NCBI GenBank assembly: GCA_038999725.1
Contig: JAWBWS010000003.1
Coordinates: forward strand, 29,464-93,463
Reading direction: 5' to 3'
Origin: Candidatus Aenigmatarchaeota archaeon
GTDB lineage: Archaea > Aenigmatarchaeota > Aenigmatarchaeia > CG10238-14 > SCSR01
Length of the DNA stretch: 64,000 nt
The translations under genes were made by a program, and so were the position numbers. Every line of letters starts with the position of its first letter. Positions within the stretch are counted from its first letter, which is position 1. Positions 1-64,000 of this stretch are shown here, piece by piece. The notes under the pieces are model-generated. The model saw only the letters and a program-made list of their open reading frames with translations, did not search any database and was not told the DNA's origin.

Positions 1-1
1 C

Positions 2-499
2 TTGAAAGAAAAAAATATATTAGGGAAGATGAAAAAAGTAAGAGAAATTATGAACACAAAGGTAATTTGCTTTGATTCTGAGCAAACTATATTTGAAGTT
101 GCTAAAGTACTTTCCGAGAAAAATATTTCTGGCGCCCCTGTGCTTGAAAATGATAAAATTGTGGGAATAGTAAGCACTTCAGATATAGTAAAATTCTTGA
201 AAACAGAATTGAAAATAGGGCCTGCATACGAGTTGCCGTTTCTGGGTTTGCTCTTTCTAGATTTGGTGAAAACTGGCAAGGATTACATCAAGCTGAAGAA
301 AGAAATAAAGAAAATCTCTAATATAAAAGTGAAAAATATCATGTCCAAAAAAGTTATTTCTATAGACCCTGAAGCAAGTGTTTTTGACGCAGCTAACTTG
401 ATGGAAAAGCATGATGTGAATAGATTACCAGTAGTGGAAAATGGAAAGTTGGTAGGAATTGTTGCAAGAGCTGATGTCATAAAAGCTATAATTGGTTAA
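2..499 (+). CDS. CBS-domain pair protein (possibly 5'-truncated by window edge)
   Basis: Two CBS-like segments with the hydrophobic-G-hydrophobic-hydrophobic signature (KIVGIVSTSDIV and KLVGIVARADVI), 165 aa ORF. Confidence 0.6.
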   Translation: MKEKNILGKMKKVREIMNTKVICFDSEQTIFEVAKVLSEKNISGAPVLENDKIVGIVSTSDIVKFLKTELKIGPAYELPFLGLLFLDLVKTGKDYIKLKKEIKKISNIKVKNIMSKKVISIDPEASVFDAANLMEKHDVNRLPVVENGKLVGIVARADVIKAIIG

Positions 500-1008
500 A
501 TTACACCCCAATACCGGTGTATATCTCTCGTAATTTCTACAAATTTTTCTGTTGGAACAATATACAATCCCACTTTTAAATAGAATTTTCCACCAGTTTG
601 TATGGCAGTTGCAATTTTTCTGCAATCCACTAATTTATAATTATACAGCTTCTCAACCTCTTCTATAAGGTCGGATTCTTCATAAACTTTTAATAGAGAC
701 TTTGACAATGTTTCTTCGTCTTTTGTAACTTTTTTCATAAAAGAGTTGGTTTTAAAATCTGGTGAGGAGAAAAGACAAGCAACCCATTCACTATTTTTGG
801 CTGCTCCATGTAGAAGTGTTGCCAAAACAATTTCTGACTCGATACTAAGTTTTTCATCAAAGATCTCAAGGTTGGTGTATAAACCCACAACATCGTTTAG
901 AGAAAGATTTTCATCCGCCCAAAACTCTTGGGAAAAACCTAAAATTTCTTCAATTGGATATTTTTTACTAAGTTGTTTTGTGTCTTGGGTAGCAAAATAT
1001 TCTACCAT
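496..1008 (-). CDS. hypothetical protein
   Basis: 170-aa ORF, no recognisable motif; sits beside the tRNA-Ser. Confidence 0.35.
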   Translation of the reverse strand: MVEYFATQDTKQLSKKYPIEEILGFSQEFWADENLSLNDVVGLYTNLEIFDEKLSIESEIVLATLLHGAAKNSEWVACLFSSPDFKTNSFMKKVTKDEETLSKSLLKVYEESDLIEEVEKLYNYKLVDCRKIATAIQTGGKFYLKVGLYIVPTEKFVEITRDIHRYWGVI

Positions 1009-1121
1009 TTAATTTGATATTTCTTCTTTAAACATTAAATGTTTTTTCCAGATAGATTCTTCAAAATATTTAGAGTTTTCTATGAGTATAGAAGAGAAAA
1101 AGATTTATAAAGATTTGATTG

Positions 1122-1205
1122 CGCCCAGGGTGGGATTTGAACCCACACGGTCTTTCGACCACCAGCTCTCCAGGCTGGCGCCATACCAGATTAGGCGACC
1201 TGGGC
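1122..1205 (-). tRNA. tRNA-Ser (anticodon GGA) with long variable arm
   Basis: The reverse complement folds as a cloverleaf: acceptor GCCCAGG/CCTGGGC, anticodon stem CCAGC/GCTGG with loop CTGGAGA, a long variable arm GGTCGAAAGACC, T-arm GTGGG-TTCAAAT-CCCAC, discriminator G. Confidence 0.85.
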
Positions 1206-1265
1206 AAATACATGAACCTTAAATAAATTTATTTAGACAGATGATTTAAAATTACCAAGCTTCTC

Positions 1266-1406
1266 TCATTCATCAACCAAAGCTTTAGGAGATTTTACAA
1301 AAATATGTTTACAATCTTTACATTCATAAGCTTGTGGATAACTAGCTTCAATCACCTCTACTCTGTTAGAGCCACACTTAGGGCATTTTTCAAGGCTAAT
1401 CTTCAT
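1266..1406 (-). CDS. small zinc-ribbon protein (46 aa)
   Basis: Unlisted ORF MKISLEKCPKCGSNRVEVIEASYPQAYECKDCKHIFVKSPKALVDE with CPxCG...CxDC; its start overlaps the stop of the upstream gene. Confidence 0.25.
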   Translation of the reverse strand: MKISLEKCPKCGSNRVEVIEASYPQAYECKDCKHIFVKSPKALVDE

Positions 1407-1890
1407 CTCTACACACCTCACAGAGATAGCTTCCATTAACCTTTTTCAAATAGTCAGACTGATTTTCACAATTTTCGCAAATATTCATGTCGAAATCTTC
1501 TTTTTCTTCAGAAATTATGGTTGGATTAAAATTTTTTGTAATTGTTATTTCAGAATTATGACCAACTTTAAGGAAATCGAAATTGAAGAGTTTGATGAAA
1601 TTTTCTGCCAATTTTTCATCTTTCGAGTACAAGAAATTAAAAACTTCTTTAATGTAGCAGTAAGGACAAATTGGTACTTCAACCATCATCCCACACCTCA
1701 TACATTTTTCTTTTTCGAAAGAAGATTCAAACAAATTTTTCAAATTTTCTGAAAATTTCTTGAAGTCGTCTGAAATTTCAAGACAAGAAAGCCATTTTTC
1801 AACAGAAGCTTCTAAGCAATTCACACAAATGAAATTGAAAATTGGTTCCAGACAAAATTTACATACTACTGTTTCTCTCACTTTGAACAC
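1396..1890 (-). CDS. cysteine-rich protein with three CxxC zinc-ribbon pairs
   Basis: CKFC..CVNC; CMRCG..CPYC; CENCEN..CEVC; 164 aa. Confidence 0.5.
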   Translation of the reverse strand: MFKVRETVVCKFCLEPIFNFICVNCLEASVEKWLSCLEISDDFKKFSENLKNLFESSFEKEKCMRCGMMVEVPICPYCYIKEVFNFLYSKDEKLAENFIKLFNFDFLKVGHNSEITITKNFNPTIISEEKEDFDMNICENCENQSDYLKKVNGSYLCEVCRDED

Positions 1891-1959
1891 CTTTTTATTG
1901 AAAAAGATAATTTGGATGATTATAAAAATCTTATGTAAATTTATTCGAGTCGAATTGTA

Positions 1960-2529
1960 TTGTTTTTAAAAATTTTCCTAGAAAAGAAAAATTTAAATAC
2001 AGGCAAATCGATTTATTTATCAGTGCTGAAGAAGAGAGAAAGAGAAGTTTTCATTCAACTTCTGGAAAACGCGAGGGTACCAGACAAACATATAGCCAAG
2101 CTACTTAACATAACCCAACCAACCGTCACAAGAATAAGACAAAGATTGGAGAAAATGGGATACATCAAGAAATACAAGCCCGTGGTTGATTTTCAGAAGT
2201 TGGGTATGAGTCTTGTAGCATTAACACTTTTCAGGATAGCCGATTTTTCAAAGATAGATGTAAAGGGCAAGATGCTTCCAGATTTAAGTAAAATGCCGCA
2301 AGTTTTTTTACTTGCCCAAGGTGAGGGCATGGGTAAAACTTCTGTGGTAGGCACAATCCACAAAAGTTTTTCTGATTTTGAGGAATGGATGGCAAGCTTG
2401 AGAAAAAAACATGGAAAATATATGGAAGATGTTGAACACTTCATTTTTTCAATCAACAAAATCCAGAAAGAATTTTCCTTGGAAGACGCTGTGATAGATA
2501 TTCTAAGGAGGGGTCAACTTGGAAAGTAG
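1960..2529 (+). CDS. Lrp/AsnC-family transcriptional regulator (HTH + RAM-like domain)
   Basis: HTH segment HIAKLLNITQPTVTRIRQRLEKMGYIKKYKPVVDFQKLG is typical of Lrp/AsnC; a C-terminal beta-alpha-beta-beta-alpha-beta-like region follows. Confidence 0.6.
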   Translation: MFLKIFLEKKNLNTGKSIYLSVLKKREREVFIQLLENARVPDKHIAKLLNITQPTVTRIRQRLEKMGYIKKYKPVVDFQKLGMSLVALTLFRIADFSKIDVKGKMLPDLSKMPQVFLLAQGEGMGKTSVVGTIHKSFSDFEEWMASLRKKHGKYMEDVEHFIFSINKIQKEFSLEDAVIDILRRGQLGK

Positions 2530-2929
2530 AAAAATTGCCGAAGAAAGCAAGGTGATGGAAGCAATAAAGGAGATACTGAGGAGGAGGCTTAAAGTCGAGT
2601 CACAAGAAGAGCTTGCCACTCTTGTTTTGAGAAAGTTGAAAAAAGAAGATAAGAGCTACACCTTGTCACCAATAAGGGTGAAGAGAATTGCTTTAAAAAT
2701 TCCAGAAATTGAAGTTAAGGCTAAGACGAAGAAAACTTTGAAATTGCCAAAAATAGAAAAATGCCCAATTTGTGAGAGTAAAATAAAGCCTATCAAGATA
2801 AAAAATTTAGCCAATCAAGAAATCACAATCGGCTACAAATGTAGTAGCTGTGGCTATCAGAGCGACTTAGAAGCTTTCATGCCAATGAAGTATGCCTTCC
2901 TTCTTAAATCAGCTAAACTAAAAGCTTAA
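2519..2929 (+). CDS. zinc-ribbon hypothetical protein
   Basis: CPICES...CSSCG near the C-terminus; overlaps the Lrp gene by 11 nt, so an operon is likely. Confidence 0.45.
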   Translation: MESRKIAEESKVMEAIKEILRRRLKVESQEELATLVLRKLKKEDKSYTLSPIRVKRIALKIPEIEVKAKTKKTLKLPKIEKCPICESKIKPIKIKNLANQEITIGYKCSSCGYQSDLEAFMPMKYAFLLKSAKLKA

Positions 2930-2954
2930 ATATAAGTAAGAATATCTTACTAAT

Positions 2955-3233
2955 ATGAAAAGAGAAGAAATATTAGAAATAACAAAAATAAGTTCAAAAG
3001 GTCAAATTGTTTTACCTAAGAATATAAGAAAAGAATTAAATATCAAAAAAGGTAGTTTGTTTGCCCTTACAAAAAAAGGTAAATTAATAATATTAAAGAA
3101 AATCGAAAAACCAATTTTGAAAGAAGACCTGATTGCTCTTAAGAATGTAGAAAAAGCTTGGAGAGAAATAGAAAGTGGAAAATTTAGAAAAGCTAGTAGA
3201 GAAGATTTCTTGAAAGAGTTGACCAAATGGTAA
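2955..3233 (+). CDS. AbrB/SpoVT (swapped-hairpin) family antitoxin
   Basis: SSKGQIVLPKNIRKELNIKKGSLF is the AbrB/MazE-type DNA-binding motif; 92 aa; overlaps the downstream toxin gene by 7 nt. Confidence 0.7.
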   Translation: MKREEILEITKISSKGQIVLPKNIRKELNIKKGSLFALTKKGKLIILKKIEKPILKEDLIALKNVEKAWREIESGKFRKASREDFLKELTKW

Positions 3234-3484
3234 TAAAAGAGGTAATTTGGACTCAAAAATTTGAGGATGAGTTCAAGAAAGTTAAAGATACTGCTATTAA
3301 AGAAAGGATTAAAAAACAAATTGAAAAAATTATTAAAAATCCTGATGTTGGCAAACCTTTGAGGTTCGAGTTAAAGGGGGAGAGAGCAGTTTACATTAAG
3401 TCCTACAGACTTATTTATTCTGCCATCGGAGATAAGTTATACCTTCTAAGATTTGAGCATAGAAAAAAAGTCTATAGAATTTGA
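3227..3484 (+). CDS. RelE/ParE-family type II toxin
   Basis: 85 aa, basic, with C-terminal YRLIYSAIGDKLYLLRFEHRKKVY typical of RelE/ParE; follows the antitoxin in the same orientation. Confidence 0.65.
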   Translation: MVIKEVIWTQKFEDEFKKVKDTAIKERIKKQIEKIIKNPDVGKPLRFELKGERAVYIKSYRLIYSAIGDKLYLLRFEHRKKVYRI

Positions 3485-3572
3485 ATAGGTTTGTCTATCG
3501 CTTATGTCGATGAAGTATATTTTCATTTTAAAGCAAAGATATAAATAGTTCGCGGAAACATAGTAGTAGCTG

Positions 3573-4175
3573 ATGAGTTACACTTTAGAGATAATTCATG
3601 ACCAAATAGAAAAGATATTATATCCAGAAAAATTTACGCACCACAAAAATCCTCCTCCTAAATTGATGCCCTCTCAGTTGAAAGTTTTGAGAGAATTTTA
3701 TAATCAGTGTAATGCTGATGGTCTTAGCCCAAAAACTACTTTGAATTATTTGAGACATCTTAGAACATTAGGTTTATGTGTAAAAAAGCCTTTTGAGAAG
3801 ATGACAAAAGATAATTTGGTTTATTTTCTGAATGAAAGACAGAGACCAGATTTTCTAAGGAAGTTGGGAGTAAGATTTCCTTTACTAAAAGAAAAGCAAG
3901 TTTCAGCTAGAACTATGAATGAAATTAAAGTTGTGTTGAAAAAGTTTTACAAGTGGTACTACAAGACAGATGGTTGGGGAGTTTATCCTGAAGTAGTTAG
4001 TTGGATTAAAACCCCTAGAAAATTGAATATTAGTCGAAAATTACCAGAAGAGTTGCTAACAAAAGAGGATATCAAAGCAATGGCTGATAAAGCTAGCAAT
4101 CCAAGAGATAGAGCATTAATAATGGTTTTGTATGAGTCAGATGTAGAGTTGGAGAGGTTGTTTCTCTTAAAATGA
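3573..4175 (+). pseudogene. tyrosine recombinase/integrase, 3'-truncated (N-terminal core-binding domain plus the first helix of the catalytic domain only)
   Basis: SAM-like N-domain (LKVLREFYNQCNADGLSPKTTLNYLRHLRTL). The ORF ends right after NPRDRALIMVLYESDVELERLFLLK, the first conserved Arg region of the catalytic domain. The R...HxxR...Y remainder is absent and the next gene starts 25 nt later. Confidence 0.6.
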
Positions 4176-4199
4176 AACATGAAATTTATTATGAAATTT

Positions 4200-7100
4200 T
4201 TACTTGGTCCATAACTTCTTATACCAAAGAATAAACATTATAACCCCTACAACTGAAACAAATATCACAGCAACTCCTGTTGGTGAAACTATAAATGTAA
4301 CAAGTCCTCTTAATATCCTCGTGCCAGTTGGTATCCATGGTGTTGGTGTTGTGGCAGGTGCTGGACAATCTGCTGGGCAGTTGATGTAATCTTCTCCAGA
4401 TTCACATACACCATTACCGCAAACTACTTTCTTTTCTGGTGGTTTAACTTCACAAGTTTGTTTTTCTATTGGTTTGTTTTTTGTTGTTCCACATTTGTTT
4501 AAATCAGTACAAATTCTTATTTGCGTTCCATTAACACATTCAGACCATTCAGTACAACTCCAATTTTCCTTACATTCTTCTAGCACTATAGGCGGCGCTC
4601 TCCCTCTACCTCCATATTGTAGCGTTGGAGTTGGTACCGGTGCTCCAAACAAACCAAAAATACTAAAGTGAGAAGTGTTAGCCCAGACATAATTATTTGT
4701 CGTGTCCACACCCCCATATGGTGGGTTGTAGGGAATCCAAGTTTTGGCTGTGTTATTATAGTAGTAAATTCTTAACGATTCTTCTATAATTCCTGCTGCT
4801 GTAACTTCAGCATCTGTGTAATAAATTTTAATTAGTGCCCATGATAAACTGCTAGTGAGATTGGGATCTACCTTAATTTCTATGTACTTGTTCAAAGCAG
4901 TCACACCAATATTAGCAGTTCCAGGGTTCTGAGTATATGAGACAATATTTACAGAGGCATTCGATATATTTTGGTTTGTCATTATTTCTAAACTTGTATT
5001 GGTAGTTTGAATTGCATTTATGATAGTTGTAACATTTGCAATTGCTGAAACTGAATTATTTGTATAGTTTCCAGTTGCTCCAACAATCAATGAAAGAGGT
5101 AAGCTATAGTTTCCAGCATTTGAAACTATATCCAAATTGCCATCAAAACTACCTGGGGTTGTACCAGAGAATGTAATTGTTATATTCGTTGAAAATCTTG
5201 GTGGTACATTAAAGCTATTTGGTAAAATAGAGATGTAGGGTGCGATTGATCCTAAAACAGTTATCGTTCCTCTCGCATTTGTATTTCCATAACTTTTAAT
5301 TGAAAGAGTTTGATTTGAGAAGCTACCCACATTTAAAGATACAAGATAAGATGTAGTAGACAAATTAATTAGTGGTGTTGAAAATACTGAAAAGTTTGTG
5401 AGACTTGAAGTAGAGTATTGTTTGGTATCGGTCTCCACATAATCAAATGTCACATTAACTGTATAATTCCCAGGCGGATTTATACCTGTGTTCCATTTGA
5501 CTTGGAAGGGAAGAACAGATACCTCGTTTATTTGCAAATCGTTCAAAACGATAATTGGGCTATCTGAAATAAATAAAGTTAAATTACCCATTACTAGTCT
5601 GTCTTCGGTGTTGTTAATAACTCCGGTGATTATAACATCTTCGTAGGCAGAGTAATTGGCTTTGTTGGTGGAGAGTGAAATAGTTATGGGCGCTTTTACA
5701 ACCTCAACAGTCACCCAGTAAAATCTAGGTTCTTCTATTAAAAGTTGGTGTGGAGGTTCACCTATCCACCATTTGAATGATGTGTAGACATCTCCATAAT
5801 ACAAATTGGGGATTGTGTTTTGTGGTACAGAAATTGTTAAATTAATTAGTTGTTTGTCACTTATATTTGAGAAAGCAGTAGCTGGAGTTATTGTAAGCCA
5901 ATTCCACACAGTATACCTCCGTTGAGAGATTATTAAATTTATCTGATCTTCACCAGCAGGTATATCATAACCTAAGACAACTACTGTCCAATTACCTGTT
6001 TTACCTCTAACCCCTGTCTGTAACCAAACCTCTTTACCATAAATTGGGTAACCTAAATAGAAACAACTATCCTCATAAGAGCAATAGGCCGATCCGGTAG
6101 ATGCAGCCAATTTGTTTTCTGGATCGAATAAATAAAGTCCTAATCCAGTAGTTATATTTTTCCAGCTAAGTTTTAATATAAGGTAATCCGAAATAGAGCC
6201 ATTAACGAAAAATGTGTAATAATTGTACTTTTTATCTTTGATTTCATCAGTTATCAATTGACTATGTTGCTCGACTAGTCCATAAGGTGTTAAATCGACA
6301 TCCATACTGGTATTAGGAAGTAAGTTCCAAAGTGTTAATTGAATAGTTTTTACTTCTCCTGGTTGAAGTATATGATACTCAGAACGTGGTAAAATAGATG
6401 CTTTTGGAAGTACTACATTTAGTGTAAAAGAAGCATTTTCTTCTGTCAGAGATGGAGCGTAAATTCCTGCAGTCCACGTACCATTAATTGGGTTGAAGAC
6501 ATAGATGCTTGACCATAACCAATCGTACATAGGAGAAGACTTTAATATCTTACCATCTGGACTAAAAAGGTATAATTCTAAAATAGGAATTTCCCCACCT
6601 CTAGGAGGATTTAAATCAACCTCAAGATAGTCAGCACCTTCAGGAACATTAAAGGAATAGAATTTCATTTCATGAGAAGTGATATTATCAGAAATATTAG
6701 CTTTATTAAGGTATAAACTCAGTCTTTGACTAACTCCAACTAAAACGGGAATAATTATATCGTCATTTACAATAATTCTTCCCTGATATTCGCCTTTACT
6801 ATCATTCGGTATATCTATTCCCATTGTTGGCCAATTATTTTCACTAAACCAAGGCCAATCTACAAACCCACTTTTCTCTAATCTTCCGAAAAATTCTTGA
6901 GTACCATTTACATACCAACCATATACTTCTCCTCTCCATTCTCCTACTACCGGACTTCGAATTGTTATTTCTTCATGAGTAACACCAAGACCCCATGAAG
7001 AGCATGTAACCAACTTTCCATCGGGATCATATAAACACAAATCCAAATCATTACTTGGATCATCCCAATCGATACTGATAGTAAACCCAATAATAGAAGA

Positions 7101-8978
7101 GTCTACATCAAAGGTATAATTATAATATTCATGATTTCCAATCTCCCCATTGAACAAACTAATATCAATAACTGATGAAAATGTTTCCTCAACTAAGCTC
7201 GTAACTTCGATGTTTGATACGTTAAATGTTTGTGTTTTACTACTTCCTGCTTCTACTATACCTATATTCCATGCTGAGGGCATAATCCATTTATTGTTCT
7301 TAGCAGCTTGGTAAGCCTTGTAAGCATCTATTCTACCACCACCTTGAACTGTTGGTTTTTGTTTAAGATCTTTGGCGGTATTCATTAATATGGCTTTAAC
7401 TTGTTCTGGTGTCAAATTGGGGTATGATTGTAGAATTAGTGCAACTACACCAGCTACATGTGGAGTCGCCATACTAGTTCCACTTGCCGAAGTATAATAC
7501 TCGCTTATAGGCCAACCCATGTCAGTATTATTTGCTCTTGCAGAAATTATCCATACACCTGGTGCAACAATGTCTGGCTTAATTCTTTCATCTGTAGTTG
7601 GACCTTCACTGCTAAACCATGCTATGTTATCAAAATTATCAGTAGCACCAACTGTTATGGCTTTCTTGGCACAACCAGGAGCTAAAATTGCTCTAACATC
7701 ATAAGAATTGCCAGCTGCAACAATTACATTAACACCTCTATCTACAGCAGAATCAACAGCTAAAGACATAGGATCTGAGCCATCACAGATAGGAACCCTC
7801 CCACCTAAACTCATACTTATTATTTTAGCTCCAGAATCAACAGCCCATTCTATACCTGCTATTATATCAGACTCAAAGCCATGTCCATAATCATCAAGAA
7901 CTTTTCCGTTTAATAATTGAACCCCTTCAGGGGCAACTCCTTTAAAAATATCTGCTTGATTATCCCAATCAACATCTAAAGCAATTGTAATGTTATTTTC
8001 ATTTTCCTCAATATCTTCTAACATTTGGTATGCTTCACTATAATAATAATTAGATATGAAATGCTCTCCAACAGAGGCGACGGCCTGGTCATAAATTGTG
8101 TTGAAATCACCGTCCTCATCTAAGTAAACAAGATAATTTGTTTCGCTATTAGTCACAAGAACATAATAATTCTTTACTTCTAGCCAATCAACCCACCAAC
8201 CAAAATTTAAAAGTAAGTCGATTCTACCTACATGATAAATACCATCGTTATCACTAGGTAGATTAGCTAAATTTAAAGATGAACAATTTTCAACTGTGCA
8301 AATAGTTGATGTGTCAACAACTCTCTTGGATCCATTGCCACTACCTGCTATTATAGCAGCAACATGTGTACCATGACCAAAATAGTCATTAGGATCTAAT
8401 TTACCATCAAATAATGTAAAATCTTTTTCAGCTACAATTTTTCCTTCTAATCCAGGATGATTTTTATCAATTCCTGTATCTAGTACAGCTACTTTAACTT
8501 CAGTTACAGATCTAGTTTCATTCCAAACTAATGGTGCGTTAATTAGTGGTGCACTCTTGAAAAGTTGAGGTGTTATATTAAATGCCTGATATTTTTTCAG
8601 AAGTAGTTCGTTCAAATCAAAATTTTCTTCAGAAAGTGCATATACTTTTTTATCAAGATAAACCTTTTTTACATTAGTAGAGTTTGATAAATTTAAAAGT
8701 ATTTCAAGAGAAACATTAGCTGCAAATGCGTTAATTAAATGATATTTATACTTTGGTTGAACACCTACCATATCTACTTTAGCAGATGGTTGCAAAATAA
8801 CAATGACCGGAACCTTCGATGGAATTTCATTTTGAATAAAATCAATAATGGAAGGGTCTACTCTCTTTGATGAAACTAACTCTTGTATCAGATGTTGGGA
8901 AGATATAGCAAAAACATTGTCGATAAAAAATAGAAAACAGAAAAATACTATCACACTTAATAACAACCCATTCTTCAT
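4200..8978 (-). CDS. secreted S8 subtilisin-like serine protease with a very large sequon-rich C-terminal extension, Cys-rich modules and a C-terminal TM anchor
   Basis: Signal peptide MKNGLLLSVIVFFCFLFFIDNVFA; catalytic triad motifs VAVLDTGID, HGTHVAAIIAG and SGTSMATPHVAGVVALI; more than forty N-x-S/T sequons; Cys-rich CGNGVCESGEDYINCPADC; C-terminal hydrophobic helix plus a YKKLWTK tail. Confidence 0.85.
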   Translation of the reverse strand: MKNGLLLSVIVFFCFLFFIDNVFAISSQHLIQELVSSKRVDPSIIDFIQNEIPSKVPVIVILQPSAKVDMVGVQPKYKYHLINAFAANVSLEILLNLSNSTNVKKVYLDKKVYALSEENFDLNELLLKKYQAFNITPQLFKSAPLINAPLVWNETRSVTEVKVAVLDTGIDKNHPGLEGKIVAEKDFTLFDGKLDPNDYFGHGTHVAAIIAGSGNGSKRVVDTSTICTVENCSSLNLANLPSDNDGIYHVGRIDLLLNFGWWVDWLEVKNYYVLVTNSETNYLVYLDEDGDFNTIYDQAVASVGEHFISNYYYSEAYQMLEDIEENENNITIALDVDWDNQADIFKGVAPEGVQLLNGKVLDDYGHGFESDIIAGIEWAVDSGAKIISMSLGGRVPICDGSDPMSLAVDSAVDRGVNVIVAAGNSYDVRAILAPGCAKKAITVGATDNFDNIAWFSSEGPTTDERIKPDIVAPGVWIISARANNTDMGWPISEYYTSASGTSMATPHVAGVVALILQSYPNLTPEQVKAILMNTAKDLKQKPTVQGGGRIDAYKAYQAAKNNKWIMPSAWNIGIVEAGSSKTQTFNVSNIEVTSLVEETFSSVIDISLFNGEIGNHEYYNYTFDVDSSIIGFTISIDWDDPSNDLDLCLYDPDGKLVTCSSWGLGVTHEEITIRSPVVGEWRGEVYGWYVNGTQEFFGRLEKSGFVDWPWFSENNWPTMGIDIPNDSKGEYQGRIIVNDDIIIPVLVGVSQRLSLYLNKANISDNITSHEMKFYSFNVPEGADYLEVDLNPPRGGEIPILELYLFSPDGKILKSSPMYDWLWSSIYVFNPINGTWTAGIYAPSLTEENASFTLNVVLPKASILPRSEYHILQPGEVKTIQLTLWNLLPNTSMDVDLTPYGLVEQHSQLITDEIKDKKYNYYTFFVNGSISDYLILKLSWKNITTGLGLYLFDPENKLAASTGSAYCSYEDSCFYLGYPIYGKEVWLQTGVRGKTGNWTVVVLGYDIPAGEDQINLIISQRRYTVWNWLTITPATAFSNISDKQLINLTISVPQNTIPNLYYGDVYTSFKWWIGEPPHQLLIEEPRFYWVTVEVVKAPITISLSTNKANYSAYEDVIITGVINNTEDRLVMGNLTLFISDSPIIVLNDLQINEVSVLPFQVKWNTGINPPGNYTVNVTFDYVETDTKQYSTSSLTNFSVFSTPLINLSTTSYLVSLNVGSFSNQTLSIKSYGNTNARGTITVLGSIAPYISILPNSFNVPPRFSTNITITFSGTTPGSFDGNLDIVSNAGNYSLPLSLIVGATGNYTNNSVSAIANVTTIINAIQTTNTSLEIMTNQNISNASVNIVSYTQNPGTANIGVTALNKYIEIKVDPNLTSSLSWALIKIYYTDAEVTAAGIIEESLRIYYYNNTAKTWIPYNPPYGGVDTTNNYVWANTSHFSIFGLFGAPVPTPTLQYGGRGRAPPIVLEECKENWSCTEWSECVNGTQIRICTDLNKCGTTKNKPIEKQTCEVKPPEKKVVCGNGVCESGEDYINCPADCPAPATTPTPWIPTGTRILRGLVTFIVSPTGVAVIFVSVVGVIMFILWYKKLWTK

Positions 8979-9125
8979 TTCACCACTTGAACTACTTAAT
9001 TTTTATTTAAGAGATTTAGAGATTTAAATTTTACCAATTTAATACTGCTGACGGCTTCGCCTAGTGATGCTTTGGGATTAATAAGTGTAATTGATAAAGT
9101 ATTTCCGAAAGCTGGGATTTGTAGC

Positions 9126-10397
9126 TCAAAACAGCATGAATTTCCTCTTAATTAAAATTAGGGCTAAAATTATTGCTAACAAGATTAAACCCACCACTAC
9201 TACTGGGTTTGATAAAGTATCGAGTATGATTTCTCTTGTGGACTTAATGGGAATTGTGGTTGTTGTGGTTGGGAGCGTGGTTGTTGTGGTTGGGAGCGTG
9301 GTTGTTGTGGTTGGGAGCGTGGTTGTTGTGGTTGGGAGCGTGGTTGTTGTTGGTATGTAGGGTGGTATGGTGGTTGTGGTAGTAGTTGGGGCAGGTGAAC
9401 TTCCAAACATGCCAAACAAGCTGAAGCTTGTCACATTAGCATATACAAAATTGTTGACTGTATCCACACATCCAAAAGTTGGGCATGGTAAAGCATTCCA
9501 ACTTGTTCCATTCCACTTGTACAATCTTAAAGTGCTTTCATCCAGTCCCGCAACTTCATCATGGGTATAGCTGACATTAATGATAACATAAGCCAAGTTA
9601 TTTCCCAGCTCGGGACTCACCCTTATGTCCAAGAATTTAACTGGATGTAGACCCGGAATTCCAGGTGTTATGTTGCCTGTGAATGTTGTCACATTCACAT
9701 TTACATCTGATACAGTAGCATTTGTAACTATTCCCAAACTTGTGTCAGTCTCAGCAGCTAGAAGGATAAGTGTGAATATATTTTCAAGTATTTCTTGAAT
9801 TGTTTTTGAATCCTTTCCTTTAAGTCCTTCTGGCTCTTCTGGAGGCAGGATTTCAATTGTTTTATTTTTGCTGAATTTGTCCCCATTGGCATAAACTGTT
9901 AAACTAATCTTATAGGTGGTTGGTGTTATTGGGACTTTCCACCTCACATTAAATCTTAAAGTGGCAGAAGCACTCCCATACCCGTAACCATAGCCATAGC
10001 CCCAATAGTATGGTGTGCCTTCCCAATACCCATACCCGTAACCATAGCCATAGCCCATTGGTGGAACAAATTCTGTTGTAACATTAATTCCTTGACAGTG
10101 AGTTGTTTCTCCATCACTTAACTCTATATTACAACTAATTCCTGTGCCAGCAATTGGCTCAATTTTTAGTGTAACATTAGCTATAGGAATTAACTCTCCC
10201 GCATTTGTGTTTATTTCTATTGGGAAGCTTATGGTTTCCCCTCCTCTTGCTTCTGAGGGGGATTTTATATCAATCACAAAAGCTGCAAGCGGTTTTGAAG
10301 AAAGAATCAGGAAAATAAGAATAGAAGAGATGAGGATAGAAAATATTCTCTTCTTAAAAAAATTCTTGTCAAGCTCGTAAGATTTTATAAACTTCAC
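9126..10397 (-). CDS. cell-surface protein with GY repeats, a (L/I)PTTTTT repeat linker and a C-terminal TM anchor
   Basis: N-terminal hydrophobic segment; GYGYGYGYGYWEGTPYYWGYGYGYGYG; a 70-aa domain homologous to the protease C-terminal domain (YANVTSFSLFGMFG vs WANTSHFSIFGLFGA); TLPTTTTT x4; TM plus KRKFMLF. Confidence 0.65.
   Translation of the reverse strand: MKFIKSYELDKNFFKKRIFSILISSILIFLILSSKPLAAFVIDIKSPSEARGGETISFPIEINTNAGELIPIANVTLKIEPIAGTGISCNIELSDGETTHCQGINVTTEFVPPMGYGYGYGYGYWEGTPYYWGYGYGYGYGSASATLRFNVRWKVPITPTTYKISLTVYANGDKFSKNKTIEILPPEEPEGLKGKDSKTIQEILENIFTLILLAAETDTSLGIVTNATVSDVNVNVTTFTGNITPGIPGLHPVKFLDIRVSPELGNNLAYVIINVSYTHDEVAGLDESTLRLYKWNGTSWNALPCPTFGCVDTVNNFVYANVTSFSLFGMFGSSPAPTTTTTTIPPYIPTTTTLPTTTTTLPTTTTTLPTTTTTLPTTTTTIPIKSTREIILDTLSNPVVVVGLILLAIILALILIKRKFMLF
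9256..9360. repeat. about 5 tandem copies of a 21-nt unit (gtggttgttgtggttgggagc) encoding the LPTTTTT linker on the minus strand
   Basis: Direct reading of the sequence; it lies inside CDS 9126..10397. Confidence 0.85.
9975..10056. repeat. duplicated 26-nt block (catacccgtaaccatagccatagccc) encoding GYGYGYGY
   Basis: Two copies about 52 nt apart inside CDS 9126..10397. Confidence 0.7.
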
Positions 10398-10417
10398 CTC
10401 TTCTACTTAATATTTTT

Positions 10418-11656
10418 TTGAAGAACTACCTTAAATACTTTATTGGAAGAATGATAGCCCAAGCCTTTATTACAACCTCAGCCGTTTTTCTTGGAATGGG
10501 TCTAAACTATTTGTTCCATTTCTTCATGACAAGGCTTTTGAGTCCAAGCTTATATGGAGAGATTTCAATTTTAATCGGGTTTTTAACCATCATATTAGTA
10601 CCCACAGGTAGTATACAAACTGTTTTAACAAGAGAAATTGCAAAGTTAGAGAAAAGGGGGAATGAAAGAGTTATAGTCGGTTTGATAAGGAGATATTTGA
10701 GAAGCGCTTTTCTTGTAGGTTTAACTATTGCTTTGGTTTTATTCTCTTCTTCCTATATGATTGCCAAGATTTTCAAGGACGACCAACTCATTTCATCTAT
10801 TCAGTTACTGTCTCTTGGCATTCCATTCCTGTTTTTACTTCCTATATTCAAGGCATATTACCAAGGAAGGGAGAAGGTTTTTACTCTCTCAGGAATTTTG
10901 GCTGTTGAACCTTTGATAAAATTGGTCTTTGGTGTAGGCCTGGTTTTGATTGGTTTTGGATTATCTGGAGCAACACTTTCCCTAATCGCTGGTCCCATCA
11001 TTTTGGTTTTCCTTCTTCTTCCAAGAACAATTAAAATGACAAGTTTCCCCAACTATTCCATCAAATTGAAAAAATCCTTTTTCCTCATTCTTCTCACTTC
11101 AATTTCCTTAATGATTTTCTTTTATCTTGATTTGTTCTTTGTGAGATATTATCTTGGTTCAGAGCAAGCAGGCTATTACAATGTGGCTTCAATAACTTCT
11201 AAAGTTTTGTCTTACGCAACTGGTGGAGTTGTTTTGGTTTTTCTTCCAAAATCTTCCAAGCTATCCATTAAAAAGGAGAGGGGAAAAATTAAAACTTTGT
11301 TGCTTAAGTCAATCGCATTTATTACCCCAATCTTCATAGTTTTTGTGCTCTTCCCAAAGGAAATCATCTCAATTTTCTACACAGAAAAATATCTTTTTGC
11401 CTTAGGTTCCTTTACAATCCTAACCTTTGGGATGTTCATCTTTTCAATTTTCCAAATCCTTCTCTCCTTCTTTTGGTCTCAAAATTCCGAAAGGTTTCCA
11501 TTGGTTCTTTCCATTACAGCAACCTTAATTGATTTCCTACTTTTGAATTATTTCATTCCAATTAAAGGAATTGAAGGAGCAGCCATTGCAACCACACTCT
11601 CTTCCCTGGTTTTTCTCCTTCCCTCAATCTTTGTTGTTAGGGGTATGCTGATTTAA
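10418..11656 (+). CDS. polysaccharide/oligosaccharide flippase (MOP/Wzx-like), multi-pass membrane protein
   Basis: 412 aa with about 12 hydrophobic helices; its size and topology fit Wzx/MATE-like flippases; sits in a glycosyltransferase context. Confidence 0.55.
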   Translation: MKNYLKYFIGRMIAQAFITTSAVFLGMGLNYLFHFFMTRLLSPSLYGEISILIGFLTIILVPTGSIQTVLTREIAKLEKRGNERVIVGLIRRYLRSAFLVGLTIALVLFSSSYMIAKIFKDDQLISSIQLLSLGIPFLFLLPIFKAYYQGREKVFTLSGILAVEPLIKLVFGVGLVLIGFGLSGATLSLIAGPIILVFLLLPRTIKMTSFPNYSIKLKKSFFLILLTSISLMIFFYLDLFFVRYYLGSEQAGYYNVASITSKVLSYATGGVVLVFLPKSSKLSIKKERGKIKTLLLKSIAFITPIFIVFVLFPKEIISIFYTEKYLFALGSFTILTFGMFIFSIFQILLSFFWSQNSERFPLVLSITATLIDFLLLNYFIPIKGIEGAAIATTLSSLVFLLPSIFVVRGMLI

Positions 11657-13097
11657 AGAAGTAGATGTTGCCTTTCAAATTTACCAAATTTTCATTTTGG
11701 CATTTTACTGGGGAATAAACCAAAGAAATGTTGTTTTCCACCAAAAAGCTTGTGTTGGTGCAGTTCTGCTTAAAAAATTTGTAGGCATTATCCACAAGCT
11801 CAAGATATTTTTCATCTGGACCAAAAGGCATCACAGAGTAAACTCTTCTTTCAGCTATTGTTGCAAAAGCTCTTGCTTTCCATGGATCTAGCAGAACTAT
11901 CGTATCTTCTCTCGTATTTTCCTTAATCCATAGAAAGTTTTCATAATCTTCATCGTCAATCAAATAATAGTAAGGAGTTTTCAAGTTTCTTTCAATTGCA
12001 AGGAAAGAGGTTGCAACCAGGGAAATTAAAAGCAAAGCTGAACCGAAATTCTTGAACGGTTTTTCCATTTTTAGGAGTTTGGTGTAGCCAAAGCTTGCTA
12101 TTATTGACATGAGCAAGAACAAGGGAATGTAAGTCCTTTGGTAAGGGATCAACCAGTTCAAGTTTAGCCTGACGAAAAGGAAGATGTTGAGGGTTAAAGT
12201 TAAAGAAGTGAGAAGCAAGGCCCAAATCTCTTTGCTTTTTGTTTTTGCTAGAAAATAAAATCCTAAAATGAAAGATCCTGTCGGCAAGAAGCCATAAAGA
12301 GATGGGATTTCCCTCAGGTAGAACCAAAAGTTGAACTGAACCGCTTTTATTCCTTTTGTTTGAATCTCTGGGATGTAGTTTGGCAAGGAGAACAAAATCG
12401 AAGCTATTAAAACGGATAAAATTTCTTTTGCTTTTTGCTTGTTTTTTAAATTGAGCAAGAGGTAAAATCCAAGGATTGTTAATAAAACCATTGCTGTCGG
12501 TGGATGTGTATAAAGGATGAAGGTTGTTATGGCGAATAAAGCTAAATGGTTGTAGATGGGTTTGAGGTTTGTGAGTTCAAAAGCAAAGAGAAGAGCCAGG
12601 GGGATGAAGATCAAACTTAAATTTATTGGAACCAAAAACACAGGCCCACCTATTGTTACATTACTTGGAACCAAAGCTATCAATAAAGCTGAAATCAAAG
12701 CCTCCTTTTTGCCAAAAATTTTTGAAGTGAAATAAAAAACCGAAAGAATTGATAGAAAGTGGAAAAGAATTGGGAGGAAAACCCATTGTTTTACACTTAG
12801 GTTAAAAAATTTTTGGATGAAAGCTAAAGTTAAGTGCCAACCTCTTTCCAAACCTAATTCAAATGGCTTGCCAGAATACCAATCTATTTTTTGGTTTGAG
12901 GCTATCATTTTTGCCACAGAAATGTGAAACCATTCGTCTACATGCAAAGGGTAAGGGTAGTTCAAGTGGGGGTAAAAGGTTAGGAAAGAGGCTAAGAAAA
13001 GGATGAAAATCAAGCAAGCTATTTCCTTATTTTCAATTTTCTCTCTTCTCTTAGATATTCTATTATTAGGCATGCTACACCAACAACCAATAGCCAA
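11637..13097 (-). CDS. GT-C fold membrane glycosyltransferase-like protein (PMT/ArnT-like), putative
   Basis: Multi-TM protein with an acidic DE-type motif (HVDEWFH) in the first extracytoplasmic loop region, plus a C-terminal soluble domain. Confidence 0.4.
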   Translation of the reverse strand: MAIGCWCSMPNNRISKRREKIENKEIACLIFILFLASFLTFYPHLNYPYPLHVDEWFHISVAKMIASNQKIDWYSGKPFELGLERGWHLTLAFIQKFFNLSVKQWVFLPILFHFLSILSVFYFTSKIFGKKEALISALLIALVPSNVTIGGPVFLVPINLSLIFIPLALLFAFELTNLKPIYNHLALFAITTFILYTHPPTAMVLLTILGFYLLLNLKNKQKAKEILSVLIASILFSLPNYIPEIQTKGIKAVQFNFWFYLREIPSLYGFLPTGSFILGFYFLAKTKSKEIWALLLTSLTLTLNIFLFVRLNLNWLIPYQRTYIPLFLLMSIIASFGYTKLLKMEKPFKNFGSALLLISLVATSFLAIERNLKTPYYYLIDDEDYENFLWIKENTREDTIVLLDPWKARAFATIAERRVYSVMPFGPDEKYLELVDNAYKFFKQNCTNTSFLVENNISLVYSPVKCQNENLVNLKGNIYFFKSAYP

Positions 13098-13381
13098 TAG
13101 GTATAAATTGCTAATTGGTTTGCTAAAACTTCATTTTTGTAAAATGCCAAAACAATTGCTGCTAAAAAAAGTATCAGCAAAGCATAGGCTACAGGAATTC
13201 TTCCATCAAATTTGAAGAAGGTAAAAATTGGAATTAAGGCAATGAAAGACAAGAAAGTTGGCATGTCTTGAGATTTGAAAATGAAGTGGGATAAAAAAAT
13301 GGAAAAAACCACTAAAATGTAAGGAAGTTGTAATTTGGGGTCAGCCATTTTCTTTTTGATTTTTTTGGTCAAAGTGCCCAT
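13019..13381 (-). CDS. small 3-4 TM membrane protein (GtrA/DUF2304-like size class), hypothetical
   Basis: 120 aa and hydrophobic; sandwiched between two GT-C-like genes. Confidence 0.35.
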   Translation of the reverse strand: MGTLTKKIKKKMADPKLQLPYILVVFSIFLSHFIFKSQDMPTFLSFIALIPIFTFFKFDGRIPVAYALLILFLAAIVLAFYKNEVLANQLAIYTYWLLVVGVACLIIEYLREERKLKIRK

Positions 13382-16300
13382 TTTTTAGACCTTTTCTTTA
13401 AAATTTTTGGTAGAAACAATTTTTTAAAACTGATGTTTTTGCCTTTTTTCCAATCATAGATTAAGTAACCAATGCAAGCTATGAATGTTATACCGGAAAT
13501 CACTAAACCAATCTCAAACCACTCTTGAGGTTTATATCTTATTTCTATTTCATATTCTCCAGTCTTATTTATCCAGAAGCCGTTTATAACTCCATACAAA
13601 GGTATGGAGTGGTATTCTACCGTTTTTCCATTCTCCTTTATTCTTGCAACCCACAAAGGATCATAACTTTCAGCAAAGCTCAGCATGAATGGCTTAGAAG
13701 CATTCACTTGGACTTTCCAGAGGGTTGGGTCGATTTTTTGATAGCTGAGGACTTGAGCTGGAGTTTCGTTCACTTTAAATAAATCTTCTATTTTTTCATC
13801 TGAAGTGTTGGATTCTACCGAATATATCCAAGCTACATCAAGATAAGTTAACGGATATCCGTAAATTGTAACATTTTTTACCCAAACTATATTTGGAATG
13901 GGTTGCTTAGTTTCATGGCCGTGCCATATTTGTAACTGAATATACGCAACGGAAGTGTTTTTAGGCTTATACTCGTAGTTTATTTCCTTCCAGTCAAATG
14001 TTCCTTCTCCTATTCCTCCAGCATAAACACCACCAATATACTGCTTCGAAGAGTTGTATTCAAATATTTTGAAATGGACGCTTTGCCCATTCACTGCTTT
14101 GACAAAAAAGTCAAATTTATATTTCACCCCATATTTTGCTGGAATTAAAGGCGAGTTAATTGTTTTCCACCCCCAAGTTGAATTATAAAGTTCTGTTCTG
14201 AGAGCTTTTTCTTTTTCATCCCAGAAAACTTTGTATATTTGGCTTTCTTTGGTGTATTGTTTCCATTCTTCCACTTCTTCTTCATAAAAGTTCCAAGTAA
14301 ATGGTTGTAGAGTTGTGTCTGGCTCTATTTGAATTTTGTGTGGCCCTTTTTCTAAATAAATTGGCCCAAAATAGGTAAAGTTGTTGGAAGTAATTGAAAA
14401 GCTTTGATTATCAATTCTTATTTTTAAAGCTCCATACAAGTTTATGGCAAATCTGTAGAAGCCATTCTTAACAAATTCAAATTCTCGCCAGGCTTTTCCA
14501 CTTGGCGTTATGACCAAAAATTCTCCATTACTTGCTTTACCGTACTTTTCTTTCTCAGCATTTTCCCTGTAAAAATCACTCTCGCCTTCAAAGAGGTAAA
14601 TTATAGTTTTATTCCTCAACATCTCTTCAACTTCTTTTTCTTTTCTAGCTAGTTCATCACTTGTAACCAGAGCAAACAAATTGATAGCATTGAAACCTTT
14701 AATGTTCCTCAAGATGAGTTTGTGCTTACCTTTCTCCAAATAAAATTCTCCCAAATCTCCCCAAACAAATTTGTTTAATTGTTCTAAAGTGTTGAGTGAA
14801 ATCTCTTTGTTGTCTAAGAAAATTTTTATTGATCCTCCTTTTTGATTTTTAAAGTATCTTATGAGTAAATGATAATTTTCAGTCTTTTCTAGCTTAAAAT
14901 TTATTTCTAGGTCATTTGACTCTGTAAATTTAGATAGATCGTAGAGTTTAACATAATCTAGCCAATAATATGAGTTGGTTTGATTGTTTTGCCAAACCCA
15001 AAACTGTATCTTTATATATTTAGAGTCAGAAGGTATTAAAATTGTAGAGGAGAATTCCTTCCAATCAAATGTTTCATCTTGAGTAATAAAAACAAAATCA
15101 ACTTTTATTTCTTCTTTCTTCTCGTTAAAGTAAATTATCTTTGAATGAACTCCTTTAGAATCTTTACCGGATATTAAAACTTTACACTGATACCAATTGT
15201 CCGGTTTTATTGGCAAATAGTCAGTAGAAATAACTTTCCATCCCCATTCATCACCTTTTTTAATTTCAACTTGTAGGCTATAATTATCATCCTTTGATTT
15301 GGTTGAACTTGTAATATTCAGCACAAGAGGGCTCAAATTTGTAAAGTTTTGTAGAAATTTAGAATCGAAATTATAAATTAGATCATCATCTGTAGGTACT
15401 ATCTTCTCTTTTAACTTAGAAGGTGCCCATGTGAAAACCAATCCTTCACCATAATCTGATTGCCAGTTTTCTATTCCAAATTGTTCTAGGTAAGGATGCC
15501 AGCCCCCATGAAGAGGGTCAGAAGTTGATGCTCTTGACCATAGCTTTGACGGGTTGTGGCGATATGTAGAGTCGAATGTTTTTATCAAGAAAGAATTTTT
15601 GGAAAAGATATTAGAATAAAAATCTGGATTAATTTCTAATTCTGTGGCCTCATTCTCATTCATTCCTGTTAAAACTGACAAAGAATTATTAAGCAAAGAT
15701 AACGAGCCCAATAATTTATAATCAAAATCTTTTGATGATGCTATTTTATTTTTAATGTAGATATTCTTTATTTCGTCTCTTTCTGGCAAATATATGTTAA
15801 TCCCTTCTTTCGATTCTGGATAAATATAATAAATTTTTGGGTTTTCGATTTCTAGATTTGTGATTAAAGCATCTGCTCCAGTCAAATAAGAAATATAATA
15901 AATTGTTTTTTCATCACCTTTTTTGAAAGAATGTTTTAGATATCTACTCAAATCATTTGGAAGATTTATGTAAGGTTTTCCAGTATGATGCGCTTTGAAA
16001 TTTCCTTGATAATTAGAAAGTAAAACTATGGATTTGTTATAGGGTGCTCTATCATAATGTTCTCTATCTTCGAAATAATAACCTTTTCTAAGAATCCCGT
16101 CCAAATCACCTGTAAATCTCTGCCATCCGATAATTAAAGATGATAAAATTATAATAATGCATAAAATTATTCCAATTTTTTTAAATTTCCTCATTCTAAA
16201 AATCCAAGAAAGCAAAGAAAAAATGCAAAGTGAATAACCTAAAACTACTAACGATCCAAAATAGCCAGGAACTCTAAACATCCAACCAATAGAGGGGTGG

Positions 16301-17379
16301 GTTGAAAATAATAGAAACTCATAAAATCTAGAAAAAATAGGATTAAAGTTGGTAATTCCTCTCCATAGAAAAATTCCCAATAATAAATTTGAGCTACCAA
16401 CCACCACCAAGAATTTTTCTTCTCTACTATATCTATTGAATAAAAGTATAGAAACCATCGCTAAAATAGGAATCAAGAAAAGTATAATATTAAAAATGCT
16501 TTCTGGAATAAATGGAAATGGCTTTAATTGTAGATATGGCCACCATGATGCCTTTAAAGTTAAAATGTCAGCAGGTTTATAAGCAGATGAAAACATATAC
16601 GTTGCTTCATAAGATAGCATATAGGAGGGACTAATTTTAGAGATGGGACCAATTGCTGGCAAAAACCAATAAAAATTAAAGAGTAGTAAAAAAATAGAAA
16701 TAAAAATATATTTTTTAATAATTTCTTTCAAAAAAGAAATAGTCCCTCCATAGAATATTATATACAAACTTGTAGTGATAGATAACAAAATAAAGATAAA
16801 TATAATATATCTGAAAATTGGAGTAATTGATAACGTAATTAACAAACACAAAAATAATTTTGATTTTAAATTTTTACTTCTTAAAAAATAAAGTGTAGCT
16901 ACAATTATTGTTGGGAGAAGCGAGTAAGATATTACATAGGTGTTAGGAGGTGAAAATGCTTGTATGGTATATGGATTAATAGAAAATAAAAAAGCAAAAA
17001 CAATAGATAATAAAAAAATGTTTTTATTATCGAATCCAAACAGATTTTCAATTAAATAAAAAAGAGACAGATATGGTATTAAAAATATACATATAAAATA
17101 AAAGATACAATATAATCTTGAAGATATTTCTATTTTAGAGGATAGTGAAGGAATGGTTGCTAACCACAATCTTGCTATTCCTTCATAAAATTGATATGAG
17201 CCATAGTTTGACCAAGTAAAAAAATATTGTAAAATCAATTGTGGAAAGGGTGGAATTATTACATCTCTATGTTCTACAATAATGGAAGTATTTTCGAAAA
17301 GTAAGTAACTTATACTCAAAATTCCAGTAAGCAGACTGAGCAATAAAGCAATAAAATGATATTTGTATGTTTTTGACAT
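13369..17379 (-). CDS. giant (1336 aa) polytopic membrane protein with a large extracytoplasmic beta-rich domain containing two homologous carbohydrate-binding-like repeats and a C-terminal TM; putative GT-C type glycosyltransferase (AftD/DUF3367-like architecture)
   Basis: The N-terminal ~450 aa are multi-TM. An internal repeat is visible: WKVISTDYLPIKPDNWYQCKVLISGKDSKGVHSKIIYF vs WKTINSPLIPAKYGVKYKFDFFVKAVNGQSVHFKIFEY. C-terminal TM IGLVISGITFIACIGYLIY. Confidence 0.45.
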   Translation of the reverse strand: MSKTYKYHFIALLLSLLTGILSISYLLFENTSIIVEHRDVIIPPFPQLILQYFFTWSNYGSYQFYEGIARLWLATIPSLSSKIEISSRLYCIFYFICIFLIPYLSLFYLIENLFGFDNKNIFLLSIVFAFLFSINPYTIQAFSPPNTYVISYSLLPTIIVATLYFLRSKNLKSKLFLCLLITLSITPIFRYIIFIFILLSITTSLYIIFYGGTISFLKEIIKKYIFISIFLLLFNFYWFLPAIGPISKISPSYMLSYEATYMFSSAYKPADILTLKASWWPYLQLKPFPFIPESIFNIILFLIPILAMVSILLFNRYSREEKFLVVVGSSNLLLGIFLWRGITNFNPIFSRFYEFLLFSTHPSIGWMFRVPGYFGSLVVLGYSLCIFSLLSWIFRMRKFKKIGIILCIIIILSSLIIGWQRFTGDLDGILRKGYYFEDREHYDRAPYNKSIVLLSNYQGNFKAHHTGKPYINLPNDLSRYLKHSFKKGDEKTIYYISYLTGADALITNLEIENPKIYYIYPESKEGINIYLPERDEIKNIYIKNKIASSKDFDYKLLGSLSLLNNSLSVLTGMNENEATELEINPDFYSNIFSKNSFLIKTFDSTYRHNPSKLWSRASTSDPLHGGWHPYLEQFGIENWQSDYGEGLVFTWAPSKLKEKIVPTDDDLIYNFDSKFLQNFTNLSPLVLNITSSTKSKDDNYSLQVEIKKGDEWGWKVISTDYLPIKPDNWYQCKVLISGKDSKGVHSKIIYFNEKKEEIKVDFVFITQDETFDWKEFSSTILIPSDSKYIKIQFWVWQNNQTNSYYWLDYVKLYDLSKFTESNDLEINFKLEKTENYHLLIRYFKNQKGGSIKIFLDNKEISLNTLEQLNKFVWGDLGEFYLEKGKHKLILRNIKGFNAINLFALVTSDELARKEKEVEEMLRNKTIIYLFEGESDFYRENAEKEKYGKASNGEFLVITPSGKAWREFEFVKNGFYRFAINLYGALKIRIDNQSFSITSNNFTYFGPIYLEKGPHKIQIEPDTTLQPFTWNFYEEEVEEWKQYTKESQIYKVFWDEKEKALRTELYNSTWGWKTINSPLIPAKYGVKYKFDFFVKAVNGQSVHFKIFEYNSSKQYIGGVYAGGIGEGTFDWKEINYEYKPKNTSVAYIQLQIWHGHETKQPIPNIVWVKNVTIYGYPLTYLDVAWIYSVESNTSDEKIEDLFKVNETPAQVLSYQKIDPTLWKVQVNASKPFMLSFAESYDPLWVARIKENGKTVEYHSIPLYGVINGFWINKTGEYEIEIRYKPQEWFEIGLVISGITFIACIGYLIYDWKKGKNISFKKLFLPKILKKRSKKWAL

Positions 17380-17381
17380 AA

Positions 17382-18404
17382 CTACACTTTTATTTTTGAT
17401 TTAAACTTTTTTTTCATTAGACGAAAAGATTTGCTAAGAGGTATAATTAAATTTTTCTCTCTCGGTTCTTGTAATCTTTTTTTTCTTATCTCTTTTGGAA
17501 TTTGACGGAAAAAGGCCAAAATACCATTGATTATATTTAAGCAATTTCGTGGATTCTTATATAATACTATATTTATCATAGCCTCGAAAAGAGTAAAAAT
17601 CAAAGAAATAGGAATATATTTAATTGATTCTACTGGTGTATAATTTCTAAATAATGTAATTAATTTGTTTCTGATAAACAACGATTGATAAAAGTTTACA
17701 TCTATTTTTTTCTTGTTTATAGTCCCTGATCTTATATGATATATAACCGATGTCGGTACAACGTAGCTTTTATATCCAATTTTGCGGGCCCTCCAACAAA
17801 AATCAACATCCTCATAGTACATAAAATAATCTTCATCAAAAAGGTATCCAACCTTTTGGATAACCTCTCTCTTTATGAACATTGATGCCCCCTCACAAAA
17901 GAAAACTTCAAAAGGATTCTTCAATAAGTGTTCAGGTATTACATCTATTGAGCTGAAAATGTTTCCAATAACATTCATAAAGCCAAATGTAATATCATAT
18001 TTATCTCTTTCAAAATAATTAAACATTATTGGTTGCGCAATACCTACATCCTTGTTTTTTTCTAAAAAATTAATCATATTCTTGAGCCAGTATCTATCCA
18101 CTTCTATATCATTACTTAGCAAAACTATATACTCACCCTTTGCTTTCTTTATACCTATATTGTTTGCTTTCGAGTATCCAACATTCTTCTCTAATTTAAT
18201 TATTTCAATTTTTATACGTTTTTTGTCAGAATGTTTATACACCATTTTTTTAAATAATTCATCGCTGTTATCTGAAGAGCCGTTATCAACAAAAATTATC
18301 TCATAATTTGGATAATCTAAATAAAAAAGCGACTTCCAAAGATTAGAATATTTTGCTCCATTAAAATTTAATAAAATTATACTTACTAGGGGCATTTTGT
18401 TCAT
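17382..18404 (-). CDS. family 2 glycosyltransferase
   Basis: VSIILLNFNGAKY...EIIFVDNGSSDNS is the GT2 N-terminal signature. Confidence 0.8.
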   Translation of the reverse strand: MNKMPLVSIILLNFNGAKYSNLWKSLFYLDYPNYEIIFVDNGSSDNSDELFKKMVYKHSDKKRIKIEIIKLEKNVGYSKANNIGIKKAKGEYIVLLSNDIEVDRYWLKNMINFLEKNKDVGIAQPIMFNYFERDKYDITFGFMNVIGNIFSSIDVIPEHLLKNPFEVFFCEGASMFIKREVIQKVGYLFDEDYFMYYEDVDFCWRARKIGYKSYVVPTSVIYHIRSGTINKKKIDVNFYQSLFIRNKLITLFRNYTPVESIKYIPISLIFTLFEAMINIVLYKNPRNCLNIINGILAFFRQIPKEIRKKRLQEPREKNLIIPLSKSFRLMKKKFKSKIKV

Positions 18405-18407
18405 TTT

Positions 18408-18845
18408 CTACCACAACAAATTATTTTTATCTAAAAGTAACCAAGTTTTGGGTAGATCTTCTGATTTATTTATGTTGATATTTATACCATTAATAAATTC
18501 ACCATAAGCCATCCCATCTCCAGCAACTAATCCAATAGTAGTGTTAATTTCTTTTTCGTTACATGGTAATGTAATAGATGTCTTTTTAATATAATTAAAT
18601 ATTTTCTCAGTGAAAATATTTAAATAATTCTCTTTAGCTAACTCCTCTACTACTATAGTTTTTTCGAAAGACAATTTTATTAAATTTTGTAAATAATATA
18701 TGAATTTTTCTATTATGTAATGAATTGTAGGTTTGTCATAAAGTGGTAATAATGGTTTTGGTAAAATATAACCCGAGAATCCAATTCTACTTCCCATTCC
18801 AGTAGTAGGGATAACACCTTCTTTAATTTTACTTATCTTGGCCAT
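18408..18845 (-). CDS. degenerate paralog of a sugar-phosphate nucleotidyltransferase (internal ~120-aa deletion; probable pseudogene)
   Basis: The N-terminus (KIKEGVIPTTGMGSRIGFSGYILPKPLLPLYDKPTIHYIIE) and C-terminus (EKEINTTIGLVAGDGMAYGEFINGINININ) align with CDS 21004..21792, but the central domain is missing. Confidence 0.5.
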   Translation of the reverse strand: MAKISKIKEGVIPTTGMGSRIGFSGYILPKPLLPLYDKPTIHYIIEKFIYYLQNLIKLSFEKTIVVEELAKENYLNIFTEKIFNYIKKTSITLPCNEKEINTTIGLVAGDGMAYGEFINGINININKSEDLPKTWLLLDKNNLLW

Positions 18846-19861
18846 ACTTTTTCTCCCCTCAAAATTTCAGACCATCCAAAAGGTTTCATCAATTTTATAA
18901 TTATATCATCAGAAACTTTTCTGATATTTTTTTGAACATAATTTCTTTTCCTTATCAAAATTTTAAGATTAAAGAAGTTCCACAAAATTGCTTTCATTGT
19001 TGCTTTAGCTTGGTCAAAGCGACGAATCATAAGATAATAAAATACCGAGGCAAAATATACTACCAAAGTTATAGGCAACCACCTAATTAAATTTTTCATT
19101 TCATAACATTTTATTATAGTTTGTATAATATTTTTTCTTCCATGAAAAGCGACAAACTCAACTGGAAGCTTTTTCATCGTAGCCGATCTCTTATGTAAAA
19201 CAACAGATTTAGGAACATAAACAATTTTATATCCTGCCAACCAAATTCTAAGAGACGAGTCAGTATCATCATGGAGAATTACATAATCGTCGTCAAAAAA
19301 TTTACCTCCAATTTCGTTTATCAAATTTTTTCTAAACAATACTGGAGTTTGCCATATTAGACATATATCTGGTTTATCATCATTTAAATCGGTAGCTCCT
19401 ACCACAATTCCTGCTGGATTTATCGTTATTCCTCTTGCATCTATTTCATTTAGATTATTCCATTTAAGCTTCTTACCAAAGACTGCTCCGATTGTTTTAT
19501 CTTTTTCTATTATTTCTACTAGCTTCGTTAACCAATCTGAGCGTAAAGCTTTATCATCGTTATTTACTAGACATATGTATTCTCCAGTAGCATAAGTTAT
19601 TCCGGCATTACATCCGCCGGCAAATCCTAAGTTCTCTTTATTCCTTACTATTTTTGTTTTTATATTCGGATATTTTCTAAAAAGTTTTTCCACAAATTCA
19701 ACACTTTTATCATAAGAAGCATTATCAACAAAAATGAACTCTAATTCTGGATAATCTGTTTTCAAAAAGGATTCTACTGCTTCTAAAAGTTCTTTCTTTC
19801 CTGAATACATTTCTCCATTATAATTTACCATAATAATTGATACTTTTTTCATTTTATCCAT
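18833..19861 (-). CDS. family 2 glycosyltransferase
   Basis: VSIIMVNYNG...EFIFVDNASYDKS. Confidence 0.8.
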   Translation of the reverse strand: MDKMKKVSIIMVNYNGEMYSGKKELLEAVESFLKTDYPELEFIFVDNASYDKSVEFVEKLFRKYPNIKTKIVRNKENLGFAGGCNAGITYATGEYICLVNNDDKALRSDWLTKLVEIIEKDKTIGAVFGKKLKWNNLNEIDARGITINPAGIVVGATDLNDDKPDICLIWQTPVLFRKNLINEIGGKFFDDDYVILHDDTDSSLRIWLAGYKIVYVPKSVVLHKRSATMKKLPVEFVAFHGRKNIIQTIIKCYEMKNLIRWLPITLVVYFASVFYYLMIRRFDQAKATMKAILWNFFNLKILIRKRNYVQKNIRKVSDDIIIKLMKPFGWSEILRGEKVWPR

Positions 19862-20939
19862 TAGTTAATTCTAGAATTTTTTTATTTAATTCATCGAAGT
19901 TGTCAGTAATTATAATATTTTTAAATTTTTCAAATCCTCTCGCACCCATTTCTGTTGAAATAATTGGTTTATTAAATTTTAAATAATCGAAAATTTTTAT
20001 TTCAACACCAGTATCACAGATGGTTTTTGGATTTATAAAAGCGTCGCAAAGGCTTAGATACGAATCTAGATCTTTCACAAAGCCTTTAAGAATAACATTA
20101 CTAGGTATATTCTCTCTTTTTTTGAACACATCACAAACTTTTCCCAATATTAAAAAGACAATGTTTTTATCCTCCAGTTTCTTTGCAATCTTAATTATGT
20201 TTCTTACACTAATTATGTTAGGCTCAAATTTTGCTCCTACAAATCCAATTACAAACTTATCCTTCAAAATTTGTTTTAGTTTTTTTGGTGGTTTTAATTT
20301 CCTTTTTTTACGAGTGATATAAAATGGTAACAATACAGATATCTTTTTAGGTGAAACTTTATGATGGATTAGGATTTTTTTATCATTATCTGACAAACAA
20401 ATGACCAAATTCGATTTTTTAATTGCATCTAATTCTATATATCGGATTAACCAAATTAATGGTTTGTATATTTCTTTTCTACCTGTTAATTCGTAAAATA
20501 ATTTCCACTCAACATTATGTTCATAGAGAGCGCAAGGAATACCCAAGTTATTAGAAATTTGGGAGATAATTCCTGTAAATGTTGGATAATTAGAAATAAT
20601 TAGATCTGGTGTCTCTCTTTTTATTAATTCTCTTATTCTTCTTTTCCATATAAAATCCACTTTAGATATATAGTGAATGAAAATAAAGAAAATCAAATTC
20701 AATAACCATCTTTTTTCCGAACTTTGATAGTTCTCAGATAAGCCCCTCTTTTTTAAAGAAAAATATTTCATTATTTTGGAGGTAATGGATCCGACATTTG
20801 GAAGTGAAAGACATTTTACTTTATAGCCAAGTTTTTCTTCAAAGAACTTTTTTTGCCTCCAAATAAGAGAGGCTCCGCCGAAAGAATGTTTACTCACTTC
20901 TCTATTGCTGTTGGGATGAATTATTAAAATATTTTTCAT
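19854..20939 (-). CDS. GT-B fold glycosyltransferase (GT4-like)
   Basis: 361 aa with two Rossmann-like halves; C-terminal EMGARGFEKFKN resembles the GT4 E-x7-E region. Confidence 0.6.
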   Translation of the reverse strand: MKNILIIHPNSNREVSKHSFGGASLIWRQKKFFEEKLGYKVKCLSLPNVGSITSKIMKYFSLKKRGLSENYQSSEKRWLLNLIFFIFIHYISKVDFIWKRRIRELIKRETPDLIISNYPTFTGIISQISNNLGIPCALYEHNVEWKLFYELTGRKEIYKPLIWLIRYIELDAIKKSNLVICLSDNDKKILIHHKVSPKKISVLLPFYITRKKRKLKPPKKLKQILKDKFVIGFVGAKFEPNIISVRNIIKIAKKLEDKNIVFLILGKVCDVFKKRENIPSNVILKGFVKDLDSYLSLCDAFINPKTICDTGVEIKIFDYLKFNKPIISTEMGARGFEKFKNIIITDNFDELNKKILELTNG

Positions 20940-20963
20940 CCCCTCACCTTACTCACCAAATAT
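20935..20963. repeat. 29-bp exact direct repeat (copy 1) ttcatcccctcaccttactcaccaaatat
   Basis: Identical to 23411..23439. It contains the start codon and an SD-like GGTGAGGGG upstream of the downstream minus-strand gene. Confidence 0.9.
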
Positions 20964-21038
20964 AGAAAAGAGAGATTTCCATAGAGAAGAGAATCTACCT
21001 CCATTATAGTTTAGTAAAATAATACTCACTAAGGGCAT
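20949..21038 (-). pseudogene. 29-aa N-terminal remnant of a GT2 glycosyltransferase (MPLVSIILLNYNGGRFSSLWKSLFSIFGE*)
   Basis: Hand translation of the minus strand. It matches the N-terminus of GT2 17382..18404 (MNKMPLVSIILLNFNGAKYSNLWKSLF). Its start overlaps the 3' end of the nucleotidyltransferase gene and its stop lies inside the 29-bp repeat. Confidence 0.6.
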
Positions 21039-21792
21039 TTTTTTCACGCTTCACCCCATCCCTAATGATAAGCCAGGCCTTTAGTAAATTTTCTGGGTCA
21101 TTAATATTTATGTTTATTCCATCTATAAATTCGCCATAAGCTTTTCCATCTTTGGCAATTAATTTAATAGTGTTAGTAATTTCTCTTTCATTTCTCGGTG
21201 GGGCTATTGGGGTTTTCTCTATATAATCAAATATTTTTGTGTTAAAGACATATATTCCAGTGCCTCTAATTTTTGAGATAATTTTCTGTGGCTTTTCTAC
21301 TATTTCAATAATTTGATTATCTTTATTGAGTTTAACACAACAAGTAGATCTAAGGGTGTTTTCATCATTTTCACTTACTAAACCTTCAACTACTATCGCC
21401 TTTTTTTGAAAAAATGTTTCTATCAAATTTTGGAGGGAAGCTGTTATTGTGCAGTCGTCTCCAAGAATAGTAATAAATGGTTCATTAATGAAATCCTTCA
21501 CAGAATAGATGGTTGAAGCTATACCGCGTGTTGGCCTTTTTAATTCTATCAAATGAATTTTGGCATTTATAAATTCTTTTGTCTTTTTAAAATACTCTCT
21601 AAATTTTTCTTTGTGATAAAAAATAGGTATATATATTTCTTTAACCCCAACTTTTAACATATTTTCTATTATGTAATGAATTATTGGCTTGTCGTAAAGC
21701 GGGAATAGCGGTTTTGGTAAAATATGACTTAAATATCCCATCCTTTTTCCTTTTCCAGCAGAAGGTATTACGCCAATTTTTATTTTATTCAT
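21004..21792 (-). CDS. sugar-phosphate nucleotidyltransferase (NTP-transferase fold, RmlA/GlmU-like)
   Basis: GVIPSAGKGKRMG...ILPKPLFPLYDKPIIHYIIE N-terminal nucleotide-binding signature; 262 aa. Confidence 0.8.
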   Translation of the reverse strand: MNKIKIGVIPSAGKGKRMGYLSHILPKPLFPLYDKPIIHYIIENMLKVGVKEIYIPIFYHKEKFREYFKKTKEFINAKIHLIELKRPTRGIASTIYSVKDFINEPFITILGDDCTITASLQNLIETFFQKKAIVVEGLVSENDENTLRSTCCVKLNKDNQIIEIVEKPQKIISKIRGTGIYVFNTKIFDYIEKTPIAPPRNEREITNTIKLIAKDGKAYGEFIDGINININDPENLLKAWLIIRDGVKREKNALSEYYFTKL

Positions 21793-21814
21793 CTTTCCCC
21801 GCCTTTCTTAAATC

Positions 21815-22519
21815 TTACTTTTTTGCTGAAACATATAAAAATCTTGAAAATGCAGATCCAAATAATATCTTTAAAAGTTGTTCTGTCCATAAAATAATTT
21901 TTAGAAGAAATTTATTTGAAGTTTTATATAAAATGTCAGGTAATTTTGGACCATATTCTATTCGATTTATAGAAAAATTGTTTTTCCTAAGAATTTTTAA
22001 TAACTCGCTTTTAGATACTCGATTATAAGGAAGTTTGTGAAAAACATTCGCTCTATTTATTGAATATTTATTTGGCATTGAAAATACAAATATACCATCT
22101 CTTTTAAGAACTCTGTTAATTTCATTTAGAACATATCCTAAATTATTAACATATTTTAATACCCTAATTGCGTAAATGAAGTCAAAGGCTTCATCCCTAA
22201 AAGACAATCCTTTAGAAATATCGCATTTTAATATATTAACAAATCTAAATCTTTTTAGTTTTTCTTTGCATCTATTAACCATTTCTTCGGATATATCTAC
22301 CCCCGTAAATCTCACATTTTTTTTCACAACTTCTTTAGAAATTCTGCCAGGTCCAGTACCAATTTCTAAAACATTAATTTTATTTTTTCTGCTTGGAAGA
22401 TTTGATAAAACAAAATTTATTTCATTTTTGCTTATAATCTCCATTCCTTGCGCTCTATATGAATCCAGATACTTTTCACCTAAATAATTATAATATTTTT
22501 TGACATCCACTTTAATCAC
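21815..22519 (-). CDS. class I SAM-dependent methyltransferase
   Basis: Motif I VLEIGTGPGRIS followed by an acidic residue after beta2 (GVDISEEMV). Confidence 0.75.
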   Translation of the reverse strand: MIKVDVKKYYNYLGEKYLDSYRAQGMEIISKNEINFVLSNLPSRKNKINVLEIGTGPGRISKEVVKKNVRFTGVDISEEMVNRCKEKLKRFRFVNILKCDISKGLSFRDEAFDFIYAIRVLKYVNNLGYVLNEINRVLKRDGIFVFSMPNKYSINRANVFHKLPYNRVSKSELLKILRKNNFSINRIEYGPKLPDILYKTSNKFLLKIILWTEQLLKILFGSAFSRFLYVSAKK

Positions 22520-23415
22520 TCAAAATATTTTTCTGGGTTTGAAGTTATAATAATTTCATTATTTCTTATCATTCTACAAATAATATCATAGCATTTTTTT
22601 TCTAGATTTACATAATTCAAATTTTGAAAATAAAGAATTGCATGAATGAATTTGTCATTATCATATGGGATTCTTTTTGAATATATCTTTAATAAATTAA
22701 TTAATGTATTTTCATTTTTTACATTAAATTGATTTTTTATCTTTTCAGGTATAATGAAAAGGAGTTTATTTATTTTAGCCTCTTTTTTGGAGTTATTAAC
22801 CAATTTCTTGATATTGACATTAAAAAATTTGTGATCATTCGGAGGAAGTAGATAAACTTTTTCTCCATCCGTCAATATAATATCCTCAGAGATATATTTA
22901 GCACCTTTCTTAAGTAAATTTTCAACGAGTAGCGTCTTACCTGTTCTCGAAGGAGAAAAAATTAATATCGTTTTTTGATCGTACTCTAAACTTGCACCAT
23001 GAATAAACAAAAGATTTTTCTCTAAAAGTAAATCAAGCGCTATAATATTGGAAAGATGTAAGCCTATTGGCCAAATTTGTCCTAATTCGAAAGGTATAGA
23101 TAGACTTAAACGATTAGCTATAATAGTTTTTTTCTTTAAATTATAAGAAAATCTGAATGATACAGGACCAATTTTTCGTATATAATATATTGTACTGTTT
23201 TTTAGAACATAATATTGATACTTAGCATTTGGTTCTTTTGGAATCTTCACCTCTCCTATTTTAAAATAATATTTATAATTTGCATAAAAATTGAAAAAAT
23301 TAAGTAAAAAGTTATTATATTCCTCGTTATATTTACAGATTGCAAAACCTTTGAGAGGTAGAATTTCTGTTTGAATTTCTACTATATCCGGAGAAATAAC
23401 CCATCTATAGTTCAT
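22516..23415 (-). CDS. hypothetical protein with an HprK-like P-loop (Walker A) domain
   Basis: IHGASLEYDQKTILIFSPSRTGKTLLVENLLKKGAKYISEDIIL resembles the HPr kinase C-terminal P-loop pattern G.SG.GK(S/T)...L...G..L..DD. Confidence 0.4.
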   Translation of the reverse strand: MNYRWVISPDIVEIQTEILPLKGFAICKYNEEYNNFLLNFFNFYANYKYYFKIGEVKIPKEPNAKYQYYVLKNSTIYYIRKIGPVSFRFSYNLKKKTIIANRLSLSIPFELGQIWPIGLHLSNIIALDLLLEKNLLFIHGASLEYDQKTILIFSPSRTGKTLLVENLLKKGAKYISEDIILTDGEKVYLLPPNDHKFFNVNIKKLVNNSKKEAKINKLLFIIPEKIKNQFNVKNENTLINLLKIYSKRIPYDNDKFIHAILYFQNLNYVNLEKKCYDIICRMIRNNEIIITSNPEKYFE

Positions 23416-23439
23416 CCCCTCACCTTACTCACCAAATAT
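23411..23439. repeat. 29-bp exact direct repeat (copy 2)
   Basis: Identical to 20935..20963. Here it encodes the C-terminus YLVSKVRG* of GT2 23412..24272 and the start of 22516..23415. Confidence 0.9.
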
Positions 23440-24272
23440 CCCAATCCTGCTGAAAAATATCCTGTATAGTAACCAATTGCTTTTATTAGTAGTAAAAGGT
23501 GAGATTGTAAACCTAATTTCCAATCCTTTAAAGCTCCCTTCCTTAGTCTGACCTTTTTCTTTAATAAGTCTTTATAGTACCCACTTTTAATAAGATCATA
23601 AGTTGATCTTCCATATCTATAATTCTTTTTAACTAAACTCCATAAACTGTTTGGCTCAATATGCCAACAAGCATCTGGAAGGATGCCAACCTTTTGAGAA
23701 ATCTTATACGCTTCATAATATATTATCGCATGATCATGAGCAATTACACTAGGAAATAACTTTCTTGGGATTTTTTTAAATGCATTTTCTAAAATTTCTC
23801 TTTTGTAAAATCTAGCTAGTAGAACACCTTCTAATGGGTCTATATGAATTTTTGAAAGTTTATGAGTAAGTCGTCTATCAGCATCAAAAAGCTTTTGAAT
23901 CAATGAATTAGGTTCGTAAGTAAATTCCTCAAGAACAAGCATATCATAGTTTTTCATTAATTCCAAAGCTCTTTTAATTACACTTTCATTTTTTAGAATC
24001 TGATCAGAATCCATCATTAGGATAAAACTTCCTTTAGATTTTTCAAAGCCTAAATATCTTGCTCCAAGAAGTTTCCAATTGGTCTGAATAATATCTACTC
24101 CAAATTCTTTAGAAATTTTAACTGTTCTATCAGAACTAGAAGAGTCGACAACAATAACCTCAATATTATTATAACTCTGATTTTTAATGCTCTCTAAGCA
24201 CTTAGCCAAGGTTTTTTCTGAATTGTAAGTTGGAATTACAATTGAAACTAATGGCTTGGAAGCATTTTTCAT
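23412..24272 (-). CDS. family 2 glycosyltransferase
   Basis: VSIVIPTYNSEKTL...EVIVVDSSSSDRT. Confidence 0.8.
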   Translation of the reverse strand: MKNASKPLVSIVIPTYNSEKTLAKCLESIKNQSYNNIEVIVVDSSSSDRTVKISKEFGVDIIQTNWKLLGARYLGFEKSKGSFILMMDSDQILKNESVIKRALELMKNYDMLVLEEFTYEPNSLIQKLFDADRRLTHKLSKIHIDPLEGVLLARFYKREILENAFKKIPRKLFPSVIAHDHAIIYYEAYKISQKVGILPDACWHIEPNSLWSLVKKNYRYGRSTYDLIKSGYYKDLLKKKVRLRKGALKDWKLGLQSHLLLLIKAIGYYTGYFSAGLGYLVSKVRG

Positions 24273-24435
24273 ATTATAAAATAGTTAAGCAAATTAATAT
24301 AAAAGGTGTGGAAGTCTTGTGATAATTACATGGGGTTATGAAGACGAGATTAAAATTGGGAACAAGAAAATTGTTTTCAAGCCATTATGGAAATGGTTTT
24401 TGAATATTTAGATAATTTAAGATTGTTGTTATTTT

Positions 24436-25521
24436 TCACTTCTTTTTTATAACCATTTTTATAATCTTCTCGAACTCTTTAGCACTTCTATCCCAATCAA
24501 ACTTCCTAGCCCATTCCAAAGCATTCTTACTCAATTTACTCCTTAGCTTCTCATCCTCTAAAACTTTTATTATGGTTTGAGCCAAAGCCTTGGGATTGTT
24601 TTCAACCAACATTCCATTGTAATTATCTTTCAAAGAGTCCCTTAACCCCGGAACATCGTAAGCTATGGCTGGTGTCGCTAATGCATTAGCATCTGTAACA
24701 ACTTGCCCCCAACCTTCCCTTACTCCAGGCACGACAATAACCCAAGCCTTTTTCATCAACTCAATTTTCTTTTTTTCATCTAAATATCCAAAAAACCTAA
24801 CTTCCCCCGTTGATATTTTTTCCAATTTTCTTCTCAAATAGCCATCGCCGACCATCCATAATCTAACATCGCTCATCCTTCTCCTCACAATCTTAAAAGC
24901 TTCCAAGACATCTTGAGGCTTTTTTGCCCTTTTCATCCTCCCAACAAAAATTATTGTTGGTTTCTCGGCTTTTTTTGGAGGTTTTTTAAGAGGCTTAACA
25001 TTTGCCCCATTGTGAACAATAAAGACTTTTTTAAACCCTAAGCTCAGCAAATCCATTTTTGTGCTTTCTGAAACGGTGATTGTTGGGATATCAATGTAAT
25101 TCTTTAACCACTTGTTCTCGAGCCAGTAATAGCCAATCCAACTTATTGGAAAAGATGTCTCATAAAACCAAAATTCCCTTGCTAGCTGATGAATTAGACA
25201 AATTACTTTCTCCCCCCTGACAAACTTTGGGGCAAAAAATGGTATTGTGTTGATTTCATCTATTACTACATCAAACCCCTCTTTAGAGAAATACTTTTTG
25301 TAATATTCTTTCGCCTTTAAGTAGAGGGAATACTTTCCACCCTTTCTAACAATTCTTATCCCCTCTAGGGACTCCTCTTTCTTACAGCCTGGAAATTCTG
25401 AGGTAAAGAGTGTGACTTCATTCCCTTTTGCTATCCTCTTGAAAATTTCATGTGTGTATCTCTCTGCTCCCCCAGCCTCAGGATTTTTTATGTCTCTCCA
25501 ATTGAACACCAATATCTTCAT
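24436..25521 (-). CDS. GT-B fold glycosyltransferase (GT4 family)
   Basis: C-terminal EGWGQVVTDANALATPAIAYDVPGLRDSLKDNYNGMLVE matches the GT4 E-x7-E region. Confidence 0.75.
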   Translation of the reverse strand: MKILVFNWRDIKNPEAGGAERYTHEIFKRIAKGNEVTLFTSEFPGCKKEESLEGIRIVRKGGKYSLYLKAKEYYKKYFSKEGFDVVIDEINTIPFFAPKFVRGEKVICLIHQLAREFWFYETSFPISWIGYYWLENKWLKNYIDIPTITVSESTKMDLLSLGFKKVFIVHNGANVKPLKKPPKKAEKPTIIFVGRMKRAKKPQDVLEAFKIVRRRMSDVRLWMVGDGYLRRKLEKISTGEVRFFGYLDEKKKIELMKKAWVIVVPGVREGWGQVVTDANALATPAIAYDVPGLRDSLKDNYNGMLVENNPKALAQTIIKVLEDEKLRSKLSKNALEWARKFDWDRSAKEFEKIIKMVIKKK

Positions 25522-26375
25522 TTCCTCAACCCATCATAATATCTTAAAATCTTCAAACGATAGAAGATTGCAGCAGTATCCAAAACAATCCTCATCACAT
25601 CCCTTACCTTAACTCTACTACCAATCCTTTGAAAGTGTAATTCAACAGGAGCTTCAACAATTCTGAATCCTCTGTGGTTAGCGTTGACGAGCAACTCCAA
25701 GTCAAAAGCATATTTCTTGCACAAAACTCTTGGGAAAACTTCTTTCAAGACCTTATATTTAAAGAGTTTTAAGCCAGCTTGTGTATCTCTTACACTCAAA
25801 TTAAACAAAAATTTTGTTATTAATTGATAACCGTAGCTTAAAATCCTTCTATGTAAAGGATAATCAATTTTTGACAAAGGATGTCTTTTCGAGCCGACAA
25901 CAACATCTGCACCATACTTCTTCATGAAATCAATAAATAAAGGGATTTGTTTAGGATGCAAATCTAAATCAGCATCAATAAAAGTAATGAGTTTTCCGGA
26001 ACAAAAATTGAACCCATATTTTAAGGCAGACCCCTTGCCTCCATTTTCTTTCCTAATAACTCTTACCCTTCTATCTCCTCTAGCAGCTTTTATTGCTTCA
26101 TCGTAAGTGTTATCAGAAGAGCCATCATCAATCACAATTATTTCATAGTCCAATCCAGAAGCATCAAGCACTTTCTCTATTTCTCTTATACTCTTGAATA
26201 TAATCCTACCTTCATTCCAAGCTGGAACTATTACAGATAGTTCTTTCATTTTCACTCTCTCCTTAAATTTAAGTAAGAAAAACAATAAAAAATAATTTCC
26301 ATCCTTGCTACTCTTGCAGCAAGACAAGCGACTTTTGTATTGAAAGAAAATAAAGCTTTTGTCAAGAGGCTTCAA
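25518..26375 (-). CDS. GT2 dolichyl/polyprenyl-phosphate sugar synthase-like glycosyltransferase (DPM1/AglJ/GtrB-like); the true start is probably the internal Met at MKELSVIVP
   Basis: LSVIVPAWNEGRII...EIIVIDDGSSDNT...KGSALKYGF is the signature of Dol-P-sugar synthases. Confidence 0.7.
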   Translation of the reverse strand: MKPLDKSFIFFQYKSRLSCCKSSKDGNYFLLFFLLKFKERVKMKELSVIVPAWNEGRIIFKSIREIEKVLDASGLDYEIIVIDDGSSDNTYDEAIKAARGDRRVRVIRKENGGKGSALKYGFNFCSGKLITFIDADLDLHPKQIPLFIDFMKKYGADVVVGSKRHPLSKIDYPLHRRILSYGYQLITKFLFNLSVRDTQAGLKLFKYKVLKEVFPRVLCKKYAFDLELLVNANHRGFRIVEAPVELHFQRIGSRVKVRDVMRIVLDTAAIFYRLKILRYYDGLRK

Positions 26376-26380
26376 ACAAG

Positions 26381-27760
26381 TTATGCCAGAAACTGCTCCT
26401 CATATTTCTTCAAATACTCCACACTTTTCTTCACATCAACAAAAAGCTTCTCCACATAAACAACATGCTCTTTCTCTATTCTTTCAGCTTTTTTCTCTTT
26501 CGCAACTTCAAAGGCAGGAGCCAACAATTGAATTGCATACCTCAAGCTAGTTTTACTACCAATTTCAGTTAGATAATCCAAAGCTTCCTCACTAATCTTA
26601 ATCTTCTCAGATTTTGCTCTTATCTCCAGAATCTTCCTAATTTCCTCTTTCTCGTAGGGCTTTGTGTTTATTATCAGCAACCTGTCAAGCAAATCCAAAG
26701 GCATGCCATGAGCAGCTTTAATGTCAGTTCCCCTTATTGTTGCAAACCCCCTGTTTGTTGCAAAAATTATTATCGGAGCCAATTCCTGCTCCAAAGCCCT
26801 ATTCAAGAAAGCAAAAGTTTCTATGTCGAGCATGCTACATTCGTCAATGAAAACAACCCCTGGTATAAGCTCACATTTACCTTCCTGGACCAAAGTTTTT
26901 ATGTATTCATCAACCTCCTTCCTAACTTCAGGCTCAATTTCTTTTGACTCCTTTCCCCCAAAGAACAAGCTGAAGATATCGCTTCCAGCTCGTGAGCTGG
27001 CCACATCCAAAGCATGCAGAGTCACAGGATAAACAAACTCTTTCTCTTTCAACACTTTCCCCTTTGGCACAGGCACGGGCTTAACTGTTGTTAGATCAAC
27101 TTTCTTCTCCTTAGCAGCTTCTTCACTTATACCAACCTTAACTATTCTGCCACCATCCACATCTATGTTCACAACATCCCCTGTTTCTACACCTTGTTGA
27201 ATCAATTGAATTGCAAAATTTTGGTCCATGGTTAATTTCTTGCTTTCATCTTTGGTTGCAATTTTTATTGTTGCCCCAACTGGGATTTGCTGATAAGGAT
27301 TGTAGGGATGTTGAGCTTTTTCTATCGAAATTTCTTTAACTTCGCCCTCATATATCTTCCTCATCTCATGAATTCTTGCAGCTATGGCCTTTCTCAATGT
27401 TTGTGTGAGAAATTCGGTTTTCTTGATATCTGTGGAAAAAATTTCACTTGCCGCCAAGTGAACAAATGGAACATCTCTCCCCAATTCCCTTGCTATACCG
27501 CTTCCAAGAGCAGTCTTTCCTGTTCCAGGTGGTCCGGCCAACAAAATTGCTCTTCCAGCAAACTTACCTTCTTTTATCAGCCTAACAATCAAGCCAGCAG
27601 CCTCTCTTGCTTCTATTTGGCCAACCATTCCATCTGCTACTGGCTTTGCCTTCAAACCATCAAGACCCAAGCCTTGGATATGTGAATGAGCAGCAACCCT
27701 TTCCCACTCGCGCAGAGATTCGGGGATTTCCCTAATCTCTGCCATAACCTCACCTTTCAA
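26381..27760 (-). CDS. RuvB-like AAA+ ATPase, TIP49 (RuvBL/Pontin-Reptin) homolog
   Basis: GLGLD...GMVGQ..AREAAG...AGRAILLAGPPGTGKTALGSGIARELG..VPF; 459 aa with an insertion domain between Walker A and Walker B. Confidence 0.7.
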   Translation of the reverse strand: MKGEVMAEIREIPESLREWERVAAHSHIQGLGLDGLKAKPVADGMVGQIEAREAAGLIVRLIKEGKFAGRAILLAGPPGTGKTALGSGIARELGRDVPFVHLAASEIFSTDIKKTEFLTQTLRKAIAARIHEMRKIYEGEVKEISIEKAQHPYNPYQQIPVGATIKIATKDESKKLTMDQNFAIQLIQQGVETGDVVNIDVDGGRIVKVGISEEAAKEKKVDLTTVKPVPVPKGKVLKEKEFVYPVTLHALDVASSRAGSDIFSLFFGGKESKEIEPEVRKEVDEYIKTLVQEGKCELIPGVVFIDECSMLDIETFAFLNRALEQELAPIIIFATNRGFATIRGTDIKAAHGMPLDLLDRLLIINTKPYEKEEIRKILEIRAKSEKIKISEEALDYLTEIGSKTSLRYAIQLLAPAFEVAKEKKAERIEKEHVVYVEKLFVDVKKSVEYLKKYEEQFLA

Positions 27761-28370
27761 TCTCTATTTTTAGCACACCATCTTTAAATTTTTTACTTAT
27801 GCTTACATTCTTTGGAATCGGAATCAGTTTGAAATAAGCCTTATCGCCAGCAAAAGCCTTCACTTCTATACTCTGCTCCAATCTCTTAACCTCTATATCT
27901 TCCTCACTTTTAACATCAGGCAGTTTTATAAGTATTATCTGTTTGTTTCCTATGGTTTGAACTTCTGACTCAGGCTCTTCTGTAACTTTTGGCACTTTAA
28001 CTTCCTTCTCCTCTTCTTCAACCTCTTCTACAGCAGGCCTAACGCCAAGCCTTCTTTTTAGTTCTGGTTCAAGTTTTTTGTATTCACCAGAAGTCTTTAT
28101 TTCAATTTTTGGTTTCATTCCTCTACCACTGTGAACGGTTATGCTAATGCCCCCGCCCCTAATCCCAGGCTTTATCTTGAAGCTTGGTATCTTGAAAAAA
28201 TCAAACCCGAACATCTTGTCTATCTCTTTAAGCTCTTTATCTATATCATCAAAAATGCTCTCAAAAGGAGCCTCTTCTTCAATCTCCCACCCACAATAAG
28301 GGCAAAAATTCCAATCTTCTTTTATTTTTTTACCACACTTGGGACAAACCTTTTTTTCAAACATAGACAA
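27750..28370 (-). CDS. zinc-ribbon plus Hsp20/alpha-crystallin-like domain protein
   Basis: N-terminal CPKCG...CPYCG; C-terminal LIKLPDVKSEEDIEVKRLEQSIEVKAFAGDKAYFKLIPIPKNVSISKKFKDGVLKIEIER resembles an ACD core. Confidence 0.45.
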   Translation of the reverse strand: MSMFEKKVCPKCGKKIKEDWNFCPYCGWEIEEEAPFESIFDDIDKELKEIDKMFGFDFFKIPSFKIKPGIRGGGISITVHSGRGMKPKIEIKTSGEYKKLEPELKRRLGVRPAVEEVEEEEKEVKVPKVTEEPESEVQTIGNKQIILIKLPDVKSEEDIEVKRLEQSIEVKAFAGDKAYFKLIPIPKNVSISKKFKDGVLKIEIER

Positions 28371-28484
28371 CCATCCAATTGTGTTTAAACTTGAAATATT
28401 TTTGTTTACAAGATATAAATTTCTTTTACATTCAAAACAATTTTCATTTAAATACTTGAAAATAAAAATTTAATTGTGGAAAAA

Positions 28485-28640
28485 ATGGGTAAGAAACCTT
28501 TTGGTGGATATTCGATTTGCTTTAAAGGAAGGAAGGAAACCCTTGAACAAGTATTTGGTACAGCTCCTCTGACCCCAAGTGCGATGACGAAAAAGCTTTG
28601 GGCTTTTGTGAAAGCTAAAAAACTGGCAAAGAAAGAATAG
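28485..28640 (+). CDS. small basic ORF (51 aa), hypothetical
   Basis: Unlisted ORF MGKKPFGGYSICFKGRKETLEQVFGTAPLTPSAMTKKLWAFVKAKKLAKKE in an otherwise empty intergenic gap. Confidence 0.2.
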   Translation: MGKKPFGGYSICFKGRKETLEQVFGTAPLTPSAMTKKLWAFVKAKKLAKKE

Positions 28641-28688
28641 AGTCGAAGAGAAGTTAAAAATTCTTTTGTTTGTGCTTAGCCAAAATTA

Positions 28689-29021
28689 TCAAAACCTCTT
28701 CATCTTTCTTGAAATTTCAATTCCTTTCTTCTTCTCTTTCTTCAAGCTTTTCCCAATTTTTTTACCAAGCCTCTCAAACAAAAGCTTGAGAGCAGAAGGA
28801 ATGTCCCAACCATAAGCTTTGGCCACAAAAATTTTGTCGGAAGCTTTAACCTTAGCGTGAAAGGAATACTTCTTCCTTCCAGCAGGGCTATGTACATCAA
28901 CATCAAGCTTTAAGCTTGTTATCTTCCAAATTTTTTCAAATTTTTTCAAGAATTTGCTAACTTCTTCTTCTATTTCAAATTTCTCTGGAATTGGTGCATG
29001 AGAAATCTCAACTTGAACCAT
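28689..29021 (-). CDS. HPF/YfiA (ribosome hibernation factor, S30EA)-like protein
   Basis: Size and residue pattern align with bacterial HPF (V.I......I.E.....V..K..K.EK.....I.S.....V...............V......F.A.A.G.D...A...L...L.++I.K...KEKKK). Confidence 0.4.
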   Translation of the reverse strand: MVQVEISHAPIPEKFEIEEEVSKFLKKFEKIWKITSLKLDVDVHSPAGRKKYSFHAKVKASDKIFVAKAYGWDIPSALKLLFERLGKKIGKSLKKEKKKGIEISRKMKRF

Positions 29022-29051
29022 AATTTTATTTTTTGTTTTTATTCTAAAAAA

Positions 29052-29801
29052 TCACTCTTCCTCAACTCTTGGTGCAAGCACAAAATTCAAGGTGAGCTTA
29101 TCCTTAACTTCAAAACTCATTTTAAGAGGATAGTCTTGAGACCATTCCAACACGACAAAATCGCTAAGCTTTGTGGCTTTCACCATTTTCTTCAAGTACT
29201 CTAAAGGATACCTTGCCTTCACGCTTCCTGTAGCTTTTAGTTCCACCAAAGCTTTGTTTCCTTTTTCAAGCTCAAGCTGGTTGGAACTTATATCACCCTC
29301 AGCCCTCATCAAAAACTTGGAGGAAGAGGCTTCAAAAACTATGGTGTCTGCAGTAACTTCGGCATCAGCAATTCCAGTTTCAAGAACGTCTGAACTTAGT
29401 TGTGCTTTTGTCGTGAATTCAAGCTGATCTATTCTTGGGATTTCCTCTTGGCTTAGCTCCAGCAAGGGCAACACAAACCTCCTCTTGCTAGAATTCTCGA
29501 AAATGATTTCGAGTTTTGAATCTTGTAAGTTAAAGATTACCTTATCGTCTCCTCTTGCCCTCTTCAAGACTGAAAGGAAATTTGAAATATCCAAACCAAT
29601 TGACTGCTCTTTATCAATCTCATATTCCTCAAAAGCAAGGGAAGAAATTTTGAAATCAACAGCGGCAACCATTGCTCTATCAGAAGCTATCAAACTTATA
29701 CCATCTTTCGCTAGCTTGAAGACACCCTCATCTATAAGTTCAGCTATTGTAGAAATGGAGTTCACAAGCAAGCCCACATCTTTAAGAGTTGCTTTAAACA
29801 T
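29052..29801 (-). CDS. pcna: DNA polymerase sliding clamp PCNA
   Basis: 249 aa, collinear with Pyrococcus PCNA, including the C-terminal LAPRVEEE. Confidence 0.85.
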   Translation of the reverse strand: MFKATLKDVGLLVNSISTIAELIDEGVFKLAKDGISLIASDRAMVAAVDFKISSLAFEEYEIDKEQSIGLDISNFLSVLKRARGDDKVIFNLQDSKLEIIFENSSKRRFVLPLLELSQEEIPRIDQLEFTTKAQLSSDVLETGIADAEVTADTIVFEASSSKFLMRAEGDISSNQLELEKGNKALVELKATGSVKARYPLEYLKKMVKATKLSDFVVLEWSQDYPLKMSFEVKDKLTLNFVLAPRVEEE

Positions 29802-30090
29802 ACAATCCCTCTTTCTTATATAATTCTTCTGCTTTCTTAAATAAATTTAAATCAAATCCTTTTAAATCTTGTACCACATCAGCCTTAAGCTTACCGTCAA
29901 CCAAAGAACAAAAAACTCTCACCAACTCACCTTCTTTAACCTCTTCTTCAGAAAAAATTTCTATCTTCCCGGTCTCGTCTTCAAGAATAAAAGAATTCTC
30001 CGAAACTTTTGCTATTTTGCCAATTAAAGCAACCTTTGAATCGATTCTTGAAATTGATGAGATTTTTCTCGGCAAATAATGTTCTACCAC
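29794..30090 (-). CDS. small OB-fold (nucleic-acid-binding) protein, hypothetical
   Basis: ALIGKIAKVSENSFILEDETGKIEIFSE...GELVRVFCSLVDGKLKADVV is an OB-fold-like pattern; overlaps the PCNA start. Confidence 0.35.
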   Translation of the reverse strand: MVEHYLPRKISSISRIDSKVALIGKIAKVSENSFILEDETGKIEIFSEEEVKEGELVRVFCSLVDGKLKADVVQDLKGFDLNLFKKAEELYKKEGLYV

Positions 30091-30144
30091 AAAGTTAAAT
30101 TTAAGAGTTGGAAAATAAAAGCATTTTCTCTTTATTCAAAAATT

Positions 30145-30465
30145 TTAGCCATAAGAACGCCAACTGTATCCACACTTCTTACATTTATAGAATATTGTGG
30201 GAGGTTCATCTGCTGCCCTTGTTTGTTGCATCCACCAATAAGCTTCCATATTCTCACACTTAGGGCACATTATTCTTGTTGTTGGAAACTCGGCAATGCC
30301 TTCATCTTTTCCCATCACTATCACTTCCTTCTTCCTCCCCTCCACCTTCCCTCCAATTTCAATCTTTTCCCTGGACTTGACAGTAAACCCGCACTTCCTG
30401 CAAACCAAGTAACCTTTTCTCTTTTTATCAGCAATCATCAAATTTCCACATTTTGGACAAAACAC
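30145..30465 (-). CDS. tfs: transcription factor S (TFS; RNAP subunit M-like)
   Basis: N-terminal Zn ribbon CPKCGN; C-terminal CPKCENMEAYWWMQQTRAADEPPTIFYKCKKCGYSWR. Confidence 0.8.
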   Translation of the reverse strand: MFCPKCGNLMIADKKRKGYLVCRKCGFTVKSREKIEIGGKVEGRKKEVIVMGKDEGIAEFPTTRIMCPKCENMEAYWWMQQTRAADEPPTIFYKCKKCGYSWRSYG

Positions 30466-31140
30466 TCAAATTCCTCCAAAGATCCAATGAAATATAACTT
30501 TAAAATATCCTAATTTTGGTATAATAAATATTACCCTTCCTTTTATTTGTTCCCTTTTCACAGAATATTCAAATGGAAGCAAACCAGAATTGTGATCTCC
30601 TTTTGTCATGTAGCTTCCATCAGGATTAACTTTAATTATTCTGTGGATCACCGGAATTTTTTGACCAGGGACTTCATAAACTATCACATCCCCCACTTTA
30701 TACTCATCACTTCCTTGAACTATAGGCAGATCACCTACCTCAAACCCATTTTTTATAGGCCAAGAATCTATATAGCTTCTGTTATAGCCCAAATTTTCTT
30801 CCAACCATCTGTAATGAGTTATTTCTATGGTTTCATCATGAAGCATGGAAGATGTTAAAACAGAAACTGCTGGATAGTCTGTAGCAAGAACCAAACCAAG
30901 AAAGCCTTTAAAAATTAAAGCTGCAATGGCTCCACCTAAAATGTAAGGTAAGTAAGATTCTTGCTTGAAATAATACAGAAGAAGCACGCCAAAAATCACT
31001 AGCAGATAGGTTGTTATGTTTGTGATTGAAAATAGGTAAAGCAAAACAACTGATAAAAAAATGTAAAGGAAGATTCCATACTTCTTTTCAATTTTTTTCC
31101 ACTTTCTCTTAAGCTCTTCCATAACTTTCCCCTCTTGCAA
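30466..31140 (-). CDS. signal peptidase I (archaeal Sec11/S26B type), putative
   Basis: N-terminal TM helices; KVGDVIVYEVPGQKIPVIHRIIKVNPDGSYMTKGDHNSGL matches the SPase GD...HR...TKGDNN box. Confidence 0.5.
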   Translation of the reverse strand: MQEGKVMEELKRKWKKIEKKYGIFLYIFLSVVLLYLFSITNITTYLLVIFGVLLLYYFKQESYLPYILGGAIAALIFKGFLGLVLATDYPAVSVLTSSMLHDETIEITHYRWLEENLGYNRSYIDSWPIKNGFEVGDLPIVQGSDEYKVGDVIVYEVPGQKIPVIHRIIKVNPDGSYMTKGDHNSGLLPFEYSVKREQIKGRVIFIIPKLGYFKVIFHWIFGGI

Positions 31141-31771
31141 TTCCAGTGGCTATTATATGGGCTATCCTCAGAGGCTCTGGTATGTAACTTCTCGTGCAGC
31201 TCAACTTTATCACTTCTCTAGCTGTTGAATCATCAATCCCTATATTTTGGTAATAAACCTTTTTAAAGTCTTTGATGCAGCATTCTTTTATTTTGCCAGC
31301 ATTTTCCACAGCCTTCCACCTTTCTTCAAAATCTTCAAACTTCTTCAAGGCTCTCTTCACTCTTACCAAATCTGGCATCTTTCTGTTTATCACTATTACT
31401 GGGATCTTCGTCTCTTCAAAAATTCTCTTGATGTCAACCATGTTGAAACCTGCCAAAGTAATTCCATCGAACATCATAACTTTAAGTTGCTGTTTGTGCC
31501 TGCTAGAATTCACAAGCTTTATTATTTTTTCGGTTGCATCATTACCATCGACCAAAACTTCAATTTTGAGCACACCATCTAAAAATTTACCACCCCTGAA
31601 AACCACCCCTACAACAGGAACCAACTCTCTGCTTCTTGGTGTGAAGGCGCTATCATCAAAACCAAGAATTCTTATCTCAGGTTTTAGCATGTTTTCTAAG
31701 TAAGAGAATAGGATTTTGTAGATATTAAAGTTTTTTACAAAAGATTTCTTTGTAAGTTTATTTAATCTCAC
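31109..31771 (-). CDS. UPF0215/DUF99 family protein; likely start at the internal MLKPEIRILGFDDS
   Basis: IRILGFDDSAF N-terminal signature of DUF99. Confidence 0.5.
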   Translation of the reverse strand: MRLNKLTKKSFVKNFNIYKILFSYLENMLKPEIRILGFDDSAFTPRSRELVPVVGVVFRGGKFLDGVLKIEVLVDGNDATEKIIKLVNSSRHKQQLKVMMFDGITLAGFNMVDIKRIFEETKIPVIVINRKMPDLVRVKRALKKFEDFEERWKAVENAGKIKECCIKDFKKVYYQNIGIDDSTAREVIKLSCTRSYIPEPLRIAHIIATGIARGESYGRA

Positions 31772-31852
31772 ATAAGCTTTAAGATTTCAAGAAGCCCCTT
31801 CCATTAATTCAAAATTTATTAAATTTAAAAACAAAATTATGAAGTGATTTGA

Positions 31853-32023
31853 ATGGTGAAAAAAATTTTCCCAGAAGCAATGGCAAGGCTTTATTCTAGA
31901 GTTTTTGTTTGCAGGGTTTGCAAGAGCAAGATGAGGGCAGACCCTGCCAAGGTGAGAGCCGGAAAAATTAAATGTAGGAAATGTGGTTCTAAATCTCTCA
32001 GGCCAAAGAAAAGACCCATGTGA
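31853..32023 (+). CDS. rpl40e: 50S ribosomal protein L40e
   Basis: Unlisted 56-aa ORF MVKKIFPEAMARLYSRVFVCRVCKSKMRADPAKVRAGKIKCRKCGSKSLRPKKRPM, with the CxxC...CRKCG..LRPK pattern of L40e. Confidence 0.7.
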   Translation: MVKKIFPEAMARLYSRVFVCRVCKSKMRADPAKVRAGKIKCRKCGSKSLRPKKRPM

Positions 32024-32027
32024 TGAT

Positions 32028-32267
32028 ATGGAGATAAGTTACATAACAACTCGGGATTTGCAAAATTCTGCAGGCCAAACAAAGGGTAAAGTGAGGGTAA
32101 TTGTTTTGAAAGGTGAAAGCATTGCCAACATAGAGTTAATTTGCCCGGAATGTGGTCAAGCCCAAAAGAAAAAACAAGAATTCAAAATACCTTTGGATTT
32201 GAGATGTGAAAAATGCGGCTTCAGGGTGAAGCTTCAAAGACTGAGGAAAGAAATCAAGAAGAAATAA
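32028..32267 (+). CDS. zinc-ribbon hypothetical protein (79 aa from the internal Met; the ORF track extends it to 31983, overlapping L40e)
   Basis: CPECG...CEKCG; immediately follows L40e. Confidence 0.35.
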   Translation: MEISYITTRDLQNSAGQTKGKVRVIVLKGESIANIELICPECGQAQKKKQEFKIPLDLRCEKCGFRVKLQRLRKEIKKK

Positions 32268-32316
32268 AAACTTATTTTTATATCCCAAATTATCAATTGA
32301 AGAGCATTAGCTCTTC

Positions 32317-33627
32317 ATGATTTCCATGATAGAATTCCAAAGAGTTTGGAACTGGTATTCTCGCGAATCTGTGCTCAAGGCTATTGTTGAGGCTGCAAAA
32401 AACAGGGAAGTTGTTGCAGTCTATCGTGATGGTATTTTCGGTAAAAGGCCTGACATGCTTCAATACATTCAAGATGTTCTTCAATCGGTGGCCAAAGGTG
32501 CCATATCTTTTCATGGCTCTGTCGAAAGATGGCAACAACCCATGAAACTTGATGTGGGGTTAAGCAAAGCTCAGCTTGATGCCATGAGGATTGGGTGGGA
32601 TGTTTTATTTGATGTTGATGTTGATGTTTTTGAAATTGCCAAAATTACCGTTAAACAACTGATAGAAGCTTTCAAAGACCATGGTGTTTCTAGCTATAGT
32701 GTTAAATTCACGGGGGGCTCTTCTTTCCATGTTGGAATACCTTTTGAAGCCTTACCTGAAAAGATCAATGCTCAACCAACTGCTGCTCAATACCCGGAAA
32801 TCTTGCAGAAAATAATAGAATATGTGAAATGGTACATCAAGGATCAAGTGAAGGAAGAAATCATGGCTTTAGCAAGGCCTGAAGAAATTGCCAGCAGGAT
32901 AGGAAAGCCTTTGAAAGAGATAACAGAAAATGGTGAAATTTCTCCATTCAAGATAGTTTCCATGGACGTCTTTGGCTCAAGGCATTTGTTCAGGCTTCCC
33001 TACAGTTTACATGAAAAAACCCTTAACGTGAGTTTGCCGATAAAACCAGAGCATATAGATAAATTTGAAGTTCATCAAGCTTTGCCAGAAAAAGCCAAAG
33101 TTGAAGAAAAATTTCTTGTGCCAAAATCGAGCTTAAATGATGCAGAAGCTTTGGTTATAGAAGCTTTGGACTGGAGCGCTAAACACTTGCGTGAAATCAA
33201 GGAGGAAATACCAAAAGTGATTACCACCAAAAAGAAAATTAAAACAGTGCCAGAAAATTTCTTCCCCCCTTGCATTAAAAACATCTTACAAGGCTTGAGC
33301 GATGGAAGAAAAAGAAGCCTTTTCATTCTAACAAATTTCTTGAGAAACATGGGTTGGAGTTTAGAAAAGATAGAAAGCAAGATAACTGAATGGAACTCCA
33401 AAAACATACCCCCTCTAAGGAATAGCTATTTGAGAACTCAGTTGAGGTGGCACTTCAGGCAAGAGAGAAATCTACTGCCACCAAATTGCGATAATGAGAA
33501 TTTTTACAAGGCTATTGGGGTGTGCAAGCCAGATGAAGTGTGCGCAAGCGATGGTGAGATTGTGTTAAAGAATCCTGTCAACTATCCTTTCAAGAAGCTC
33601 AAGACCAAGAAAAAGAAAAGGGTTTAA
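32317..33627 (+). CDS. priS: DNA primase small (catalytic) subunit PriS
   Basis: WDVLFDVDVDVF (acidic catalytic motif), FTGGSSFHVGIPF (SGxRGxH-like) and MDVFGSRHLFRLPYSLHEKT (D...R..R.P.SLH.KT); Cys-containing C-terminal extension. Confidence 0.65.
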   Translation: MISMIEFQRVWNWYSRESVLKAIVEAAKNREVVAVYRDGIFGKRPDMLQYIQDVLQSVAKGAISFHGSVERWQQPMKLDVGLSKAQLDAMRIGWDVLFDVDVDVFEIAKITVKQLIEAFKDHGVSSYSVKFTGGSSFHVGIPFEALPEKINAQPTAAQYPEILQKIIEYVKWYIKDQVKEEIMALARPEEIASRIGKPLKEITENGEISPFKIVSMDVFGSRHLFRLPYSLHEKTLNVSLPIKPEHIDKFEVHQALPEKAKVEEKFLVPKSSLNDAEALVIEALDWSAKHLREIKEEIPKVITTKKKIKTVPENFFPPCIKNILQGLSDGRKRSLFILTNFLRNMGWSLEKIESKITEWNSKNIPPLRNSYLRTQLRWHFRQERNLLPPNCDNENFYKAIGVCKPDEVCASDGEIVLKNPVNYPFKKLKTKKKKRV

Positions 33628-33669
33628 ATAATCACTTTTAAGGTTTTATATAAGATTGGTTATAAGCGA

Positions 33670-34227
33670 ATGGGAAAGAAAATGGAAGAAGCAATAACTT
33701 TTGAACTGATAAGGAAGATCCAAAGAGAGGAAGAGAGATCACCAAAACTCTCCAAGCTACCCGAGAATTTTTATCAGAATGTTAAGAATTACCTTCAGCA
33801 AAAAAAGAAGATTCTGGAGAAAATGGAAGATAGGAAAGCTTCAATTGAAATAAAAAATATAGAGAGGTTAGTCGAGGATATCTTCAACAGAAGGGAGAGG
33901 AAGATAGTGACACAAGCTATTAATTCAGCAAGAGTTGGTTTGGTTGTAGAGAATTTAACAGATGAGGAGAAAGAGTTTTTTGAAAAAGTTAGAGATTTGG
34001 TTAAAAATAGGAGGGAAAAAATTTTGAAAGAATTGTTGGAGAAGGAGGAAGAAGAAAAAGAAAGTGTGAGCATGGTTGTTTTCAGGCAAGCTGTTCCTGA
34101 ATTCATTGGCACAGACATGAAGACTTACGGTCCATTTGAGAAAGGTGATATGGCTAAGCTTCCGGAAGAAAATGCTAGGGTTTTGATCGAAAAGGGTTTG
34201 GCAGAAGAGCTCAAAGTTAGCAAATAG
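33670..34227 (+). CDS. GINS subunit Gins51 (Gins15)
   Basis: A-domain helical N-terminus; B-domain C-terminus VVFRQAVPEFIGTDMKTYGPFEKGDMAKLPEENARVLIEKGLAEEL typical of archaeal Gins51; adjacent to priS as in other archaea. Confidence 0.5.
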   Translation: MGKKMEEAITFELIRKIQREEERSPKLSKLPENFYQNVKNYLQQKKKILEKMEDRKASIEIKNIERLVEDIFNRRERKIVTQAINSARVGLVVENLTDEEKEFFEKVRDLVKNRREKILKELLEKEEEEKESVSMVVFRQAVPEFIGTDMKTYGPFEKGDMAKLPEENARVLIEKGLAEELKVSK

Positions 34228-34228
34228 A

Positions 34229-34510
34229 TTGAAGAATGTAAAGAAAAATTTAAATAGTTTTTTTCTTTACTTAATTGTGATGAGCTTGTCTTCGATTTTG
34301 AACAAACTGAAAAAAATGGTTGGAAACTCTTTAATTGGGGAAATATCTCTATATTGTGAAATATGTAACAGAGTTGTGATTATTAGTGAGGAAGAAAGAA
34401 AGAAGTTGGGAATATACAATCCTGAAAAAGATCTTAAAATTTTGAGTTGCCCCATCTGCAATGTACCCTATGGTAAAAAGTTTTACCTATACGATTATTC
34501 TAAGGAGTAG
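34229..34510 (+). CDS. hypothetical protein with N-terminal hydrophobic segment and a CxxC...CPxC zinc ribbon
   Basis: CEICN...CPICN. Confidence 0.3.
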   Translation: MKNVKKNLNSFFLYLIVMSLSSILNKLKKMVGNSLIGEISLYCEICNRVVIISEEERKKLGIYNPEKDLKILSCPICNVPYGKKFYLYDYSKE

Positions 34511-34639
34511 TTTAAAAATTTAAATTAATGGGAAAAGCGAGAAAGATAATTTAAATTTGTTTAAAGACAAAATAAATTTTGTCTTGATAAAAGAAATAAA
34601 CCCCATAAATTTAAATGAAAAGCATTCAAAGGTATAAAA

Positions 34640-34924
34640 ATGAAATTCCCAAAAGAAATCAGAACTTTTTGCCCATACTGTGGCAAACACACAACACATA
34701 CAATTGAGGTAGCCAAAAGGAGGAAGAAGAGGTCTTTAGCTAGCGGGGAGAGGAGATTTCATAGAGCTATGAAGGGTTATGGCTCTTTCCCCCGTTCAAA
34801 TCCAAGGGGAAGGGAAAAACCAACAAAAAAAATTGATTTGAGGTTCAAATGCAAAGTTTGTGGAAAAGCACACACAAGAGGTAAAGGCTGGAGGGCAAAA
34901 AAATTTGAGTTGGTGAAGGAATGA
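34640..34924 (+). CDS. rpl44e: 50S ribosomal protein L44e
   Basis: [11 protein letters not shown]...[19 protein letters not shown] is the L44e pattern. Confidence 0.85.
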
Positions 34925-35115
34925 GGAGTAAAAATCTTGTGACTCTACCCAAGAGCAAATTTTTGAGAGTTCTTTGTTTCAAGTGTAAGAATGAGCAAGT
35001 AATTTTCAGTAAAGCCAGTTCTCTTGTTAAATGCTTGAAGTGTGGAGAGATTTTAGCAGAACCAACTGGTGGGGAGGCTAGAGTTAGGGGAAAGGTTTTG
35101 GAGAGGTTTGGTTAA
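34921..35115 (+). CDS. rps27e: 30S ribosomal protein S27e
   Basis: [40 protein letters not shown]. Confidence 0.85.
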
Positions 35116-35192
35116 CCCAAGAGGGAAAAGTTTTTAAAACTTCGAAAAAAATAATTTTTTTAGTGTTTAAATAATCTAAATTGGTGATTTAA

Positions 35193-35618
35193 ATGATATG
35201 GGAAGAGGCTTGGGATGAACTTGAAAAGATGAGAAGAAGGATAAACTACCTCATGAGAAGGATGTGGATGCCCTTGGAAGAGGAGCTAGAAGCTTTCAAA
35301 AGTTTTCCTGTTGATGTGAGTGAAACAGAAGACGAGCTTATAGTCAAAGCAGATTTACCAGGATTTGAAAAAAGTGATGTGACAATAAGGGCAACTGAAA
35401 ACAGTTTGGAGATAGAAGCTCAACACAAGGAGAAAAAAATTGAAAAAACAGAAAGGATGTTTAGAACAGAAAGAAGACTTGGTGCCATGAGGAGATTCTT
35501 AACCTTACCTCTTCCAGTTGACTATGAGAAAGCTAAGGCTGAGATGAAGAACGGTGTGCTCACGGTAAGGCTACCAAAGAAGATAAAGAAGGTGGGAAAA
35601 GAAATAAAAATTGAATAG
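35193..35618 (+). CDS. small heat-shock protein (Hsp20/alpha-crystallin family)
   Basis: ACD core with [12 protein letters not shown] and GVLTVRLPK. Confidence 0.85.
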
Positions 35619-35738
35619 ATGAGAGCTATGGCAGGAGAAAAGGATGAACTGCCAAAGCCTGAAGGAATCTGTAGGTTTTGCAAGAAGCCTATTTACAAGG
35701 ATCTAGCAAAACATGAGCTGATATGCCAGTTCAAGTAA
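35619..35738 (+). CDS. 39-aa C2HC-type zinc-finger-like micro-ORF, hypothetical
   Basis: MRAMAGEKDELPKPEGICRFCKKPIYKDLAKHELICQFK; starts at the nucleotide after the Hsp20 stop. Confidence 0.2.
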   Translation: MRAMAGEKDELPKPEGICRFCKKPIYKDLAKHELICQFK

Positions 35739-35741
35739 AAA

Positions 35742-36719
35742 CTAGAGGAATAAGTTTGCCACGGTAAAATAAATAGCCAAAGTAGCTATGTCGCTGAGCA
35801 AGGTTGCAAATGGTCCGGCAGCAAAAGCAGGGTCTACACCAGCTTTTTTCAAGATTATTGGTAAGAAGGTTGAGATTGAAGTTCCCATAATTATTCCCAA
35901 AAACATCGAAAAACCAACAACCCAAGCAATGGAAAGGTCTTTTTGCCAGCCCAATATCTCAAAAATTGCTAAGAGTGAGCCACAAATAACTGCAAGGTAA
36001 AGTGCAACCAAAAACTCTCTTTTCACCCACTTCTTAATGGAAAGTTTTGGGTCTAGGGCAAATCCCCTAACTATAAGAGTTTCAGATTGAGTGCCAGCAG
36101 CATCACTCACATAAACAAGAACTGGTATGAAAGCTGCTAGAACCAAATACTTGCTTAGCATAACTTCAAAAAAGCTAACTATCATGGCAGCCACAACACC
36201 ACCCAAAATGCCTATCAGAAGCCAGGGAATTCTCCTCCTAGCCATTTTTTTAGGGGAATCTTTTAGCGTGTTGAATTCTTGGCCAACCCTGTGGAAAATT
36301 CCACCAAATCTGAAGATATCTTCCCTGACTTCTTGGTTGAAAATTTGAAGTATGGTATCGTAAGGGATTACACCAAGAAAATGCCTCTCCTTATCAACAA
36401 CAGGTATCATCTTTATGCCGTGAGAAAGAGCAAGGTAAACAACCCTTTCTTGATTTGTGAATGGATGAACATAAATCACATCTTTTTTCATCACCTCTTT
36501 TATCAACTTATTTTTTTTCACTCCATAAAGTTCTTTGATAGAAAGAACACCCTTGAGCACATTTTCCTCATCGACAACATAAATGTAATCAATAGTTGCA
36601 AACTGCTTTATCTTATTCAAAATCATCTTCCTTACATTGTTTACAGTTTCATCAACTCTCACCACAGGAACTTCTGTGATCATTTGCCTTCCAGCAGTTC
36701 CCACAGGAAACTTCTGCAT
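35742..36719 (-). CDS. mgtE: magnesium transporter MgtE (CBS pair plus C-terminal TM domain)
   Basis: CBS pair followed by 5 TM helices with an MgtE-like layout. Confidence 0.65.
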   Translation of the reverse strand: MQKFPVGTAGRQMITEVPVVRVDETVNNVRKMILNKIKQFATIDYIYVVDEENVLKGVLSIKELYGVKKNKLIKEVMKKDVIYVHPFTNQERVVYLALSHGIKMIPVVDKERHFLGVIPYDTILQIFNQEVREDIFRFGGIFHRVGQEFNTLKDSPKKMARRRIPWLLIGILGGVVAAMIVSFFEVMLSKYLVLAAFIPVLVYVSDAAGTQSETLIVRGFALDPKLSIKKWVKREFLVALYLAVICGSLLAIFEILGWQKDLSIAWVVGFSMFLGIIMGTSISTFLPIILKKAGVDPAFAAGPFATLLSDIATLAIYFTVANLFL

Positions 36720-36749
36720 AATAAAAAATTGTTTTTGTGTGATTAAAAA

Positions 36750-37778
36750 TTAGGGTGTGAAGTTTATTCCCTCAACCTCTATTCTTCTATTGATTTTGTC
36801 AACTGAAAACTTGCATCCAAGTATTTTTTCACAAACAAAAATGTTTGAGATGCAATGCTGAGTTATTTCTTCTACTGTTACAAGAGATTTGCCGTGTGCT
36901 AAAGCTAAAAATGGAATTATTTGGTCTGCCATGAATTTATCCAAAGCTGCTTTAGATTGAATTGATTTCATTAAATCTTGGGCTGCAGTTCTTCCTATAT
37001 CTTCAGCTCTCACTCCTCTTTTACCCAAATTATCTACCCCAAGAATGGAGTTTTCAGTTTCAGCCCAAAGGGTTATGGAAGTACCTTGAGAATAAGTTGC
37101 AACTGAAAAATGTTGGATTTGAACATTTTCGGTTATCTTGCTTAAAACCTGTTTTGCAGCTTCAGCCTGTCTCAAAGCAACTGATTCAGGCAAGCTACCA
37201 GCTATGGAAATTCCTTTGATTGCTAAAATCTTTCCAGGATCTGTTAAGTTTACAGAGGTTAAAAGCTTGATTGGGGTAAAAGTTATTCTAACTCTTCCCC
37301 CTCCCCTGGGGTAAAAACCTTGCTTCAAAATTTCAATTTCTGGTAATGGAAGGCCAAGCTTGTTTAAAATTGGGAATGTAACAAATTTGGTGAATTCTAT
37401 TGTCGGTGATCCTAGACCGGCTGTCCCACCAATTATCTCAAGTGTGACTTTTTTGTTCGCAAAAACGAGCATTGGAGTAAGAGTCTGTAGAAGCAAAGAA
37501 ATGCTGCCAGCAGTACCTATGTCTATGGTTTTATCTTTAACGTCAAACTTTTTTGGTCTGAACTCAACCTCCATAGATCCATATTCAAGACCTGAAACTT
37601 CTGCGTCACAAAATTCAGCGGCTATTTTTATTCCTGTTAGATGTTGGGGCATCAAGCCTGGTTTTGGTCTTGTAGCACGAATGTTTATTACTCTTACTGG
37701 CTTGAGTGTTAGAGCAGATAAAGCTATTGAAGTTCTCAAAACTTGGCCCCAACCTTCTGCTCCATCAATCAAGATCAT
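36750..37778 (-). CDS. rtcA: RNA 3'-terminal phosphate cyclase RtcA
   Basis: IDGAEGWGQVLRTSIALSALTLKPVRVINIRATRPKPGLMPQHLTGIKIAAEFCDAEVSG is collinear with RtcA. Confidence 0.8.
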   Translation of the reverse strand: MILIDGAEGWGQVLRTSIALSALTLKPVRVINIRATRPKPGLMPQHLTGIKIAAEFCDAEVSGLEYGSMEVEFRPKKFDVKDKTIDIGTAGSISLLLQTLTPMLVFANKKVTLEIIGGTAGLGSPTIEFTKFVTFPILNKLGLPLPEIEILKQGFYPRGGGRVRITFTPIKLLTSVNLTDPGKILAIKGISIAGSLPESVALRQAEAAKQVLSKITENVQIQHFSVATYSQGTSITLWAETENSILGVDNLGKRGVRAEDIGRTAAQDLMKSIQSKAALDKFMADQIIPFLALAHGKSLVTVEEITQHCISNIFVCEKILGCKFSVDKINRRIEVEGINFTP

Positions 37779-37839
37779 TTTAACCTAAAATCTTTTTAGA
37801 TTTGAATCTCTAAAAACTTCCGATTGTGGCAACAAGCGC

Positions 37840-39024
37840 TTAAACCTTTTTTGAAATTTTTTCCTCAATTCTTATCATCTCATTCAACTTAATTACCCTT
37901 TCACCAGAAATTCCAAACTTCACATAATCACAACCTAAACCAACAGCAAGGTGAGCTATCAAAACATCTTCAGTTTCTCCTGAGCGATGGGAAAATATTG
38001 TGACAATTTTGTTTTCTTTCGCTAGCTCAACAACCTTCATCACATCGCTTATAGTTCCAGCTTGGCTAGGTTTAACTATCATCGCATTTGATGCCTTGAG
38101 TTCCAAACCATCTTTCAACCTCTTTAGATTTGTTGCAAATAAATCATCAGCCACTATAAGCTTGTTTGGTAGCATGCTTGTTAGCACAGCAAAAGAAACA
38201 AAATCTTCTTCCATGAAGGGGTCTTCTATGTAGCTTATGGGATATTCTCTAGCCAAATCTTGCATTAACTTAAGCTGCTCAATTTTGCTTAAGATTTTGT
38301 TTGAATAGCGATAAATATAATATTCTTTACCATCCCAAAGTTGAGAAGCAGCAACATCAATACCAATCCTCAATAAATTTTCATTTGCAATTTTTTTCAA
38401 AATGTTCAGGAGTTCGATGAAGTTTAAGCTGGTGATCCAGCCAGATTCCCAATTTCTACCGTATGCAAAAGTTGGGTCAGCCAGCTTCAAAGCTTTTCCC
38501 AAATCAAGGTAAGCTTGAGAAATTTTTGAAATTGATTCAAAAAAAGAATTTTGATGAACAGGCAAAAGCAAGAATTCTTGGATGTCGCTCCTGTTCTCTT
38601 TCCAACCACCAACAACATTGCAAACAGGTTTGGGCATCTTCAACTCGGTTTTGGTAAGAGTTGCCAAATATTCGAAAACTTCTAGACCTTCATTCAAGGC
38701 AAAAGCTTTGAGGAAAGCTGAAGAAATAGCTAAAGCCAAGTTGCCACCAATTTCCTTGAACTCAGGAGTCTTGTCTATTGTTCTTAACAGTTCATCAACA
38801 TCTTCTTGATTTTTGAATTCTTCATTGACGAAGCTCTTCCTAATCAAGTTGAACTTGTCTATCACCTCTTCTACTGGCAAGTAAATAACTTCATGCTTTC
38901 CCCTGCTTGTGCCGATTGGAACCGAAGCCCTTACTTTGCCTTTTTCAGTTTCAATTTCAATTTCAATTGTTTTCTTGGAGTTTGTGGCAAAAATTTGCCT
39001 CATTTCAAGCCTTCTTGCTATCAT
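37840..39024 (-). CDS. eno: enolase
   Basis: SHRSGETEDVLIAHLAVGLGCDYVKFG; 394 aa. Confidence 0.8.
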   Translation of the reverse strand: MIARRLEMRQIFATNSKKTIEIEIETEKGKVRASVPIGTSRGKHEVIYLPVEEVIDKFNLIRKSFVNEEFKNQEDVDELLRTIDKTPEFKEIGGNLALAISSAFLKAFALNEGLEVFEYLATLTKTELKMPKPVCNVVGGWKENRSDIQEFLLLPVHQNSFFESISKISQAYLDLGKALKLADPTFAYGRNWESGWITSLNFIELLNILKKIANENLLRIGIDVAASQLWDGKEYYIYRYSNKILSKIEQLKLMQDLAREYPISYIEDPFMEEDFVSFAVLTSMLPNKLIVADDLFATNLKRLKDGLELKASNAMIVKPSQAGTISDVMKVVELAKENKIVTIFSHRSGETEDVLIAHLAVGLGCDYVKFGISGERVIKLNEMIRIEEKISKKV

Positions 39025-39191
39025 TAATTAGAATTTGTATTGAGCGATAATTAAGTTATATTTAAAACTGCTTTTTAAAGAAAATGGCAACATGGCTATA
39101 GGAAGAAGAACTTATGATTATGCTTCTATGGAAAAAAAAATGTGTATGATGAAAAAGGGTATAGCTTTCATCAAAAAGATATCATATCTTC

Positions 39192-40427
39192 TCATCTACC
39201 AAAAACAATCTTCCAAAGCTTCTTGCCATTTATCAGCTTAAGCTTCCCTTTCTTCACAGAAAGCTCATCAAACTTTTGCACTTCATCTCTACCTTTTCCA
39301 TAAATTAGAATAGGTACTGCTCCAAACTCATGCTTCCTTGTTTTGCAAGAAGTTATATGGTCAGAAGTTATTATCAAGATGCCATTGAAATCTTTCAATC
39401 TTCCAAGATAATCGTCTATTCTCTCTATAACTTTCTGTTTTCTGAAGAAGTCACCATCGTGGGCAGGTTCATCAGGACCTTTAATGTGAGCGTAGACAAA
39501 ATCATATTCTGCCAAAGCAGTTTCTATGTTGTCAAAAATGAATCTCAAGGTTTGCTCGAAATTCAGCTCAGGCACGGTTATTGCATCAAAGCCCGCAAGC
39601 ATACAACTACCCTTCATCACCCCATTTTCTGCAATACAAACGGCTTTTGGAATTTTGTATTTCTTGAGAAAGCTTTTTATTGCTGGAAGCTTATTACCAG
39701 CTTCTCTTGTAACTATATAATTTGCCGGTGGCAAACCCTGTTTGATTCTTTGTTCATTTGCTGGATGAAACTCAATAACCTGCCTAGCCTTTTCTATGAA
39801 ATCTTGAACAAGTTGAGCAGACCTCTCAGCTTCAGGAGAAAATGCCTCAACCTTCTTCACCTTTTCCCAGTCGAAGTAAGGGTCACTATCGCTAATTTTA
39901 TCACTCAGTTTCTCTTTCAAAATTAAAACAGCCCTATGGCCATAAGTGCGCATGAATATATGGTCAACATCAAGCTTAATATGCTCGTTCATGTACCTTG
40001 CGATTTCGTCCAAACCTTGAGAATTTCTCCCAACCCTTCTGTCCAACACTTTAAATTCATTGTCCACGGTTACAAAATTACATCTTAAAGCAAGCCAGCC
40101 TTGTTGATAAGGGATGTTTGCACCAATAGCTTCTATGGGCCCCCTTCTCGTCTCTTCAGGCCTTAGATCATATCCCAAAAGGGAGAAATTGGCTAAATGG
40201 CTTGCACTTGTCCTTATAGCCTCATTCCACCATTTCTTCTCTATCGGTAATATTTCCCCACATACACCATTTTTTGCAAAAAAATCGAAGTTTGGTTTGT
40301 GAGCCGCGGCCAAGGGAGTTTTTGCTTCTGGCAAATCTGGTAAACCATCTATTACGAGAAATATTACTTTCCTTTTAACTCTAGCTACCCCAGTTTTAGC
40401 CCTTTTAACCTTCTTTTTTCTAGGCAT
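39192..40427 (-). CDS. apgM: 2,3-bisphosphoglycerate-independent phosphoglycerate mutase, archaeal type
   Basis: VIFLVIDGLPDLPEA..TPLAAAHKPNFD and ITSDHIT with the metal-binding His/Asp pattern. Confidence 0.8.
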   Translation of the reverse strand: MPRKKKVKRAKTGVARVKRKVIFLVIDGLPDLPEAKTPLAAAHKPNFDFFAKNGVCGEILPIEKKWWNEAIRTSASHLANFSLLGYDLRPEETRRGPIEAIGANIPYQQGWLALRCNFVTVDNEFKVLDRRVGRNSQGLDEIARYMNEHIKLDVDHIFMRTYGHRAVLILKEKLSDKISDSDPYFDWEKVKKVEAFSPEAERSAQLVQDFIEKARQVIEFHPANEQRIKQGLPPANYIVTREAGNKLPAIKSFLKKYKIPKAVCIAENGVMKGSCMLAGFDAITVPELNFEQTLRFIFDNIETALAEYDFVYAHIKGPDEPAHDGDFFRKQKVIERIDDYLGRLKDFNGILIITSDHITSCKTRKHEFGAVPILIYGKGRDEVQKFDELSVKKGKLKLINGKKLWKIVFGR

Positions 40428-40496
40428 TAATTAAAATAGGGGAATGAAAGAAAATAAGTTTTTCATTTAAGAGAAATTGTAAAAAGCTCATGAATT

Positions 40497-40790
40497 TTAC
40501 AAGCCTTCTCCAATTTTTCCATAAATTTCATTCAGCACTTTTTCAGCATATTCGACCAATTTCTTTGAAAGTCTTGCCTTGGCCAAAAGAAGCTTTCTCT
40601 TGAAAAGTGGGTCGCCTCCTTTAATTTGTTCGGCAGCAAAAAGTGTGATGAAAGCTGAGTGAAGCTCAAGCCAGAAGAAAGCTTTCTCTAGGAATTTTTT
40701 GCTTTCATCTTTCTTCGGGGTTGAAAGAGCTAAGGCTTTCCATTTCTCATAATTTTCGACACACATTGAAATTTCTTCTTTAAAATCCAT
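40497..40790 (-). CDS. hypothetical small helical protein
   Basis: 97 aa; overlaps the upstream 80-aa ORF by 11 nt. Confidence 0.3.
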   Translation of the reverse strand: MDFKEEISMCVENYEKWKALALSTPKKDESKKFLEKAFFWLELHSAFITLFAAEQIKGGDPLFKRKLLLAKARLSKKLVEYAEKVLNEIYGKIGEGL

Positions 40791-41022
40791 ATTCCTTCAA
40801 CCCCATTTTAACATATTTCTCTATCTCCTCAAGACATCTCTCATGATTTCTTAATTCTCCCTCACTAACTCTAGGTGGATAGGGTAATTTTGAGTATATG
40901 CGCTTGAGGAAGTAAAATTGGGTAAGTAAATCAGGAGGAAGGGATGAAAGCTGTTTTCCATACTCTCTTTCAATCCTGTATATCCTTTTTATTATTTCCC
41001 ACACCTTCCCAATAACCCCCAT
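40780..41022 (-). CDS. hypothetical small protein
   Basis: 80 aa; first gene of a two-gene overlapping pair. Confidence 0.3.
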   Translation of the reverse strand: MGVIGKVWEIIKRIYRIEREYGKQLSSLPPDLLTQFYFLKRIYSKLPYPPRVSEGELRNHERCLEEIEKYVKMGLKEYGF

Positions 41023-41137
41023 TTTACTATCACCTTACAGTAGTTACTATATCCTTACTAATATTTAAGCGTTACTATCTTTCAGTAGCGAAATCTTTAT
41101 ATATAGGAAAGAAACTTAAAGAAAAACACCAATTGCT

Positions 41138-42403
41138 TTACTGAACAACAAAAGTTCTATTGTTTGCTAGAGGGGCAACAGCATCAAAACCCCTTTCTCT
41201 CAACTCATTCGCAAATTCTTCTGTGTGGTCGCCGTGGATACAAAAAACTTTCTCCGGATTAAGCTTCTCTACAAACTCAAAAAGTTCGCTTCTGCCAGCG
41301 TGTGCAGAAAAGTCCAGGCGCTTAACAAACATCTTAACTTCCAAATCCAAATCCTTTGTTATAAGTCTTCCTGTTTCAAGCAATATTCTACCAGGGGTGT
41401 CCTCAAGTTGCCATCCTGTAAGCACGAGGCTAGACCTTCTGTCAGCATAAAGTCTCTTGAGGTACCAAATAACAGGACCACCCATCAACATGCCACTAGT
41501 TGTTAAAATAACTCCAGGCTTCTTTAGAACCCTCTTTCTAGATATTTCAGATCCCACATACTCAACCTTTTCTAAAGCTTTATCCAAGCTTTCAGGCTCT
41601 TTCAAAAATTGTTTATGCTGATTGATTATTGTTGTAGCTTTCTTTGCCATACCATCAAGATAAATAGAATAATCAACTCCATATTTATCAAGTACAACTA
41701 AAATTTCTTGTAACCTTCCCACAGCAAAGCCTGCTATCAAGCAGTGACCATCCACACTTAAGGTTTCTTCAATGATTTTCACAAGTTCTTTTTCTTGCAA
41801 CTTTCTCTCAGGATGTTCTCGATTAGAATAAGTGCTTTCAATTATCAGGTAATCAACCCTAGGTAAGTTTAAGTCGGCCCTTTTAAGAAGTCTTGTGTCT
41901 GTTGTTTTTAAATCTCCTGTGTAAAGAAGGTTTTTGTCTCCCAACCTCAATAAAATCATGGCACTTCCAGGAACATGGCCTGCGTCAAAGAACGTGAATT
42001 TAATTGAACGAAATTTAAATTCTTGCCTGTAAGGAATAAGGACAAAGTTTTTTATTGTTTTTTCCACATCTCTCTTCTTGAAAGGTAAACTAACACCTTC
42101 CTCGTGGCTTACTTTCAATGAGTCTAGAAGCAAAAGTTCTGTTAACGGTTTTGTAACATTTGTGGAGTAAATTGGGCAATCTTTACCATTGGCAGAAAAA
42201 ATTGCAATCGCACCAGAATGGTCTAAATGGCAGTGGGAAAGCAAAATTGCGTCAGGCTTGCCTTGAATCGGGATTGGAAAAGTTGGTGGCACTTCCCTTA
42301 TCCTTGTTCCATAATCAAGAAGTATTTTCTCTATTCCATTGTCAACTAAAATTCCAGAACATCCAACAGTTTGCATCGCCCCAAGGAAACTTAACTGAAT
42401 CAT
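41138..42403 (-). CDS. metallo-beta-lactamase/beta-CASP family ribonuclease (aCPSF2-like, no KH domains)
   Basis: HCHLDHSGAI (HxHxDH) in the N-terminal MBL fold; 421 aa. Confidence 0.6.
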   Translation of the reverse strand: MIQLSFLGAMQTVGCSGILVDNGIEKILLDYGTRIREVPPTFPIPIQGKPDAILLSHCHLDHSGAIAIFSANGKDCPIYSTNVTKPLTELLLLDSLKVSHEEGVSLPFKKRDVEKTIKNFVLIPYRQEFKFRSIKFTFFDAGHVPGSAMILLRLGDKNLLYTGDLKTTDTRLLKRADLNLPRVDYLIIESTYSNREHPERKLQEKELVKIIEETLSVDGHCLIAGFAVGRLQEILVVLDKYGVDYSIYLDGMAKKATTIINQHKQFLKEPESLDKALEKVEYVGSEISRKRVLKKPGVILTTSGMLMGGPVIWYLKRLYADRRSSLVLTGWQLEDTPGRILLETGRLITKDLDLEVKMFVKRLDFSAHAGRSELFEFVEKLNPEKVFCIHGDHTEEFANELRERGFDAVAPLANNRTFVVQ

Positions 42404-42491
42404 GCTCTTTATTTTTTAACTTTTTTCTATTTATTTTTGAATTTAGCCTTTAATTCTAGCCATCTAAACCTGGCCAACAAATTTATAAACA

Positions 42492-42803
42492 TTGAAATTT
42501 CATTCAAAAATAAGTGAGGTTGATGGGCAGCCAATATGCTTCTCTAGAGAGCATGAGCAAGAGTGGAAGCGAGTTTTGCTTAGAGCTCTCAAACTGAAGT
42601 CAAAAATTCTAATAGAATTAAATTCAATTGATTTTAGCGACTCTCCCAATTTCAAGTCAGCAAGACTTACCAAGTTAGGCAAACTTGTTATTTTAACAAT
42701 ATTTGAAGAAGTGGGGGAAAAATTAAGAATTAATGAAAGGTGGAAAAGTATGTTAAAACTTTTATTAAATACCTTTAATTCACAAATTAAAATATTGGGG
42801 TAG
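42492..42803 (+). CDS. hypothetical protein
   Basis: 103-aa ORF upstream of tyrS. Confidence 0.25.
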   Translation: MKFHSKISEVDGQPICFSREHEQEWKRVLLRALKLKSKILIELNSIDFSDSPNFKSARLTKLGKLVILTIFEEVGEKLRINERWKSMLKLLLNTFNSQIKILG

Positions 42804-42809
42804 AAGAAA

Positions 42810-43898
42810 ATGGATCTGGAAACAAGATTTCAACTTGTTAAAAATGTTGGAGAAGAAATAATAACAGAAGAAGAATTGAAAGAATTGCTTGCTAGGAAAA
42901 AACATCCGGTAGCATATGATGGCTTTGAGCCTTCTGGGTTGGCCCACATAGCTTTCGGAATTTTAAGACCACTATTAATAGAGATGTTGCTCAAAGCAGG
43001 AATTCACTTCAAACTTTACTTGGGAGACTATTTTGCTTGGATAAACAACAAGCTTGGCGGTGATTTAGAAAAAATAAGGCTTTGTGGTAAATACTTCATA
43101 GAAGTCTGGAAAGCTGCAGGCGTGGACACAAAAAAAGTTGAGTTTATTTGGGCAAGCGATTTAGCTAGTAGGAAAGAATATTGGAAGAGGGTTATATTGA
43201 TAGCAAAAAACACAACAGTTAATAGGGCAAACAGAGCTTTAACTATAATGGGGAGAAAAGCTGGAGAGATGAAAGAAGTTGCTCAATATTTCTATCCCAT
43301 GATGCAAGTTGCTGATATTTTTGAATTGGAAGTTGACATTTGCCAATTGGGTTTAGATCAGAGAAGAGCTAATATACTTGCCCGTGAGATAGGGCCAAAG
43401 TTAGGATGGTGGAAGCCTGTTGTGGTGAGTCATCATATGCTCATGAGTTTGGAAGGCGTAAAACAGCCAGAAGGTTACGATGAAAACAAAGCAATAGATA
43501 TAGCAATAAGCTCTAAGATGAGTAAGAGCAAGCCTTCGAGCGCAATTTTTATGCATGATAGTAGAGAGGAAATTTTTGAGAAAATAAGAAATGCATTTTG
43601 TCCGGAAAGAGTTGTAGAAAACAACCCAATCCTAGATTACACGAAACACATAATTTTCAGGAAGTTCAAGAGCTTGAAAGTCGAAAGACCATTAAAATAT
43701 GGTGGAACGGTAGAGTTTAACTCTTACTCTGAGGTGGAGAAGGCTTTTAAACAGGGGGAGCTTCATCCTCTTGACCTGAAAAATGCTGTTGCCGATTGTT
43801 TGGACCAAATGATAAAACCTGTGAGAGAGCATTTCGAGAAAAACTCAAAGGCCAGAGAGCTTTTGAATTTGGTCAAAAGATTTGAAATCACAAGATAG
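42810..43898 (+). CDS. tyrS: tyrosyl-tRNA synthetase (archaeal type)
   Basis: Collinear with M. jannaschii TyrRS: YDGFEPSG..., YPMMQVADI, KMSKSKPSSAIFMHDS, ELHPLDLKNAVAD. Confidence 0.85.
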   Translation: MDLETRFQLVKNVGEEIITEEELKELLARKKHPVAYDGFEPSGLAHIAFGILRPLLIEMLLKAGIHFKLYLGDYFAWINNKLGGDLEKIRLCGKYFIEVWKAAGVDTKKVEFIWASDLASRKEYWKRVILIAKNTTVNRANRALTIMGRKAGEMKEVAQYFYPMMQVADIFELEVDICQLGLDQRRANILAREIGPKLGWWKPVVVSHHMLMSLEGVKQPEGYDENKAIDIAISSKMSKSKPSSAIFMHDSREEIFEKIRNAFCPERVVENNPILDYTKHIIFRKFKSLKVERPLKYGGTVEFNSYSEVEKAFKQGELHPLDLKNAVADCLDQMIKPVREHFEKNSKARELLNLVKRFEITR

Positions 43899-45188
43899 CT
43901 AAGAAATTTTCCTAAGTTTACGGATAGCAAAAAATATTGAACCAACAATCAAGATAAATAAAGCCAAAACAATAACTTCAATTTCCAAATAGCCTAGCAG
44001 AGCAAAGCAAGAAATTGTGCCAAAGAAAGCAGTGAGGGGGAATTTCCCTATATTCAAAGGAGCAACAAAACCTCTTCTTACCTTAGGCTTCATAAATCTG
44101 AGATGAATTAAGGAAAGATTTGAAGCTATGAAAGCTAGTAAAGAACTCATGCTTGTTATTTCGGCCAGTCTTCCAATATCATGTAGGAAAAGAAAAGCCA
44201 TTGACAAAACCGCAACAACAACAATTGAAACATAAGGTGTTCTCCTTTTACTATGAATTTTTGACAAAATTCTGGGTATAGAATTTTCTCTTGCCATCCC
44301 ATACATCACTCTAGAGGCACTCAAAATGAGACCAAGAGATGTGTCGGCTGTTGTTAAAAGTGCGGAAAGGGAAAAAATAATAAATGCTTTATCTCCAAAA
44401 ACTTTTGATGCTGCAAAAGCCAAAGGTGCTTGTGATCGAGAAAGTTCTTCCCAGCCCACCAAATTCAACACTGCTATCGACACCATAACATAAATAATTG
44501 TTGTTATTATCACTGAAAGGATTAAAGCCAGTGGAACGATTTTTTCCGGCTTTTTTGTCTCTTCAGCAAGATTAACCACATCTTCAAAACCAAGGTAAGC
44601 GAAGAAAACCAAAGCAGCTGCAGAAAAAACTCCTGTCAAACTGGGGGCTTCAAAATATTTTTGGAAATTTATGGGAGCTCCAAATAGACCTAAGAATATG
44701 AGGAAGAGTAAAGTTAGCAAAACGATTGAAGATGTTGTGATGAAGAATCTTGAACTTTCTTTTATCCCTAAGAAGTTTAGGAAAGAGAGTAGAAAGATGA
44801 GTGTAATTGATATAGCTACTTTAGCTAAAGGTTGTTTGATTCCAAAAAGTTCTATGAAATATCCTGAGAAGCCTAAAGAGACTGTAGCTATCCCAGAGAT
44901 AAATGCAAAAATCAAAAGCCAGCCAATCAAGAAGGCCCAGAATTCACTTCCATAAGCTTTCTTCACATAAACAAAAGCTGCTCCTGTTTTGGGATACATG
45001 GATGATAGCTCAGCATAAGTAAGGCCTGTGAAAATCGCAACAAAAGCTCCAATTAAAAAAGAAATCCAGACGGAATTACCTGCCAAGGCAGCAGCTTCAC
45101 CAATTAAAGCAAAAATTCCAGCCCCAATTATCACACTTATTCCATAAAAAGTTGTTTCAAACAAACCCAACTCACGCTTAAGTTTCAT
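43899..45188 (-). CDS. amino acid permease (APC superfamily)
   Basis: 429 aa with 12 TM helices and an APC-like N-terminal GAGIFALIGEAA. Confidence 0.7.
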   Translation of the reverse strand: MKLKRELGLFETTFYGISVIIGAGIFALIGEAAALAGNSVWISFLIGAFVAIFTGLTYAELSSMYPKTGAAFVYVKKAYGSEFWAFLIGWLLIFAFISGIATVSLGFSGYFIELFGIKQPLAKVAISITLIFLLSFLNFLGIKESSRFFITTSSIVLLTLLFLIFLGLFGAPINFQKYFEAPSLTGVFSAAALVFFAYLGFEDVVNLAEETKKPEKIVPLALILSVIITTIIYVMVSIAVLNLVGWEELSRSQAPLAFAASKVFGDKAFIIFSLSALLTTADTSLGLILSASRVMYGMARENSIPRILSKIHSKRRTPYVSIVVVAVLSMAFLFLHDIGRLAEITSMSSLLAFIASNLSLIHLRFMKPKVRRGFVAPLNIGKFPLTAFFGTISCFALLGYLEIEVIVLALFILIVGSIFFAIRKLRKIS

Positions 45189-45312
45189 ATTTTATAAAAA
45201 GGATTTTAAAAGATAAGAAATTAAAATTCAAACACCTACGTAAAAAAATTGCACAATAAATTTAAATAGTTGGATATCCATTTTTCTCTTAAGGGTTAAA
45301 GATGGTGGTTAA

Positions 45313-45594
45313 GCCCCAATCCAAGGCAAGCTAAAAATCCTTCTCCTCAGAGTTTTCACTAAACATCAAATTCTTCTTATTAAAGAAATAGTAAATAACA
45401 ATGCATCTATAACACAAATTCTCAAAAAAATTCATCTAAGAGATAAATTGCCGGAAGCTACACTTCGGTACAATGCAAGAAAATTGCAAGAGCTGGGATT
45501 GATAAAGTTCGGTAACAAGTTTAATAAAGGGGTGAATGCAGAATTAACTCCTCTTGGAAAACTCGTGTATGAAATTTTGAATAGAAAAGGGTGA
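45313..45594 (+). CDS. small winged-helix DNA-binding-like ORF lacking a canonical start codon (possible pseudogene or unusual start)
   Basis: Hand translation ...ILLIKEIVNNNASITQILKKIHLRDKLPEATLRYNARKLQELGLIKFGNKFNKGVNAELTPLGKLVYEILNRKG*; no in-frame ATG/GTG/TTG after the upstream stop at 45310. Confidence 0.25.
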   Translation, partial: APIQGKLKILLLRVFTKHQILLIKEIVNNNASITQILKKIHLRDKLPEATLRYNARKLQELGLIKFGNKFNKGVNAELTPLGKLVYEILNRKG

Positions 45595-45666
45595 TGACAA
45601 TGTTTGCAAAGTTAAATTTGATGAAATATTTAAAATAAAAATCGGAATAAAATTAAAGGGGAGATT

Positions 45667-46953
45667 ATGCTGGATATAAAGCTTATCAGAGAGAACCCAA
45701 ATCTTGTTAGGGAAAATTTGAGGAAAAGGCAAGATCCTGAAAAACTAAAGCTTTTGGAAGAGGTCATAAATCTAGATAAAAGTTGGAGGGAGACACAAAC
45801 AGAAATAAACAAACTCAGACAAAAGAGGAATGATTTGAGCAGAAAGATATCAGCGATGAAAAAGGAAGGAAAAGATATTACAAAACTTTTGGAGGAAGCC
45901 GAGAAAATTCCCGATGAAATAAAAAAATTGGAAAAAAAGGCTGAAGAGCTCCAACAAAAAATAAGATATGGCTTGCTGAGACTTCCAAATCTTTTGGACG
46001 AGAGTGTGCCCTACGGTAAAGATGAAAATGATAATGTGGAAATAAGGAGATGGGGTTCCCCACCAAAGTTTGATTTTGATCCAAAAAGTCATTTGGAGAT
46101 ATTGAAGAATTTGGATTTGATAGATCAAGAAAGGGCAGCAAGAGCAGCATGTGCTGGCTTCTTCTACTTCAAAGAAGAGCTTGTTTTGTTGGATTTGGCG
46201 ATTCAAAGGTTTGCGATAGACTTTCTCAGAAAAAAAGGCTTCATTTTGATTGAACCACCTTTCATGATAAACAGGCAAGCTTATGAAGGCATGATTGATC
46301 CAGGTGATTTTGAAACAATGACTTATAAAATTGAAGGCGAGCCCCTCTATTTAATAGCAACAGCTGAACATCCTTTAGGAGCAATGTTTATGAATGAAGT
46401 TTTTGACAAAAAAGATTTGCCCTTAAAACTTTGTGGAGTTTCCCCTTGTTTCAGGAAAGAGATTGGAGCACATGGAAAATTCACTAAAGGTTTGTTCAGG
46501 ATGCATCAATTCAACAAGGTTGAGCAATTTATTTTTTGTTTGCCAGAGCAAAGTAAAGAGATGCATGAAGAAATACAAAGGAATTCTGAAGAACTTTATC
46601 AACAGCTTGGCTTACATTATCGTGTTGTTCTTGTCTGCACTGGTGATATGGGTACTGTAGCTGCAAAGAAGTATGATATCGAATGCTGGATGGCTGATGG
46701 AAAATTTAGAGAAACAGGGAGCAATTCAAACTGTACAGACTATCAAGCTCGCAGATTGAACATAAGATATAGGGAAGGTCCTGGAAAGCCGCCAGCTGGC
46801 TTTGTCCATACCTTGAACAACACAGCTTTAGCCACAAGCAGGACAATGATAGCTATCATTGAACAATTCCAGCAAAAAGATGGGAGTGTTATAATTCCCA
46901 AAGTTCTGAGACCTTACATGAATGGCATCGAAAGGTTAGAAAAAAAGAGTTAG
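45667..46953 (+). CDS. serS: seryl-tRNA synthetase
   Basis: N-terminal coiled coil; class II motifs; 428 aa. Confidence 0.9.
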   Translation: MLDIKLIRENPNLVRENLRKRQDPEKLKLLEEVINLDKSWRETQTEINKLRQKRNDLSRKISAMKKEGKDITKLLEEAEKIPDEIKKLEKKAEELQQKIRYGLLRLPNLLDESVPYGKDENDNVEIRRWGSPPKFDFDPKSHLEILKNLDLIDQERAARAACAGFFYFKEELVLLDLAIQRFAIDFLRKKGFILIEPPFMINRQAYEGMIDPGDFETMTYKIEGEPLYLIATAEHPLGAMFMNEVFDKKDLPLKLCGVSPCFRKEIGAHGKFTKGLFRMHQFNKVEQFIFCLPEQSKEMHEEIQRNSEELYQQLGLHYRVVLVCTGDMGTVAAKKYDIECWMADGKFRETGSNSNCTDYQARRLNIRYREGPGKPPAGFVHTLNNTALATSRTMIAIIEQFQQKDGSVIIPKVLRPYMNGIERLEKKS

Positions 46954-46986
46954 CTTCCTTTTTTCTTAAGATTAAAAGGTTTTAAA

Positions 46987-47856
46987 TTAAAAAGCAAAAT
47001 TCATGAAAAGGAATAACAAGTCACCGAAAAATAAAGTGAAGACCAAAGCTAAAGGGAATGTTGGTGCAAATCTCACACCTTCTTTAATCCAAACAAATTT
47101 CTTCCCAGATTTTTTAATTTTTTCCAATTCTTTTTCGGTTATCCCTTCCCAAACTTTGCTTTCAAGCAAAACATCACCAACTTTAAGCTTCGAGATGTGG
47201 ATCTTTCTTTTGAACGCTTTCTCCTCAACAGCTTTAACAAAAATCCAGAGTAAAAACAAGAGGAAAGTTAGGGCCAAGGCCAAGAGAGAATTTGAAAATA
47301 TGAGATGAAAATTCACGGGTAATGCAAAGAAGTTGAAGAGCAAAATGTTTCCAAGAGAAAAGAGAAGAAATAAAGCTATTATTGAGGCTACAATAATTTT
47401 GGAGCTTGATTTCACATTTTTCAAAAACTCCTTGATAATTTTTTTGTTAAAGAGTGCGAGCACAAAAGCATAAACTAGCATGTAGGCAGCACCAACTATG
47501 AAAACATTCAAAAGGTAGCTGAAGGAAAAGGTGAAACGAAGATTTTTAGCCAAAGGTGAGATGAAGGGAGAAAAAAAGCCAATGGCAGCCAGAACTTTGG
47601 CATCACCACCTCCCCATTGCCCAAGTCTGTACATTAAAAAGCCAAAGGCGAGGAGAGAAATTCCGTGTAATAGACTTTCAATTAGGGGGACAAGGCTCAA
47701 CTCAAACAAACTTTTGAAAAAAGCCAAAATCAAAGCCAATGCAATCATGGTATGGGGAATTTCGTCAGGAATTTCAGTTGGCGTTATTTTGAGGTCAAAA
47801 GCTGCTGCTAGAGAAGAACCAAAAAGAGCGATTAAAAAACCAATTAATTCCAACAT
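46987..47856 (-). CDS. A24-family prepilin/preflagellin peptidase (FlaK/PibD-like) with C-terminal extension
   Basis: First Asp in AAAFDLK and second Asp in QWGGGDAKVLAAIG (GGGDxK signature). Confidence 0.6.
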   Translation of the reverse strand: MLELIGFLIALFGSSLAAAFDLKITPTEIPDEIPHTMIALALILAFFKSLFELSLVPLIESLLHGISLLAFGFLMYRLGQWGGGDAKVLAAIGFFSPFISPLAKNLRFTFSFSYLLNVFIVGAAYMLVYAFVLALFNKKIIKEFLKNVKSSSKIIVASIIALFLLFSLGNILLFNFFALPVNFHLIFSNSLLALALTFLLFLLWIFVKAVEEKAFKRKIHISKLKVGDVLLESKVWEGITEKELEKIKKSGKKFVWIKEGVRFAPTFPLALVFTLFFGDLLFLFMNFAF

Positions 47857-47893
47857 ATAAATTTATTTTGTAGCTTGAACTATTAAATTAGAG

Positions 47894-48040
47894 CTAAGAA
47901 TATTTTTTGAAACCAATCTTCTTCGCCTCTTCCCTAAAACATTGCCTGCAATAAAAAAGACCGTACTTGCTTATTATTCCTCTACCAACCCTCCCACACT
48001 TCCTACAAACCCTTCTTGCCTTTCCATATTTATGAGGCAT
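47894..48040 (-). CDS. rps14: 30S ribosomal protein S14 (uS14, Zn-ribbon type)
   Basis: Unlisted 48-aa [51 protein letters not shown]. Confidence 0.8.
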
Positions 48041-48229
48041 TCAACCACCAAAATCTCCAAAAATCTCAACGATGTCCACAAATCCAAAGGCTTCCATTTT
48101 AACTATATGTTCAAAAACTCTTGTGTAAACTTTTTCGAAATCCTTTTCCATTTCAGCTTTCCTCAAAATTGCTCCATTCAGCTTCACCAGAATTTCATCT
48201 TCAATTTCACACAAAATTTCTTCACTCAA
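48041..48229 (-). CDS. 62-aa acidic hypothetical protein inserted between rpl5 and rps14
   Basis: Exactly fills the L5-S14 gap (overlaps L5 by 8 nt and abuts the S14 start); MSEEILCEIEDEILVKLNGAILRKAEMEKDFEKVY... Confidence 0.35.
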   Translation of the reverse strand: MSEEILCEIEDEILVKLNGAILRKAEMEKDFEKVYTRVFEHIVKMEAFGFVDIVEIFGDFGG

Positions 48230-48728
48230 TTATCTCCACCCCAAAATTGTTTTTCACCCATTCCATAGCCTCTTCTCTAGTGATTTTATGTTTTGTGGGT
48301 ATTTTTCTCTTCTGAATTCTTCTATATTTTATTCTGTAGCCACGCCTCTTTAAACTCACACAAACATCCAAACCAAACATACCAACTTCATGGGAATATT
48401 TCACTCCAGGTATGTCTATGTATTCCTTTATTCCAAAACTGAAATTTCCATCTTTATCAAACTGAGAAGATTTGAGTCTTTTTTCCACAGCATGTAGAGC
48501 CTTTTTTAAAAAATCTTCAGCTTCCTTCTTCCTTAGAGTTATCATAACCCCTACCGGCTTTCCTTTTGCAATTCCGAAAGTGCTTCTTTTCTTTGACTTT
48601 GTTATTGCAGGTTTCCTTCCAGTTAAAATTTCCAAGAGCTTCTTCGCCCTTTCAATTTTTTGAAGATCGCCAGCACATCCAATGTTGAGTGTGAGTTTAT
48701 CTATTTCAATTCTTCTCATGGGATTCAT
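48222..48728 (-). CDS. rpl5: 50S ribosomal protein L5 (uL5)
   Basis: Sequence pattern and operon position. Confidence 0.9.
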   Translation of the reverse strand: MNPMRRIEIDKLTLNIGCAGDLQKIERAKKLLEILTGRKPAITKSKKRSTFGIAKGKPVGVMITLRKKEAEDFLKKALHAVEKRLKSSQFDKDGNFSFGIKEYIDIPGVKYSHEVGMFGLDVCVSLKRRGYRIKYRRIQKRKIPTKHKITREEAMEWVKNNFGVEIIE

Positions 48729-49426
48729 TCAACCACCCTTATCACTGGGCTTTCTCTACCAACTAGAAAGAAATAGTCAAAAATGACTTCCAACATTTTA
48801 CCTTCACTTTCACATATAACTTTCCTGGGTTCAAGCGATCTCTTGACAACTATTTCCACAACTTTAGCAAGCTTTCCAGCATTTTTCCCTTTCAGTATTA
48901 GCCCTACTGCTCCCTTTTCTAGCTTGAAGTGGTCAAGAATCTTGAGAGAGGGTAATTCTACAAGGATAGAATCCCCAACCTTGTAAACATCTTCCTCCAC
49001 TAACAAATTTTTACCATCATGAAAGTTAAGTTGAGTCCTTCCTCCCTTCACAACCCTTTTATTCCTTATGTTTAAAATTTTCATGTTTGCTTCCTTTTCC
49101 GGAATTTCGATAAGCTTTAAACCCTTTTCAAAGGGGACAATTCTGTAATTTTTGTTCAACTTTGGGATTGAGATAACATCCATCAAGCCGGCAGGATAGC
49201 CTGGATCCTTTCTTGGTTTTCCATCAACCAAAATTTCCCCCATTTTAATTATCAATCTTGCCTCCCTTCCCTTCTCGACCAAACCCAAAATATCCCTCAC
49301 GATAACCAAAAGTGGAATGCATTCAAATTTCTTATGTGGCCCAGGACTTGGTGAAACTACCCAAGTAGTCAGTTTCTTCGGTACTTTCCAAAATTCTGGT
49401 GCTAAAAGTCTTTTCAACTTTCCCAT
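48725..49426 (-). CDS. rps4e: 30S ribosomal protein S4e
   Basis: 233 aa; S4e pattern; position between L24 and L5. Confidence 0.9.
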   Translation of the reverse strand: MGKLKRLLAPEFWKVPKKLTTWVVSPSPGPHKKFECIPLLVIVRDILGLVEKGREARLIIKMGEILVDGKPRKDPGYPAGLMDVISIPKLNKNYRIVPFEKGLKLIEIPEKEANMKILNIRNKRVVKGGRTQLNFHDGKNLLVEEDVYKVGDSILVELPSLKILDHFKLEKGAVGLILKGKNAGKLAKVVEIVVKRSLEPRKVICESEGKMLEVIFDYFFLVGRESPVIRVVE

Positions 49427-49430
49427 TTTC

Positions 49431-49802
49431 TCACTTCTTTATTTTTCTTTCAAGCATCTCCACCCTTTTCTTATCATCTAAATTCAAGCTTATAATCTTT
49501 AAATTTGAGGGATGAATTGGAACTTGAACTTCAGCTCCTGTTGTTTTCTTTCTCGTTACACCTTCTATATAGACTTTGTAATTTTTCAAGTCAACTTTTG
49601 AAATCTTTCCCCTTTTTCCCTTGAAAGCTCCAACCATAATTTCAACTTCATCTCCTTTTCTCACAGGTAAACTCCTTCTCTTGTATTTTTCTCTTAGCTC
49701 TTTTGACAAATGGGCTGCCATCATCTTTCTCCTTACATGTAGAGGAGCTGTAAGTAAAAACTTCCTTTGTTTCCTCGCCTTTTTGGATTTTGGTCTTTTC
49801 AT
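49431..49802 (-). CDS. rpl24: 50S ribosomal protein L24 (uL24)
   Basis: KOW motif GDEVEIMVGAFKGKRGKI. Confidence 0.85.
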   Translation of the reverse strand: MKRPKSKKARKQRKFLLTAPLHVRRKMMAAHLSKELREKYKRRSLPVRKGDEVEIMVGAFKGKRGKISKVDLKNYKVYIEGVTRKKTTGAEVQVPIHPSNLKIISLNLDDKKRVEMLERKIKK

Positions 49803-50201
49803 TCAAACCACCATGCTTGCAATTTTTCCTATTGATGAAAATCTCTCTACAGCTTCCTTTGCCACGGGCCCTTTTATTTCTGTCCCTTTTGGTTCAAAAT
49901 TCTCATCAACTATAACTGCAGCATTATCTTCAAAACTCACCCTGAGCCCAGAGGGTCTTCTGTATTCAGCCTTTTGCCTTATTATAACAGCATTAACAAC
50001 CTGTTTCCTCATCTTTACTTCACCTTTTTTAACAGAGCATTTAACAACATCACCAACACCAGCTCTCGGTTGTCTCCTTCTCACTCCCTTGTAACCAAAA
50101 ACAGAAATTATTTGCAAAACTTTAGCTCCAGTATTATCCGCACAATTCAAATAACTTCCGACATTCAAAGCTTTTGTCACACTCGCCTTAACAGCTTTCA
50201 T
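49803..50201 (-). CDS. rpl14: 50S ribosomal protein L14 (uL14)
   Basis: NCADNTGAK...IIRQK conserved pattern. Confidence 0.9.
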
Positions 50202-50578
50202 TTCCCTCTCCTCTCTACCACTTCAACCACGACAAAAGCTTTAGTCTTGCTCAAAGCTCTACACTCGGCTATTTTAACTATATCACCCTCCTTCGCATCT
50301 ATGCATTCTGGATTATAAGCAGCAATTCTCGAATGTCTTCTTTCATATCTTTCATACTTTGGAACATAGTGTAAATAATTTCTTTCTATTATTGCAGTTT
50401 TTTGTGCTTTTGTTGAAACAACTTTACCTTGAAGTATTTTTCCACGAATTTTCAAGTGACCATGAAAAGGACACTTCCTATCCTTACAAACTGATTTGGG
50501 TGGGTTAACATCTATACCAATATCCCTTGTTGTTTTTTCTTTCAATTTCTCACCTTCGGGCTTAAATTTTATTTTCAT
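50198..50578 (-). CDS. rps17: 30S ribosomal protein S17 (uS17)
   Basis: [40 protein letters not shown]. Confidence 0.85.
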
Positions 50579-50657
50579 CCAATATTTTAATCTTTTGGAT
50601 TTTGAACTTTTAATTCTTTAAAAATATAGGATAAAAGTTTATAGGATTTTGGATGAG

Positions 50658-50942
50658 TCACCATCTCATAAACTTCTTTTTAATCCTATCTTCAGGTCTT
50701 GCCACCAAGATTTTACCTTCTACTTCAACTTTTTCACCAGAAGGTAAAGTGAAAATGAAAACAGAGTTTGCCTTCGGTATTATTTTTTCTCTCCCTTCTT
50801 CCGTTTCTATCTTGAAGGTTTTATAGGTTTCATCTATGATTTTACCTTTCAAACCTTTTTGTGTGGGGTCGGTAGATTTAGCTATTTTAACCTCTAAACC
50901 AATTAGCTCATGTCTAACCAAGTTTTTTGGTGTTATTGGCAT
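50658..50942 (-). CDS. rnp1: RNase P protein component 1 (Rpp29/Pop4)
   Basis: LIGLEVKIAKSTDPTQKGLKGKIIDETYKTFKIETEEG is Rpp29-like; canonical position between L29/SUI1 and S17. Confidence 0.7.
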   Translation of the reverse strand: MPITPKNLVRHELIGLEVKIAKSTDPTQKGLKGKIIDETYKTFKIETEEGREKIIPKANSVFIFTLPSGEKVEVEGKILVARPEDRIKKKFMRW

Positions 50943-50962
50943 AAGATAAATTTTAATTGAAT

Positions 50963-51298
50963 TTAACTTATCTCTATCTGTTCAGCTTGATAGCCAAGTT
51001 TGATGAGCAAGTCTTTAAGTTTGTTCCTGTGGTCACCTTGAAGTTCTATGTGGTTGTTTTTAAAAGTTCCTCCACAAGCCAATTTTGATTTTAAATGAGA
51101 AGCAATTTCTTTAGCATTTTCCTTTATACCCTCAATTATTGTTATTGGTTTGCCAAACTTCCTCTTTTCTATGTAAATCTTTATCTTCTCTTCTTCCCTT
51201 TCTAAAGCTCTGCAAGTACAAAGCTCTGTAGGTAAACCACACTTTGAACAAATTCCAAGAGATGCAGGAGCTCCACAAGTTGGGCAAACCTCTGTCAT
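50963..51298 (-). CDS. translation initiation factor SUI1 (aSUI1/eIF1) with N-terminal zinc finger
   Basis: CPTCG...CSKCG N-terminus; SUI1 core KIKIYIEKRKFGKPITIIEGI...LKSKLACGGTFKNNHIELQGDHRNKLKDLLIKLGY. Confidence 0.8.
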   Translation of the reverse strand: MTEVCPTCGAPASLGICSKCGLPTELCTCRALEREEEKIKIYIEKRKFGKPITIIEGIKENAKEIASHLKSKLACGGTFKNNHIELQGDHRNKLKDLLIKLGYQAEQIEIS

Positions 51299-51300
51299 CT

Positions 51301-51540
51301 CTACTTCTTTCCCTCTCTTCTTTCTTTTTTTATTGTAAGGATTCTAGCAATGGTCTTTCTTATTTGTCTTATTCTTCCAGGATTTTTTATAGGCCTCCCC
51401 AATTTTATGTTTCCCCGTTCTTTAAGAAGTTCTAATTTTAGTTCAGAAAGCTTTTTATCCAATTCTTCTTCTTTGAGTTCTCTCAGCTGTTTAATCGCCT
51501 TCAACAACCTTTTCCTCCTTTCTTTCTTTTTCTTTTTCAA
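51301..51540 (-). CDS. rpl29: 50S ribosomal protein L29 (uL29)
   Basis: LRELKEEELDKKLSELKLELLKERGN. Confidence 0.8.
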   Translation of the reverse strand: MKKKKKERRKRLLKAIKQLRELKEEELDKKLSELKLELLKERGNIKLGRPIKNPGRIRQIRKTIARILTIKKERREGKK

Positions 51541-52153
51541 CTATAAATTCTTTTTCTTCCCCACCTTTCTCAAATACAAATTCCTTTGGCATCTTTTTCA
51601 TTATCTTCACTTCTATCCCAACTATTCCAGGTTTAATTTTGGCCTGTGCATAGCTAGTTTCAACAAGTGTTTCAGCATAATCACCAGAAAAAGCCACAAA
51701 CCCTTTTTTAAATTTCTGAAATCTTGATCTTTCTTTACCAGCAAGCTTTCCTCCAATCTTAATTTGAACTCCTATAGCACCGGCCTTCATCACCTCATCT
51801 AAATAGTAATTTGCAACTTTCTTGTAGTTTATTCCCCTTTCAATTGCATTCGCAACCCTTCTTGCAACTATGTGCGCATCCAGGAAAGGATTTGCAACTT
51901 CCTTTACATCGATAAGCGGATTTTCAAAATTAAACTTCTTTTTTATTTCTTCAGTTATCTCTTCAACTTTCTTTCCAGACCTTCCAACCACAAGACCAGG
52001 TTTATGAGCAAAAATTATGAGCCTTGTTCCCAAGGGTGTTCTCTGGATTTCTGTATGACTGTACCCAGCCTTCTCAAATTTCTTTGCCAAATAAGCTTCA
52101 ACCTCGGATTCTTTTATTCCTTCCTTAACAAAAATCTTCTCGGTTGCCATCAT
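51491..52153 (-). CDS. rps3: 30S ribosomal protein S3 (uS3)
   Basis: KH domain plus the S3 C-terminal domain; the annotated overlap with L29 suggests an alternative L29 start. Confidence 0.9.
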   Translation of the reverse strand: MMATEKIFVKEGIKESEVEAYLAKKFEKAGYSHTEIQRTPLGTRLIIFAHKPGLVVGRSGKKVEEITEEIKKKFNFENPLIDVKEVANPFLDAHIVARRVANAIERGINYKKVANYYLDEVMKAGAIGVQIKIGGKLAGKERSRFQKFKKGFVAFSGDYAETLVETSYAQAKIKPGIVGIEVKIMKKMPKEFVFEKGGEEKEFIVEKEKERKEEKVVEGD

Positions 52154-52560
52154 CTTTCCTCCAGCTCTACAGTTAAATTAACGGCTTTCCTCCTTTGCCT
52201 TCGAAGATGCCATAAACTTCTCGGCCTGTAGAATCTTAAGCCTTTATCTGCTTTTATTTCTTTGAGAAAAAGCCTACCAGGATTCAACCCCTTTTGTCTT
52301 GCGTTGGCTTCAGCTGTTTTCAGGAGTTCCAAGAACTTGTTTGCGGCTTTTGTGTAGTACTTTCCTTTTATGTTTATTTTCTTGGAGAGCAAATCTTCCA
52401 AAAATTTTTTTGCTTTCTCAAGTTTTTTTCTTTTCAAACTTTTACAAAGGACTAGAGAGTGCTTCAAAGAGATTCTTGCATTTGAGATTTTTGCTGTTGC
52501 TGTTTTCATGTTATCACTATGTTGGCTTGGCCGCATAGAACTTGCTTCCTCTGGTAGCAC
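52150..52560 (-). CDS. rpl22: 50S ribosomal protein L22 (uL22); probable start at the internal Met (MKTATAK)
   Basis: KYYTKAANKFLELLKTAEANARQKGLNPGRLFLKEIKADKG. Confidence 0.85.
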   Translation of the reverse strand: MLPEEASSMRPSQHSDNMKTATAKISNARISLKHSLVLCKSLKRKKLEKAKKFLEDLLSKKINIKGKYYTKAANKFLELLKTAEANARQKGLNPGRLFLKEIKADKGLRFYRPRSLWHLRRQRRKAVNLTVELEER

Positions 52561-52954
52561 CTATTCCTGGGGCAGAATGCTTCACCCTTTTTATTGGAAT
52601 GGAAAATTCACCAAGTCTGTGACCAACCATTTCTGGAGTGATGTAAACACTCACCCACTCTTTACCATTGTAAACACCAAGCTTGGCACCAATCATCTGA
52701 GGCAAAATTATCATATCCCTCAGATGGGTCTTGTGGAAACCATCTGGATTTTTCTTTATTTCTTCCAAAAGCTTTTTTTGATTTTCTTGCAAACCCCTTT
52801 TAAGGGTTCTTCTTTCTTTTGCAGTTAGCAACTTGGCAAATTCTTCTATACTCATCTGTTTGAGTTCTTCTAAAGTTTTGCCCCTGAAAGTGAAAACCTT
52901 TGCCATCCTAACCACCCTTTTTCCTTCCCATCCTCTTTGGACTGATTGAACCAA
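52517..52954 (-). CDS. rps19: 30S ribosomal protein S19 (uS19)
   Basis: GVYNGKEWVSVYITPEMVGHRLGEFS. Confidence 0.9.
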   Translation of the reverse strand: MVQSVQRGWEGKRVVRMAKVFTFRGKTLEELKQMSIEEFAKLLTAKERRTLKRGLQENQKKLLEEIKKNPDGFHKTHLRDMIILPQMIGAKLGVYNGKEWVSVYITPEMVGHRLGEFSIPIKRVKHSAPGIGATRGSKFYAAKPT

Positions 52955-53612
52955 CCTTTGCTCCTGGTGGTGTTGAACGCTTCACAGCTTTTGAAGGTCT
53001 CGGCCTCTTACTCTTCCCACCATAAGGATGATCTGTTGGAGTCATGGCAACTCCCGCAGTTCTTGGGTAAAGTTTACCTCTTGCCATCATAGCATGCAAC
53101 TTCTTACCAGCTTTAATCCAAGGCTTCTCAACCCTCCCACTCCCTGCAGGCACGCCAATGGTTGCTCTGCATTCACCAGGTAGTTCAACAATCTTTCCAG
53201 ATGGGAATTGAATTTTAACCTTACCTCCAACTTTACCAATAACAAGTGCAAAAGTCCCACTAGCTCTACAAAGCTTTGGTCCAGATCCGGGATAAGTTTC
53301 CACACAAAAAATTTTTGTTCCTTCAGGAATTTGAGATAGGGGTAAAACATTTCCAACCAAAGGCTCGCCACCATAGGTTATAACATCGCCTGCTTTCAAA
53401 CCTTCTGGTGCCACATGCAGCACTTCTTTTCCATCTTCAAATTTTACTATTGCCACGGGGGCACTTCTCCCAGGGTCATGAACTATATCTTCAACTTTAC
53501 CACTTATTCCCATAATAGGCAAATACTCAACTCTACCTAAATACCTGTGGCTTGGTGCTCTATACCTTGGACCACCTTTTCCTCTAGCTCTTGGAATTAT
53601 TCTTTTCCCCAT
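52908..53612 (-). CDS. rpl2: 50S ribosomal protein L2 (uL2)
   Basis: AMTPTDHPYGGKSKRPRPSKAVKRSTPPGAKVG is the L2 C-terminal signature. Confidence 0.9.
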   Translation of the reverse strand: MGKRIIPRARGKGGPRYRAPSHRYLGRVEYLPIMGISGKVEDIVHDPGRSAPVAIVKFEDGKEVLHVAPEGLKAGDVITYGGEPLVGNVLPLSQIPEGTKIFCVETYPGSGPKLCRASGTFALVIGKVGGKVKIQFPSGKIVELPGECRATIGVPAGSGRVEKPWIKAGKKLHAMMARGKLYPRTAGVAMTPTDHPYGGKSKRPRPSKAVKRSTPPGAKVGSISPKRMGRKKGG

Positions 53613-53701
53613 TTCGACACCGGTATTAATTAATTATGATTTGAATAAAATGAATTTTTAATATTTTTAAAGATTTGTGCCAACTGAAATTAAAAACAAG
53701 A

Positions 53702-53962
53702 TTAAACAATTCCAAGTTTTGTTGCCACATCCCTAGCCTTAAATTCTGGTTTAAGTTTGATGTAGGCCTTTTTCTCACCTTTGAAAGTTATTTCTGTGTT
53801 CACCTTTTCAACTTTCACCTCAAACAATTTCTCGAAGGCTTCTTTTATTTGTTTTTTATTCGCTTTCCTATCAACAATAAAAACTATTTTATTCTCCTTA
53901 TCAATCATTCCCACAGACTTTTCTGTTGTATAAGGATACTTCAAAATCTTGTAAGGATCCAT
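53702..53962 (-). CDS. rpl23: 50S ribosomal protein L23 (uL23)
   Basis: YPYTTEKSVGMIDKENKIVFIVDRKANKKQIKEAFEKLFEVKV. Confidence 0.85.
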   Translation of the reverse strand: MDPYKILKYPYTTEKSVGMIDKENKIVFIVDRKANKKQIKEAFEKLFEVKVEKVNTEITFKGEKKAYIKLKPEFKARDVATKLGIV

Positions 53963-54742
53963 CTACCTTTCCCCCAATTTTTCTATTGCAGATTTTGACC
54001 AGATTGTGAGCCTTCCAGGCACACCACCAGGAGCAAGGATTTCTACATTCAAATTTTGAACCAAACAAACATCCAGTCTCAAGTTCTTTGCAGCCTTGGT
54101 TATACCTTTGTCCTCACTCACGATTATAAGAGGACCAACCTTTTTCTTATATCTTTTACCTTTTATCTTCTTTTCTTTTATTCTCTTCAATTCTTCTTCA
54201 AGCCCGACTTCCTTCAAGAATTTCAGCAATTCTTTACTTTTCTTTACTTCTTGAATTTTATCTTCAACAACTAAAGGCAACTCTTTTAATTTCTCAATCT
54301 TGTGTCCTCTTTTCAGAACAATTTCTTTCATCGCAGTTGCTGCTATAGCAGATTTTATCGCCTTCTTCCTCTCCTTTTCATTTATTTTTTGTTCCCAAAT
54401 CTTCTCAACTTTTGGTGGGTGTGCTTCTCTTCCTTTAACAGCTTGAGGCACAAATCTAGCTCTAAACATTTGTTGCAAAGGAATTTTCCCATGTAAGCGA
54501 GGCATTCTTGCCATTTCTCTTGACATCATCGTCCAGCGATGTCTTCTGTACCCATGGTAATGAGCAGATGTTCTTTTTCCAGCCATGACATCAGTACCAT
54601 AAGCTTGACGCTTGTTGGCTTGTATGGCTAAGAAAGCTCTTCTTATCAAATCTTCTCTCAAAGGCTCTTGAAAAACTTTTGGCAACTCCACTTCACCCAC
54701 CATTTTTCCTTGTAAGTCAAACAAGCCAGCTTTCATTTCCAA
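53963..54742 (-). CDS. rpl4: 50S ribosomal protein L4 (uL4)
   Basis: Size and pattern; position between L3 and L23. Confidence 0.85.
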   Translation of the reverse strand: MEMKAGLFDLQGKMVGEVELPKVFQEPLREDLIRRAFLAIQANKRQAYGTDVMAGKRTSAHYHGYRRHRWTMMSREMARMPRLHGKIPLQQMFRARFVPQAVKGREAHPPKVEKIWEQKINEKERKKAIKSAIAATAMKEIVLKRGHKIEKLKELPLVVEDKIQEVKKSKELLKFLKEVGLEEELKRIKEKKIKGKRYKKKVGPLIIVSEDKGITKAAKNLRLDVCLVQNLNVEILAPGGVPGRLTIWSKSAIEKLGER

Positions 54743-55714
54743 TCACTTCAATATTTCTTTTATTTCTGGTATAAGAAATCTTGCTTTTGGAGGCCTTATT
54801 CCTGCTCTCAATCTTATGAGCCTCTTATTTGGTCCAGGGACGGAGCCTTCCAAGAGCAAGTAATTGCTCTTGATAACACCATAATTTTTAAAACCGCCTT
54901 TAGGGTTGACTTCTTCTCCATTTTCACCAATCTTCAAAATCCTTTTATTGAATTCTGTTCTTGTTTGAAAACCGAGCTGGCCAGCCATTGGGACTGTATA
55001 CCTAACTTTTCCAGGCTGTTCTTGACCCAAAGTTCCAACATGTCTTCTCTTTTCTTTCGCATGTCTAGATTGGATAAAAACACCAAACCTTTTAACAGGG
55101 CCAGCAGTTCCTTTTCCTTTAGTTACTGCTATAACATCAACATACTCACCTTGTCTAAAAACATCAGAAACTTTTAACTCCTTTCCTAAAATTTGCTTGG
55201 CAAACTCAAATTTTTCTCTAATTTCTTTACCACCAACTTCAATTTCAAAAACTTCAGGCTTTTTCTTACCAAGACCGGAAGTTTTGGGTTGGGTGGCAAC
55301 AATAAGTCTAATCTTGGAAATCTTATCTAAGTTTTTTTCTATTTCATTGAGATTTTCTTCATTTGGCCTAACTTTGGTTTTTCTCTCTATTTCTTTTGGC
55401 AAATTTTTCATCCAAGCTTCTGTCAACACTTGAAGGCCCTTTCTTGTGAGTTTGTAAGCTCTTATTCCAACTACTTTTAAAGGCGGACATTCCAACACAG
55501 TTGCTGGGACTGCAATTTCTTGACCAAAGGTGGGAGAACTTTTAACATTGTCTATCAAAATCACGGTAGTCATCCCAGCCTTATAACCAGCAAAATCTAA
55601 GAGCTTTGGTTTTTCTGTTTCCGGATAGGTAGAAACAGTTGGATAAATCCTCTTAGCTCTCTTCCTAGGATAAAATTGAAGCGAGCCTTTTCTTGGTCTT
55701 TTTACAGCCGGCAT
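54743..55714 (-). CDS. rpl3: 50S ribosomal protein L3 (uL3)
   Basis: FAGYKAGMTTV...GKGTAGPVKRFGV... Confidence 0.9.
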   Translation of the reverse strand: MPAVKRPRKGSLQFYPRKRAKRIYPTVSTYPETEKPKLLDFAGYKAGMTTVILIDNVKSSPTFGQEIAVPATVLECPPLKVVGIRAYKLTRKGLQVLTEAWMKNLPKEIERKTKVRPNEENLNEIEKNLDKISKIRLIVATQPKTSGLGKKKPEVFEIEVGGKEIREKFEFAKQILGKELKVSDVFRQGEYVDVIAVTKGKGTAGPVKRFGVFIQSRHAKEKRRHVGTLGQEQPGKVRYTVPMAGQLGFQTRTEFNKRILKIGENGEEVNPKGGFKNYGVIKSNYLLLEGSVPGPNKRLIRLRAGIRPPKARFLIPEIKEILK

Positions 55715-55788
55715 TTTTCATTCCCTGAAATAATGATTAGAAATGGAATAAATAAAAAGGTTTAAGGATTGGGTCAGAATAAATAATT

Positions 55789-56298
55789 ATGGAAGAAAAG
55801 CCTTGTGTTTTTTGCCAGATTGTTGCTAAGCAAATTCCTGCAAGAATTGTTTATGAAGATGAGGATTTTATGGCATTTTTAGATATAAGGCCGCTAAACC
55901 CTGGGCACACTTTACTGATTCCAAAGAAACACTATCGTTGGGTTTACAATGTTGAAAAATTTGAAGAAATGTGGAAAGCTGTGAAGAAAGTAACTTCTGC
56001 AATCATTTCGGCTTTAAATCCGCTTTCAGTTTCTTACGCAACTTTGGGTTTTGAAGTTCCACATGCCCACATCTGGATCATACCAAGGTTTGAAAATGAT
56101 GGACATGGTGGAGCAATAGATTGGAGTGCTGTGAAAGAAATTCCCCCACAACAAATGGATGAGATTGCTAAAAAAATAAGGGAAAAAATTCCAGAGGAAC
56201 CGAAGAAAGTGGAAGAGAAAGTGGAAGAGAAAAAAGAAGAAAAAGAGAGAAGCGAAGAAGAAATATGGTTGATAAGGAGGGAACTGGAAATTACTTGA
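55789..56298 (+). CDS. HIT-family (histidine triad) hydrolase with Lys/Glu-rich C-terminal tail
   Basis: CVFCQI N-terminus and histidine triad VPHAHIWIIPR. Confidence 0.75.
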   Translation: MEEKPCVFCQIVAKQIPARIVYEDEDFMAFLDIRPLNPGHTLLIPKKHYRWVYNVEKFEEMWKAVKKVTSAIISALNPLSVSYATLGFEVPHAHIWIIPRFENDGHGGAIDWSAVKEIPPQQMDEIAKKIREKIPEEPKKVEEKVEEKKEEKERSEEEIWLIRRELEIT

Positions 56299-56385
56299 TT
56301 TCAAATCGAAGCAGAAGCTAAATATAAATCATTTTCAAAACACATTTGGCGTCAATTTCATTTGAAACATGAAGACAATAAATAA

Positions 56386-56393
56386 TTTAAAAA
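56386..56393 (+). promoter_or_regulatory. TATA-box-like element (tttaaaaa) about 22 nt upstream of tRNA-Gly
   Basis: Centred about -22 relative to the tRNA 5' end, close to but short of the typical archaeal promoter position (-26/-27). Confidence 0.3.
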
Positions 56394-56410
56394 GCATTTT
56401 GAATATTAAT

Positions 56411-56500
56411 GCGCCAGTGGTCCAGCCTGGTCTAAGACCCGAGCCTTCCAAGCTCGAGACGGGGGTTCAAAAGGTAAACCTGAAATTCCCCCCTGGCGCA
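56411..56500 (+). tRNA. tRNA-Gly (anticodon UCC) with a putative ~15-nt non-canonical intron in the T-loop
   Basis: Acceptor GCGCCAG/CTGGCGC, D-loop with GG, anticodon stem CGAGC/GCTCG with loop CTTCCAA, T-stem GGGGG/CCCCC. The T-loop region is 22 nt (TTCAAA-aggtaaacctgaaat-T) instead of 7. Confidence 0.55.
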
Positions 56501-56510
56501 TGTTTTTGTT
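56501..56510 (+). terminator. T-rich tract (tgtttttgtt) immediately 3' of tRNA-Gly
   Basis: An oligo-T archaeal termination signal. Confidence 0.3.
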
Positions 56511-56530
56511 GATATCCTTAAATAGAGAAA

Positions 56531-57250
56531 TTAAAAAGGGTTGATTTTTAATTTTTTTAATCTTCTTGCCACATGAGGATAAATTATGAGAGTTTCAAAT
56601 TCAATTTTCTTTGGCAAACTTTCATCTATTTCTTTCAATTTTCTCTTGAGAAAGTCAATGTTTTTCTTATCCACAAGATCAATTAAAACAGCTGGATGGC
56701 AAGGAATTTGATGGGTAATACAATATTCCAGAGCCTTAAGCTGAAGGTTGAAAGCTTCAGGCTTTGCTCCAGTTAGCTTTGAAAATTCCTCTTCATCACA
56801 ACCTTTTAAAGAAATCCTGACATACAAATTTTCAAATTTCTTAAGCTCTTTCACATAACCCTCATCACTTCCAAGCAAAATACCATTCGTCTCAAGAATG
56901 AAAGTTAAGTTTTTTGGAATTTTCTCCAACACAGAAATTAAATGCTCTCTTGAGATTGTTGGCTCATTCCCTGTTATCCTCACTTGTTTAAACCCAAATT
57001 TTCTAGCAATTTCAACAAGCTTTGAGGCAACTTCTTCTGGAGAATAGAATTTTCCAATTTTCCCCTCCCTTACCAAATCATTGCTCCAGCAATAAACACA
57101 ACGCAAATTACAACCACAAACATCAGCACTGCTACACCCCAAATAAAAACGTGCTGGTCTAAACCGGTAATATTTTCTATAAACTTTTCCCCCTCTCCTC
57201 CTTGCTACTTTCCTTTCAACATTTTTTGATAACTCAAGTGGATTGTACAC
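56531..57250 (-). CDS. radical SAM enzyme (QueE-like 7-carboxy-7-deazaguanine synthase candidate)
   Basis: CGCNLRCVYCW contains CxxxCxxC followed by W, as in QueE-type small radical SAM proteins; 239 aa. Confidence 0.6.
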   Translation of the reverse strand: MYNPLELSKNVERKVARRRGGKVYRKYYRFRPARFYLGCSSADVCGCNLRCVYCWSNDLVREGKIGKFYSPEEVASKLVEIARKFGFKQVRITGNEPTISREHLISVLEKIPKNLTFILETNGILLGSDEGYVKELKKFENLYVRISLKGCDEEEFSKLTGAKPEAFNLQLKALEYCITHQIPCHPAVLIDLVDKKNIDFLKRKLKEIDESLPKKIEFETLIIYPHVARRLKKLKINPF

Positions 57251-57325
57251 GAAATAATCTTAAAAAGGAGAAAATTTAATCTTTTTAAATCAAATATTCT
57301 TTAAACTATTGTATAAGGTGGTAAC

Positions 57326-57712
57326 TTGAACAAAGACAATTTGGCGGACGCTTTAGTGGCAATAAAGAATGCTGAGAGGGTTGGGAAAAAGGAATGTGTT
57401 ATACCTGCCTCTAAACTTATAAAAGCTGTTTTGAACATTTTGCGGGAAAAGAATTACATAGGCTCTTTTGAGTTCATAGATGATGGGAAATCAGGGAAAT
57501 TCAGGGTAGAGCTCAAAGGTAAAATAATAGATTGTAACGCAATTAAACCAAGATTTTCTGTAAGGGTAGACGAGTTTGAAAAATTTGAGAAAAGATTTTT
57601 ACCTGCGAGAGACATGGGCATGTTGATAGTCTCAACTCCAAAAGGAGTAGTTGACCACAAAAAGGCAAAAGAGATGAGGAGTGGTGGAAAACTTCTGGCT
57701 TATTGCTATTAG
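57326..57712 (+). CDS. rps8: 30S ribosomal protein S8 (uS8)
   Basis: [60 protein letters not shown]. Confidence 0.9.
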
Positions 57713-58242
57713 TGATTTTTATGATTTCGGTTGAGGTGAAAATCCCGGAAAACGTGAAAGTTGAAGTTGAAGGGTCGAAAGTGAAAGTTTCTGGGGAGAA
57801 AGGAGAGCTTGAAAGAAGTTTCCCTGAGAAAGGAATAAGAATTGAATTGGTTGAGGGGAAAATAGTTGTTTCTTCAGAATCGGATAGAAAGCGCTTCAGG
57901 GCTTTGGTTGGGACAATCTCCGCTCACATAAGGAATATGATAGAAGGGGTTACAAAAGGCTTCACTTACAAGCTCAGAGTTGTTTATTCTCATTTTCCAA
58001 TAACAGTTAAAGTTGAGGGTGAAAAAGTTTTAATTCACAATTTTTTGGGTGAGCGTGTACCAAGAGTTGCAAAAATTGTTGGTAAAACTCAAGTTAAAGT
58101 GGAAGGTCAAGAAATTACAGTCTCGGGAATAAATTTGGAGGAGGTTGGCCAAACCGCAGCCAACATAGAGCAAGCTACAAGAATCGTGGGTTATGATAGA
58201 AGAAGGTTTATGGATGGTATTTTTTTAGTGAGTCGTGAATAA
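57703..58242 (+). CDS. rpl6: 50S ribosomal protein L6 (uL6)
   Basis: Two-domain L6 pattern; follows S8. Confidence 0.9.
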
Positions 58243-58334
58243 AATCTTCATCAAAATGTGTTTATGAGCCAGTTATAAGCGAAAGGGACTAATTTAATTT
58301 AATTTTTAACTCTAATTTTTTACTTAGTGATGGA

Positions 58335-58790
58335 TTGAGGGCAAGGTTCCCTACAGTTGACATAATAATTGAAAAAGGTAGTAAGATTGTTTTGATTAAG
58401 AGAAAGAAAGAACCTTTTAAAGACAAGTGGGTCTTACCTGGTGGCCATGTTGAAGAAAATGAAACTGTAGAAGAGGCTGCAATTAGGGAAGCTAAAGAAG
58501 AAACTTCTCTTGATGTTAAGCTAAAGGGAATTCTTGGTGTTTATTCTGATCCTAAGAGAGACCCGAGATATCTGACCATCTCAACTGTTTTTATAGTTAA
58601 GCCATTGAGTAAAAAAATTAAAGCTGGCTCTGATGCTGCAAAAGTGGAGTGGATTGATGTGAGGAAAATTGATTGGAATAATCTTGGTTTTGATCACTTA
58701 AAAATTTTAAAGGATTACTTAAAATATAAGTATAGGAAAGGGACTTATTGGTCTAAAAAGTGGGATCATGAACCCAAGAAAAAAACCTGA
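58335..58790 (+). CDS. NUDIX hydrolase
   Basis: Nudix box GGHVEENETVEEAAIREAKEETSL. Confidence 0.75.
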   Translation: MRARFPTVDIIIEKGSKIVLIKRKKEPFKDKWVLPGGHVEENETVEEAAIREAKEETSLDVKLKGILGVYSDPKRDPRYLTISTVFIVKPLSKKIKAGSDAAKVEWIDVRKIDWNNLGFDHLKILKDYLKYKYRKGTYWSKKWDHEPKKKT

Positions 58791-59106
58791 ATTCAAGAGA
58801 TGGATGAGTGAAAGTTTGAAAAGGCTTAAGCCAAGCTGGAGAAGACCAAGAGGAATGCACAGCAAGATAAGGATAAGAAAAAAAGGAAAGCCCAAGATGC
58901 CAAGCATTGGCTATGGTGCACCAAAAAGTTTAAGATTTCTCCATCCTTCAGGCTTTCAAGAGGTTTTGGTTTCAAACTTGAAAGATTTGGAAAAAGTTAA
59001 TCCTAGCAAGCAAGCCATAAGAATTGCTCATACGGTTGGGAGGAAAAAAAGACAAGAAATCCTGAAGAAGGCTGAAGAGCTGAAGATAAAAGTTTTGAAT
59101 CCCTAA
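58768..59106 (+). CDS. rpl32e: 50S ribosomal protein L32e
   Basis: KRLKPSWRRPRGMHSKIRIRKKGKPKMPSIGYGAPKSLRFLHPSGF. Confidence 0.85.
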   Translation: MNPRKKPEFKRWMSESLKRLKPSWRRPRGMHSKIRIRKKGKPKMPSIGYGAPKSLRFLHPSGFQEVLVSNLKDLEKVNPSKQAIRIAHTVGRKKRQEILKKAEELKIKVLNP

Positions 59107-59292
59107 TTTTTTCTTTTGAATCATAAAGAATAGATAAGGCCAGGATTGCTTTAAAGTGATTATTTAAAAATAACTTTTTAAACAACTTACAATTTCAAAT
59201 TGTTTGATTCCCATGGAAATATTGGAAATTTACTTCCCAAAAAAAGGATACAAGAAGACACTAAATTTTCTTTGAAGAAGAATTGAAAAGGA

Positions 59293-60375
59293 ATGAGAAA
59301 AATGATGAGAAGTGGAGTAGCAGAATTACCTCTTCACTGGGGGAAAGCTCCTAAATGGCTCTTTAATAGGATGGTCAAGCTAGGTAGAACCATTAGTGAA
59401 GTAGTTATCCTTGAATATGGAAGGGATGAATTTTTAAGAAGAATTTCAGACCCATTTTGGTTTCAAGCTTTGGGTTGTGTGATGGGTTGGGATTGGCACA
59501 GCTCAGGCCTGACCACAACTGTCACAGGAGCTTTAAAAGAAGCCAACTTGAAAGAATTTGGAATTGCTGTTCTTGGTGGAAAAGGCAAAGCCAGCAGGAA
59601 AACTCCTTCTGAGATTGAAGTTGTGGGAGAGGAATTTTCTCTCAGTGATAAAAAAATTGAAGAATTGAAGAAAGCTAGCAAGTTGGTTGCAAAAGTTGAT
59701 AATGTTGCCTTACAAGATGGTTTCCAGCTTTACCATCATGCTTTTCTTGTGACTGAAGAAGGAAAATGGGCAGTGATTCAACAAGGCATGAATCCTGAGA
59801 GCAGATATGCAAGGCGTTACCATTGGCTTTCAGAAAAAGTTAAATCTTTTGTTAGTGAGCCTCATTTAGCAATTTGTTGTGACATTAAAACCCAAGCTCT
59901 AAATATGGTTGCCAAAGAGAGTGAAGAAGCCAGAAAATGCTCTGTAGATTTAGTTAAAGATAATCCCATACATTTGAGAAAATACCTTGTCCCAAACAGA
60001 GAGCAAAAGACGATATTCAAATATTTACAAATGCCCCTAAAGCATGAGATTGAACTCAACAACTACAAAGCTTTACAAGAAGCTTTTGAACAGCAGCCAA
60101 AAGATTATGAGGAACTCTTACAAATCAAAGGAATCGGGCCGAAGACTGTGAGAGCTTTGGCTTTGATAAGTAGTTTGATTTTTGGAGCAGAATTAAGTTG
60201 GCGCGATCCTGTTAAATATTCTTTTGCGCATGGGGGTAAAGATGGGCATCCTTACCCTCTAGACAGAAAGACTTACGATGAATCTATTCAATTGCTTCAA
60301 AATGCTATTCAACAAGCAAAACTTAACCAAATGGAGAAAATTGAAGCGATAAAAAGATTAAATGTTTTTTATTGA
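59293..60375 (+). CDS. conserved archaeal hypothetical protein (DUF763-like) with C-terminal helix-hairpin-helix motif
   Basis: N-terminal LPLHWGKAPKWLFNRM; HhH IKGIGPKTVRALALISSLIFG. Confidence 0.4.
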   Translation: MRKMMRSGVAELPLHWGKAPKWLFNRMVKLGRTISEVVILEYGRDEFLRRISDPFWFQALGCVMGWDWHSSGLTTTVTGALKEANLKEFGIAVLGGKGKASRKTPSEIEVVGEEFSLSDKKIEELKKASKLVAKVDNVALQDGFQLYHHAFLVTEEGKWAVIQQGMNPESRYARRYHWLSEKVKSFVSEPHLAICCDIKTQALNMVAKESEEARKCSVDLVKDNPIHLRKYLVPNREQKTIFKYLQMPLKHEIELNNYKALQEAFEQQPKDYEELLQIKGIGPKTVRALALISSLIFGAELSWRDPVKYSFAHGGKDGHPYPLDRKTYDESIQLLQNAIQQAKLNQMEKIEAIKRLNVFY

Positions 60376-60546
60376 AATTTTTGAAATATCTTGGTAAAAC
60401 ACATTCAGCTCCCATTTCTTCATACACAATGGAAGAACCACCGATGACTTTCATAAGTTGGTTTAAGATTAAAGAATAAAAATTTAACTTTTCAAAAGAA
60501 GGCTTAAAATAATTTAATTATTCAGCTCACTAATATAGTTGTATAG

Positions 60547-60981
60547 TTGGTAGATGACATGTCAAACTTGCAGAAAAAGCTTGCAGCCCAGATATTGAAA
60601 GTTGGTGAGAGTAGAGTATGGTTAGACCCGAGTAAGCAGAAAGAGATAGAGGCTGCCATAACAAAAGCCGATGTCAGAAAGCTGATACAAAAAGGCTACA
60701 TCAAAGCCTTGCCAGAAAAAATTCACAAACCAAAAGAAGAAGGAAGGAAGAAAAGGGGACCTGGAAGCAGGAAAGGAGCTAGTGGAGCGATAATGCCGAG
60801 AAAAAGGAGGTGGATCTCAACTGTAAGACCCTTGAGAGAAATGCTTAAAGAGTTGAGAGATGAAGGTAAGATTGATAGAGCAACTTATCATATGCTTTAC
60901 AAGTTGGTAAAGGGAGGAATGTTCAGGAGCAGAAGCCACCTGAAAATTTATTTAGAGCAGCATGATTTGATAAAAAGGTGA
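60547..60981 (+). CDS. rpl19e: 50S ribosomal protein L19e
   Basis: LQKKLAAQILKVGESRVWLDP... Confidence 0.85.
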   Translation: MVDDMSNLQKKLAAQILKVGESRVWLDPSKQKEIEAAITKADVRKLIQKGYIKALPEKIHKPKEEGRKKRGPGSRKGASGAIMPRKRRWISTVRPLREMLKELRDEGKIDRATYHMLYKLVKGGMFRSRSHLKIYLEQHDLIKR

Positions 60982-60985
60982 TGCT

Positions 60986-61501
60986 GTGAAACTTAGCCCA
61001 ACCTACAAAATGCCTTTTAAGAGGAGAAGGCTTGGCAAAACTGATTACAGAAGAAGGTTAAAGCTTCTGTTGAGTAAAAAACCAAGGCTTGTTGTGAGGA
61101 GAAGCTTGAAATACATACTTGCTCAAATAGTTGAATTCTCCCCAAAGGGGGATAAAACTTTGGTATCAGCAAGCTCAAAGGAACTGAAAAAACTTGGATG
61201 GAACTTTGCTTGCGATAATTTACCAGCAGCCTATTTAACAGGCTTGTTGATAGGTAAGAGGTCCTTGGCAAAGGGAATAAAAAATGCTGTTTTAGATTCT
61301 GGTCTTTATTCTTCAACAAAAGGCAACAGAATTTTTGCTGTTGTGAAAGGGGCGAGAGACGCTGGTCTTGAAGTTCCTGTTAGTGAAGAGGTTCTCCCAA
61401 GTGAAGAAAGGATAAAGGGTTTGCATATAGCAAGCTATTTGGAGAGATTCAAATCCATGCCAGAAAAATTTGAAGAGATAAAAAATAAGATTGGTGGTTG
61501 A
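60986..61501 (+). CDS. rpl18: 50S ribosomal protein L18 (uL18)
   Basis: FKRRRLGKTDYRRRLKLLLSKKPRLVVRRSLKYILAQIVEF. Confidence 0.85.
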   Translation: MKLSPTYKMPFKRRRLGKTDYRRRLKLLLSKKPRLVVRRSLKYILAQIVEFSPKGDKTLVSASSKELKKLGWNFACDNLPAAYLTGLLIGKRSLAKGIKNAVLDSGLYSSTKGNRIFAVVKGARDAGLEVPVSEEVLPSEERIKGLHIASYLERFKSMPEKFEEIKNKIGG

Positions 61502-62278
61502 ATGGCAGAAGAGGAGAAGAATGAAGAAATAGTGAAAGAGGAAGAGGCACCGAAAGAAGAGGAGAGAAAGATAGAAAAAATACCAACAGAAGAGGAAGTT
61601 CCTACAGGAGAAGAAGTTAAGCTTGTTGTACCAACTCCCCTTGAAAAATGGGTACCAAGAACAAGCTTAGGAAAAGAAGTTTTTGAGGGCAAGATCACAA
61701 ATATAGAAGAAATTTTTAAGGCGGGCAAGATTATAAGAGAACCAGAAATTATAGATAAACTTCTACCCAATCTTAAGAGTGAGATAATCTTGATAGGCAG
61801 GAGGACAGGAAAGGGAGGGGGAGCTCAAAGAATCCCTATCAGGATAACAGCAACGATGCATAAATCTGGAAGAAGGTTTAAGGCTTCTGCTTTTTCTGTT
61901 GTCGGGAATGAAGATGGTATTGTTGGTGTGGGAAAGGGGGCGGCACCAGAACCCAGAGATGCAATAGCAAAGGCTATTCAGAGAGCCAAACTGAATTTAA
62001 TAAAAATTAAGCGTGGATGTGGAAGTTGGGAATGTGGTTGTGGAGAAGAGCATTCTATCCCCTTCAAAGTTGAGGGGAAAAGTGGTTCTGTTAGAGTTGT
62101 GCTCATGCCTGCACCAAAGGGTGTTGGTATTGTTGCCGATGATGAATCCAAAAAGATTTTAAGGCTTGCTGGTATAAAGGATGTGTGGGTTAAGACTTTT
62201 GGGAATACAAGCATGAGAATAAATCTTATAACTGCAATTTACAATGCCCTTAAGAATCTTTACATCTACGAGAGGTGA
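61502..62278 (+). CDS. rps5: 30S ribosomal protein S5 (uS5) with acidic N-terminal extension
   Basis: RIPIRITATMHKSGRRFKASAFSVVGNEDGIVGVGKGAAPEPRDAIAKAIQRAK. Confidence 0.9.
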   Translation: MAEEEKNEEIVKEEEAPKEEERKIEKIPTEEEVPTGEEVKLVVPTPLEKWVPRTSLGKEVFEGKITNIEEIFKAGKIIREPEIIDKLLPNLKSEIILIGRRTGKGGGAQRIPIRITATMHKSGRRFKASAFSVVGNEDGIVGVGKGAAPEPRDAIAKAIQRAKLNLIKIKRGCGSWECGCGEEHSIPFKVEGKSGSVRVVLMPAPKGVGIVADDESKKILRLAGIKDVWVKTFGNTSMRINLITAIYNALKNLYIYER

Positions 62279-62739
62279 AGCAAGTGTTTGCTGTCATCAG
62301 GATAAGGGGGGAGGCAGGATTGAGAAAAGAGGTTAGAGATACTTTGCAAATGCTTCGTTTAAAAGCTCCAAACAATTGTGTTCTCATACCAGAAACAGAA
62401 AGTTATAAGGGTATGTTGCAAAAGTGCAAAGACGTGTGCACGTGGGGAGAAATAGAAAAGAGTACTTTAATAAAACTCTTGCAGAAAAGGTTGAGAGCAG
62501 AAGGGGATAAAAGGGTTGATGAAAAGCTGCTTAAAGAAATCACAAACTTCAACTCTTTTGAGGAATTTGCTGATGCTTTGCTTTCAGGTAGAGTAAAATT
62601 GAAAGATTTCAAGCTTAAACCTGTCTTCAGGCTTACACCACCTAGCAAAGGCTTCAAGTCTGTGAAAGATGCTTGGCCAAAGGGTGATTTAGGCTATAGG
62701 GGGAAAGAAATAAATGAGTTGATAGAGAGGATGATTTGA
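62275..62739 (+). CDS. rpl30: 50S ribosomal protein L30 (uL30)
   Basis: FAVIRIRGEAGLRKEVRDTLQMLRL. Confidence 0.85.
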   Translation: MKQVFAVIRIRGEAGLRKEVRDTLQMLRLKAPNNCVLIPETESYKGMLQKCKDVCTWGEIEKSTLIKLLQKRLRAEGDKRVDEKLLKEITNFNSFEEFADALLSGRVKLKDFKLKPVFRLTPPSKGFKSVKDAWPKGDLGYRGKEINELIERMI

Positions 62740-63149
62740 ACATGAATTGGATTGTTTTATCTTTACTAGCTTTGGTTTTGTATGGAGTCTGGGGATTTTT
62801 CATAAAACTTTCTACACTCCATCTTAATTGGAAACAATGTATAATAATTTCCTCCTTGGGAATACTTACCATCAACATTCTAATTTACTCCTTCTATAGA
62901 CCAGAAATAAATTGGAGGTTGAGAGGCTCAAAATATGCTTTAGTTGCTGGTATCATTGTTGCCATTTCTTCAATTTTCTTTTTCCTAGCTATAGAATCAG
63001 GAAAAGCTTCTATTGTAATAGCTTTAACTGGGCTTTATCCAATCGTGACACTAGTTCTTGCATATTTATTTTTACATGAGCAACTCTCACTAGTTCAAAC
63101 CATTGGAATTATTTTAGCTCTGATAGCTATAGTTTTAATGTCTGTGTGA
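62736..63149 (+). CDS. small 4-TM EamA/DMT-superfamily membrane protein
   Basis: 137 aa with four hydrophobic helices and an EamA-like half-transporter pattern. Confidence 0.55.
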   Translation: MNMNWIVLSLLALVLYGVWGFFIKLSTLHLNWKQCIIISSLGILTINILIYSFYRPEINWRLRGSKYALVAGIIVAISSIFFFLAIESGKASIVIALTGLYPIVTLVLAYLFLHEQLSLVQTIGIILALIAIVLMSV

Positions 63150-63154
63150 TTTGA

Positions 63155-63571
63155 ATGGTTGTAAGAAAAGAGAAGAAGCATAGGAAATTTAGAGGAAGAA
63201 GAACTTATCATGGTAGCCATAAGAAAGCAAGAGGAGGAGGCTCGAGAGGGGGAAGAGGTAAGGCAGGCATGCACAAGCACAAGTGGAGTTATACTGTGAA
63301 ATATGAGCCAGATCATTTTGGGAAAATTGGATTTAAGCCTGTAAAGAGAAGAGAAGTGAAGGTAATAAACTTAGAAGAATTGGATAAAATTGCAAGAGAA
63401 AAAAATTTGGAAAAAATCAATGTGGTAGAACTTGGATTTGAAAAGGTCTTGGGTAAAGGTAAACTCTCAAAGCCGCTAACAGTAGAAGCAATAGAATTCT
63501 CGAAAAAAGCTGTGAAAAAAATAGAGGAAGTTGGAGGGAAAGTTGTTAAATTGGAAAGTGAAGGAAAATGA
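63155..63571 (+). CDS. rpl15: 50S ribosomal protein L15 (uL15)
   Basis: Gly/Arg-rich N-terminus RGGGSRGGRGKAGMHKHKW. Confidence 0.85.
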   Translation: MVVRKEKKHRKFRGRRTYHGSHKKARGGGSRGGRGKAGMHKHKWSYTVKYEPDHFGKIGFKPVKRREVKVINLEELDKIAREKNLEKINVVELGFEKVLGKGKLSKPLTVEAIEFSKKAVKKIEEVGGKVVKLESEGK

Positions 63572-64000
63572 ATGAAGAAAAACAGGATTTGGAAAAAAAG
63601 ATAGCAAGATTTTTGCCAAGCGTGAAAAGACCAACCTATCAACTTCCCTTCAACACAAAACTGAAATGGACTGCTCTTGCTTTGCTCATGTACTTAACTT
63701 TATCTTACATCACAATCTATGGTGTTGAAAAAGCTTCTTATGAGCACTTTAGGTTTTATGAGATTGTTTTGGGTTCTAAATTTGGAAGTGTGATGACTTT
63801 AGGTATAGGACCAATAGTCACAGGTGGAATAATCTTACAACTTTTGGTTGGAGCCAAAATCATAAATTGGGACATGACGAAAGAAGAAGGAAGAAGTAAA
63901 TTTCAGACATGGAGCAAATTCTTAGCTTTGGTCTTCTGTGTGGTTGAGGCAGTCGGATTGGTAATAGCAGGGGCTTTGCCAATAACAGGTGGGTTTTTAA
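63568..64000 (+). CDS. secY: preprotein translocase SecY (Sec61 alpha), 3'-partial (runs off window)
   Basis: Hand translation MNEEKQDLEKKIARFLPSVKRPTYQLPFNTKLKWTALALLMYLTLSYITIYGVE...LGIGPIVTGGIILQLLVGAKII; ATG overlaps the L15 stop. Confidence 0.85.
   Translation, partial: MNEEKQDLEKKIARFLPSVKRPTYQLPFNTKLKWTALALLMYLTLSYITIYGVEKASYEHFRFYEIVLGSKFGSVMTLGIGPIVTGGIILQLLVGAKIINWDMTKEEGRSKFQTWSKFLALVFCVVEAVGLVIAGALPITGGFL

Follow-up and report, generated by a model that had tools for sequence, protein, structure and literature searches.

What is the function of a large multi-pass membrane protein that carries a long outward-facing region and is encoded, together with numerous glycan-related genes, in the genome of a DPANN archaeon of the Aenigmatarchaeota? 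The window considered here is the whole stretch of DNA that was analyzed, 64 kb in length; its strands are denoted (+) and (-), and residue numbers refer to the large protein unless stated otherwise.

Reading frame and domain organization of the large protein

The open reading frame at 13369..17379 (-), with an ATG start and the stop codon at 13369-13371, is intact and encodes 1336 aa. The public NCBI record of this gene is only 1029 aa long, starting at M308; because the orthologs are 1343-1358 aa long and cover 98-99% of the length of the 1336-aa product, the longer reading is the correct one. A hydropathy scan and an AlphaFold model place 11 TMs within aa 5-417, and the helix arrangement of the N-terminal membrane domain (aa 1-430; 16090..17379 (-)) is that of the GT-C fold, with a long first outer loop (aa 23-82) that includes two short juxtamembrane helices, and further outer loops at aa 235-292 and aa 344-370. 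The ectodomain that follows (aa 431-1289) is almost entirely beta and is closed by a C-terminal TM (aa 1290-1308; 13456..13512 (-)), the equivalent of TM12 of the mycobacterial enzyme AftD, and by a basic cytoplasmic tail of 28 aa (aa 1309-1336; 13372..13455 (-)) that lacks the TM13-16 bundle. The ectodomain contains 18 N-x-S/T sequons, compared to 7.4 expected from its composition; this enrichment, along with the basic tail, fits an outward-facing ectodomain. The first-pass annotation described a polytopic protein of 1336 aa with duplicated modules, ~850 aa of extracytoplasmic sequence (859 aa by the present boundaries) and a closing C-terminal TM, all of which is borne out by the intact reading frame, the TMs and the module homology described below; its "about 450 aa" for the multi-TM N-terminus captured the right region, with a slightly generous length.

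The order of domains is an 11-TM GT-C fold, a mixed alpha/beta domain, four beta-sandwich modules, two of which are of the CBM4/22 type, a terminal beta-sandwich, and one re-entry TM. The mixed alpha/beta domain (aa 431-535; 15775..16089 (-)), delineated from the secondary structure of the model, directly follows TM11 and opens with the conserved motif WQRFTGDLDG. The two CBM_4_9-like jelly rolls, A (aa 688-818; 14926..15318 (-)) and B (aa 1045-1188; 13816..14247 (-)), share a homologous core at about aa 697-818 and 1057-1177; module A also yields a profile match to CBM4 of the laminarinase 1gui. A BLASTP comparison aligns aa 712-813 of module A with aa 1069-1173 of module B at 27% identity over 106 aa (E 3e-14), and a profile-profile comparison, with profiles built from 14-15 orthologs, reports the probability of 100% (E 1.2e-52, 121 columns). 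Accordingly, the homology of these modules, which had been noticed at first pass, holds, whereas their length is ~120-130 aa rather than ~150 aa. Modules A and B are separated by another duplicated pair, smaller in size and absent from the earlier description: the beta-sandwich S1 (aa 819-906, Y-L-IRY...GG-I-I-LD...FVW...G-H-L; 14662..14925 (-)), kept across the broad family, and its homolog S2 (aa 927-1028; 14296..14601 (-)), with hhalign detecting the similarity of aa 823-908 to aa 926-1025 with the probability of 96.9% (E 1.3e-10). The C-terminal beta-sandwich (aa 1200-1285, FAESYDPLW...INGFWI...Y-PQ-WF; 13525..13782 (-)) shows the strongest conservation of any part of the protein when distant relatives are compared (P0016: 37% identity, E 5e-27).

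The CBM_4_9 profile (PF02018) scores 19.1 bits against the 1336-aa protein (cut-off 25.9; E 0.0017), and matches its orthologs with E-values down to 3.9e-9 and other family members down to 6e-26. The beta-jelly-roll fold of the CBM-like modules superposes on ligand-binding CBMs. A Foldseek search started with the multi-domain C-terminal model returned only generic multi-jelly-roll matches, with AftD at rank 37.

Relationship to AftD and conserved residues

The large protein is an uncharacterized member of a known enzyme kind and a distant relative of AftD. The layout had been likened to that of AftD/DUF3367 GT-C enzymes, and this likeness is supported, with a sequence link that is indirect and passes through intermediate proteins. 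The PF11847 profile (GT-C_AftD, formerly DUF3367; gathering score 26 bits) does not match the 1336-aa protein at E <= 0.1, and only one of the 36 sampled family members matches it at E <= 1e-3. An HHalign comparison of the family N-terminal profile with PF11847-positive proteins, which reach or come near the Pfam threshold, gives the probability of 99.9% (E 2.3e-35, 486 columns). The profile of these relatives, in turn, finds AftD in the PDB (E 0.02): their equivalent of aa 431-535 aligns to AftD 410-570, the soluble GT-C domain, and their equivalent of aa 1200-1285 aligns to AftD 1208-1283, the C-terminal beta-sandwich and TM together giving a match below threshold. The intermediate sequences were needed because PDB searches started with the 1336-aa protein or with close-family profiles never reached AftD directly. 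Among other Pfam families, DUF6541 matches the 1336-aa protein with E 0.0033. The suggested relationship to DUF2206 (PF09971) does not hold, with no match in this protein or in 15 orthologs. The C-terminal beta-sandwich and TM of a distant relative (P0024) match the C-terminus of YfhO with E 1e-5, below the cut-off.

Several residues of the membrane domain are strongly conserved. GT-C enzymes have a conserved acidic residue in their first outer loop; here this is D39 (17263..17265 (-)), in the EHRD motif just after TM1. The close family keeps it without exception, 35 of the 36 broad family members have Asp at this position, and it is a candidate catalytic or donor-binding residue. By inference rather than by alignment, it corresponds in position to K39/D41, which are essential in AftD. 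R369 (16273..16275 (-)), in the conserved GWMFRVPGYF outer loop, is Arg in 35/36 broad members, replaced by Lys in the remaining one, and is invariant in the other comparisons; N135 is kept in 35/36. The family signature HNPSKxWSxAxTSDPLHGxWHxYL..IENWQSDYGxGLVFTWA (aa 601-650; 15430..15579 (-)) includes W614 (36/36), D642 (35/36), Y643 (33/36) and G646 (35/36), as well as P610, D621, P622, H624, H628 and N638, which are invariant in the close family. The N-terminal model run was poor over aa 536-665, a stretch that includes the conserved DPLHG...DYG motif region. A reading of NW..DYG as a WWDYG-like motif was rejected on position and context. Judging from the alignments, the constraint at D39, N135, R369 and D642 appears to be typical of enzymes.

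The family is large, with 2654 representative clusters at 50% identity, and abundant in metagenomes; it spans many archaeal phyla, and its lineages include Aenigmatarchaeota, Pacearchaeota, Thermoplasmatota, Halobacteriota, Methanomassiliicoccaceae, Ignisphaera, Brockarchaeota, Bathyarchaeia and Njordarchaeales. A genome scan for the close family, with two peptide patterns only, recovered at least 10 loci, with relatives in MAGs of Halobacteriota and Thermoplasmatota. Pfam coverage of the family is lacking, and at least one public record is too short. The statement that such proteins are poorly characterized in archaea stands: in the paper library searched, none links DUF3367 to archaea.

Gene neighborhood and predicted role

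The large gene is surrounded by a glycan cluster with genes for GT2 and GT4 glycosyltransferases, a methyltransferase, a sugar-1-P nucleotidyltransferase, a Wzx protein and a second GT2 resembling Dol-P-Man synthase; the first five gene types are found in the window as well as in the loci of homologs. On the upstream side, the gene adjoins that of a 340-aa GT2 glycosyltransferase (17382..18404 (-); Glycos_transf_2, E 8e-25), with 2 nt from the GT2 stop codon to the ATG, and the loci L001, L002 and L003 likewise have an ortholog of this GT2 in the abutting position. On the other side, the flanking small membrane protein and second GT-C-like gene reported at first pass were both recovered: a 120-aa 4-TM protein (13019..13381 (-)), a conserved partner whose gene overlaps the stop codon of the large gene, and a GT39/PMT_2-like GT-C (11637..13097 (-); PMT_2, E 7e-5) of 486 aa, or 478 aa in the NCBI call, which starts at 13073. 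P0171, a protein of identical sequence, bears the name "glycosyltransferase family 39 protein"; its homologs match PF13231 and PF20176. Convergent with this operon is a flippase of the Wzx/AglR type (10418..11656 (+); Polysacc_synt_3, E 6e-17), an arrangement repeated in L013. The second GT2 (25518..26375 (-)), located 8 kb from the large gene, is similar to polyprenyl-phosphate-sugar synthases and is a candidate supplier of a Dol-P-sugar donor; its best PDB match is Dol-P-Man synthase of P. furiosus (5mlz, E 8.5e-20), with ArnC and GtrB ranking next, and its NCBIfam matches are PgfS, ArnC, PpgS and AglJ. Relatives of this gene are found near large-gene homologs in L001, L002 and L004.

The large GT-C, the small 4-TM protein and the GT39-like GT-C form a module that is found in six loci; in the L018 locus, the slot of the large GT-C is filled by a 943-aa PF11847-positive protein. 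The small 4-TM gene follows the presence of the GT39-like gene, not that of the large GT-C. The 120-aa protein matches no known family, and in some lineages its homologs have a cytoplasmic zinc ribbon. Two identities were considered for it and rejected: a GtrA-type flippase (PF04138), with no match in six orthologs even at E <= 10, and a split-off TM13-16 of AftD, given that a profile search of the PDB did not return AftD and that the gene tracks the GT39-like gene. The best PDB match of the profile is 9r9a_B (E 0.034); the only paper citing this entry concerns a contractile injection system of Salmonella, and the match is treated here as compositional noise.

Taken together, these observations make it probable that the product of the large gene is an active GT-C glycosyltransferase that faces the extracytoplasmic side and belongs to the AftD-like superfamily; its most likely role is the addition of sugars, outside the cell, to a glycan of the cell surface. 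Under the proposed mechanism, a dolichyl-phosphate sugar would be synthesized on the cytoplasmic face, with the GT2 at 25518..26375 as a plausible synthase, and would then be flipped to the outer face, where the large GT-C would use it at a site composed of the membrane-proximal soluble domain and two outer loops, the first one with D39 and the one with GWMFR369VP. The sugar would be placed onto a glycan already on the cell surface, either a surface polysaccharide or a glycan N- or O-linked to a glycoprotein of the envelope. The CBM-like modules might keep the acceptor polymer close to the active site, by analogy with AftD and EmbC, in which CBMs hold the acceptor polymer in this manner. The gene would be part of a variable surface-glycan cluster, usually co-transcribed with those of the 4-TM protein and the GT39-like GT-C, and the latter probably belongs to the same pathway. 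This enzymology is conventional and does not amount to a new kind of system.

Another possibility is that the large GT-C is not a single-sugar, Dol-P-dependent transferase but an oligosaccharyltransferase, ligase or polymerase, such that Wzx flips a dolichyl-diphosphate oligosaccharide built by the GT2 and GT4 enzymes, and the large GT-C polymerizes it or transfers it en bloc to a protein or another anchor. We consider this unlikely. The best structural link and all sequence links lead to AftD-type enzymes, not to STT3, and an NCBIfam search of the 1336-aa protein gave no match, including to TIGR04154 and the STT3-type models. STT3, AglB and PglB have 13 TMs, with a DxD/ExD pair in outer loop 1 and a WWDYG motif immediately behind the final TM, whereas the 1336-aa protein has 11 TMs, D39 alone conserved in that loop, and a DYG motif (aa 642-644) ~220 residues past the last TM of the GT-C domain. 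AglB itself might be encoded elsewhere in the genome, given that 64 kb alone was seen. It is more doubtful still that the protein is a catalytically inactive member of the GT-C fold comparable to PIG-U and GAB1, namely, a membrane-anchored glycan-binding scaffold or adhesin that displays CBMs at the cell surface or organizes the partner GT39-like enzyme. That the ectodomain is a glycan hydrolase, lyase or peptidase, with the membrane domain as a mere anchor, is hardly credible, even if CBM4, CBM22 and CBM70 are usually attached to glycoside hydrolases or lyases, and a D/H-rich motif is conserved at aa 601-650.

An AftD-like transferase acting outside the cell is the preferred reading, and it provides a concrete candidate for the late, outside-membrane steps of archaeal surface-glycan synthesis. 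To our knowledge, CBM-bearing GT-C enzymes of the AftD type have been described solely for the cell wall of mycobacteria; here, a distant sister family is found to be abundant in metagenomes and present in many archaeal lineages. Surface glycans matter for the contact of DPANN archaea with their hosts and for virus attachment, hence the value of naming the enzymes that make them. The recurring three-gene module is a genetically testable unit. More speculatively, and with rather low confidence on our part, the three proteins might constitute a dedicated machine, widespread in archaea and so far undescribed, that builds or elaborates a surface glycan wholly outside the membrane, e.g., for a presumed archaeal O-glycosylation of Thr-rich envelope proteins, with the GT39-like enzyme priming Ser/Thr, the CBM-bearing enzyme extending the chain, and the fast-evolving large subunit setting the glycan "serotype".

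Comparison with known systems

The closest likeness is to AftD (the M. abscessus structures 6w98 and 6wbx), which shares with the 1336-aa protein the 11-TM GT-C domain, the alpha/beta soluble domain, the CBMs, the structural beta-sandwich and TM12. The differences are that the 1336-aa protein is archaeal, scores below the Pfam threshold, carries a second duplicated beta-sandwich pair, and has one TM after the ectodomain; it lacks the TM13-16 four-helix bundle that binds the acyl carrier protein in AftD and, therefore, the ACP site. AftD transfers arabinofuranose from decaprenyl-phosphate arabinose to arabinan; transfer of this kind is unlikely in an archaeon, and no DprE1/E2-like genes were seen in the glycan cluster.

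The YfhO-type systems (CsbB/GtcA/YfhO and GtrA/GtrB/Gtr-type) also combine a large GT-C with a polyprenyl-P-sugar synthase of the GT2 family and a small membrane protein encoded nearby, and YfhO itself resembles the 1336-aa protein in the N-terminal TM domain, the big outer domain and the single C-terminal TM. However, the 1336-aa protein does not match the YfhO profile (PF09586), the 4-TM neighbor is not GtrA by sequence, and the synthase candidate is not adjacent. The Emb arabinosyltransferases and GT136 (ORF12) are GT-C enzymes with C-terminal CBMs, the outer CBM binding the acceptor polysaccharide, but they differ in TM counts and domain orders and show no detectable sequence relationship to the 1336-aa protein.

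An archaeal precedent for the external addition of a sugar from Dol-P-Man is provided by the AglD, AglR and AglS proteins (PMC3871713); this step of Haloferax volcanii N-glycosylation combines a synthase of the GT2 family with a Wzx-like protein and a membrane-bound glycosyltransferase. AglS is a small enzyme without CBMs, unlike the 1336-aa protein. By gene types, the window can be set beside this system, with a GT2 similar to polyprenyl-phosphate-sugar synthases, a Wzx-like gene and two GT-C genes.

Reading frame, topology and domain organization

The gene for the large AftD-like protein (13369-17379, minus strand) is a single ORF encoding 1336 aa. Its orthologs, which are 1343-1358 aa long, cover 98-99% of the product, which confirms the full-length reading. 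An identical protein is deposited at NCBI (P0001, hypothetical protein QW040_02655, from a Candidatus Aenigmatarchaeota archaeon), but it is called from M308 at 1029 aa and so is missing most of its GT-C membrane domain; the ORF in the window, together with the lengths of the orthologs, shows that the protein is in fact 1336 aa long. According to hydropathy and the structure model, 11 TMs fall between aa 5 and 417 and one more at aa 1290-1308, after which comes a 28-aa tail rich in lysine and arginine. The 859 residues that separate TM11 from the last TM are nearly all beta in the structure model and contain 18 N-x-S/T sequons, compared with 7.4 expected from composition, as expected of an archaeal ectodomain.

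The two ectodomain modules that the first-pass annotation considered homologous are indeed so: aa 712-813 and aa 1069-1173 share 27% identity (E 3e-14), and a comparison of their profiles yields a probability of 100% (E 1.2e-52). Two smaller beta-sandwiches between them, S1 (aa 823-908) and S2 (aa 926-1025), form another internal duplication (probability 96.9%, E 1.3e-10). The region of the S1/S2 duplication (14296-14925, minus strand; aa 819-1028) is part of the core that is conserved throughout the family, which the CBM_4_9-like pair is not.

Searches started with the target itself give only sub-threshold Pfam hits, to CBM_4_9 (E 0.0017) and DUF6541 (E 0.0033), and no NCBIfam match. The N-terminal family profile, however, retrieves proteins bearing PF11847 (GT-C_AftD, formerly DUF3367) with E 1e-27 to 1e-21, and the profile-profile comparison with these proteins (probability 99.9%, E 2.3e-35, 486 columns) indirectly supports the AftD/DUF3367-like reading suggested from inspection. 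In turn, a PDB search with the profile of the PF11847-bearing relatives recovers AftD (E 0.02) across the soluble GT-C domain, and their terminal “ESYDPLW...NGF...PQ-W” beta-sandwich with its TM aligns, below threshold, with AftD 1208-1283. These stepwise links yield the following domain order: 11-TM GT-C domain; mixed alpha/beta domain; conserved D/H/W-rich signature (aa 601-650); CBM-A; S1; linker helix; S2; CBM-B; terminal beta-sandwich; and TM with cytoplasmic tail. The tests run reject membership in YfhO and in DUF2206, a family that the first-pass annotation named for comparison; an oligosaccharyltransferase identity is rejected as well, given the 11 TMs and the lack of motifs of that class.

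Family spread and conservation

When the profile of the N-terminal domain is searched exhaustively, 2654, 1151 and 216 representative clusters are retrieved at E <= 1e-3, 1e-10 and 1e-30, respectively; among 36 sampled members of the broad family, just one matches PF11847. A pattern-limited scan of species-representative genomes detects relatives in Pacearchaeota, Thermoplasmatota, Halobacteriota, Methanomassiliicoccaceae, Ignisphaera, Brockarchaeota and Bathyarchaeia, and database names add Aenigmatarchaeota and Njordarchaeales. Across the 36 members (target numbering), P241 and W614 are invariant; D39, N135, D642 and G646 are each present in 35, as is R369, with K in the remaining protein, and Y643 is found in 33. 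The two CBM_4_9-like modules are missing from the broad-family consensus, and other members contain CBM6 or CBM35 instead; thus, the CBMs are exchangeable add-ons to a constant core.

Genomic context and the three-gene module

The target gene is tightly packed within a minus-strand operon, with the stop codon of a GT2 gene 2 nt ahead of its ATG. Both flanking genes noted by the first-pass annotation are present: a 120-aa 4-TM protein gene (13019-13381, minus strand) overlaps the target stop codon and is itself overlapped by the gene of a GT39/PMT_2-like GT-C (11637-13097, minus strand). Upstream of the target are genes for two more GT2 enzymes, two GT4 enzymes, a sugar-1-phosphate nucleotidyltransferase and a methyltransferase, and in addition for a separate GT2 that, among solved structures, is closest to Pyrococcus Dol-P-Man synthase and next to ArnC and GtrB; a Wzx-type flippase gene is convergent with the operon. 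Over the glycan cluster (~16000-24000), G+C content is 27-29% vs 35-39% in the flanks, the fall starting within the large gene; such a drop is a common trait of variable surface-glycan islands. The cluster also includes a 145-aa ORF (18408-18845, minus strand), an internally deleted copy of the nucleotidyltransferase gene at 21004-21792 that retains ~45 N-terminal (E 8e-24) and ~70 C-terminal aa (E 3e-19) and is likely a decayed duplicate, and a 299-aa ORF (22516-23415, minus strand) with a Walker-A-like SPSRTGKT motif and no Pfam match.

Homologs of the large protein occupy similar clusters, with an orthologous GT2 gene directly abutting the start in 3 loci. Six loci share the gene order large GT-C, small membrane protein, GT39-like GT-C: the window, L007 and L013, which the large-protein scan picked up, and L016, L017 and L018, which were reached independently via homologs of the GT39-like protein. 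In L018, a 943-aa PF11847-positive protein occupies the large slot. Within the module, the small and GT39-like proteins each remain 40-74% identical to their counterparts, whereas the large protein drops to ~30-45%; in 2 further loci, the pair occurs with no detectable relative of the large protein. The most interesting by-product of the analysis is this conserved module; its small component is not assigned to any family.

The small protein represents a well-conserved unannotated family, with a conserved FDGRIP loop and ANQLAIYAYWLLVVG helix, for which Pfam searches matched neither GtrA nor any other family. Besides the window, it is encoded in L007 (7870-8376), L013 (7501-7845), L016 (6609-7064), L017 (6673-7011), L018 (6441-6932), L019 (5741-6037) and L020 (4728-5015), always upstream of the GT39-like gene, directly adjacent in 7 of the 8 loci and ~1 kb away in L020. 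The L007, L016 and L018 versions have a CxxC...CxxC zinc ribbon at the N-terminus. The GT39-like protein contains, in the loop following the first TM, an “HVDEW” Asp-Glu pair that is similar to the DE motif known from protein O-mannosyltransferases. Its gene is separated by ~1.2 kb, including the flippase gene, from that of a Thr-rich surface protein (9126-10397, minus strand), which hints at O-glycosylation. Two probable envelope proteins encoded beside the operon are candidate glycan acceptors: this Thr-rich protein, whose 423 aa include GYGYGY repeats, a stalk of mucin-like (T)4-5-LP repeats and a TM at the C-terminus, and an S8 subtilase of 1592 aa anchored by a C-terminal TM (4200-8978, minus strand).

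In the Methanomassiliicoccaceae locus of the homolog P0010 (L001), a separate 791-aa PF11847 paralog is encoded 3 kb upstream (2697-5072), so two AftD-like enzymes can share one cluster. In L021 (8004-13974), a distant GT39-like homolog (30% identity) is found among DUF1616 and DUF2206 membrane proteins; thus, DUF2206 occurs in related contexts, although the target itself does not belong to it. A type I phosphodiesterase/alkaline phosphatase superfamily protein of ~510-530 aa (Pfam Phosphodiest) is encoded immediately upstream of the large GT-C in L013 (2226-3752) and L007 (2144-3736), and inside the cluster in L003 (1046-2575); its presence may hint at phospho-sugar or phosphodiester decoration of the glycan.

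Proposed mechanism and relationship to AftD

Beyond the fold, homology, domain plan, conserved polar residues, topology indicators and gene context established for the target, we propose that, on the outer side of the membrane, it would transfer the sugar of a dolichyl-phosphate donor to a surface glycan that is already in place. Among archaea, AglD/AglR/AglS of Haloferax provide a precedent for an external step of this kind (PMC3871713). The CBMs would hold the acceptor, by analogy with AftD and EmbC, for which this has been demonstrated, and GT136, for which it has been discussed. By position only, D39 and R369 are proposed to be the counterparts of the essential D41 and K361 of AftD. An en-bloc transferase or polymerase would suit the Wzx-rich cluster, but the AftD-type links, the 11 TMs and the lack of oligosaccharyltransferase motifs speak against it. 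A non-catalytic scaffold is unlikely because residues are conserved at the expected active site, and none of the searches supports a hydrolase-type ectodomain.

The preferred reading is transfer of single sugars outside the cell, and among the closest known systems is AftD, a mycobacterial GT-C arabinofuranosyltransferase. The domain orders of the two match, except that the target has no equivalent of the TM13-16 bundle, which in AftD binds acyl carrier protein (Tan et al., bioRxiv 10.1101/2019.12.22.885152). Because it lacks both this bundle and the ACP site, does not match at the level of Pfam and would depend on another lipid carrier, the target is not an AftD ortholog; it nevertheless belongs to the same superfamily and would work like AftD.

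Follow-up and report, generated by a model that had tools for sequence, protein, structure and literature searches.

How does a single operon come to hold two homologous nucleotidyltransferase-glycosyltransferase gene pairs, each with one intact gene, together with an exact 29-bp direct repeat at two of its gene boundaries? The question is raised by a 64,000-nt stretch of a hot-spring Aenigmatarchaeota genome (the window). A tightly packed series of genes runs here from 24272 to 13369 on the minus strand (Table 1), in an island with a GC content of 0.26-0.29 against 0.35-0.40 in the flanks. It is likely that this is a surface-glycan biosynthesis operon built by recombination of diverged cluster types. 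A preliminary description had called the region a mosaic with recombination scars, which holds: both the truncated nucleotidyltransferase (NTase) and the glycosyltransferase (GT2) stub have intact homologues, from which they differ by decay or truncation. Its further proposal, segmental duplication in place, is not supported.

Table 1. Features of the operon and its junctions, in window coordinates.
Feature	Coordinates	Strand	Match or note
AAA_14/DUF4143 ATPase gene, 3'-end remnant (~31 codons), in the GT2c upstream spacer	24293..24411	+	88-93% nt to three L088 sites
GT2c, family-2 glycosyltransferase, operon gene 1, type I backbone	23412..24272	-	PF00535, E 1.4e-26
Left homologous crossover interval (anchor)	23433..23460	-	exact match of window to L086 (type I) and L088 (type II)
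Repeat copy 1 (J1): last 8 GT2c codons and stop (YLVSKVRG*), SD GGTGAGG, ATGAA of the 299-aa-protein gene	23411..23439	-	
299-aa protein, function not assigned, P-loop, weakly HprK-kinase-like; gene 1 of insert	22516..23415	-	92% aa to L088
SAM-dependent methyltransferase, within insert	21815..22519	-	PF08241, E 5.6e-22; 91% aa to L088
NTaseA, intact sugar-1-phosphate nucleotidyltransferase, 262 aa	21004..21792	-	PF00483, E 4e-32
Stub of type II GT2A: ~28 first codons, then IFGE* from the repeat	20949..21047 (GTG start) or 20949..21038 (ATG start)	-	
Repeat copy 2 (J2): illegitimate joint, with AT microhomology, at the 5' edge; provides GT4a with stop, SD and ATG	20935..20963	-	
GT4a, family-4 glycosyltransferase, type I backbone	19854..20939	-	PF13692/PF13439
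GT2b, family-2 glycosyltransferase, type I backbone	18833..19861	-	PF00535
NTaseB', resident NTase relic, 145 aa	18408..18845	-	
GT2a, intact resident family-2 glycosyltransferase, partner of NTaseB'	17382..18404	-	PF00535, E 8e-25
Large multi-pass membrane protein, C-terminal parts carbohydrate-binding-like	13369..17379	-	

We refer to NTaseA and the adjacent stub as module A and to NTaseB' and GT2a as module B. Self-BLASTN aligns 18706-18839 with 21662-21795 (77%, 134 nt) and 18323-18605 with 20966-21237 (68%, 284 nt); this is extended DNA-level homology, unbroken where the NTase gene ends and the GT2 gene begins, at 68-77% nucleotide identity. The 145-aa ORF and the 262-aa NTase match in BLASTP with E values of 8e-24 and 3e-19, and the family alignment places at least two in-frame internal deletions in NTaseB', at approximately NTaseA residues 47-117 and 144-179. 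With these deletions the ILGDD and EKP..RG.G.Y motifs are gone and the catalytic core is absent. NTaseB' has no Pfam match, weak and N-terminal matches only in NCBIfam, and no relative but itself among 5.8 billion proteins. Its earlier description as an internally deleted relative of NTaseA was correct, as was that of the GT2 remnant, which matches the N-terminus of GT2a at 21 of 27 residues (E 2e-13).

At first inspection these relationships fit a tandem NTase-GT2 duplication in place, with later divergence of the copies, each of which lost the gene that the other kept: the homologous modules share one orientation and are separated by 2.6 kb, the homology crosses the NTase/GT2 boundary, and the surviving genes are complementary. 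However, module A is 95-99% identical at the nucleotide level to clusters in other metagenome-assembled genomes (MAGs) and only 68-78% identical to module B, which means that the copies were not duplicated within this genome. Moreover, NTaseB' is only marginally closer by bit score to the NTaseA cluster representative (150.9) than to NTases of unrelated metagenomes (137-145), and GT4a-GT2b, between the modules, represents a third sequence lineage. Module A is also contiguous with two more type II genes, which came with it and have no counterpart in module B. We therefore regard local duplication as very unlikely. The remark that each module lost the complementary gene stands as a description, but the stub owes its truncation to the joining event, not to later decay.

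The source of module A is apparent from comparison with the type II contig L088, whose positions 8332-10832 correspond to 23460..20962 of the window with 95.1% identity over 2501 nt, evenly distributed (90.5-97.5% per 200 nt). At least five other Aenigmatarchaeota contigs carry the intact type II order, GT2(275)-J-unknown299-MT231-NTase249-GT2A(342)-large ORF, where J is the junction described below. The 299-aa protein found no match in a Pfam search, and its matches to TIGR04352/TIGR04355 (E ~1e-3) are well under the curated cut-off. NTaseA is 95% identical to the 249-aa protein P0112; near its 3' end the alignment with L088 reveals a 1-nt deletion (AAA to AA), by which the native stop is lost and 13 residues are added, reading over the stub. 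The same base is found in the independently assembled contig L001 (see below). The stub itself matches the 5' end of the L088 GT2A at 83 of 84 nt, versus 63 of 81 nt for the resident GT2a. It is thus probable, on these sequence relationships, that a piece of ~2.45-2.5 kb from a glycan gene cluster of a different type was spliced into a surface-sugar operon.

The genes on either side of this piece belong to a different backbone, type I. GT2c is 91% identical in amino acids (89-94% in nucleotides) to its homologues in contigs L086 and L087, where GT4a is 95.8% identical in nucleotides. Against the type II GT2(275) of L088, GT2c shows only 35% amino acid identity; nevertheless, its last 49 nt (23460..23412) are identical. 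J is this conserved 3' end of GT2c, ~50 nt, with stop codons in all three frames followed by the SD sequence GGTGAGG and an ATG. One distant contig, L078, has the order GT2c-J-GT4a-GT2b free of any insert, its GT4a (46% amino acid identity; GT2b, 66%) adjoining the GT2c homologue directly. L086, L087 and L093 carry another insert, a 761-aa ORF, at the GT2c/GT4a junction, and their homology to the window picks up exactly at 20963. The alleles had been predicted to differ across relatives, and indeed they do: none, the 761-aa ORF, or the type II fragment. Virus-driven diversifying selection is compatible with three allelic states at one junction, which fit the idea and do not demonstrate it.

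The breakpoints can be read to the base. The exact 29-bp repeat, with YLVSKVRG*, the SD-like GGTGAGG and the ATG of the next gene, is as first described, both copies carrying the SD and ATG; no match arose in 100 shuffles, even at 3 mismatches. At the left joint, exact runs of at least 31 nt extend over 23463..23433 with L086 and over 23460..23412 with L088. At the right joint, L088 homology stops at 20962, ending ...TTTTCTAT; beyond this, the GT2c 3' end follows in the window and GT2A in L088. At the joint, 17 nt short of the GT2c stop, the two have a 2-nt microhomology, AT. A homologous left joint combined with an illegitimate right joint explains the exact direct repeat. Judged by divergence, zero differences in 29 nt show the repeat to be much younger than the split of modules A and B, with no absolute age implied.

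From this structure we infer the recombination mechanism and its direction. The recipient would have carried the type I backbone GT2c-J-GT4a-GT2b followed by an old resident NTase-GT2-large membrane protein block. A type II fragment bearing the 299-aa P-loop protein, the methyltransferase, NTaseA and ~28 GT2A codons would then have entered at J, its left end joined by homology within the ~28-50 nt of J common to both cluster types and its right end illegitimately at the AT microhomology. With the right joint lying within the anchor, the insertion would have duplicated 29 bp of recipient sequence; GT2A is truncated while stop, SD and ATG are kept for GT4a, so that the operon is still translatable. 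Homology-facilitated illegitimate recombination (HFIR) of linear donor DNA is the presumed mechanism, although the same arrangement would result if a circularised fragment had integrated at J by one Campbell-type crossover. The two repeat copies may later recombine and delete the cassette, and NTaseA may have made the resident NTase, now with in-frame deletions, redundant; no order of these two events is implied. 'Donor' and 'recipient' could be alleles inside one species.

The same final structure, including the 2-nt joint, would result from a deletion fusion, in which a complete type II cluster lay immediately upstream of a complete type I cluster and one illegitimate deletion removed what lay between GT2A codon ~28 and a point 17 nt short of the stop of a second GT2c-family gene. 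The repeat would then represent two paralogous GT2c-type 3' ends, which two copies in one genome would share, given the conservation of this 3' end across cluster types. However, the model needs an L086-like GT2c body in front of the type II genes, where all five intact clusters have the 35%-identical GT2(275), and no tandem-cluster genome was found. The GT2c...J-GT4a frame, moreover, has the other insert (L086, L087, L093) or none (L078), which favors insertion into an existing junction. We consider deletion fusion unlikely.

A chimeric assembly, with a type II strain threaded into a type I contig via the shared J, would be another source of such a mosaic: contig breaks indicate several related strains per sample, and the left junction has a 28-49-nt exact stretch common to both cluster types. 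In contrast, the right joint shares only 2 nt, and no assembler could make it from that. Indeed, Logan contigs built separately from the raw reads of two runs match the window at 100% over 29823..24252, 23440..20934 and 18967..15945. The second of these, L001, was reported in 2 samples and contains the right joint and J2; its last base, A, leads to GT4a and not to the 299-aa-protein gene. The left junction, from the GT2c body through J1 into the 299-aa-protein gene, is spanned by none of the retrieved Logan contigs and is based on the agreement in gene order between two MAG assemblies made from different samples. The second NCBI MAG contig (116,564 bp) encodes identical proteins for 7 of 9 genes under consecutive accessions; of the other two, the methyltransferase was not looked up and GT2b is a 339-aa variant of the same cluster. 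A repeat of 49 nt is, moreover, shorter than a typical read. A chimera is extremely improbable.

The ends of L001 carry further information. Logan assembles at k=31, leaving out singleton k-mers (PMC12424806), and L001 ends one base beyond either repeat copy, the pattern that one extra k-mer, G+repeat+A (the cassette-less junction), would leave. The same reasoning correctly predicts that L002 and L003 start at 18967, given the exact run 18982..18938 common to the window and L085. These contig ends suggest that an empty-site allele co-occurs; the same ends would also arise from a pair of SNPs at 23441 and 20933.

Is J then the target of an integron-like, recombinase-moved cassette system? Three contents at one junction, J-like copies at several cassette ends in L086 and an integrase N-terminal fragment at the island edge (3573..4175) would fit, as would the integron-like array position with varied cassettes, related short ends and an upstream promoter. 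However, J-like copies are fused to other truncated genes at points that in L086 precede the 29-bp core by ~12 and 24 nt, against no offset in the window; these differing distances indicate independent illegitimate joints and no single fixed site. J lacks an attC-type hairpin (z -0.25 and +0.51), and its changes between distant clusters are synonymous, as under selection on the C-terminal peptide and SD; the repeat is a coding-gene 3' end with a ribosome-binding site. Neither the operon nor its immediate surroundings contain a recombinase gene; the integrase fragment is ~17 kb off and devoid of a catalytic domain match. A site-specific system of the attC/attI, IntI kind is accordingly quite unlikely.

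Insertion at J more closely resembles HFIR, known from Acinetobacter, S. pneumoniae and P. stutzeri; it has also been put forward to explain T6SS effector-immunity module displacement in Vibrio cholerae and Rhs orphan arrays (PMC5361080 and references therein). In both settings a one-sided anchor is the conserved 3' end of an upstream gene, the other end is joined by microhomology, foreign genes are captured with truncated remnants left behind, and different strains hold different modules at the same place. In contrast to the bacterial toxin locus of the HFIR cases, ours is an archaeal (DPANN) glycan operon; it has a short anchor of ~28-50 nt, within which the illegitimate joint lies, giving the 29-bp direct repeat, and in this lineage the process is a proposed one.

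Bacterial O-antigen and capsule loci are mosaic, with cassettes exchanged by recombination in conserved flanking genes. The operon shares their low-GC, strain-variable glycosyltransferase content, segments of mixed ancestry and pseudogene relics, but its exchange occurs at internal junctions (GT2c/GT4a and the GT2b 3' end), not in flanking housekeeping genes, and its breakpoints are known to the base. This is ordinary gene-cluster shuffling of a known kind in a new setting, resolved to a single base in an uncultured hot-spring DPANN archaeon. To our knowledge, the recombination pathways of DPANN archaea are uncharacterised.

Other parts of the operon carry similar marks. GT2b is 94.6% identical in nucleotides to L085 up to its stop, beyond which L085 encodes a pyruvyl transferase; the GT2b 3' end, which overlaps the start of the next gene by 13 nt, is a second swap point. 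Module B runs collinear with the NTase-GT2-large membrane protein block of type II, its GT2a being 51% identical in amino acids to the L088 GT2A, and reads as an old, diverged resident counterpart of that block. Within the large membrane protein gene, an internal tract at ~15850-16600 is 93-98% identical in nucleotides to L088, versus 55-67% in its flanks. Upstream of GT2c, the translated ATPase remnant, ...ITWGYEDEIKIGNKKIVFKPLWKWFLNI*, matches the C-termini of L088 ATPases and is a further deletion scar.

Variable surface-glycan islands are thought to underlie differences between DPANN strains in host attachment and virus susceptibility, and to our knowledge genetic study of DPANN archaea is not yet possible. 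The organism here is an uncultured DPANN archaeon represented by MAG only. In related species (loci L004 and L058; TIP49 88% identical at the amino acid level), homologues of window genes 2507..2926 and 1939..2526 lie directly after TIP49. This neighborhood lacks the island, which marks ~2.9-26.4 kb of the window as lineage specific, with limits at ~2930 and ~26380. A scan of GTDB species representatives anchored on TIP49 returned no relative with any island gene beside TIP49, making a gene-by-gene comparison of the island across species impossible. Besides genes for a subtilase, a mucin-like repeat protein, a flippase, and a PMT_2-like protein, the island carries a glycosyltransferase operon running from 24272 to 13369 on the minus strand. 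The operon genes are closely spaced, overlapping by 4-13 nt or lying a few bases to ~22 nt apart. GC content is 0.26-0.29 in the operon versus 0.35-0.40 elsewhere.

Coordinates of the features discussed (window positions)
Feature	Position	Strand	Remark
tRNA-Ser	1121..1205	-	~2.4 kb from the integrase fragment
ORF with a sole phage-integrase N-terminal SAM-like domain, 200 aa	3573..4175	+	left edge of the ~23-kb island
ORF for a 423-aa protein	9126..10397		
Large membrane protein gene	13369..17379	-	
GT2a	17382..18404	-	module B
NTaseB'	18408..18845	-	truncated nucleotidyltransferase relic, 145 aa; module B
29-bp repeat, copy 2	20935..20963		
GT2 stub	20949..21047	-	module A
NTaseA	21004..21792	-	intact nucleotidyltransferase; module A
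Unknown299 protein gene of the type II cluster	22516..23415	-	P-loop SPSRTGKT
29-bp repeat, copy 1	23411..23439		
AAA_14/DUF4143 ATPase C-terminal remnant, ~31 codons	24293..24411	+	ends ...ITWGYEDEIKIGNKKIVFKPLWKWFLNI, then stop; spacer between GT4b and GT2c

The preliminary description read this operon as a mosaic, pointing to a truncated nucleotidyltransferase, a GT2 remnant, and an exact 29-bp repeat. All three features hold by self-comparison, family alignment, and exact coordinates. In the self-comparison, 18706..18839 matches 21662..21795 at 77% and 18323..18605 matches 20966..21237 at 68%, the latter match running continuously from the 3' part of the nucleotidyltransferase into the 5' end of the GT2. 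Modules A and B were compared by local BLAST and protein family alignment, as a MAFFT global DNA alignment misplaced the N-terminal block. The 145-aa NTaseB' aligns to the family as residues ~1-46, ~118-143, and ~180-243, with at least two in-frame deletions and loss of the ILGDD and EKP..RG.G.Y segments. It has no Pfam match, and hence no complete PF00483 NTP_transferase domain; against NCBIfam, residues 7-49 alone match galU, at 32 bits versus a cut-off of 327. A search for full-length relatives among 5.8 billion proteins returned none besides NTaseB' itself. The relic has kept an open frame and many family-invariant residues, which suggests that it was inactivated recently, plausibly after NTaseA rendered it redundant.

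NTaseA itself matches PF00483 (112 bits versus a cut-off of 21.2; model positions 2-221 of 245), and its best NCBIfam models all score under their cut-offs and so assign no sugar specificity. Relative to all type II relatives, the loci with an intact counterpart of this cluster, it carries a 1-nt deletion in an A-run at 21040..21060, which shifts the last two codons, removes the stop, and adds 13 residues across the stub (262 versus 249 aa). The deletion is present in both MAGs and in a Logan contig, L001. The stub matches the N-terminus of GT2a at 21 of 27 residues. For annotation, the locus is a caution: the 145-aa "hypothetical protein" is what is left of a nucleotidyltransferase after internal deletions, a 262-aa nucleotidyltransferase has a frameshifted tail, and an apparent duplication is an import.

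On that last point the earlier reading, segmental duplication, is not supported. A search with the nucleotidyltransferase returned a 249-aa protein (P0112) at 95% identity, and the stretch 23460..20962, which holds the unknown299 gene, a methyltransferase gene, NTaseA, and the stub (the cassette), is 95.1% identical to the type II locus L088 over 2501 nt, evenly distributed; modules A and B are 68-77% identical. The stub is likewise closer to L088 (83 of 84 nt) than to the resident GT2a (63 of 81), so the duplicate copies are not each other's closest relatives. NTaseB' scores 150.9 bits against the NTaseA cluster representative versus 137-145 against unrelated homologues, a marginal gap. The extents of the two modules also differ, module A adjoining unknown299 and MT231 of the type II cluster without a break and module B following directly on GT2b with a 13-nt overlap. 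The mosaic character itself was correctly recognized; a type I backbone, a type II cassette, and a diverged resident module lie in one operon.

The relatives resolve these pieces. The type II loci L088-L092 share the order MT243, GT2(275), J, unknown299, MT231, NTase249, GT2A(342), and a large ORF, where J denotes the conserved last ~50 nt of the GT2c family with the strong SD and the ATG that follow. Homology to L088 breaks off in the opening bases of repeat copy 2, where L088 continues into an intact GT2A and the window into the 3' end of GT2c. The body of GT2c is 91% identical at the amino acid level to that of the type I relative L086 and just 35% to GT2(275) of L088, yet the window and L088 agree completely over its final 49 nt. 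From exactly 20963 onward, GT4a and GT2b are 95.8% identical at the nucleotide level to L086 and L087, and GT2b is 94.6% identical to another relative, L085. The resident NTaseB'-GT2a-large membrane protein stretch is collinear with NTase-GT2A-large ORF of the type II clusters at 45-77% nucleotide identity. Within the membrane protein gene, a tract at ~16600..15850 is 93-98% identical to the large ORF of L088 with flanks at 55-67%, and on this pattern looks like a tract of its own, from gene conversion or transfer. For the conserved unknown299 protein, no sequence match came from Pfam or PDB, and its matches to HprK-related kinases A and B are all sub-threshold. L086 (JAVZBV010000006.1, GCA_038874715.1; 6.9 kb) is binned in a Candidatus Anstonellaceae (Micrarchaeota) MAG, which reflects either mis-binning or a very recent inter-phylum transfer.

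The left joint of the cassette falls inside 23460..23433, a stretch over which the type I and type II sequences do not differ. Around this anchor, the window matches the type I relative exactly over 23463..23433 and the type II relative over 23460..23412, and similarity changes from L086-like upstream to L088-like downstream. The right joint, 17 nt upstream of the GT2c stop, has a 2-nt microhomology: homology to L088 ends in ...TCTAT and that to the 3' end of GT2c starts at ATATTTGG, with AT in common. The right edge of the repeat, ATGAA, marks the end of homology between the two cluster types, as L088 has ATGAG there. Given a homologous left joint, an illegitimate right joint, and this edge, one event explains both ends of the 29-bp repeat. 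From these alignments we infer that the cassette was inserted either by homology-facilitated illegitimate recombination (HFIR), the illegitimate joint falling inside the anchor, or by a single crossover in J that would have integrated a circularized fragment. The 29-bp repeat would be left behind and may later delete the cassette. HFIR was put forward earlier to account for T6SS effector-immunity arrays in bacteria and for Rhs orphan arrays (PMC5361080), and its products share with this locus one end joined in a homologous anchor, here the left joint, and the other at a few bases of microhomology, here the AT of the right joint. The mechanism is of a known kind; what is added is the DPANN setting, the base-resolved breakpoints, and the multi-allelic junction. 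The locus is a base-resolved case of island rebuilding, with a short conserved gene end as anchor and a 2-nt microhomology as the other joint, and is of use to researchers who study glycosylation in archaea or recombination among uncultured lineages.

The preliminary description had raised the possibility that the repeat is an assembly artifact; it proved genuine, the joint lying inside L001 and two MAGs being concordant. In the window it is the sole exact repeat of at least 20 nt apart from two tandem arrays, one near 9.3 kb and one near 10.0 kb, and a 21-mer common to both nucleotidyltransferase N-termini, and shuffled sequences gave no match to it even with 3 mismatches allowed. In Logan, the raw reads of runs SRR21619490 and SRR21619492 were assembled separately, and the resulting contigs agree with the window at 100% identity across 29823..24252, 23440..20934, and 18967..15945. 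The stub-to-repeat joint sits within L001, and an assembler could not have made it, since the parent sequences have just 2 nt in common there; an artifact is rejected on this ground. Moreover, of the nine genes that run from GT2a to GT4b, seven have products on a second MAG contig (116,564 bp) that are identical to those of the window, including the 262-aa frameshifted nucleotidyltransferase and the 145-aa relic, with consecutive accessions in the gene order of the window. As for the other two, the methyltransferase was left out of the look-up, and the GT2b of the second contig, 339 aa long, is a variant form within the same 90% cluster. Contig JAWAZX010000003.1 (119,775 bp; assembly GCA_038997405.1, an Aenigmatarchaeota MAG) is 100% identical to window 29861..8833. 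Both Logan assemblies, L082 and L083, stop at exactly 24252, 21 nt into GT2c; an exact run ending there is shared by none of the retrieved relatives, and the break would stem from a co-occurring variant other than these.

Comparison of related contigs, as the preliminary description had proposed, revealed at least three alleles at the GT2c|GT4a junction. A JGI metagenome scan with GT4a yielded distant relatives alone (40-46% amino acid identity) and supplied L078, a distant contig with GT2c-J-GT4a-GT2b and no insert. In L086, L087, and L093 the junction is occupied by a 761-aa ORF of no known function, and in the window by the cassette, so that it has at least three states. L093 comes from SRR21619498, in the run series of the window's samples. 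Logan assembles at k=31 and drops k-mers that occur once (PMC12424806). L001, reported for two samples, begins at 23440, a single base ahead of repeat copy 1, and stops at 20934, a single base past copy 2. An extra 31-mer of G+repeat+A (GATATTTGGTGAGTAAGGTGAGGGGATGAAA), in which GT2c is joined directly to GT4a, would yield both breaks. A co-occurring L088-type strain would place the ends at 23441 and 20962, and a circular or tandem junction (T+repeat+C) at 23439 and 20935, neither of which was observed. As a control, the exact run 18982..18938 common to the window and L085 predicts a start at 18967, and Logan contigs L002 and L003 begin there. Since, of these candidates, only G+repeat+A predicts the ends of L001 and the control passes, a cassette-less allele appears to co-occur in the samples; it could be ancestral or the product of deletion between the repeats. 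Two of the alleles, together with this one deduced from contig ends, come from runs of one sequencing series.

In J, each of the three frames meets a stop codon ahead of the SD and ATG, so a gene cut short by joining at J ends just ahead of the next start codon. In L086, the 761-aa ORF and a truncated GT2b are fused, at differing offsets, to further J-like copies. One could imagine J as a docking linker at which DPANN archaea of hot springs repeatedly take up glycan gene cassettes with no recombinase involved, a proposal we consider unlikely. Such a linker would supply the homology anchor for capturing foreign DNA, terminate the truncated upstream gene, and re-initiate the downstream operon; if it exists, repeated insertions would be tolerated at J, giving the three contents and the extra J copies in L086. 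The differing joint offsets and the lack of a hairpin in J argue against a site-specific system. With no match in an Rfam scan of the region and a J that folds no better than shuffled sequence, an RNA or attC-like element was rejected. Nor does an integron-like cassette system fit: the joints fall at differing positions in J, no hairpin forms, and no IntI-type tyrosine recombinase lies in 13-26.4 kb, the sole candidate being the SAM-like fragment near the left edge of the island. Neither is a mobile-element or viral origin of the cassette supported, the 24-nt core of J having no match in IMG/VR and the cassette none in plasmid and phage collections.

Other gene boundaries in the operon are scarred too. 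L088 has three full copies of the ATPase gene between its GT4 and the glycan cluster, and in the region of the ATPase remnant the homology to L086 and that to L088 begin at the same base, 24409; the remnant is a further deletion scar, at the operon head. What follows GT2b varies between loci: the nucleotidyltransferase relic in the window, a gene for a pyruvyl transferase in L085, and in L078 an ORF of 408 aa. The 3' end of GT2b is a second cassette-swap point at a gene boundary. In each case the following gene overlaps the 3' end of GT2b by 13 nt (window 18833..18845, L085 1014..1026, L078 3985..3997).

No catalytic domain was detected in the integrase-fragment ORF, which may be the relic of an integrative element. 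The 423-aa protein, which has weak mucin-like matches, is probably a repetitive, heavily glycosylated surface protein. Its ORF contains exact tandem repeats at 9256..9340 and 9975..10056, comprising a 21-nt unit in four copies and a ~20-nt motif recurring 54 nt apart.

Follow-up and report, generated by a model that had tools for sequence, protein, structure and literature searches.

The canonical archaeal S10-spc-like supercluster has the order L3-L4-L23-L2-S19-L22-S3-L29-SUI1-Rpp29-S17-L14-L24-S4e-L5-S14-S8-L6-L32e-L19e-L18-S5-L30-L15-SecY and was found in Methanothermobacter (L068), Iainarchaeum (L055), Woesearchaeota (L057) and the Aenigmatarchaeota loci L076, L078 and L079. In the window (the whole 64,000-nt stretch of Candidatus Aenigmatarchaeota DNA analysed here), one-strand collinearity with S14 directly before S8 is absent and the halves lie on opposite strands. 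How did this arrangement arise, how old is it, and how would each half be expressed?

The two half-clusters and their junctions

Pfam searches at the curated cut-offs recovered every named cluster gene at the position and on the strand given in the original prediction (Table 1). The minus strand carries L3 to S14 (55714 down to 47894), with L3 transcribed first and S14 last; from 57326 onwards the plus strand carries S8 to SecY. SecY starts at 63568 and continues past the window end at 64000. The cluster content is complete (L3 to L15 plus SUI1, Rpp29 and SecY, all above the Pfam cut-off), and the canonical order is kept inside each half, with opposite orientations.

The source is a MAG, in which chimeric contigs are possible (see the caution in PMC10833476), and misassembly had been raised as a possible cause of the split. 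We examined the junctions at 47856-47894, 55714-55789 and 57250-57326. Logan contigs of run SRR21619490, made by another assembler and possibly sharing reads with the MAG, were 100% identical to the window over 43268-49829, 53638-55989 and 56432-58870, and these three contigs together cross all three junctions. Since the same junctions also occur in nine other MAGs from different species, projects and assemblers, three chimeric joins can be excluded as the cause.

Table 1. Positions of the cluster genes, their neighbours and the putative signals in the window
Feature	Position	Strand	Basis or remark
Seryl-tRNA synthetase (SerRS)	45667-46953	+	NCBIfam serS, 500 bits
A24-family (prepilin/preflagellin peptidase-like) membrane protein	46987-47856	-	Pfam Peptidase_A24
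S14	47894-48040	-	48 aa; last gene of L3-S14 half; Pfam Ribosomal_S14, 45.1 bits
62-aa acidic ORF	48041-48229	-	Fills L5/S14 gap
L5	48222-48728	-	Pfam, above curated cut-off
S4e	48725-49426	-	Pfam, above curated cut-off
L24	49431-49802	-	Pfam, above curated cut-off
L14	49803-50201	-	Pfam, above curated cut-off
S17	50198-50578	-	Pfam, above curated cut-off
Rpp29	50658-50942	-	Pfam, above curated cut-off
SUI1	50963-51298	-	Pfam, above curated cut-off
L29	51301-51540	-	Pfam, above curated cut-off
S3	51491-52153	-	Pfam, above curated cut-off
L22	52150-52560	-	Pfam, above curated cut-off
S19	52517-52954	-	Pfam, above curated cut-off
L2	52908-53612	-	Pfam, above curated cut-off
L23	53702-53962	-	Pfam, above curated cut-off
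L4	53963-54742	-	Pfam, above curated cut-off
L3	54743-55714	-	Pfam, above curated cut-off
L3/HIT divergent spacer	55715-55788		74 bp; sequence
AAACCTTTTTATTTATT, BRE/TATA-like 17-mer	55747-55763	-	49 nt upstream of L3 ATG
HIT-family protein	55789-56298	+	Pfam HIT, 68.1 bits (cut-off 21.5)
tRNA-Gly(UCC)	56411-56500	+	15-nt insert in T-loop
Radical-SAM protein	56531-57250	-	Pfam Radical_SAM; between tRNA-Gly and S8
CTTTTTAAATC, TATA-like box	57281-57291	+	35-45 nt upstream of S8 TTG start
GGTGG, Shine-Dalgarno-like	57318-57322	+	Upstream of S8; sequence
S8	57326-57712	+	TTG start; first gene of second half; Pfam
S8 and L6	57326-58242	+	Pfam
NUDIX hydrolase	58335-58790	+	Pfam NUDIX; between L6 and L32e
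L32e	58768-59106	+	Pfam
DUF763 protein	59293-60375	+	Pfam DUF763, 454 bits; between L32e and L19e
L19e, L18, S5, L30	60547-62739	+	Pfam
EamA-type half-transporter	62736-63149	+	Pfam EamA; between L30 and L15
L15 and 5' part of SecY	63155-64000	+	Pfam; reading frame

Distribution and age of the split order

The order SecY-..S8- HIT- L3+..S14+ was found in nine other Aenigmatarchaeota MAGs (L001, L008, L010, L015, L016, L017, L023, L025 and L032), whose L3 identity to the window ranges from 85% to 57%. None of the members of the split-order clade has S14 adjacent to S8. Fourteen other archaeal loci have the collinear order L3..S14-S8, among them L076, L078 and L079, which are the nearest Aenigmatarchaeota outside the clade. 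In a tree of 15 concatenated proteins, built by distance-based neighbour joining (NJ) from tblastn segments with fragmented lineages left out, the split-order genomes all fall in one clade, with a bootstrap of 100; in the L3-only tree the wider clade does not resolve (34% bootstrap). Among the informative members, as placed by NJ, the split order is thus clade-defining, being present in the window and nine loci and absent outside, and its proposed use as a lineage marker is borne out. Six L3-related loci (L012, L019, L020, L022, L024 and L028) have no S8 within 10 kb upstream, and for these later changes or earlier branching must be assumed.

The split arrangement is therefore ancient and ancestral to an Aenigmatarchaeota clade. 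The original prediction was correct that the gene order is split, but not in treating this as a rearrangement of the window's genome; the refuting condition that it set itself, an ancestral order shared by close relatives, thus applies in part. A recent inversion private to that genome or species would fit the geometry, and the pivot's radical-SAM gene is indeed almost confined to it; however, relatives at 57-62% L3 identity (L023 and L025) have the same order, which rules such an event out, and the full bootstrap support, the conserved promoter-like motif upstream of L3 and breakpoints lacking inverted repeats or mobile elements also speak against it. Such repeats or elements are typical of recent inversions, without being obligatory. 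At the breakpoints we found neither IS elements nor long inverted repeats, only short AT-rich arms with a 70-75% match, consistent with chance.

Routes to the divergent arrays

Taken as a whole, the explanation that we hold to be very probable is an ancestral S14/S8 split, inherited vertically, with separate promoters for the two halves. The ancestor of one subclade would have rearranged the L3...SecY supercluster at the S14|S8 junction, with the geometry expected from inverting one half against the other. The product would have been two divergent arrays, one running from L3 to S14 and then the A24 peptidase gene, the other from HIT through tRNA-Gly and S8 to SecY, set head to head at an L3/HIT spacer of 50-110 bp and passed on vertically since. 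After the split, the S8-to-HIT interval would have become a variable zone taking up unrelated genes, such that in the window's genome an opposite-strand radical-SAM gene came to separate S8 from tRNA-Gly, while the 62-aa ORF and the NUDIX, DUF763 and EamA genes would be later settlers inside both halves.

The flanks bear on the number of steps. The A24 peptidase gene follows S14 on the same strand after 37 nt and holds the position that S8 has in collinear genomes; S14 is followed by it instead of by S8 in 11 related loci. The SerRS gene, convergent with the L3-S14 array, comes after the A24 peptidase gene in L001, L003, L005, L008, L016, L021, L025 and L026, and this flank is kept within the clade. 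In collinear Aenigmatarchaeota, EF-1alpha, S10 and a small ORF are found upstream of L3, and none of the collinear relatives sampled has HIT, A24 peptidase or SerRS near L3. Since flanks of the form EF-1alpha-S10-x-L3 are not converted by one inversion into A24 peptidase/SerRS plus HIT, the observed order would call for several events or for an intermediate outside the sample; no relative with pre-inversion flanks was found among the sampled loci. The inversion originally proposed thus agrees with the geometry but, as a single event between S14/S8 and the region upstream of L3, it does not reproduce the flanks when judged from the collinear relatives sampled.

This mismatch also speaks for several translocation or insertion steps that moved the S8-SecY or the L3-S14 block, with the head-to-head order as the end result. 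Many other cluster breaks in Aenigmatarchaeota (at L3|L4 in L075 and L080, at L23|L2 in L024, at L2|S19 in L063, and further in L069, L036 and L048) likewise suggest a generally fluid cluster. We consider this stepwise route possible but rather unlikely, since none of its intermediate states was observed and the order in L023 is reached most economically by one inversion that takes in HIT and tRNA-Gly. A replication origin at the pivot, with divergence keeping highly expressed genes co-directional with replication, would account for the coincidence of the strand switch with a cumulative GC skew minimum at about 55-57 kb. However, at all the window's other strand switches, too, the skew tracks the coding strand, what lies at the pivot ranges from 0.26 to 5 kb between relatives, a search for an Orc1/Cdc6 gene found none in the window, and no repeated ORB-like elements occur in or around the pivot, all of which makes an origin highly improbable.

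An ancestral split is a lineage-specific instance of an already known type of rearrangement. The full gene content and the internal order of each half are those of the canonical supercluster; the S14/S8 break, the opposite strands, HIT and tRNA-Gly between L3 and S8 and the four interspersed non-ribosomal genes are not. Aenigmatarchaeota are DPANN archaea, and resemble other small-genome DPANN in tolerating the erosion of ribosomal-protein operons. In Nanoarchaeum equitans the ribosomal-protein genes are scattered; unlike such scattered genes, both halves here are long intact arrays, of 16 and 10 translation-related genes. The clusters of ARMAN-2 have been described as 'split and not conserved' (PMC10833476), and in Heimdallarchaeote bin6 uL22..uS14, uS8-uL6 and L32e..uL15 are on separate genome segments (PMC10833476). 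Since S14/S8 is broken in bin6 as well, a second archaeal lineage has lost this junction independently; bin6 has three dispersed segments, whereas here the halves adjoin head to head and S8-L6 is still joined to L32e..L15. The bacterial S10/spc cluster is a similarly conserved translation-gene supercluster whose operons are occasionally separated by insertions and inversions (PMC8046335 and PMC6735719). The bacterial operon boundary is S17|L14, whereas the break described here falls inside the spc-equivalent part, and in an archaeon, where promoters are of the TATA/BRE type.

Distal pieces of the cluster were found inverted upstream of L3 in several lineages: S8..SecY in the split clade, L2 in L024, S19..SUI1 in L063 and L4..L5 in L075 and L080. 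Three of these inverted pieces lie immediately downstream of HIT and share its orientation. It is conceivable, if doubtful, that the L3 5' end is a preferred pivot in Aenigmatarchaeota and that the genes fixed in the arrays are translation-associated factors. If so, the divergent HIT/L3 promoter region would keep displaced halves expressed and inversions would be tolerated repeatedly, and the 62-aa ORF, NUDIX and DUF763 would each encode a ribosome- or translation-associated factor that is specific to the lineage and expressed together with the ribosomal proteins.

The L3|HIT spacer, putative promoters and interspersed genes

The true switch point between the halves is the 74-bp L3|HIT spacer. 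The genes placed in a pivot block at 55789-57250 by the original prediction are present, but the block as a whole is not the pivot, since HIT and tRNA-Gly are conserved and lie on the S8 strand. The HIT gene points away from L3 and runs in the same direction as tRNA-Gly and S8, and the HIT- L3+ pair occurs in every clade locus that reaches far enough, plus L063. Of the 26 related loci with this pair, 22 have a spacer of 48-112 nt, the exceptions being L003-L005 (794 nt) and L063 (657 nt).

Within the spacer, AAACCTTTTTATTTATT is identical at 17/17 positions in L001, L002, L003, L032 and L023 and at 16/17 in L026, and is kept down to 57% L3 identity; shuffled spacers of the same loci match it at 13-14 positions at most. 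Transcription of the L3 half would be directed by this BRE/TATA-like element, and that of the S8 half by a separate TATA-like box a short way ahead of S8. L032 has an identical copy of the latter, CTTTTTAAATC, and all ten genomes have a TTTAAA-type box 25-45 nt before S8, which is weak evidence in so AT-rich a genome (A+T of the host, 64%). Separate promoters for the two halves, as originally suggested, are thus plausible, their role being judged from sequence motifs.

Between S8 and HIT the cargo differs between genomes, from 0.26 to 5 kb, and in L023 S8, tRNA-Gly and HIT follow one another within 264 bp. The radical-SAM gene, for which an NCBIfam search gave no model at cut-off, was found at the pivot of the window only, with a 78-aa remnant in L032; it was inserted recently in this lineage, opposite to its neighbours in strand. 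The arrays themselves also contain four unrelated genes absent from the original prediction, three of which (NUDIX, DUF763 and EamA) interrupt the S8-SecY half. The 62-aa ORF in the L3-S14 half is conserved in L001, L003, L005, L021, L032, L008, L010, L018 and L026 (tblastn); it had zero matches in Pfam, NCBIfam and PDB. It is represented by 16 protein clusters, all Aenigmatarchaeota hypothetical proteins, and its alignment has 20 invariant columns. The NUDIX gene, which overlaps the L32e start by 23 nt, and the DUF763 gene are in the same places in L001, L025 and L032; DUF763 adjoins L3 in L039, L041 and L074. Among related loci, EamA is found between L30 and L15 elsewhere only in L032.

Neither ARAGORN nor Rfam detects the tRNA-Gly at 56411-56500 in its unspliced form, whereas ARAGORN returns tRNA-Gly (tcc) after in silico removal of the 15-nt insert. 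With the insert in place, the RNA folds into a cloverleaf whose T-loop is enlarged (z = -3.6); this fold shows a 3-bp hairpin between 6-nt single strands and not a textbook bulge-helix-bulge. An oligo-T run lies 3' of the gene. Orthologs between S8 and HIT were found in L001, L003-5, L008, L010, L015, L016, L017, L023 and L032, and the intron-free ones of relatives are called directly. The triad of the neighbouring HIT protein is not intact by motif alignment, the window having HAHIW with the third His replaced; most clade members have W, R or K at this position, and L023, L016 and L018 retain the His.

Gene order of the split ribosomal-protein array

The ribosomal-protein array is present as two halves on opposite strands, L3 to S14 and S8 to SecY, arranged head to head, and all of the genes named in the original prediction were found at their predicted coordinates by ORF listing and Pfam scans (see table). 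Beyond these, we found a 62-aa ORF, NUDIX, DUF763, EamA and A24-type peptidase genes, and a SerRS gene that follows the A24 peptidase gene in convergent orientation. The observation of a split array is confirmed, and its earlier interpretation is partly supported.

Features of the window, with coordinates in nt
Feature	Position	Strand	Basis or location
L3, L4, L23, L2, S19, L22, S3, L29, SUI1, Rpp29, S17, L14, L24, S4e, L5, S14	55714 down to 47894	-	ORF listing and Pfam
S8, L6, L32e, L19e, L18, S5, L30, L15, SecY start	from 57326	+	ORF listing and Pfam
SecY 5' part	from 63568	+	reading frame
HIT gene	55789-56298	+	between halves
tRNA-Gly(UCC)	56411-56500	+	between halves
radical-SAM gene	56531-57250	-	between halves
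A24-type peptidase gene	46987-47856	-	3' of S14, same strand
62-aa ORF	48041-48229	-	exactly fills L5-S14 gap
NUDIX	58335-58790	+	Pfam; inside S8-SecY half
DUF763	59293-60375	+	Pfam; inside S8-SecY half
EamA	62736-63149	+	Pfam; inside S8-SecY half
L3/HIT spacer (74 bp)	55715-55788		between L3 and HIT
17-mer	55747-55763	-	begins 49 nt 5' of L3 ATG
S8 box	57281-57291		before S8
GGTGG	57318-57322		before S8
tRNA-Ser	1121-1205		just upstream of subtilase
phage-integrase N-terminal-domain ORF	3573-4175		just upstream of subtilase
1592-aa subtilase	4200-8978	-	Peptidase_S8 with PPC domain
1336-aa ORF	13369-17379	-	adjoins low-GC island
low-GC island	about 15000-24000
110-aa ORF	28689-29021	-	sub-threshold Pfam match

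Misassembly at the junctions is excluded by Logan contigs from run SRR21619490, which were produced by a different assembler and may share source reads with the MAG; these matched the window at 100% identity along 43268-49829, 53638-55989 and 56432-58870 and together span all three junctions. An exact look-up of the HIT protein returned no record, and the HIT junction was covered through the L3 look-up. The split order was also found in MAGs from other projects and assemblers.

Distribution and origin of the split

A search with the L3 protein, limited to one genome per species, gave 80 loci (L001-L080), onto which all 32 window proteins were mapped by tblastn. The closest are Candidatus Aenigmatarchaeota MAGs, whose labels are isolate names (DRTY and JZ among them) and whose L3 identity reaches 85%. 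The order SecY- ... S8- HIT- L3+ ... S14+ A24-peptidase+ SerRS- (signs for strand) is also present in L001, L008, L010, L015, L016, L017, L023, L025 and L032, and among loci with the split order L3 identity drops to 57-62%. By the tblastn mapping, S14 is followed by the A24 peptidase in place of S8 in 11 loci, and S14-S8 adjacency was found in no member of the split-order group. The collinear order L3...S14-S8 occurs in 14 loci, including those of Methanothermobacter, Iainarchaeum, Woesearchaeota, Nanohaloarchaea and the Aenigmatarchaeota L076, L078 and L079, together with Thermoprotei, though the latter are rearranged elsewhere.

A neighbour-joining (NJ) tree of L3 only, with 34% bootstrap for the wider group, proved too weak to delimit the clade, so 15 proteins were concatenated (2303 columns) instead. 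In the concatenated tree the window and L001, L003, L005, L008, L010, L016, L017, L018, L021, L023, L025, L026 and L032 form a clade with a bootstrap of 100, next to which the collinear Aenigmatarchaeota L076, L078 and L079 are placed (69%). The split order is seen in every clade member whose locus is long enough to show it. Since the clade has a bootstrap of 100 and the order is found in all informative members, the split is a shared derived character of this Aenigmatarchaeota subclade, and an old one, L3 having diverged to 57% identity since. The 15-protein tree and the gene order thus support its proposed use as a lineage marker; the arrangement is real and defines the subclade, but it goes back to an ancestor of the close relatives and is not an event in this genome. 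The subclade has an easily scored character, in which the A24 peptidase comes after S14, and S8 and L3 face away from each other with HIT and tRNA-Gly between them (head to head), and the split gene order can help to place fragmentary Aenigmatarchaeota MAGs.

The split had been attributed to an inversion with breakpoints at the S14/S8 junction and upstream of L3. The geometry fits, since inverting the block of tRNA-Gly, HIT and L3...S14 against S8...SecY reproduces the L023-type order exactly. A repeat search over 46.9-58.4 kb found no inverted repeats and no IS-like or mobile elements at the breakpoints, as is expected for an old event. The flanks, however, do not point to a clean single inversion. 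In collinear Aenigmatarchaeota (3 kb 5' of L3 compared in L076, L078, L079, L072 and L059), EF-1alpha, S10 and a small membrane ORF lie co-directionally 5' of L3, and tblastn mapping placed no HIT, A24 peptidase or SerRS near the array. One inversion from this EF-1alpha/S10 state does not give the flanks of the window, which call for an unsampled intermediate or more than one step. The same mismatch with the state of the collinear relatives favours a purely stepwise translocation, which is a live rival. The best reading is an inversion-like rearrangement in one or a few steps. The linkage of EF-1alpha, S10 and the membrane ORF before L3 in the collinear Aenigmatarchaeota resembles the bacterial S10-L3 linkage.

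The most conserved archaeal gene array is fluid in Aenigmatarchaeota. In L075 and L080, L4...L5 is inverted against L3 and S13-S4-S11 lie directly before L3, while 3' of HIT, L2 is inverted in L024 and S19...SUI1 in L063. L3 stands alone in L036 and L048, the array stops after L2 in L019, L020 and L022, and insertions of 1-3 kb lie within it in L023, L025 and L032. The recurrence of inverted pieces beside the 5' end of L3, in these few cases, is suggestive of a preferred pivot. Elsewhere, the supercluster of Heimdallarchaeote bin6 is broken into uL22..uS14, uS8-uL6 and L32e..uL15, and ARMAN-2 has split clusters (PMC10833476). The same S14/S8 junction is broken in Heimdallarchaeote bin6 and in the window clade, where the break is independent of that in Heimdallarchaeia. 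In the literature we found no paper on Aenigmarchaeota gene order. The split is a new, well-supported case of a known type of event, its particular feature being that the halves are adjacent and head to head, and it leaves the current understanding of ribosomal gene organisation unchanged.

The pivot between L3 and S8

HIT is divergent from L3 in all clade loci reaching 5' of L3, and in L063; the exception is L012, where a HIT match is absent. The L3/HIT spacer measures 48-112 nt in 22 of 26 loci; in L003-L005 and L063 it extends to several hundred nt. S8 and HIT are 0.26 kb to 5 kb apart, depending on the genome, with S8, tRNA-Gly and HIT lying within 264 bp in the deep-branching L023, and the interval holds unrelated ORFs that vary by genome, several being common to L008, L010, L015, L017 and L025. 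The radical-SAM gene, for which all NCBIfam models scored below cut-off, is present in the window only, with a 78-aa remnant in L032. Since HIT and tRNA-Gly are kept and the content of the interval is variable, the halves in fact switch at the 74-bp L3/HIT spacer, which is smaller than the HIT-to-radical-SAM block originally taken as the pivot. HIT and tRNA-Gly are part of the S8-side array, and the interval around tRNA-Gly is a variable insertion zone. A conserved 163-aa ORF (MEFK.VKIQ.PE.CNLI.GQSHFIK...) recurs between S8 and HIT in L008, L010, L015, L017 and L025 and is absent from the window. In the HIT protein of the window, the motif H-x-H-x-H reads HAHIW; most clade members carry W, R or K in place of the third histidine, which is retained only in L023, L016 and L018.

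The tRNA-Gly gene lies between S8 and HIT, on their strand, in L001, L003-5, L008, L010, L015, L016, L017, L023 and L032. The window gene escapes ARAGORN and Rfam (at the gathering threshold and at E<=1) because its T-loop contains a 15-nt insert. Once this is taken out in silico, ARAGORN calls tRNA-Gly (tcc); folding of the unspliced RNA gives a cloverleaf whose T-loop is enlarged. Only the window and L001 (16 nt; tRNA at 8643-8733 of that locus) have a T-loop insert. The orthologs of eight other relatives have none, and L016 has inserts at other tRNA positions. Non-canonical tRNA introns have been described in DPANN.

The split is predicted to require a promoter before S8. Upstream of L3, the 17-mer AAACCTTTTTATTTATT is shared without mismatch by L001, L002, L003, L032 and the distant L023, and L026 matches it at 16/17; shuffled spacers in these loci give at most 13-14 matches. 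The 17-mer resembles a BRE with a TATA box and, from its position close to mid-spacer, about 36-39 nt away from the L3 and HIT start codons, may be a promoter shared by both genes. A TTTAAA-type box (CTTTTTAAATC in the window) precedes the S8 start codon by 25-45 nt in 10/10 genomes, and an oligo-T run lies 3' of tRNA-Gly in most genomes, including the window and L023. The L3 17-mer, the S8 box and the oligo-T run, as sequence motifs in a genome of 64% A+T, support putative separate promoters for the two halves, as the original prediction had proposed. Expression of S8 by read-through from HIT is unlikely today because of the oligo-T run after the tRNA and the TATA-like box that every genome has before S8. 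A scan of the pivot for bacterial promoters and terminators, which is inapplicable to archaea, gave matches not above shuffles.

The minimum of cumulative GC skew at 55-57 kb would favour a replication origin at the pivot, but it coincides with the switch of coding strand, which the skew also tracks elsewhere in the window. Furthermore, an Orc1/Cdc6 gene is absent from the 64 kb and a repeat search found no repeated ORB-like elements at the pivot. We therefore reject an origin at this site.

Additional genes in the array and elsewhere in the window

The 62-aa ORF is a genuine gene, conserved within the Aenigmatarchaeota lineage of the window and confined to it. Its acidic product falls into 16 protein clusters, every one annotated as hypothetical, and 20 columns of the alignment are invariant. 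The invariant core reads GAILRKAE.E..FEKVY, and the tail at the C-terminus reads E-(I/L)-(F/L)-G-(D/N)-(F/L)-G-G. Searches of Pfam, NCBIfam, PDB sequences and Foldseek gave zero matches, and an AlphaFold model of moderate confidence (pLDDT 74.5) predicts a small three-helix bundle. The C-terminal E-I-F-G-D-F-G-G may resemble the tails of ribosomal stalk proteins.

NUDIX extends 23 nt into the start of L32e, and there is also an overlap between EamA and the stop of L30; the positions of NUDIX and DUF763 are the same in L001, L025 and L032. In another Aenigmatarchaeota clade (L039, L041 and L074) DUF763 lies directly 3' of L3, so that its linkage to ribosomal genes is repeated. A sequence search found no solved structure for DUF763, and we found no literature on its function. 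Because of repeated linkage to ribosomal genes, the 62-aa ORF and DUF763 are candidates for translation-related roles.

The low-GC island (27-29% vs about 36%) carries genes for glycosyltransferases, nucleotidyltransferases and methyltransferases. This is probably a cluster for surface glycans, possibly of horizontal origin. The 1336-aa ORF adjoining it has no Pfam match. The 110-aa ORF has a match to Ribosomal_S30AE of 23.1 bits, below the cut-off of 23.7; this is a bacterial hibernation-factor family and would be unusual in an archaeon. The 1592-aa subtilase is predicted to be a secreted or surface protease, large for a small-genome archaeon, and just upstream of it lie the phage-integrase N-terminal-domain ORF and the tRNA-Ser gene.
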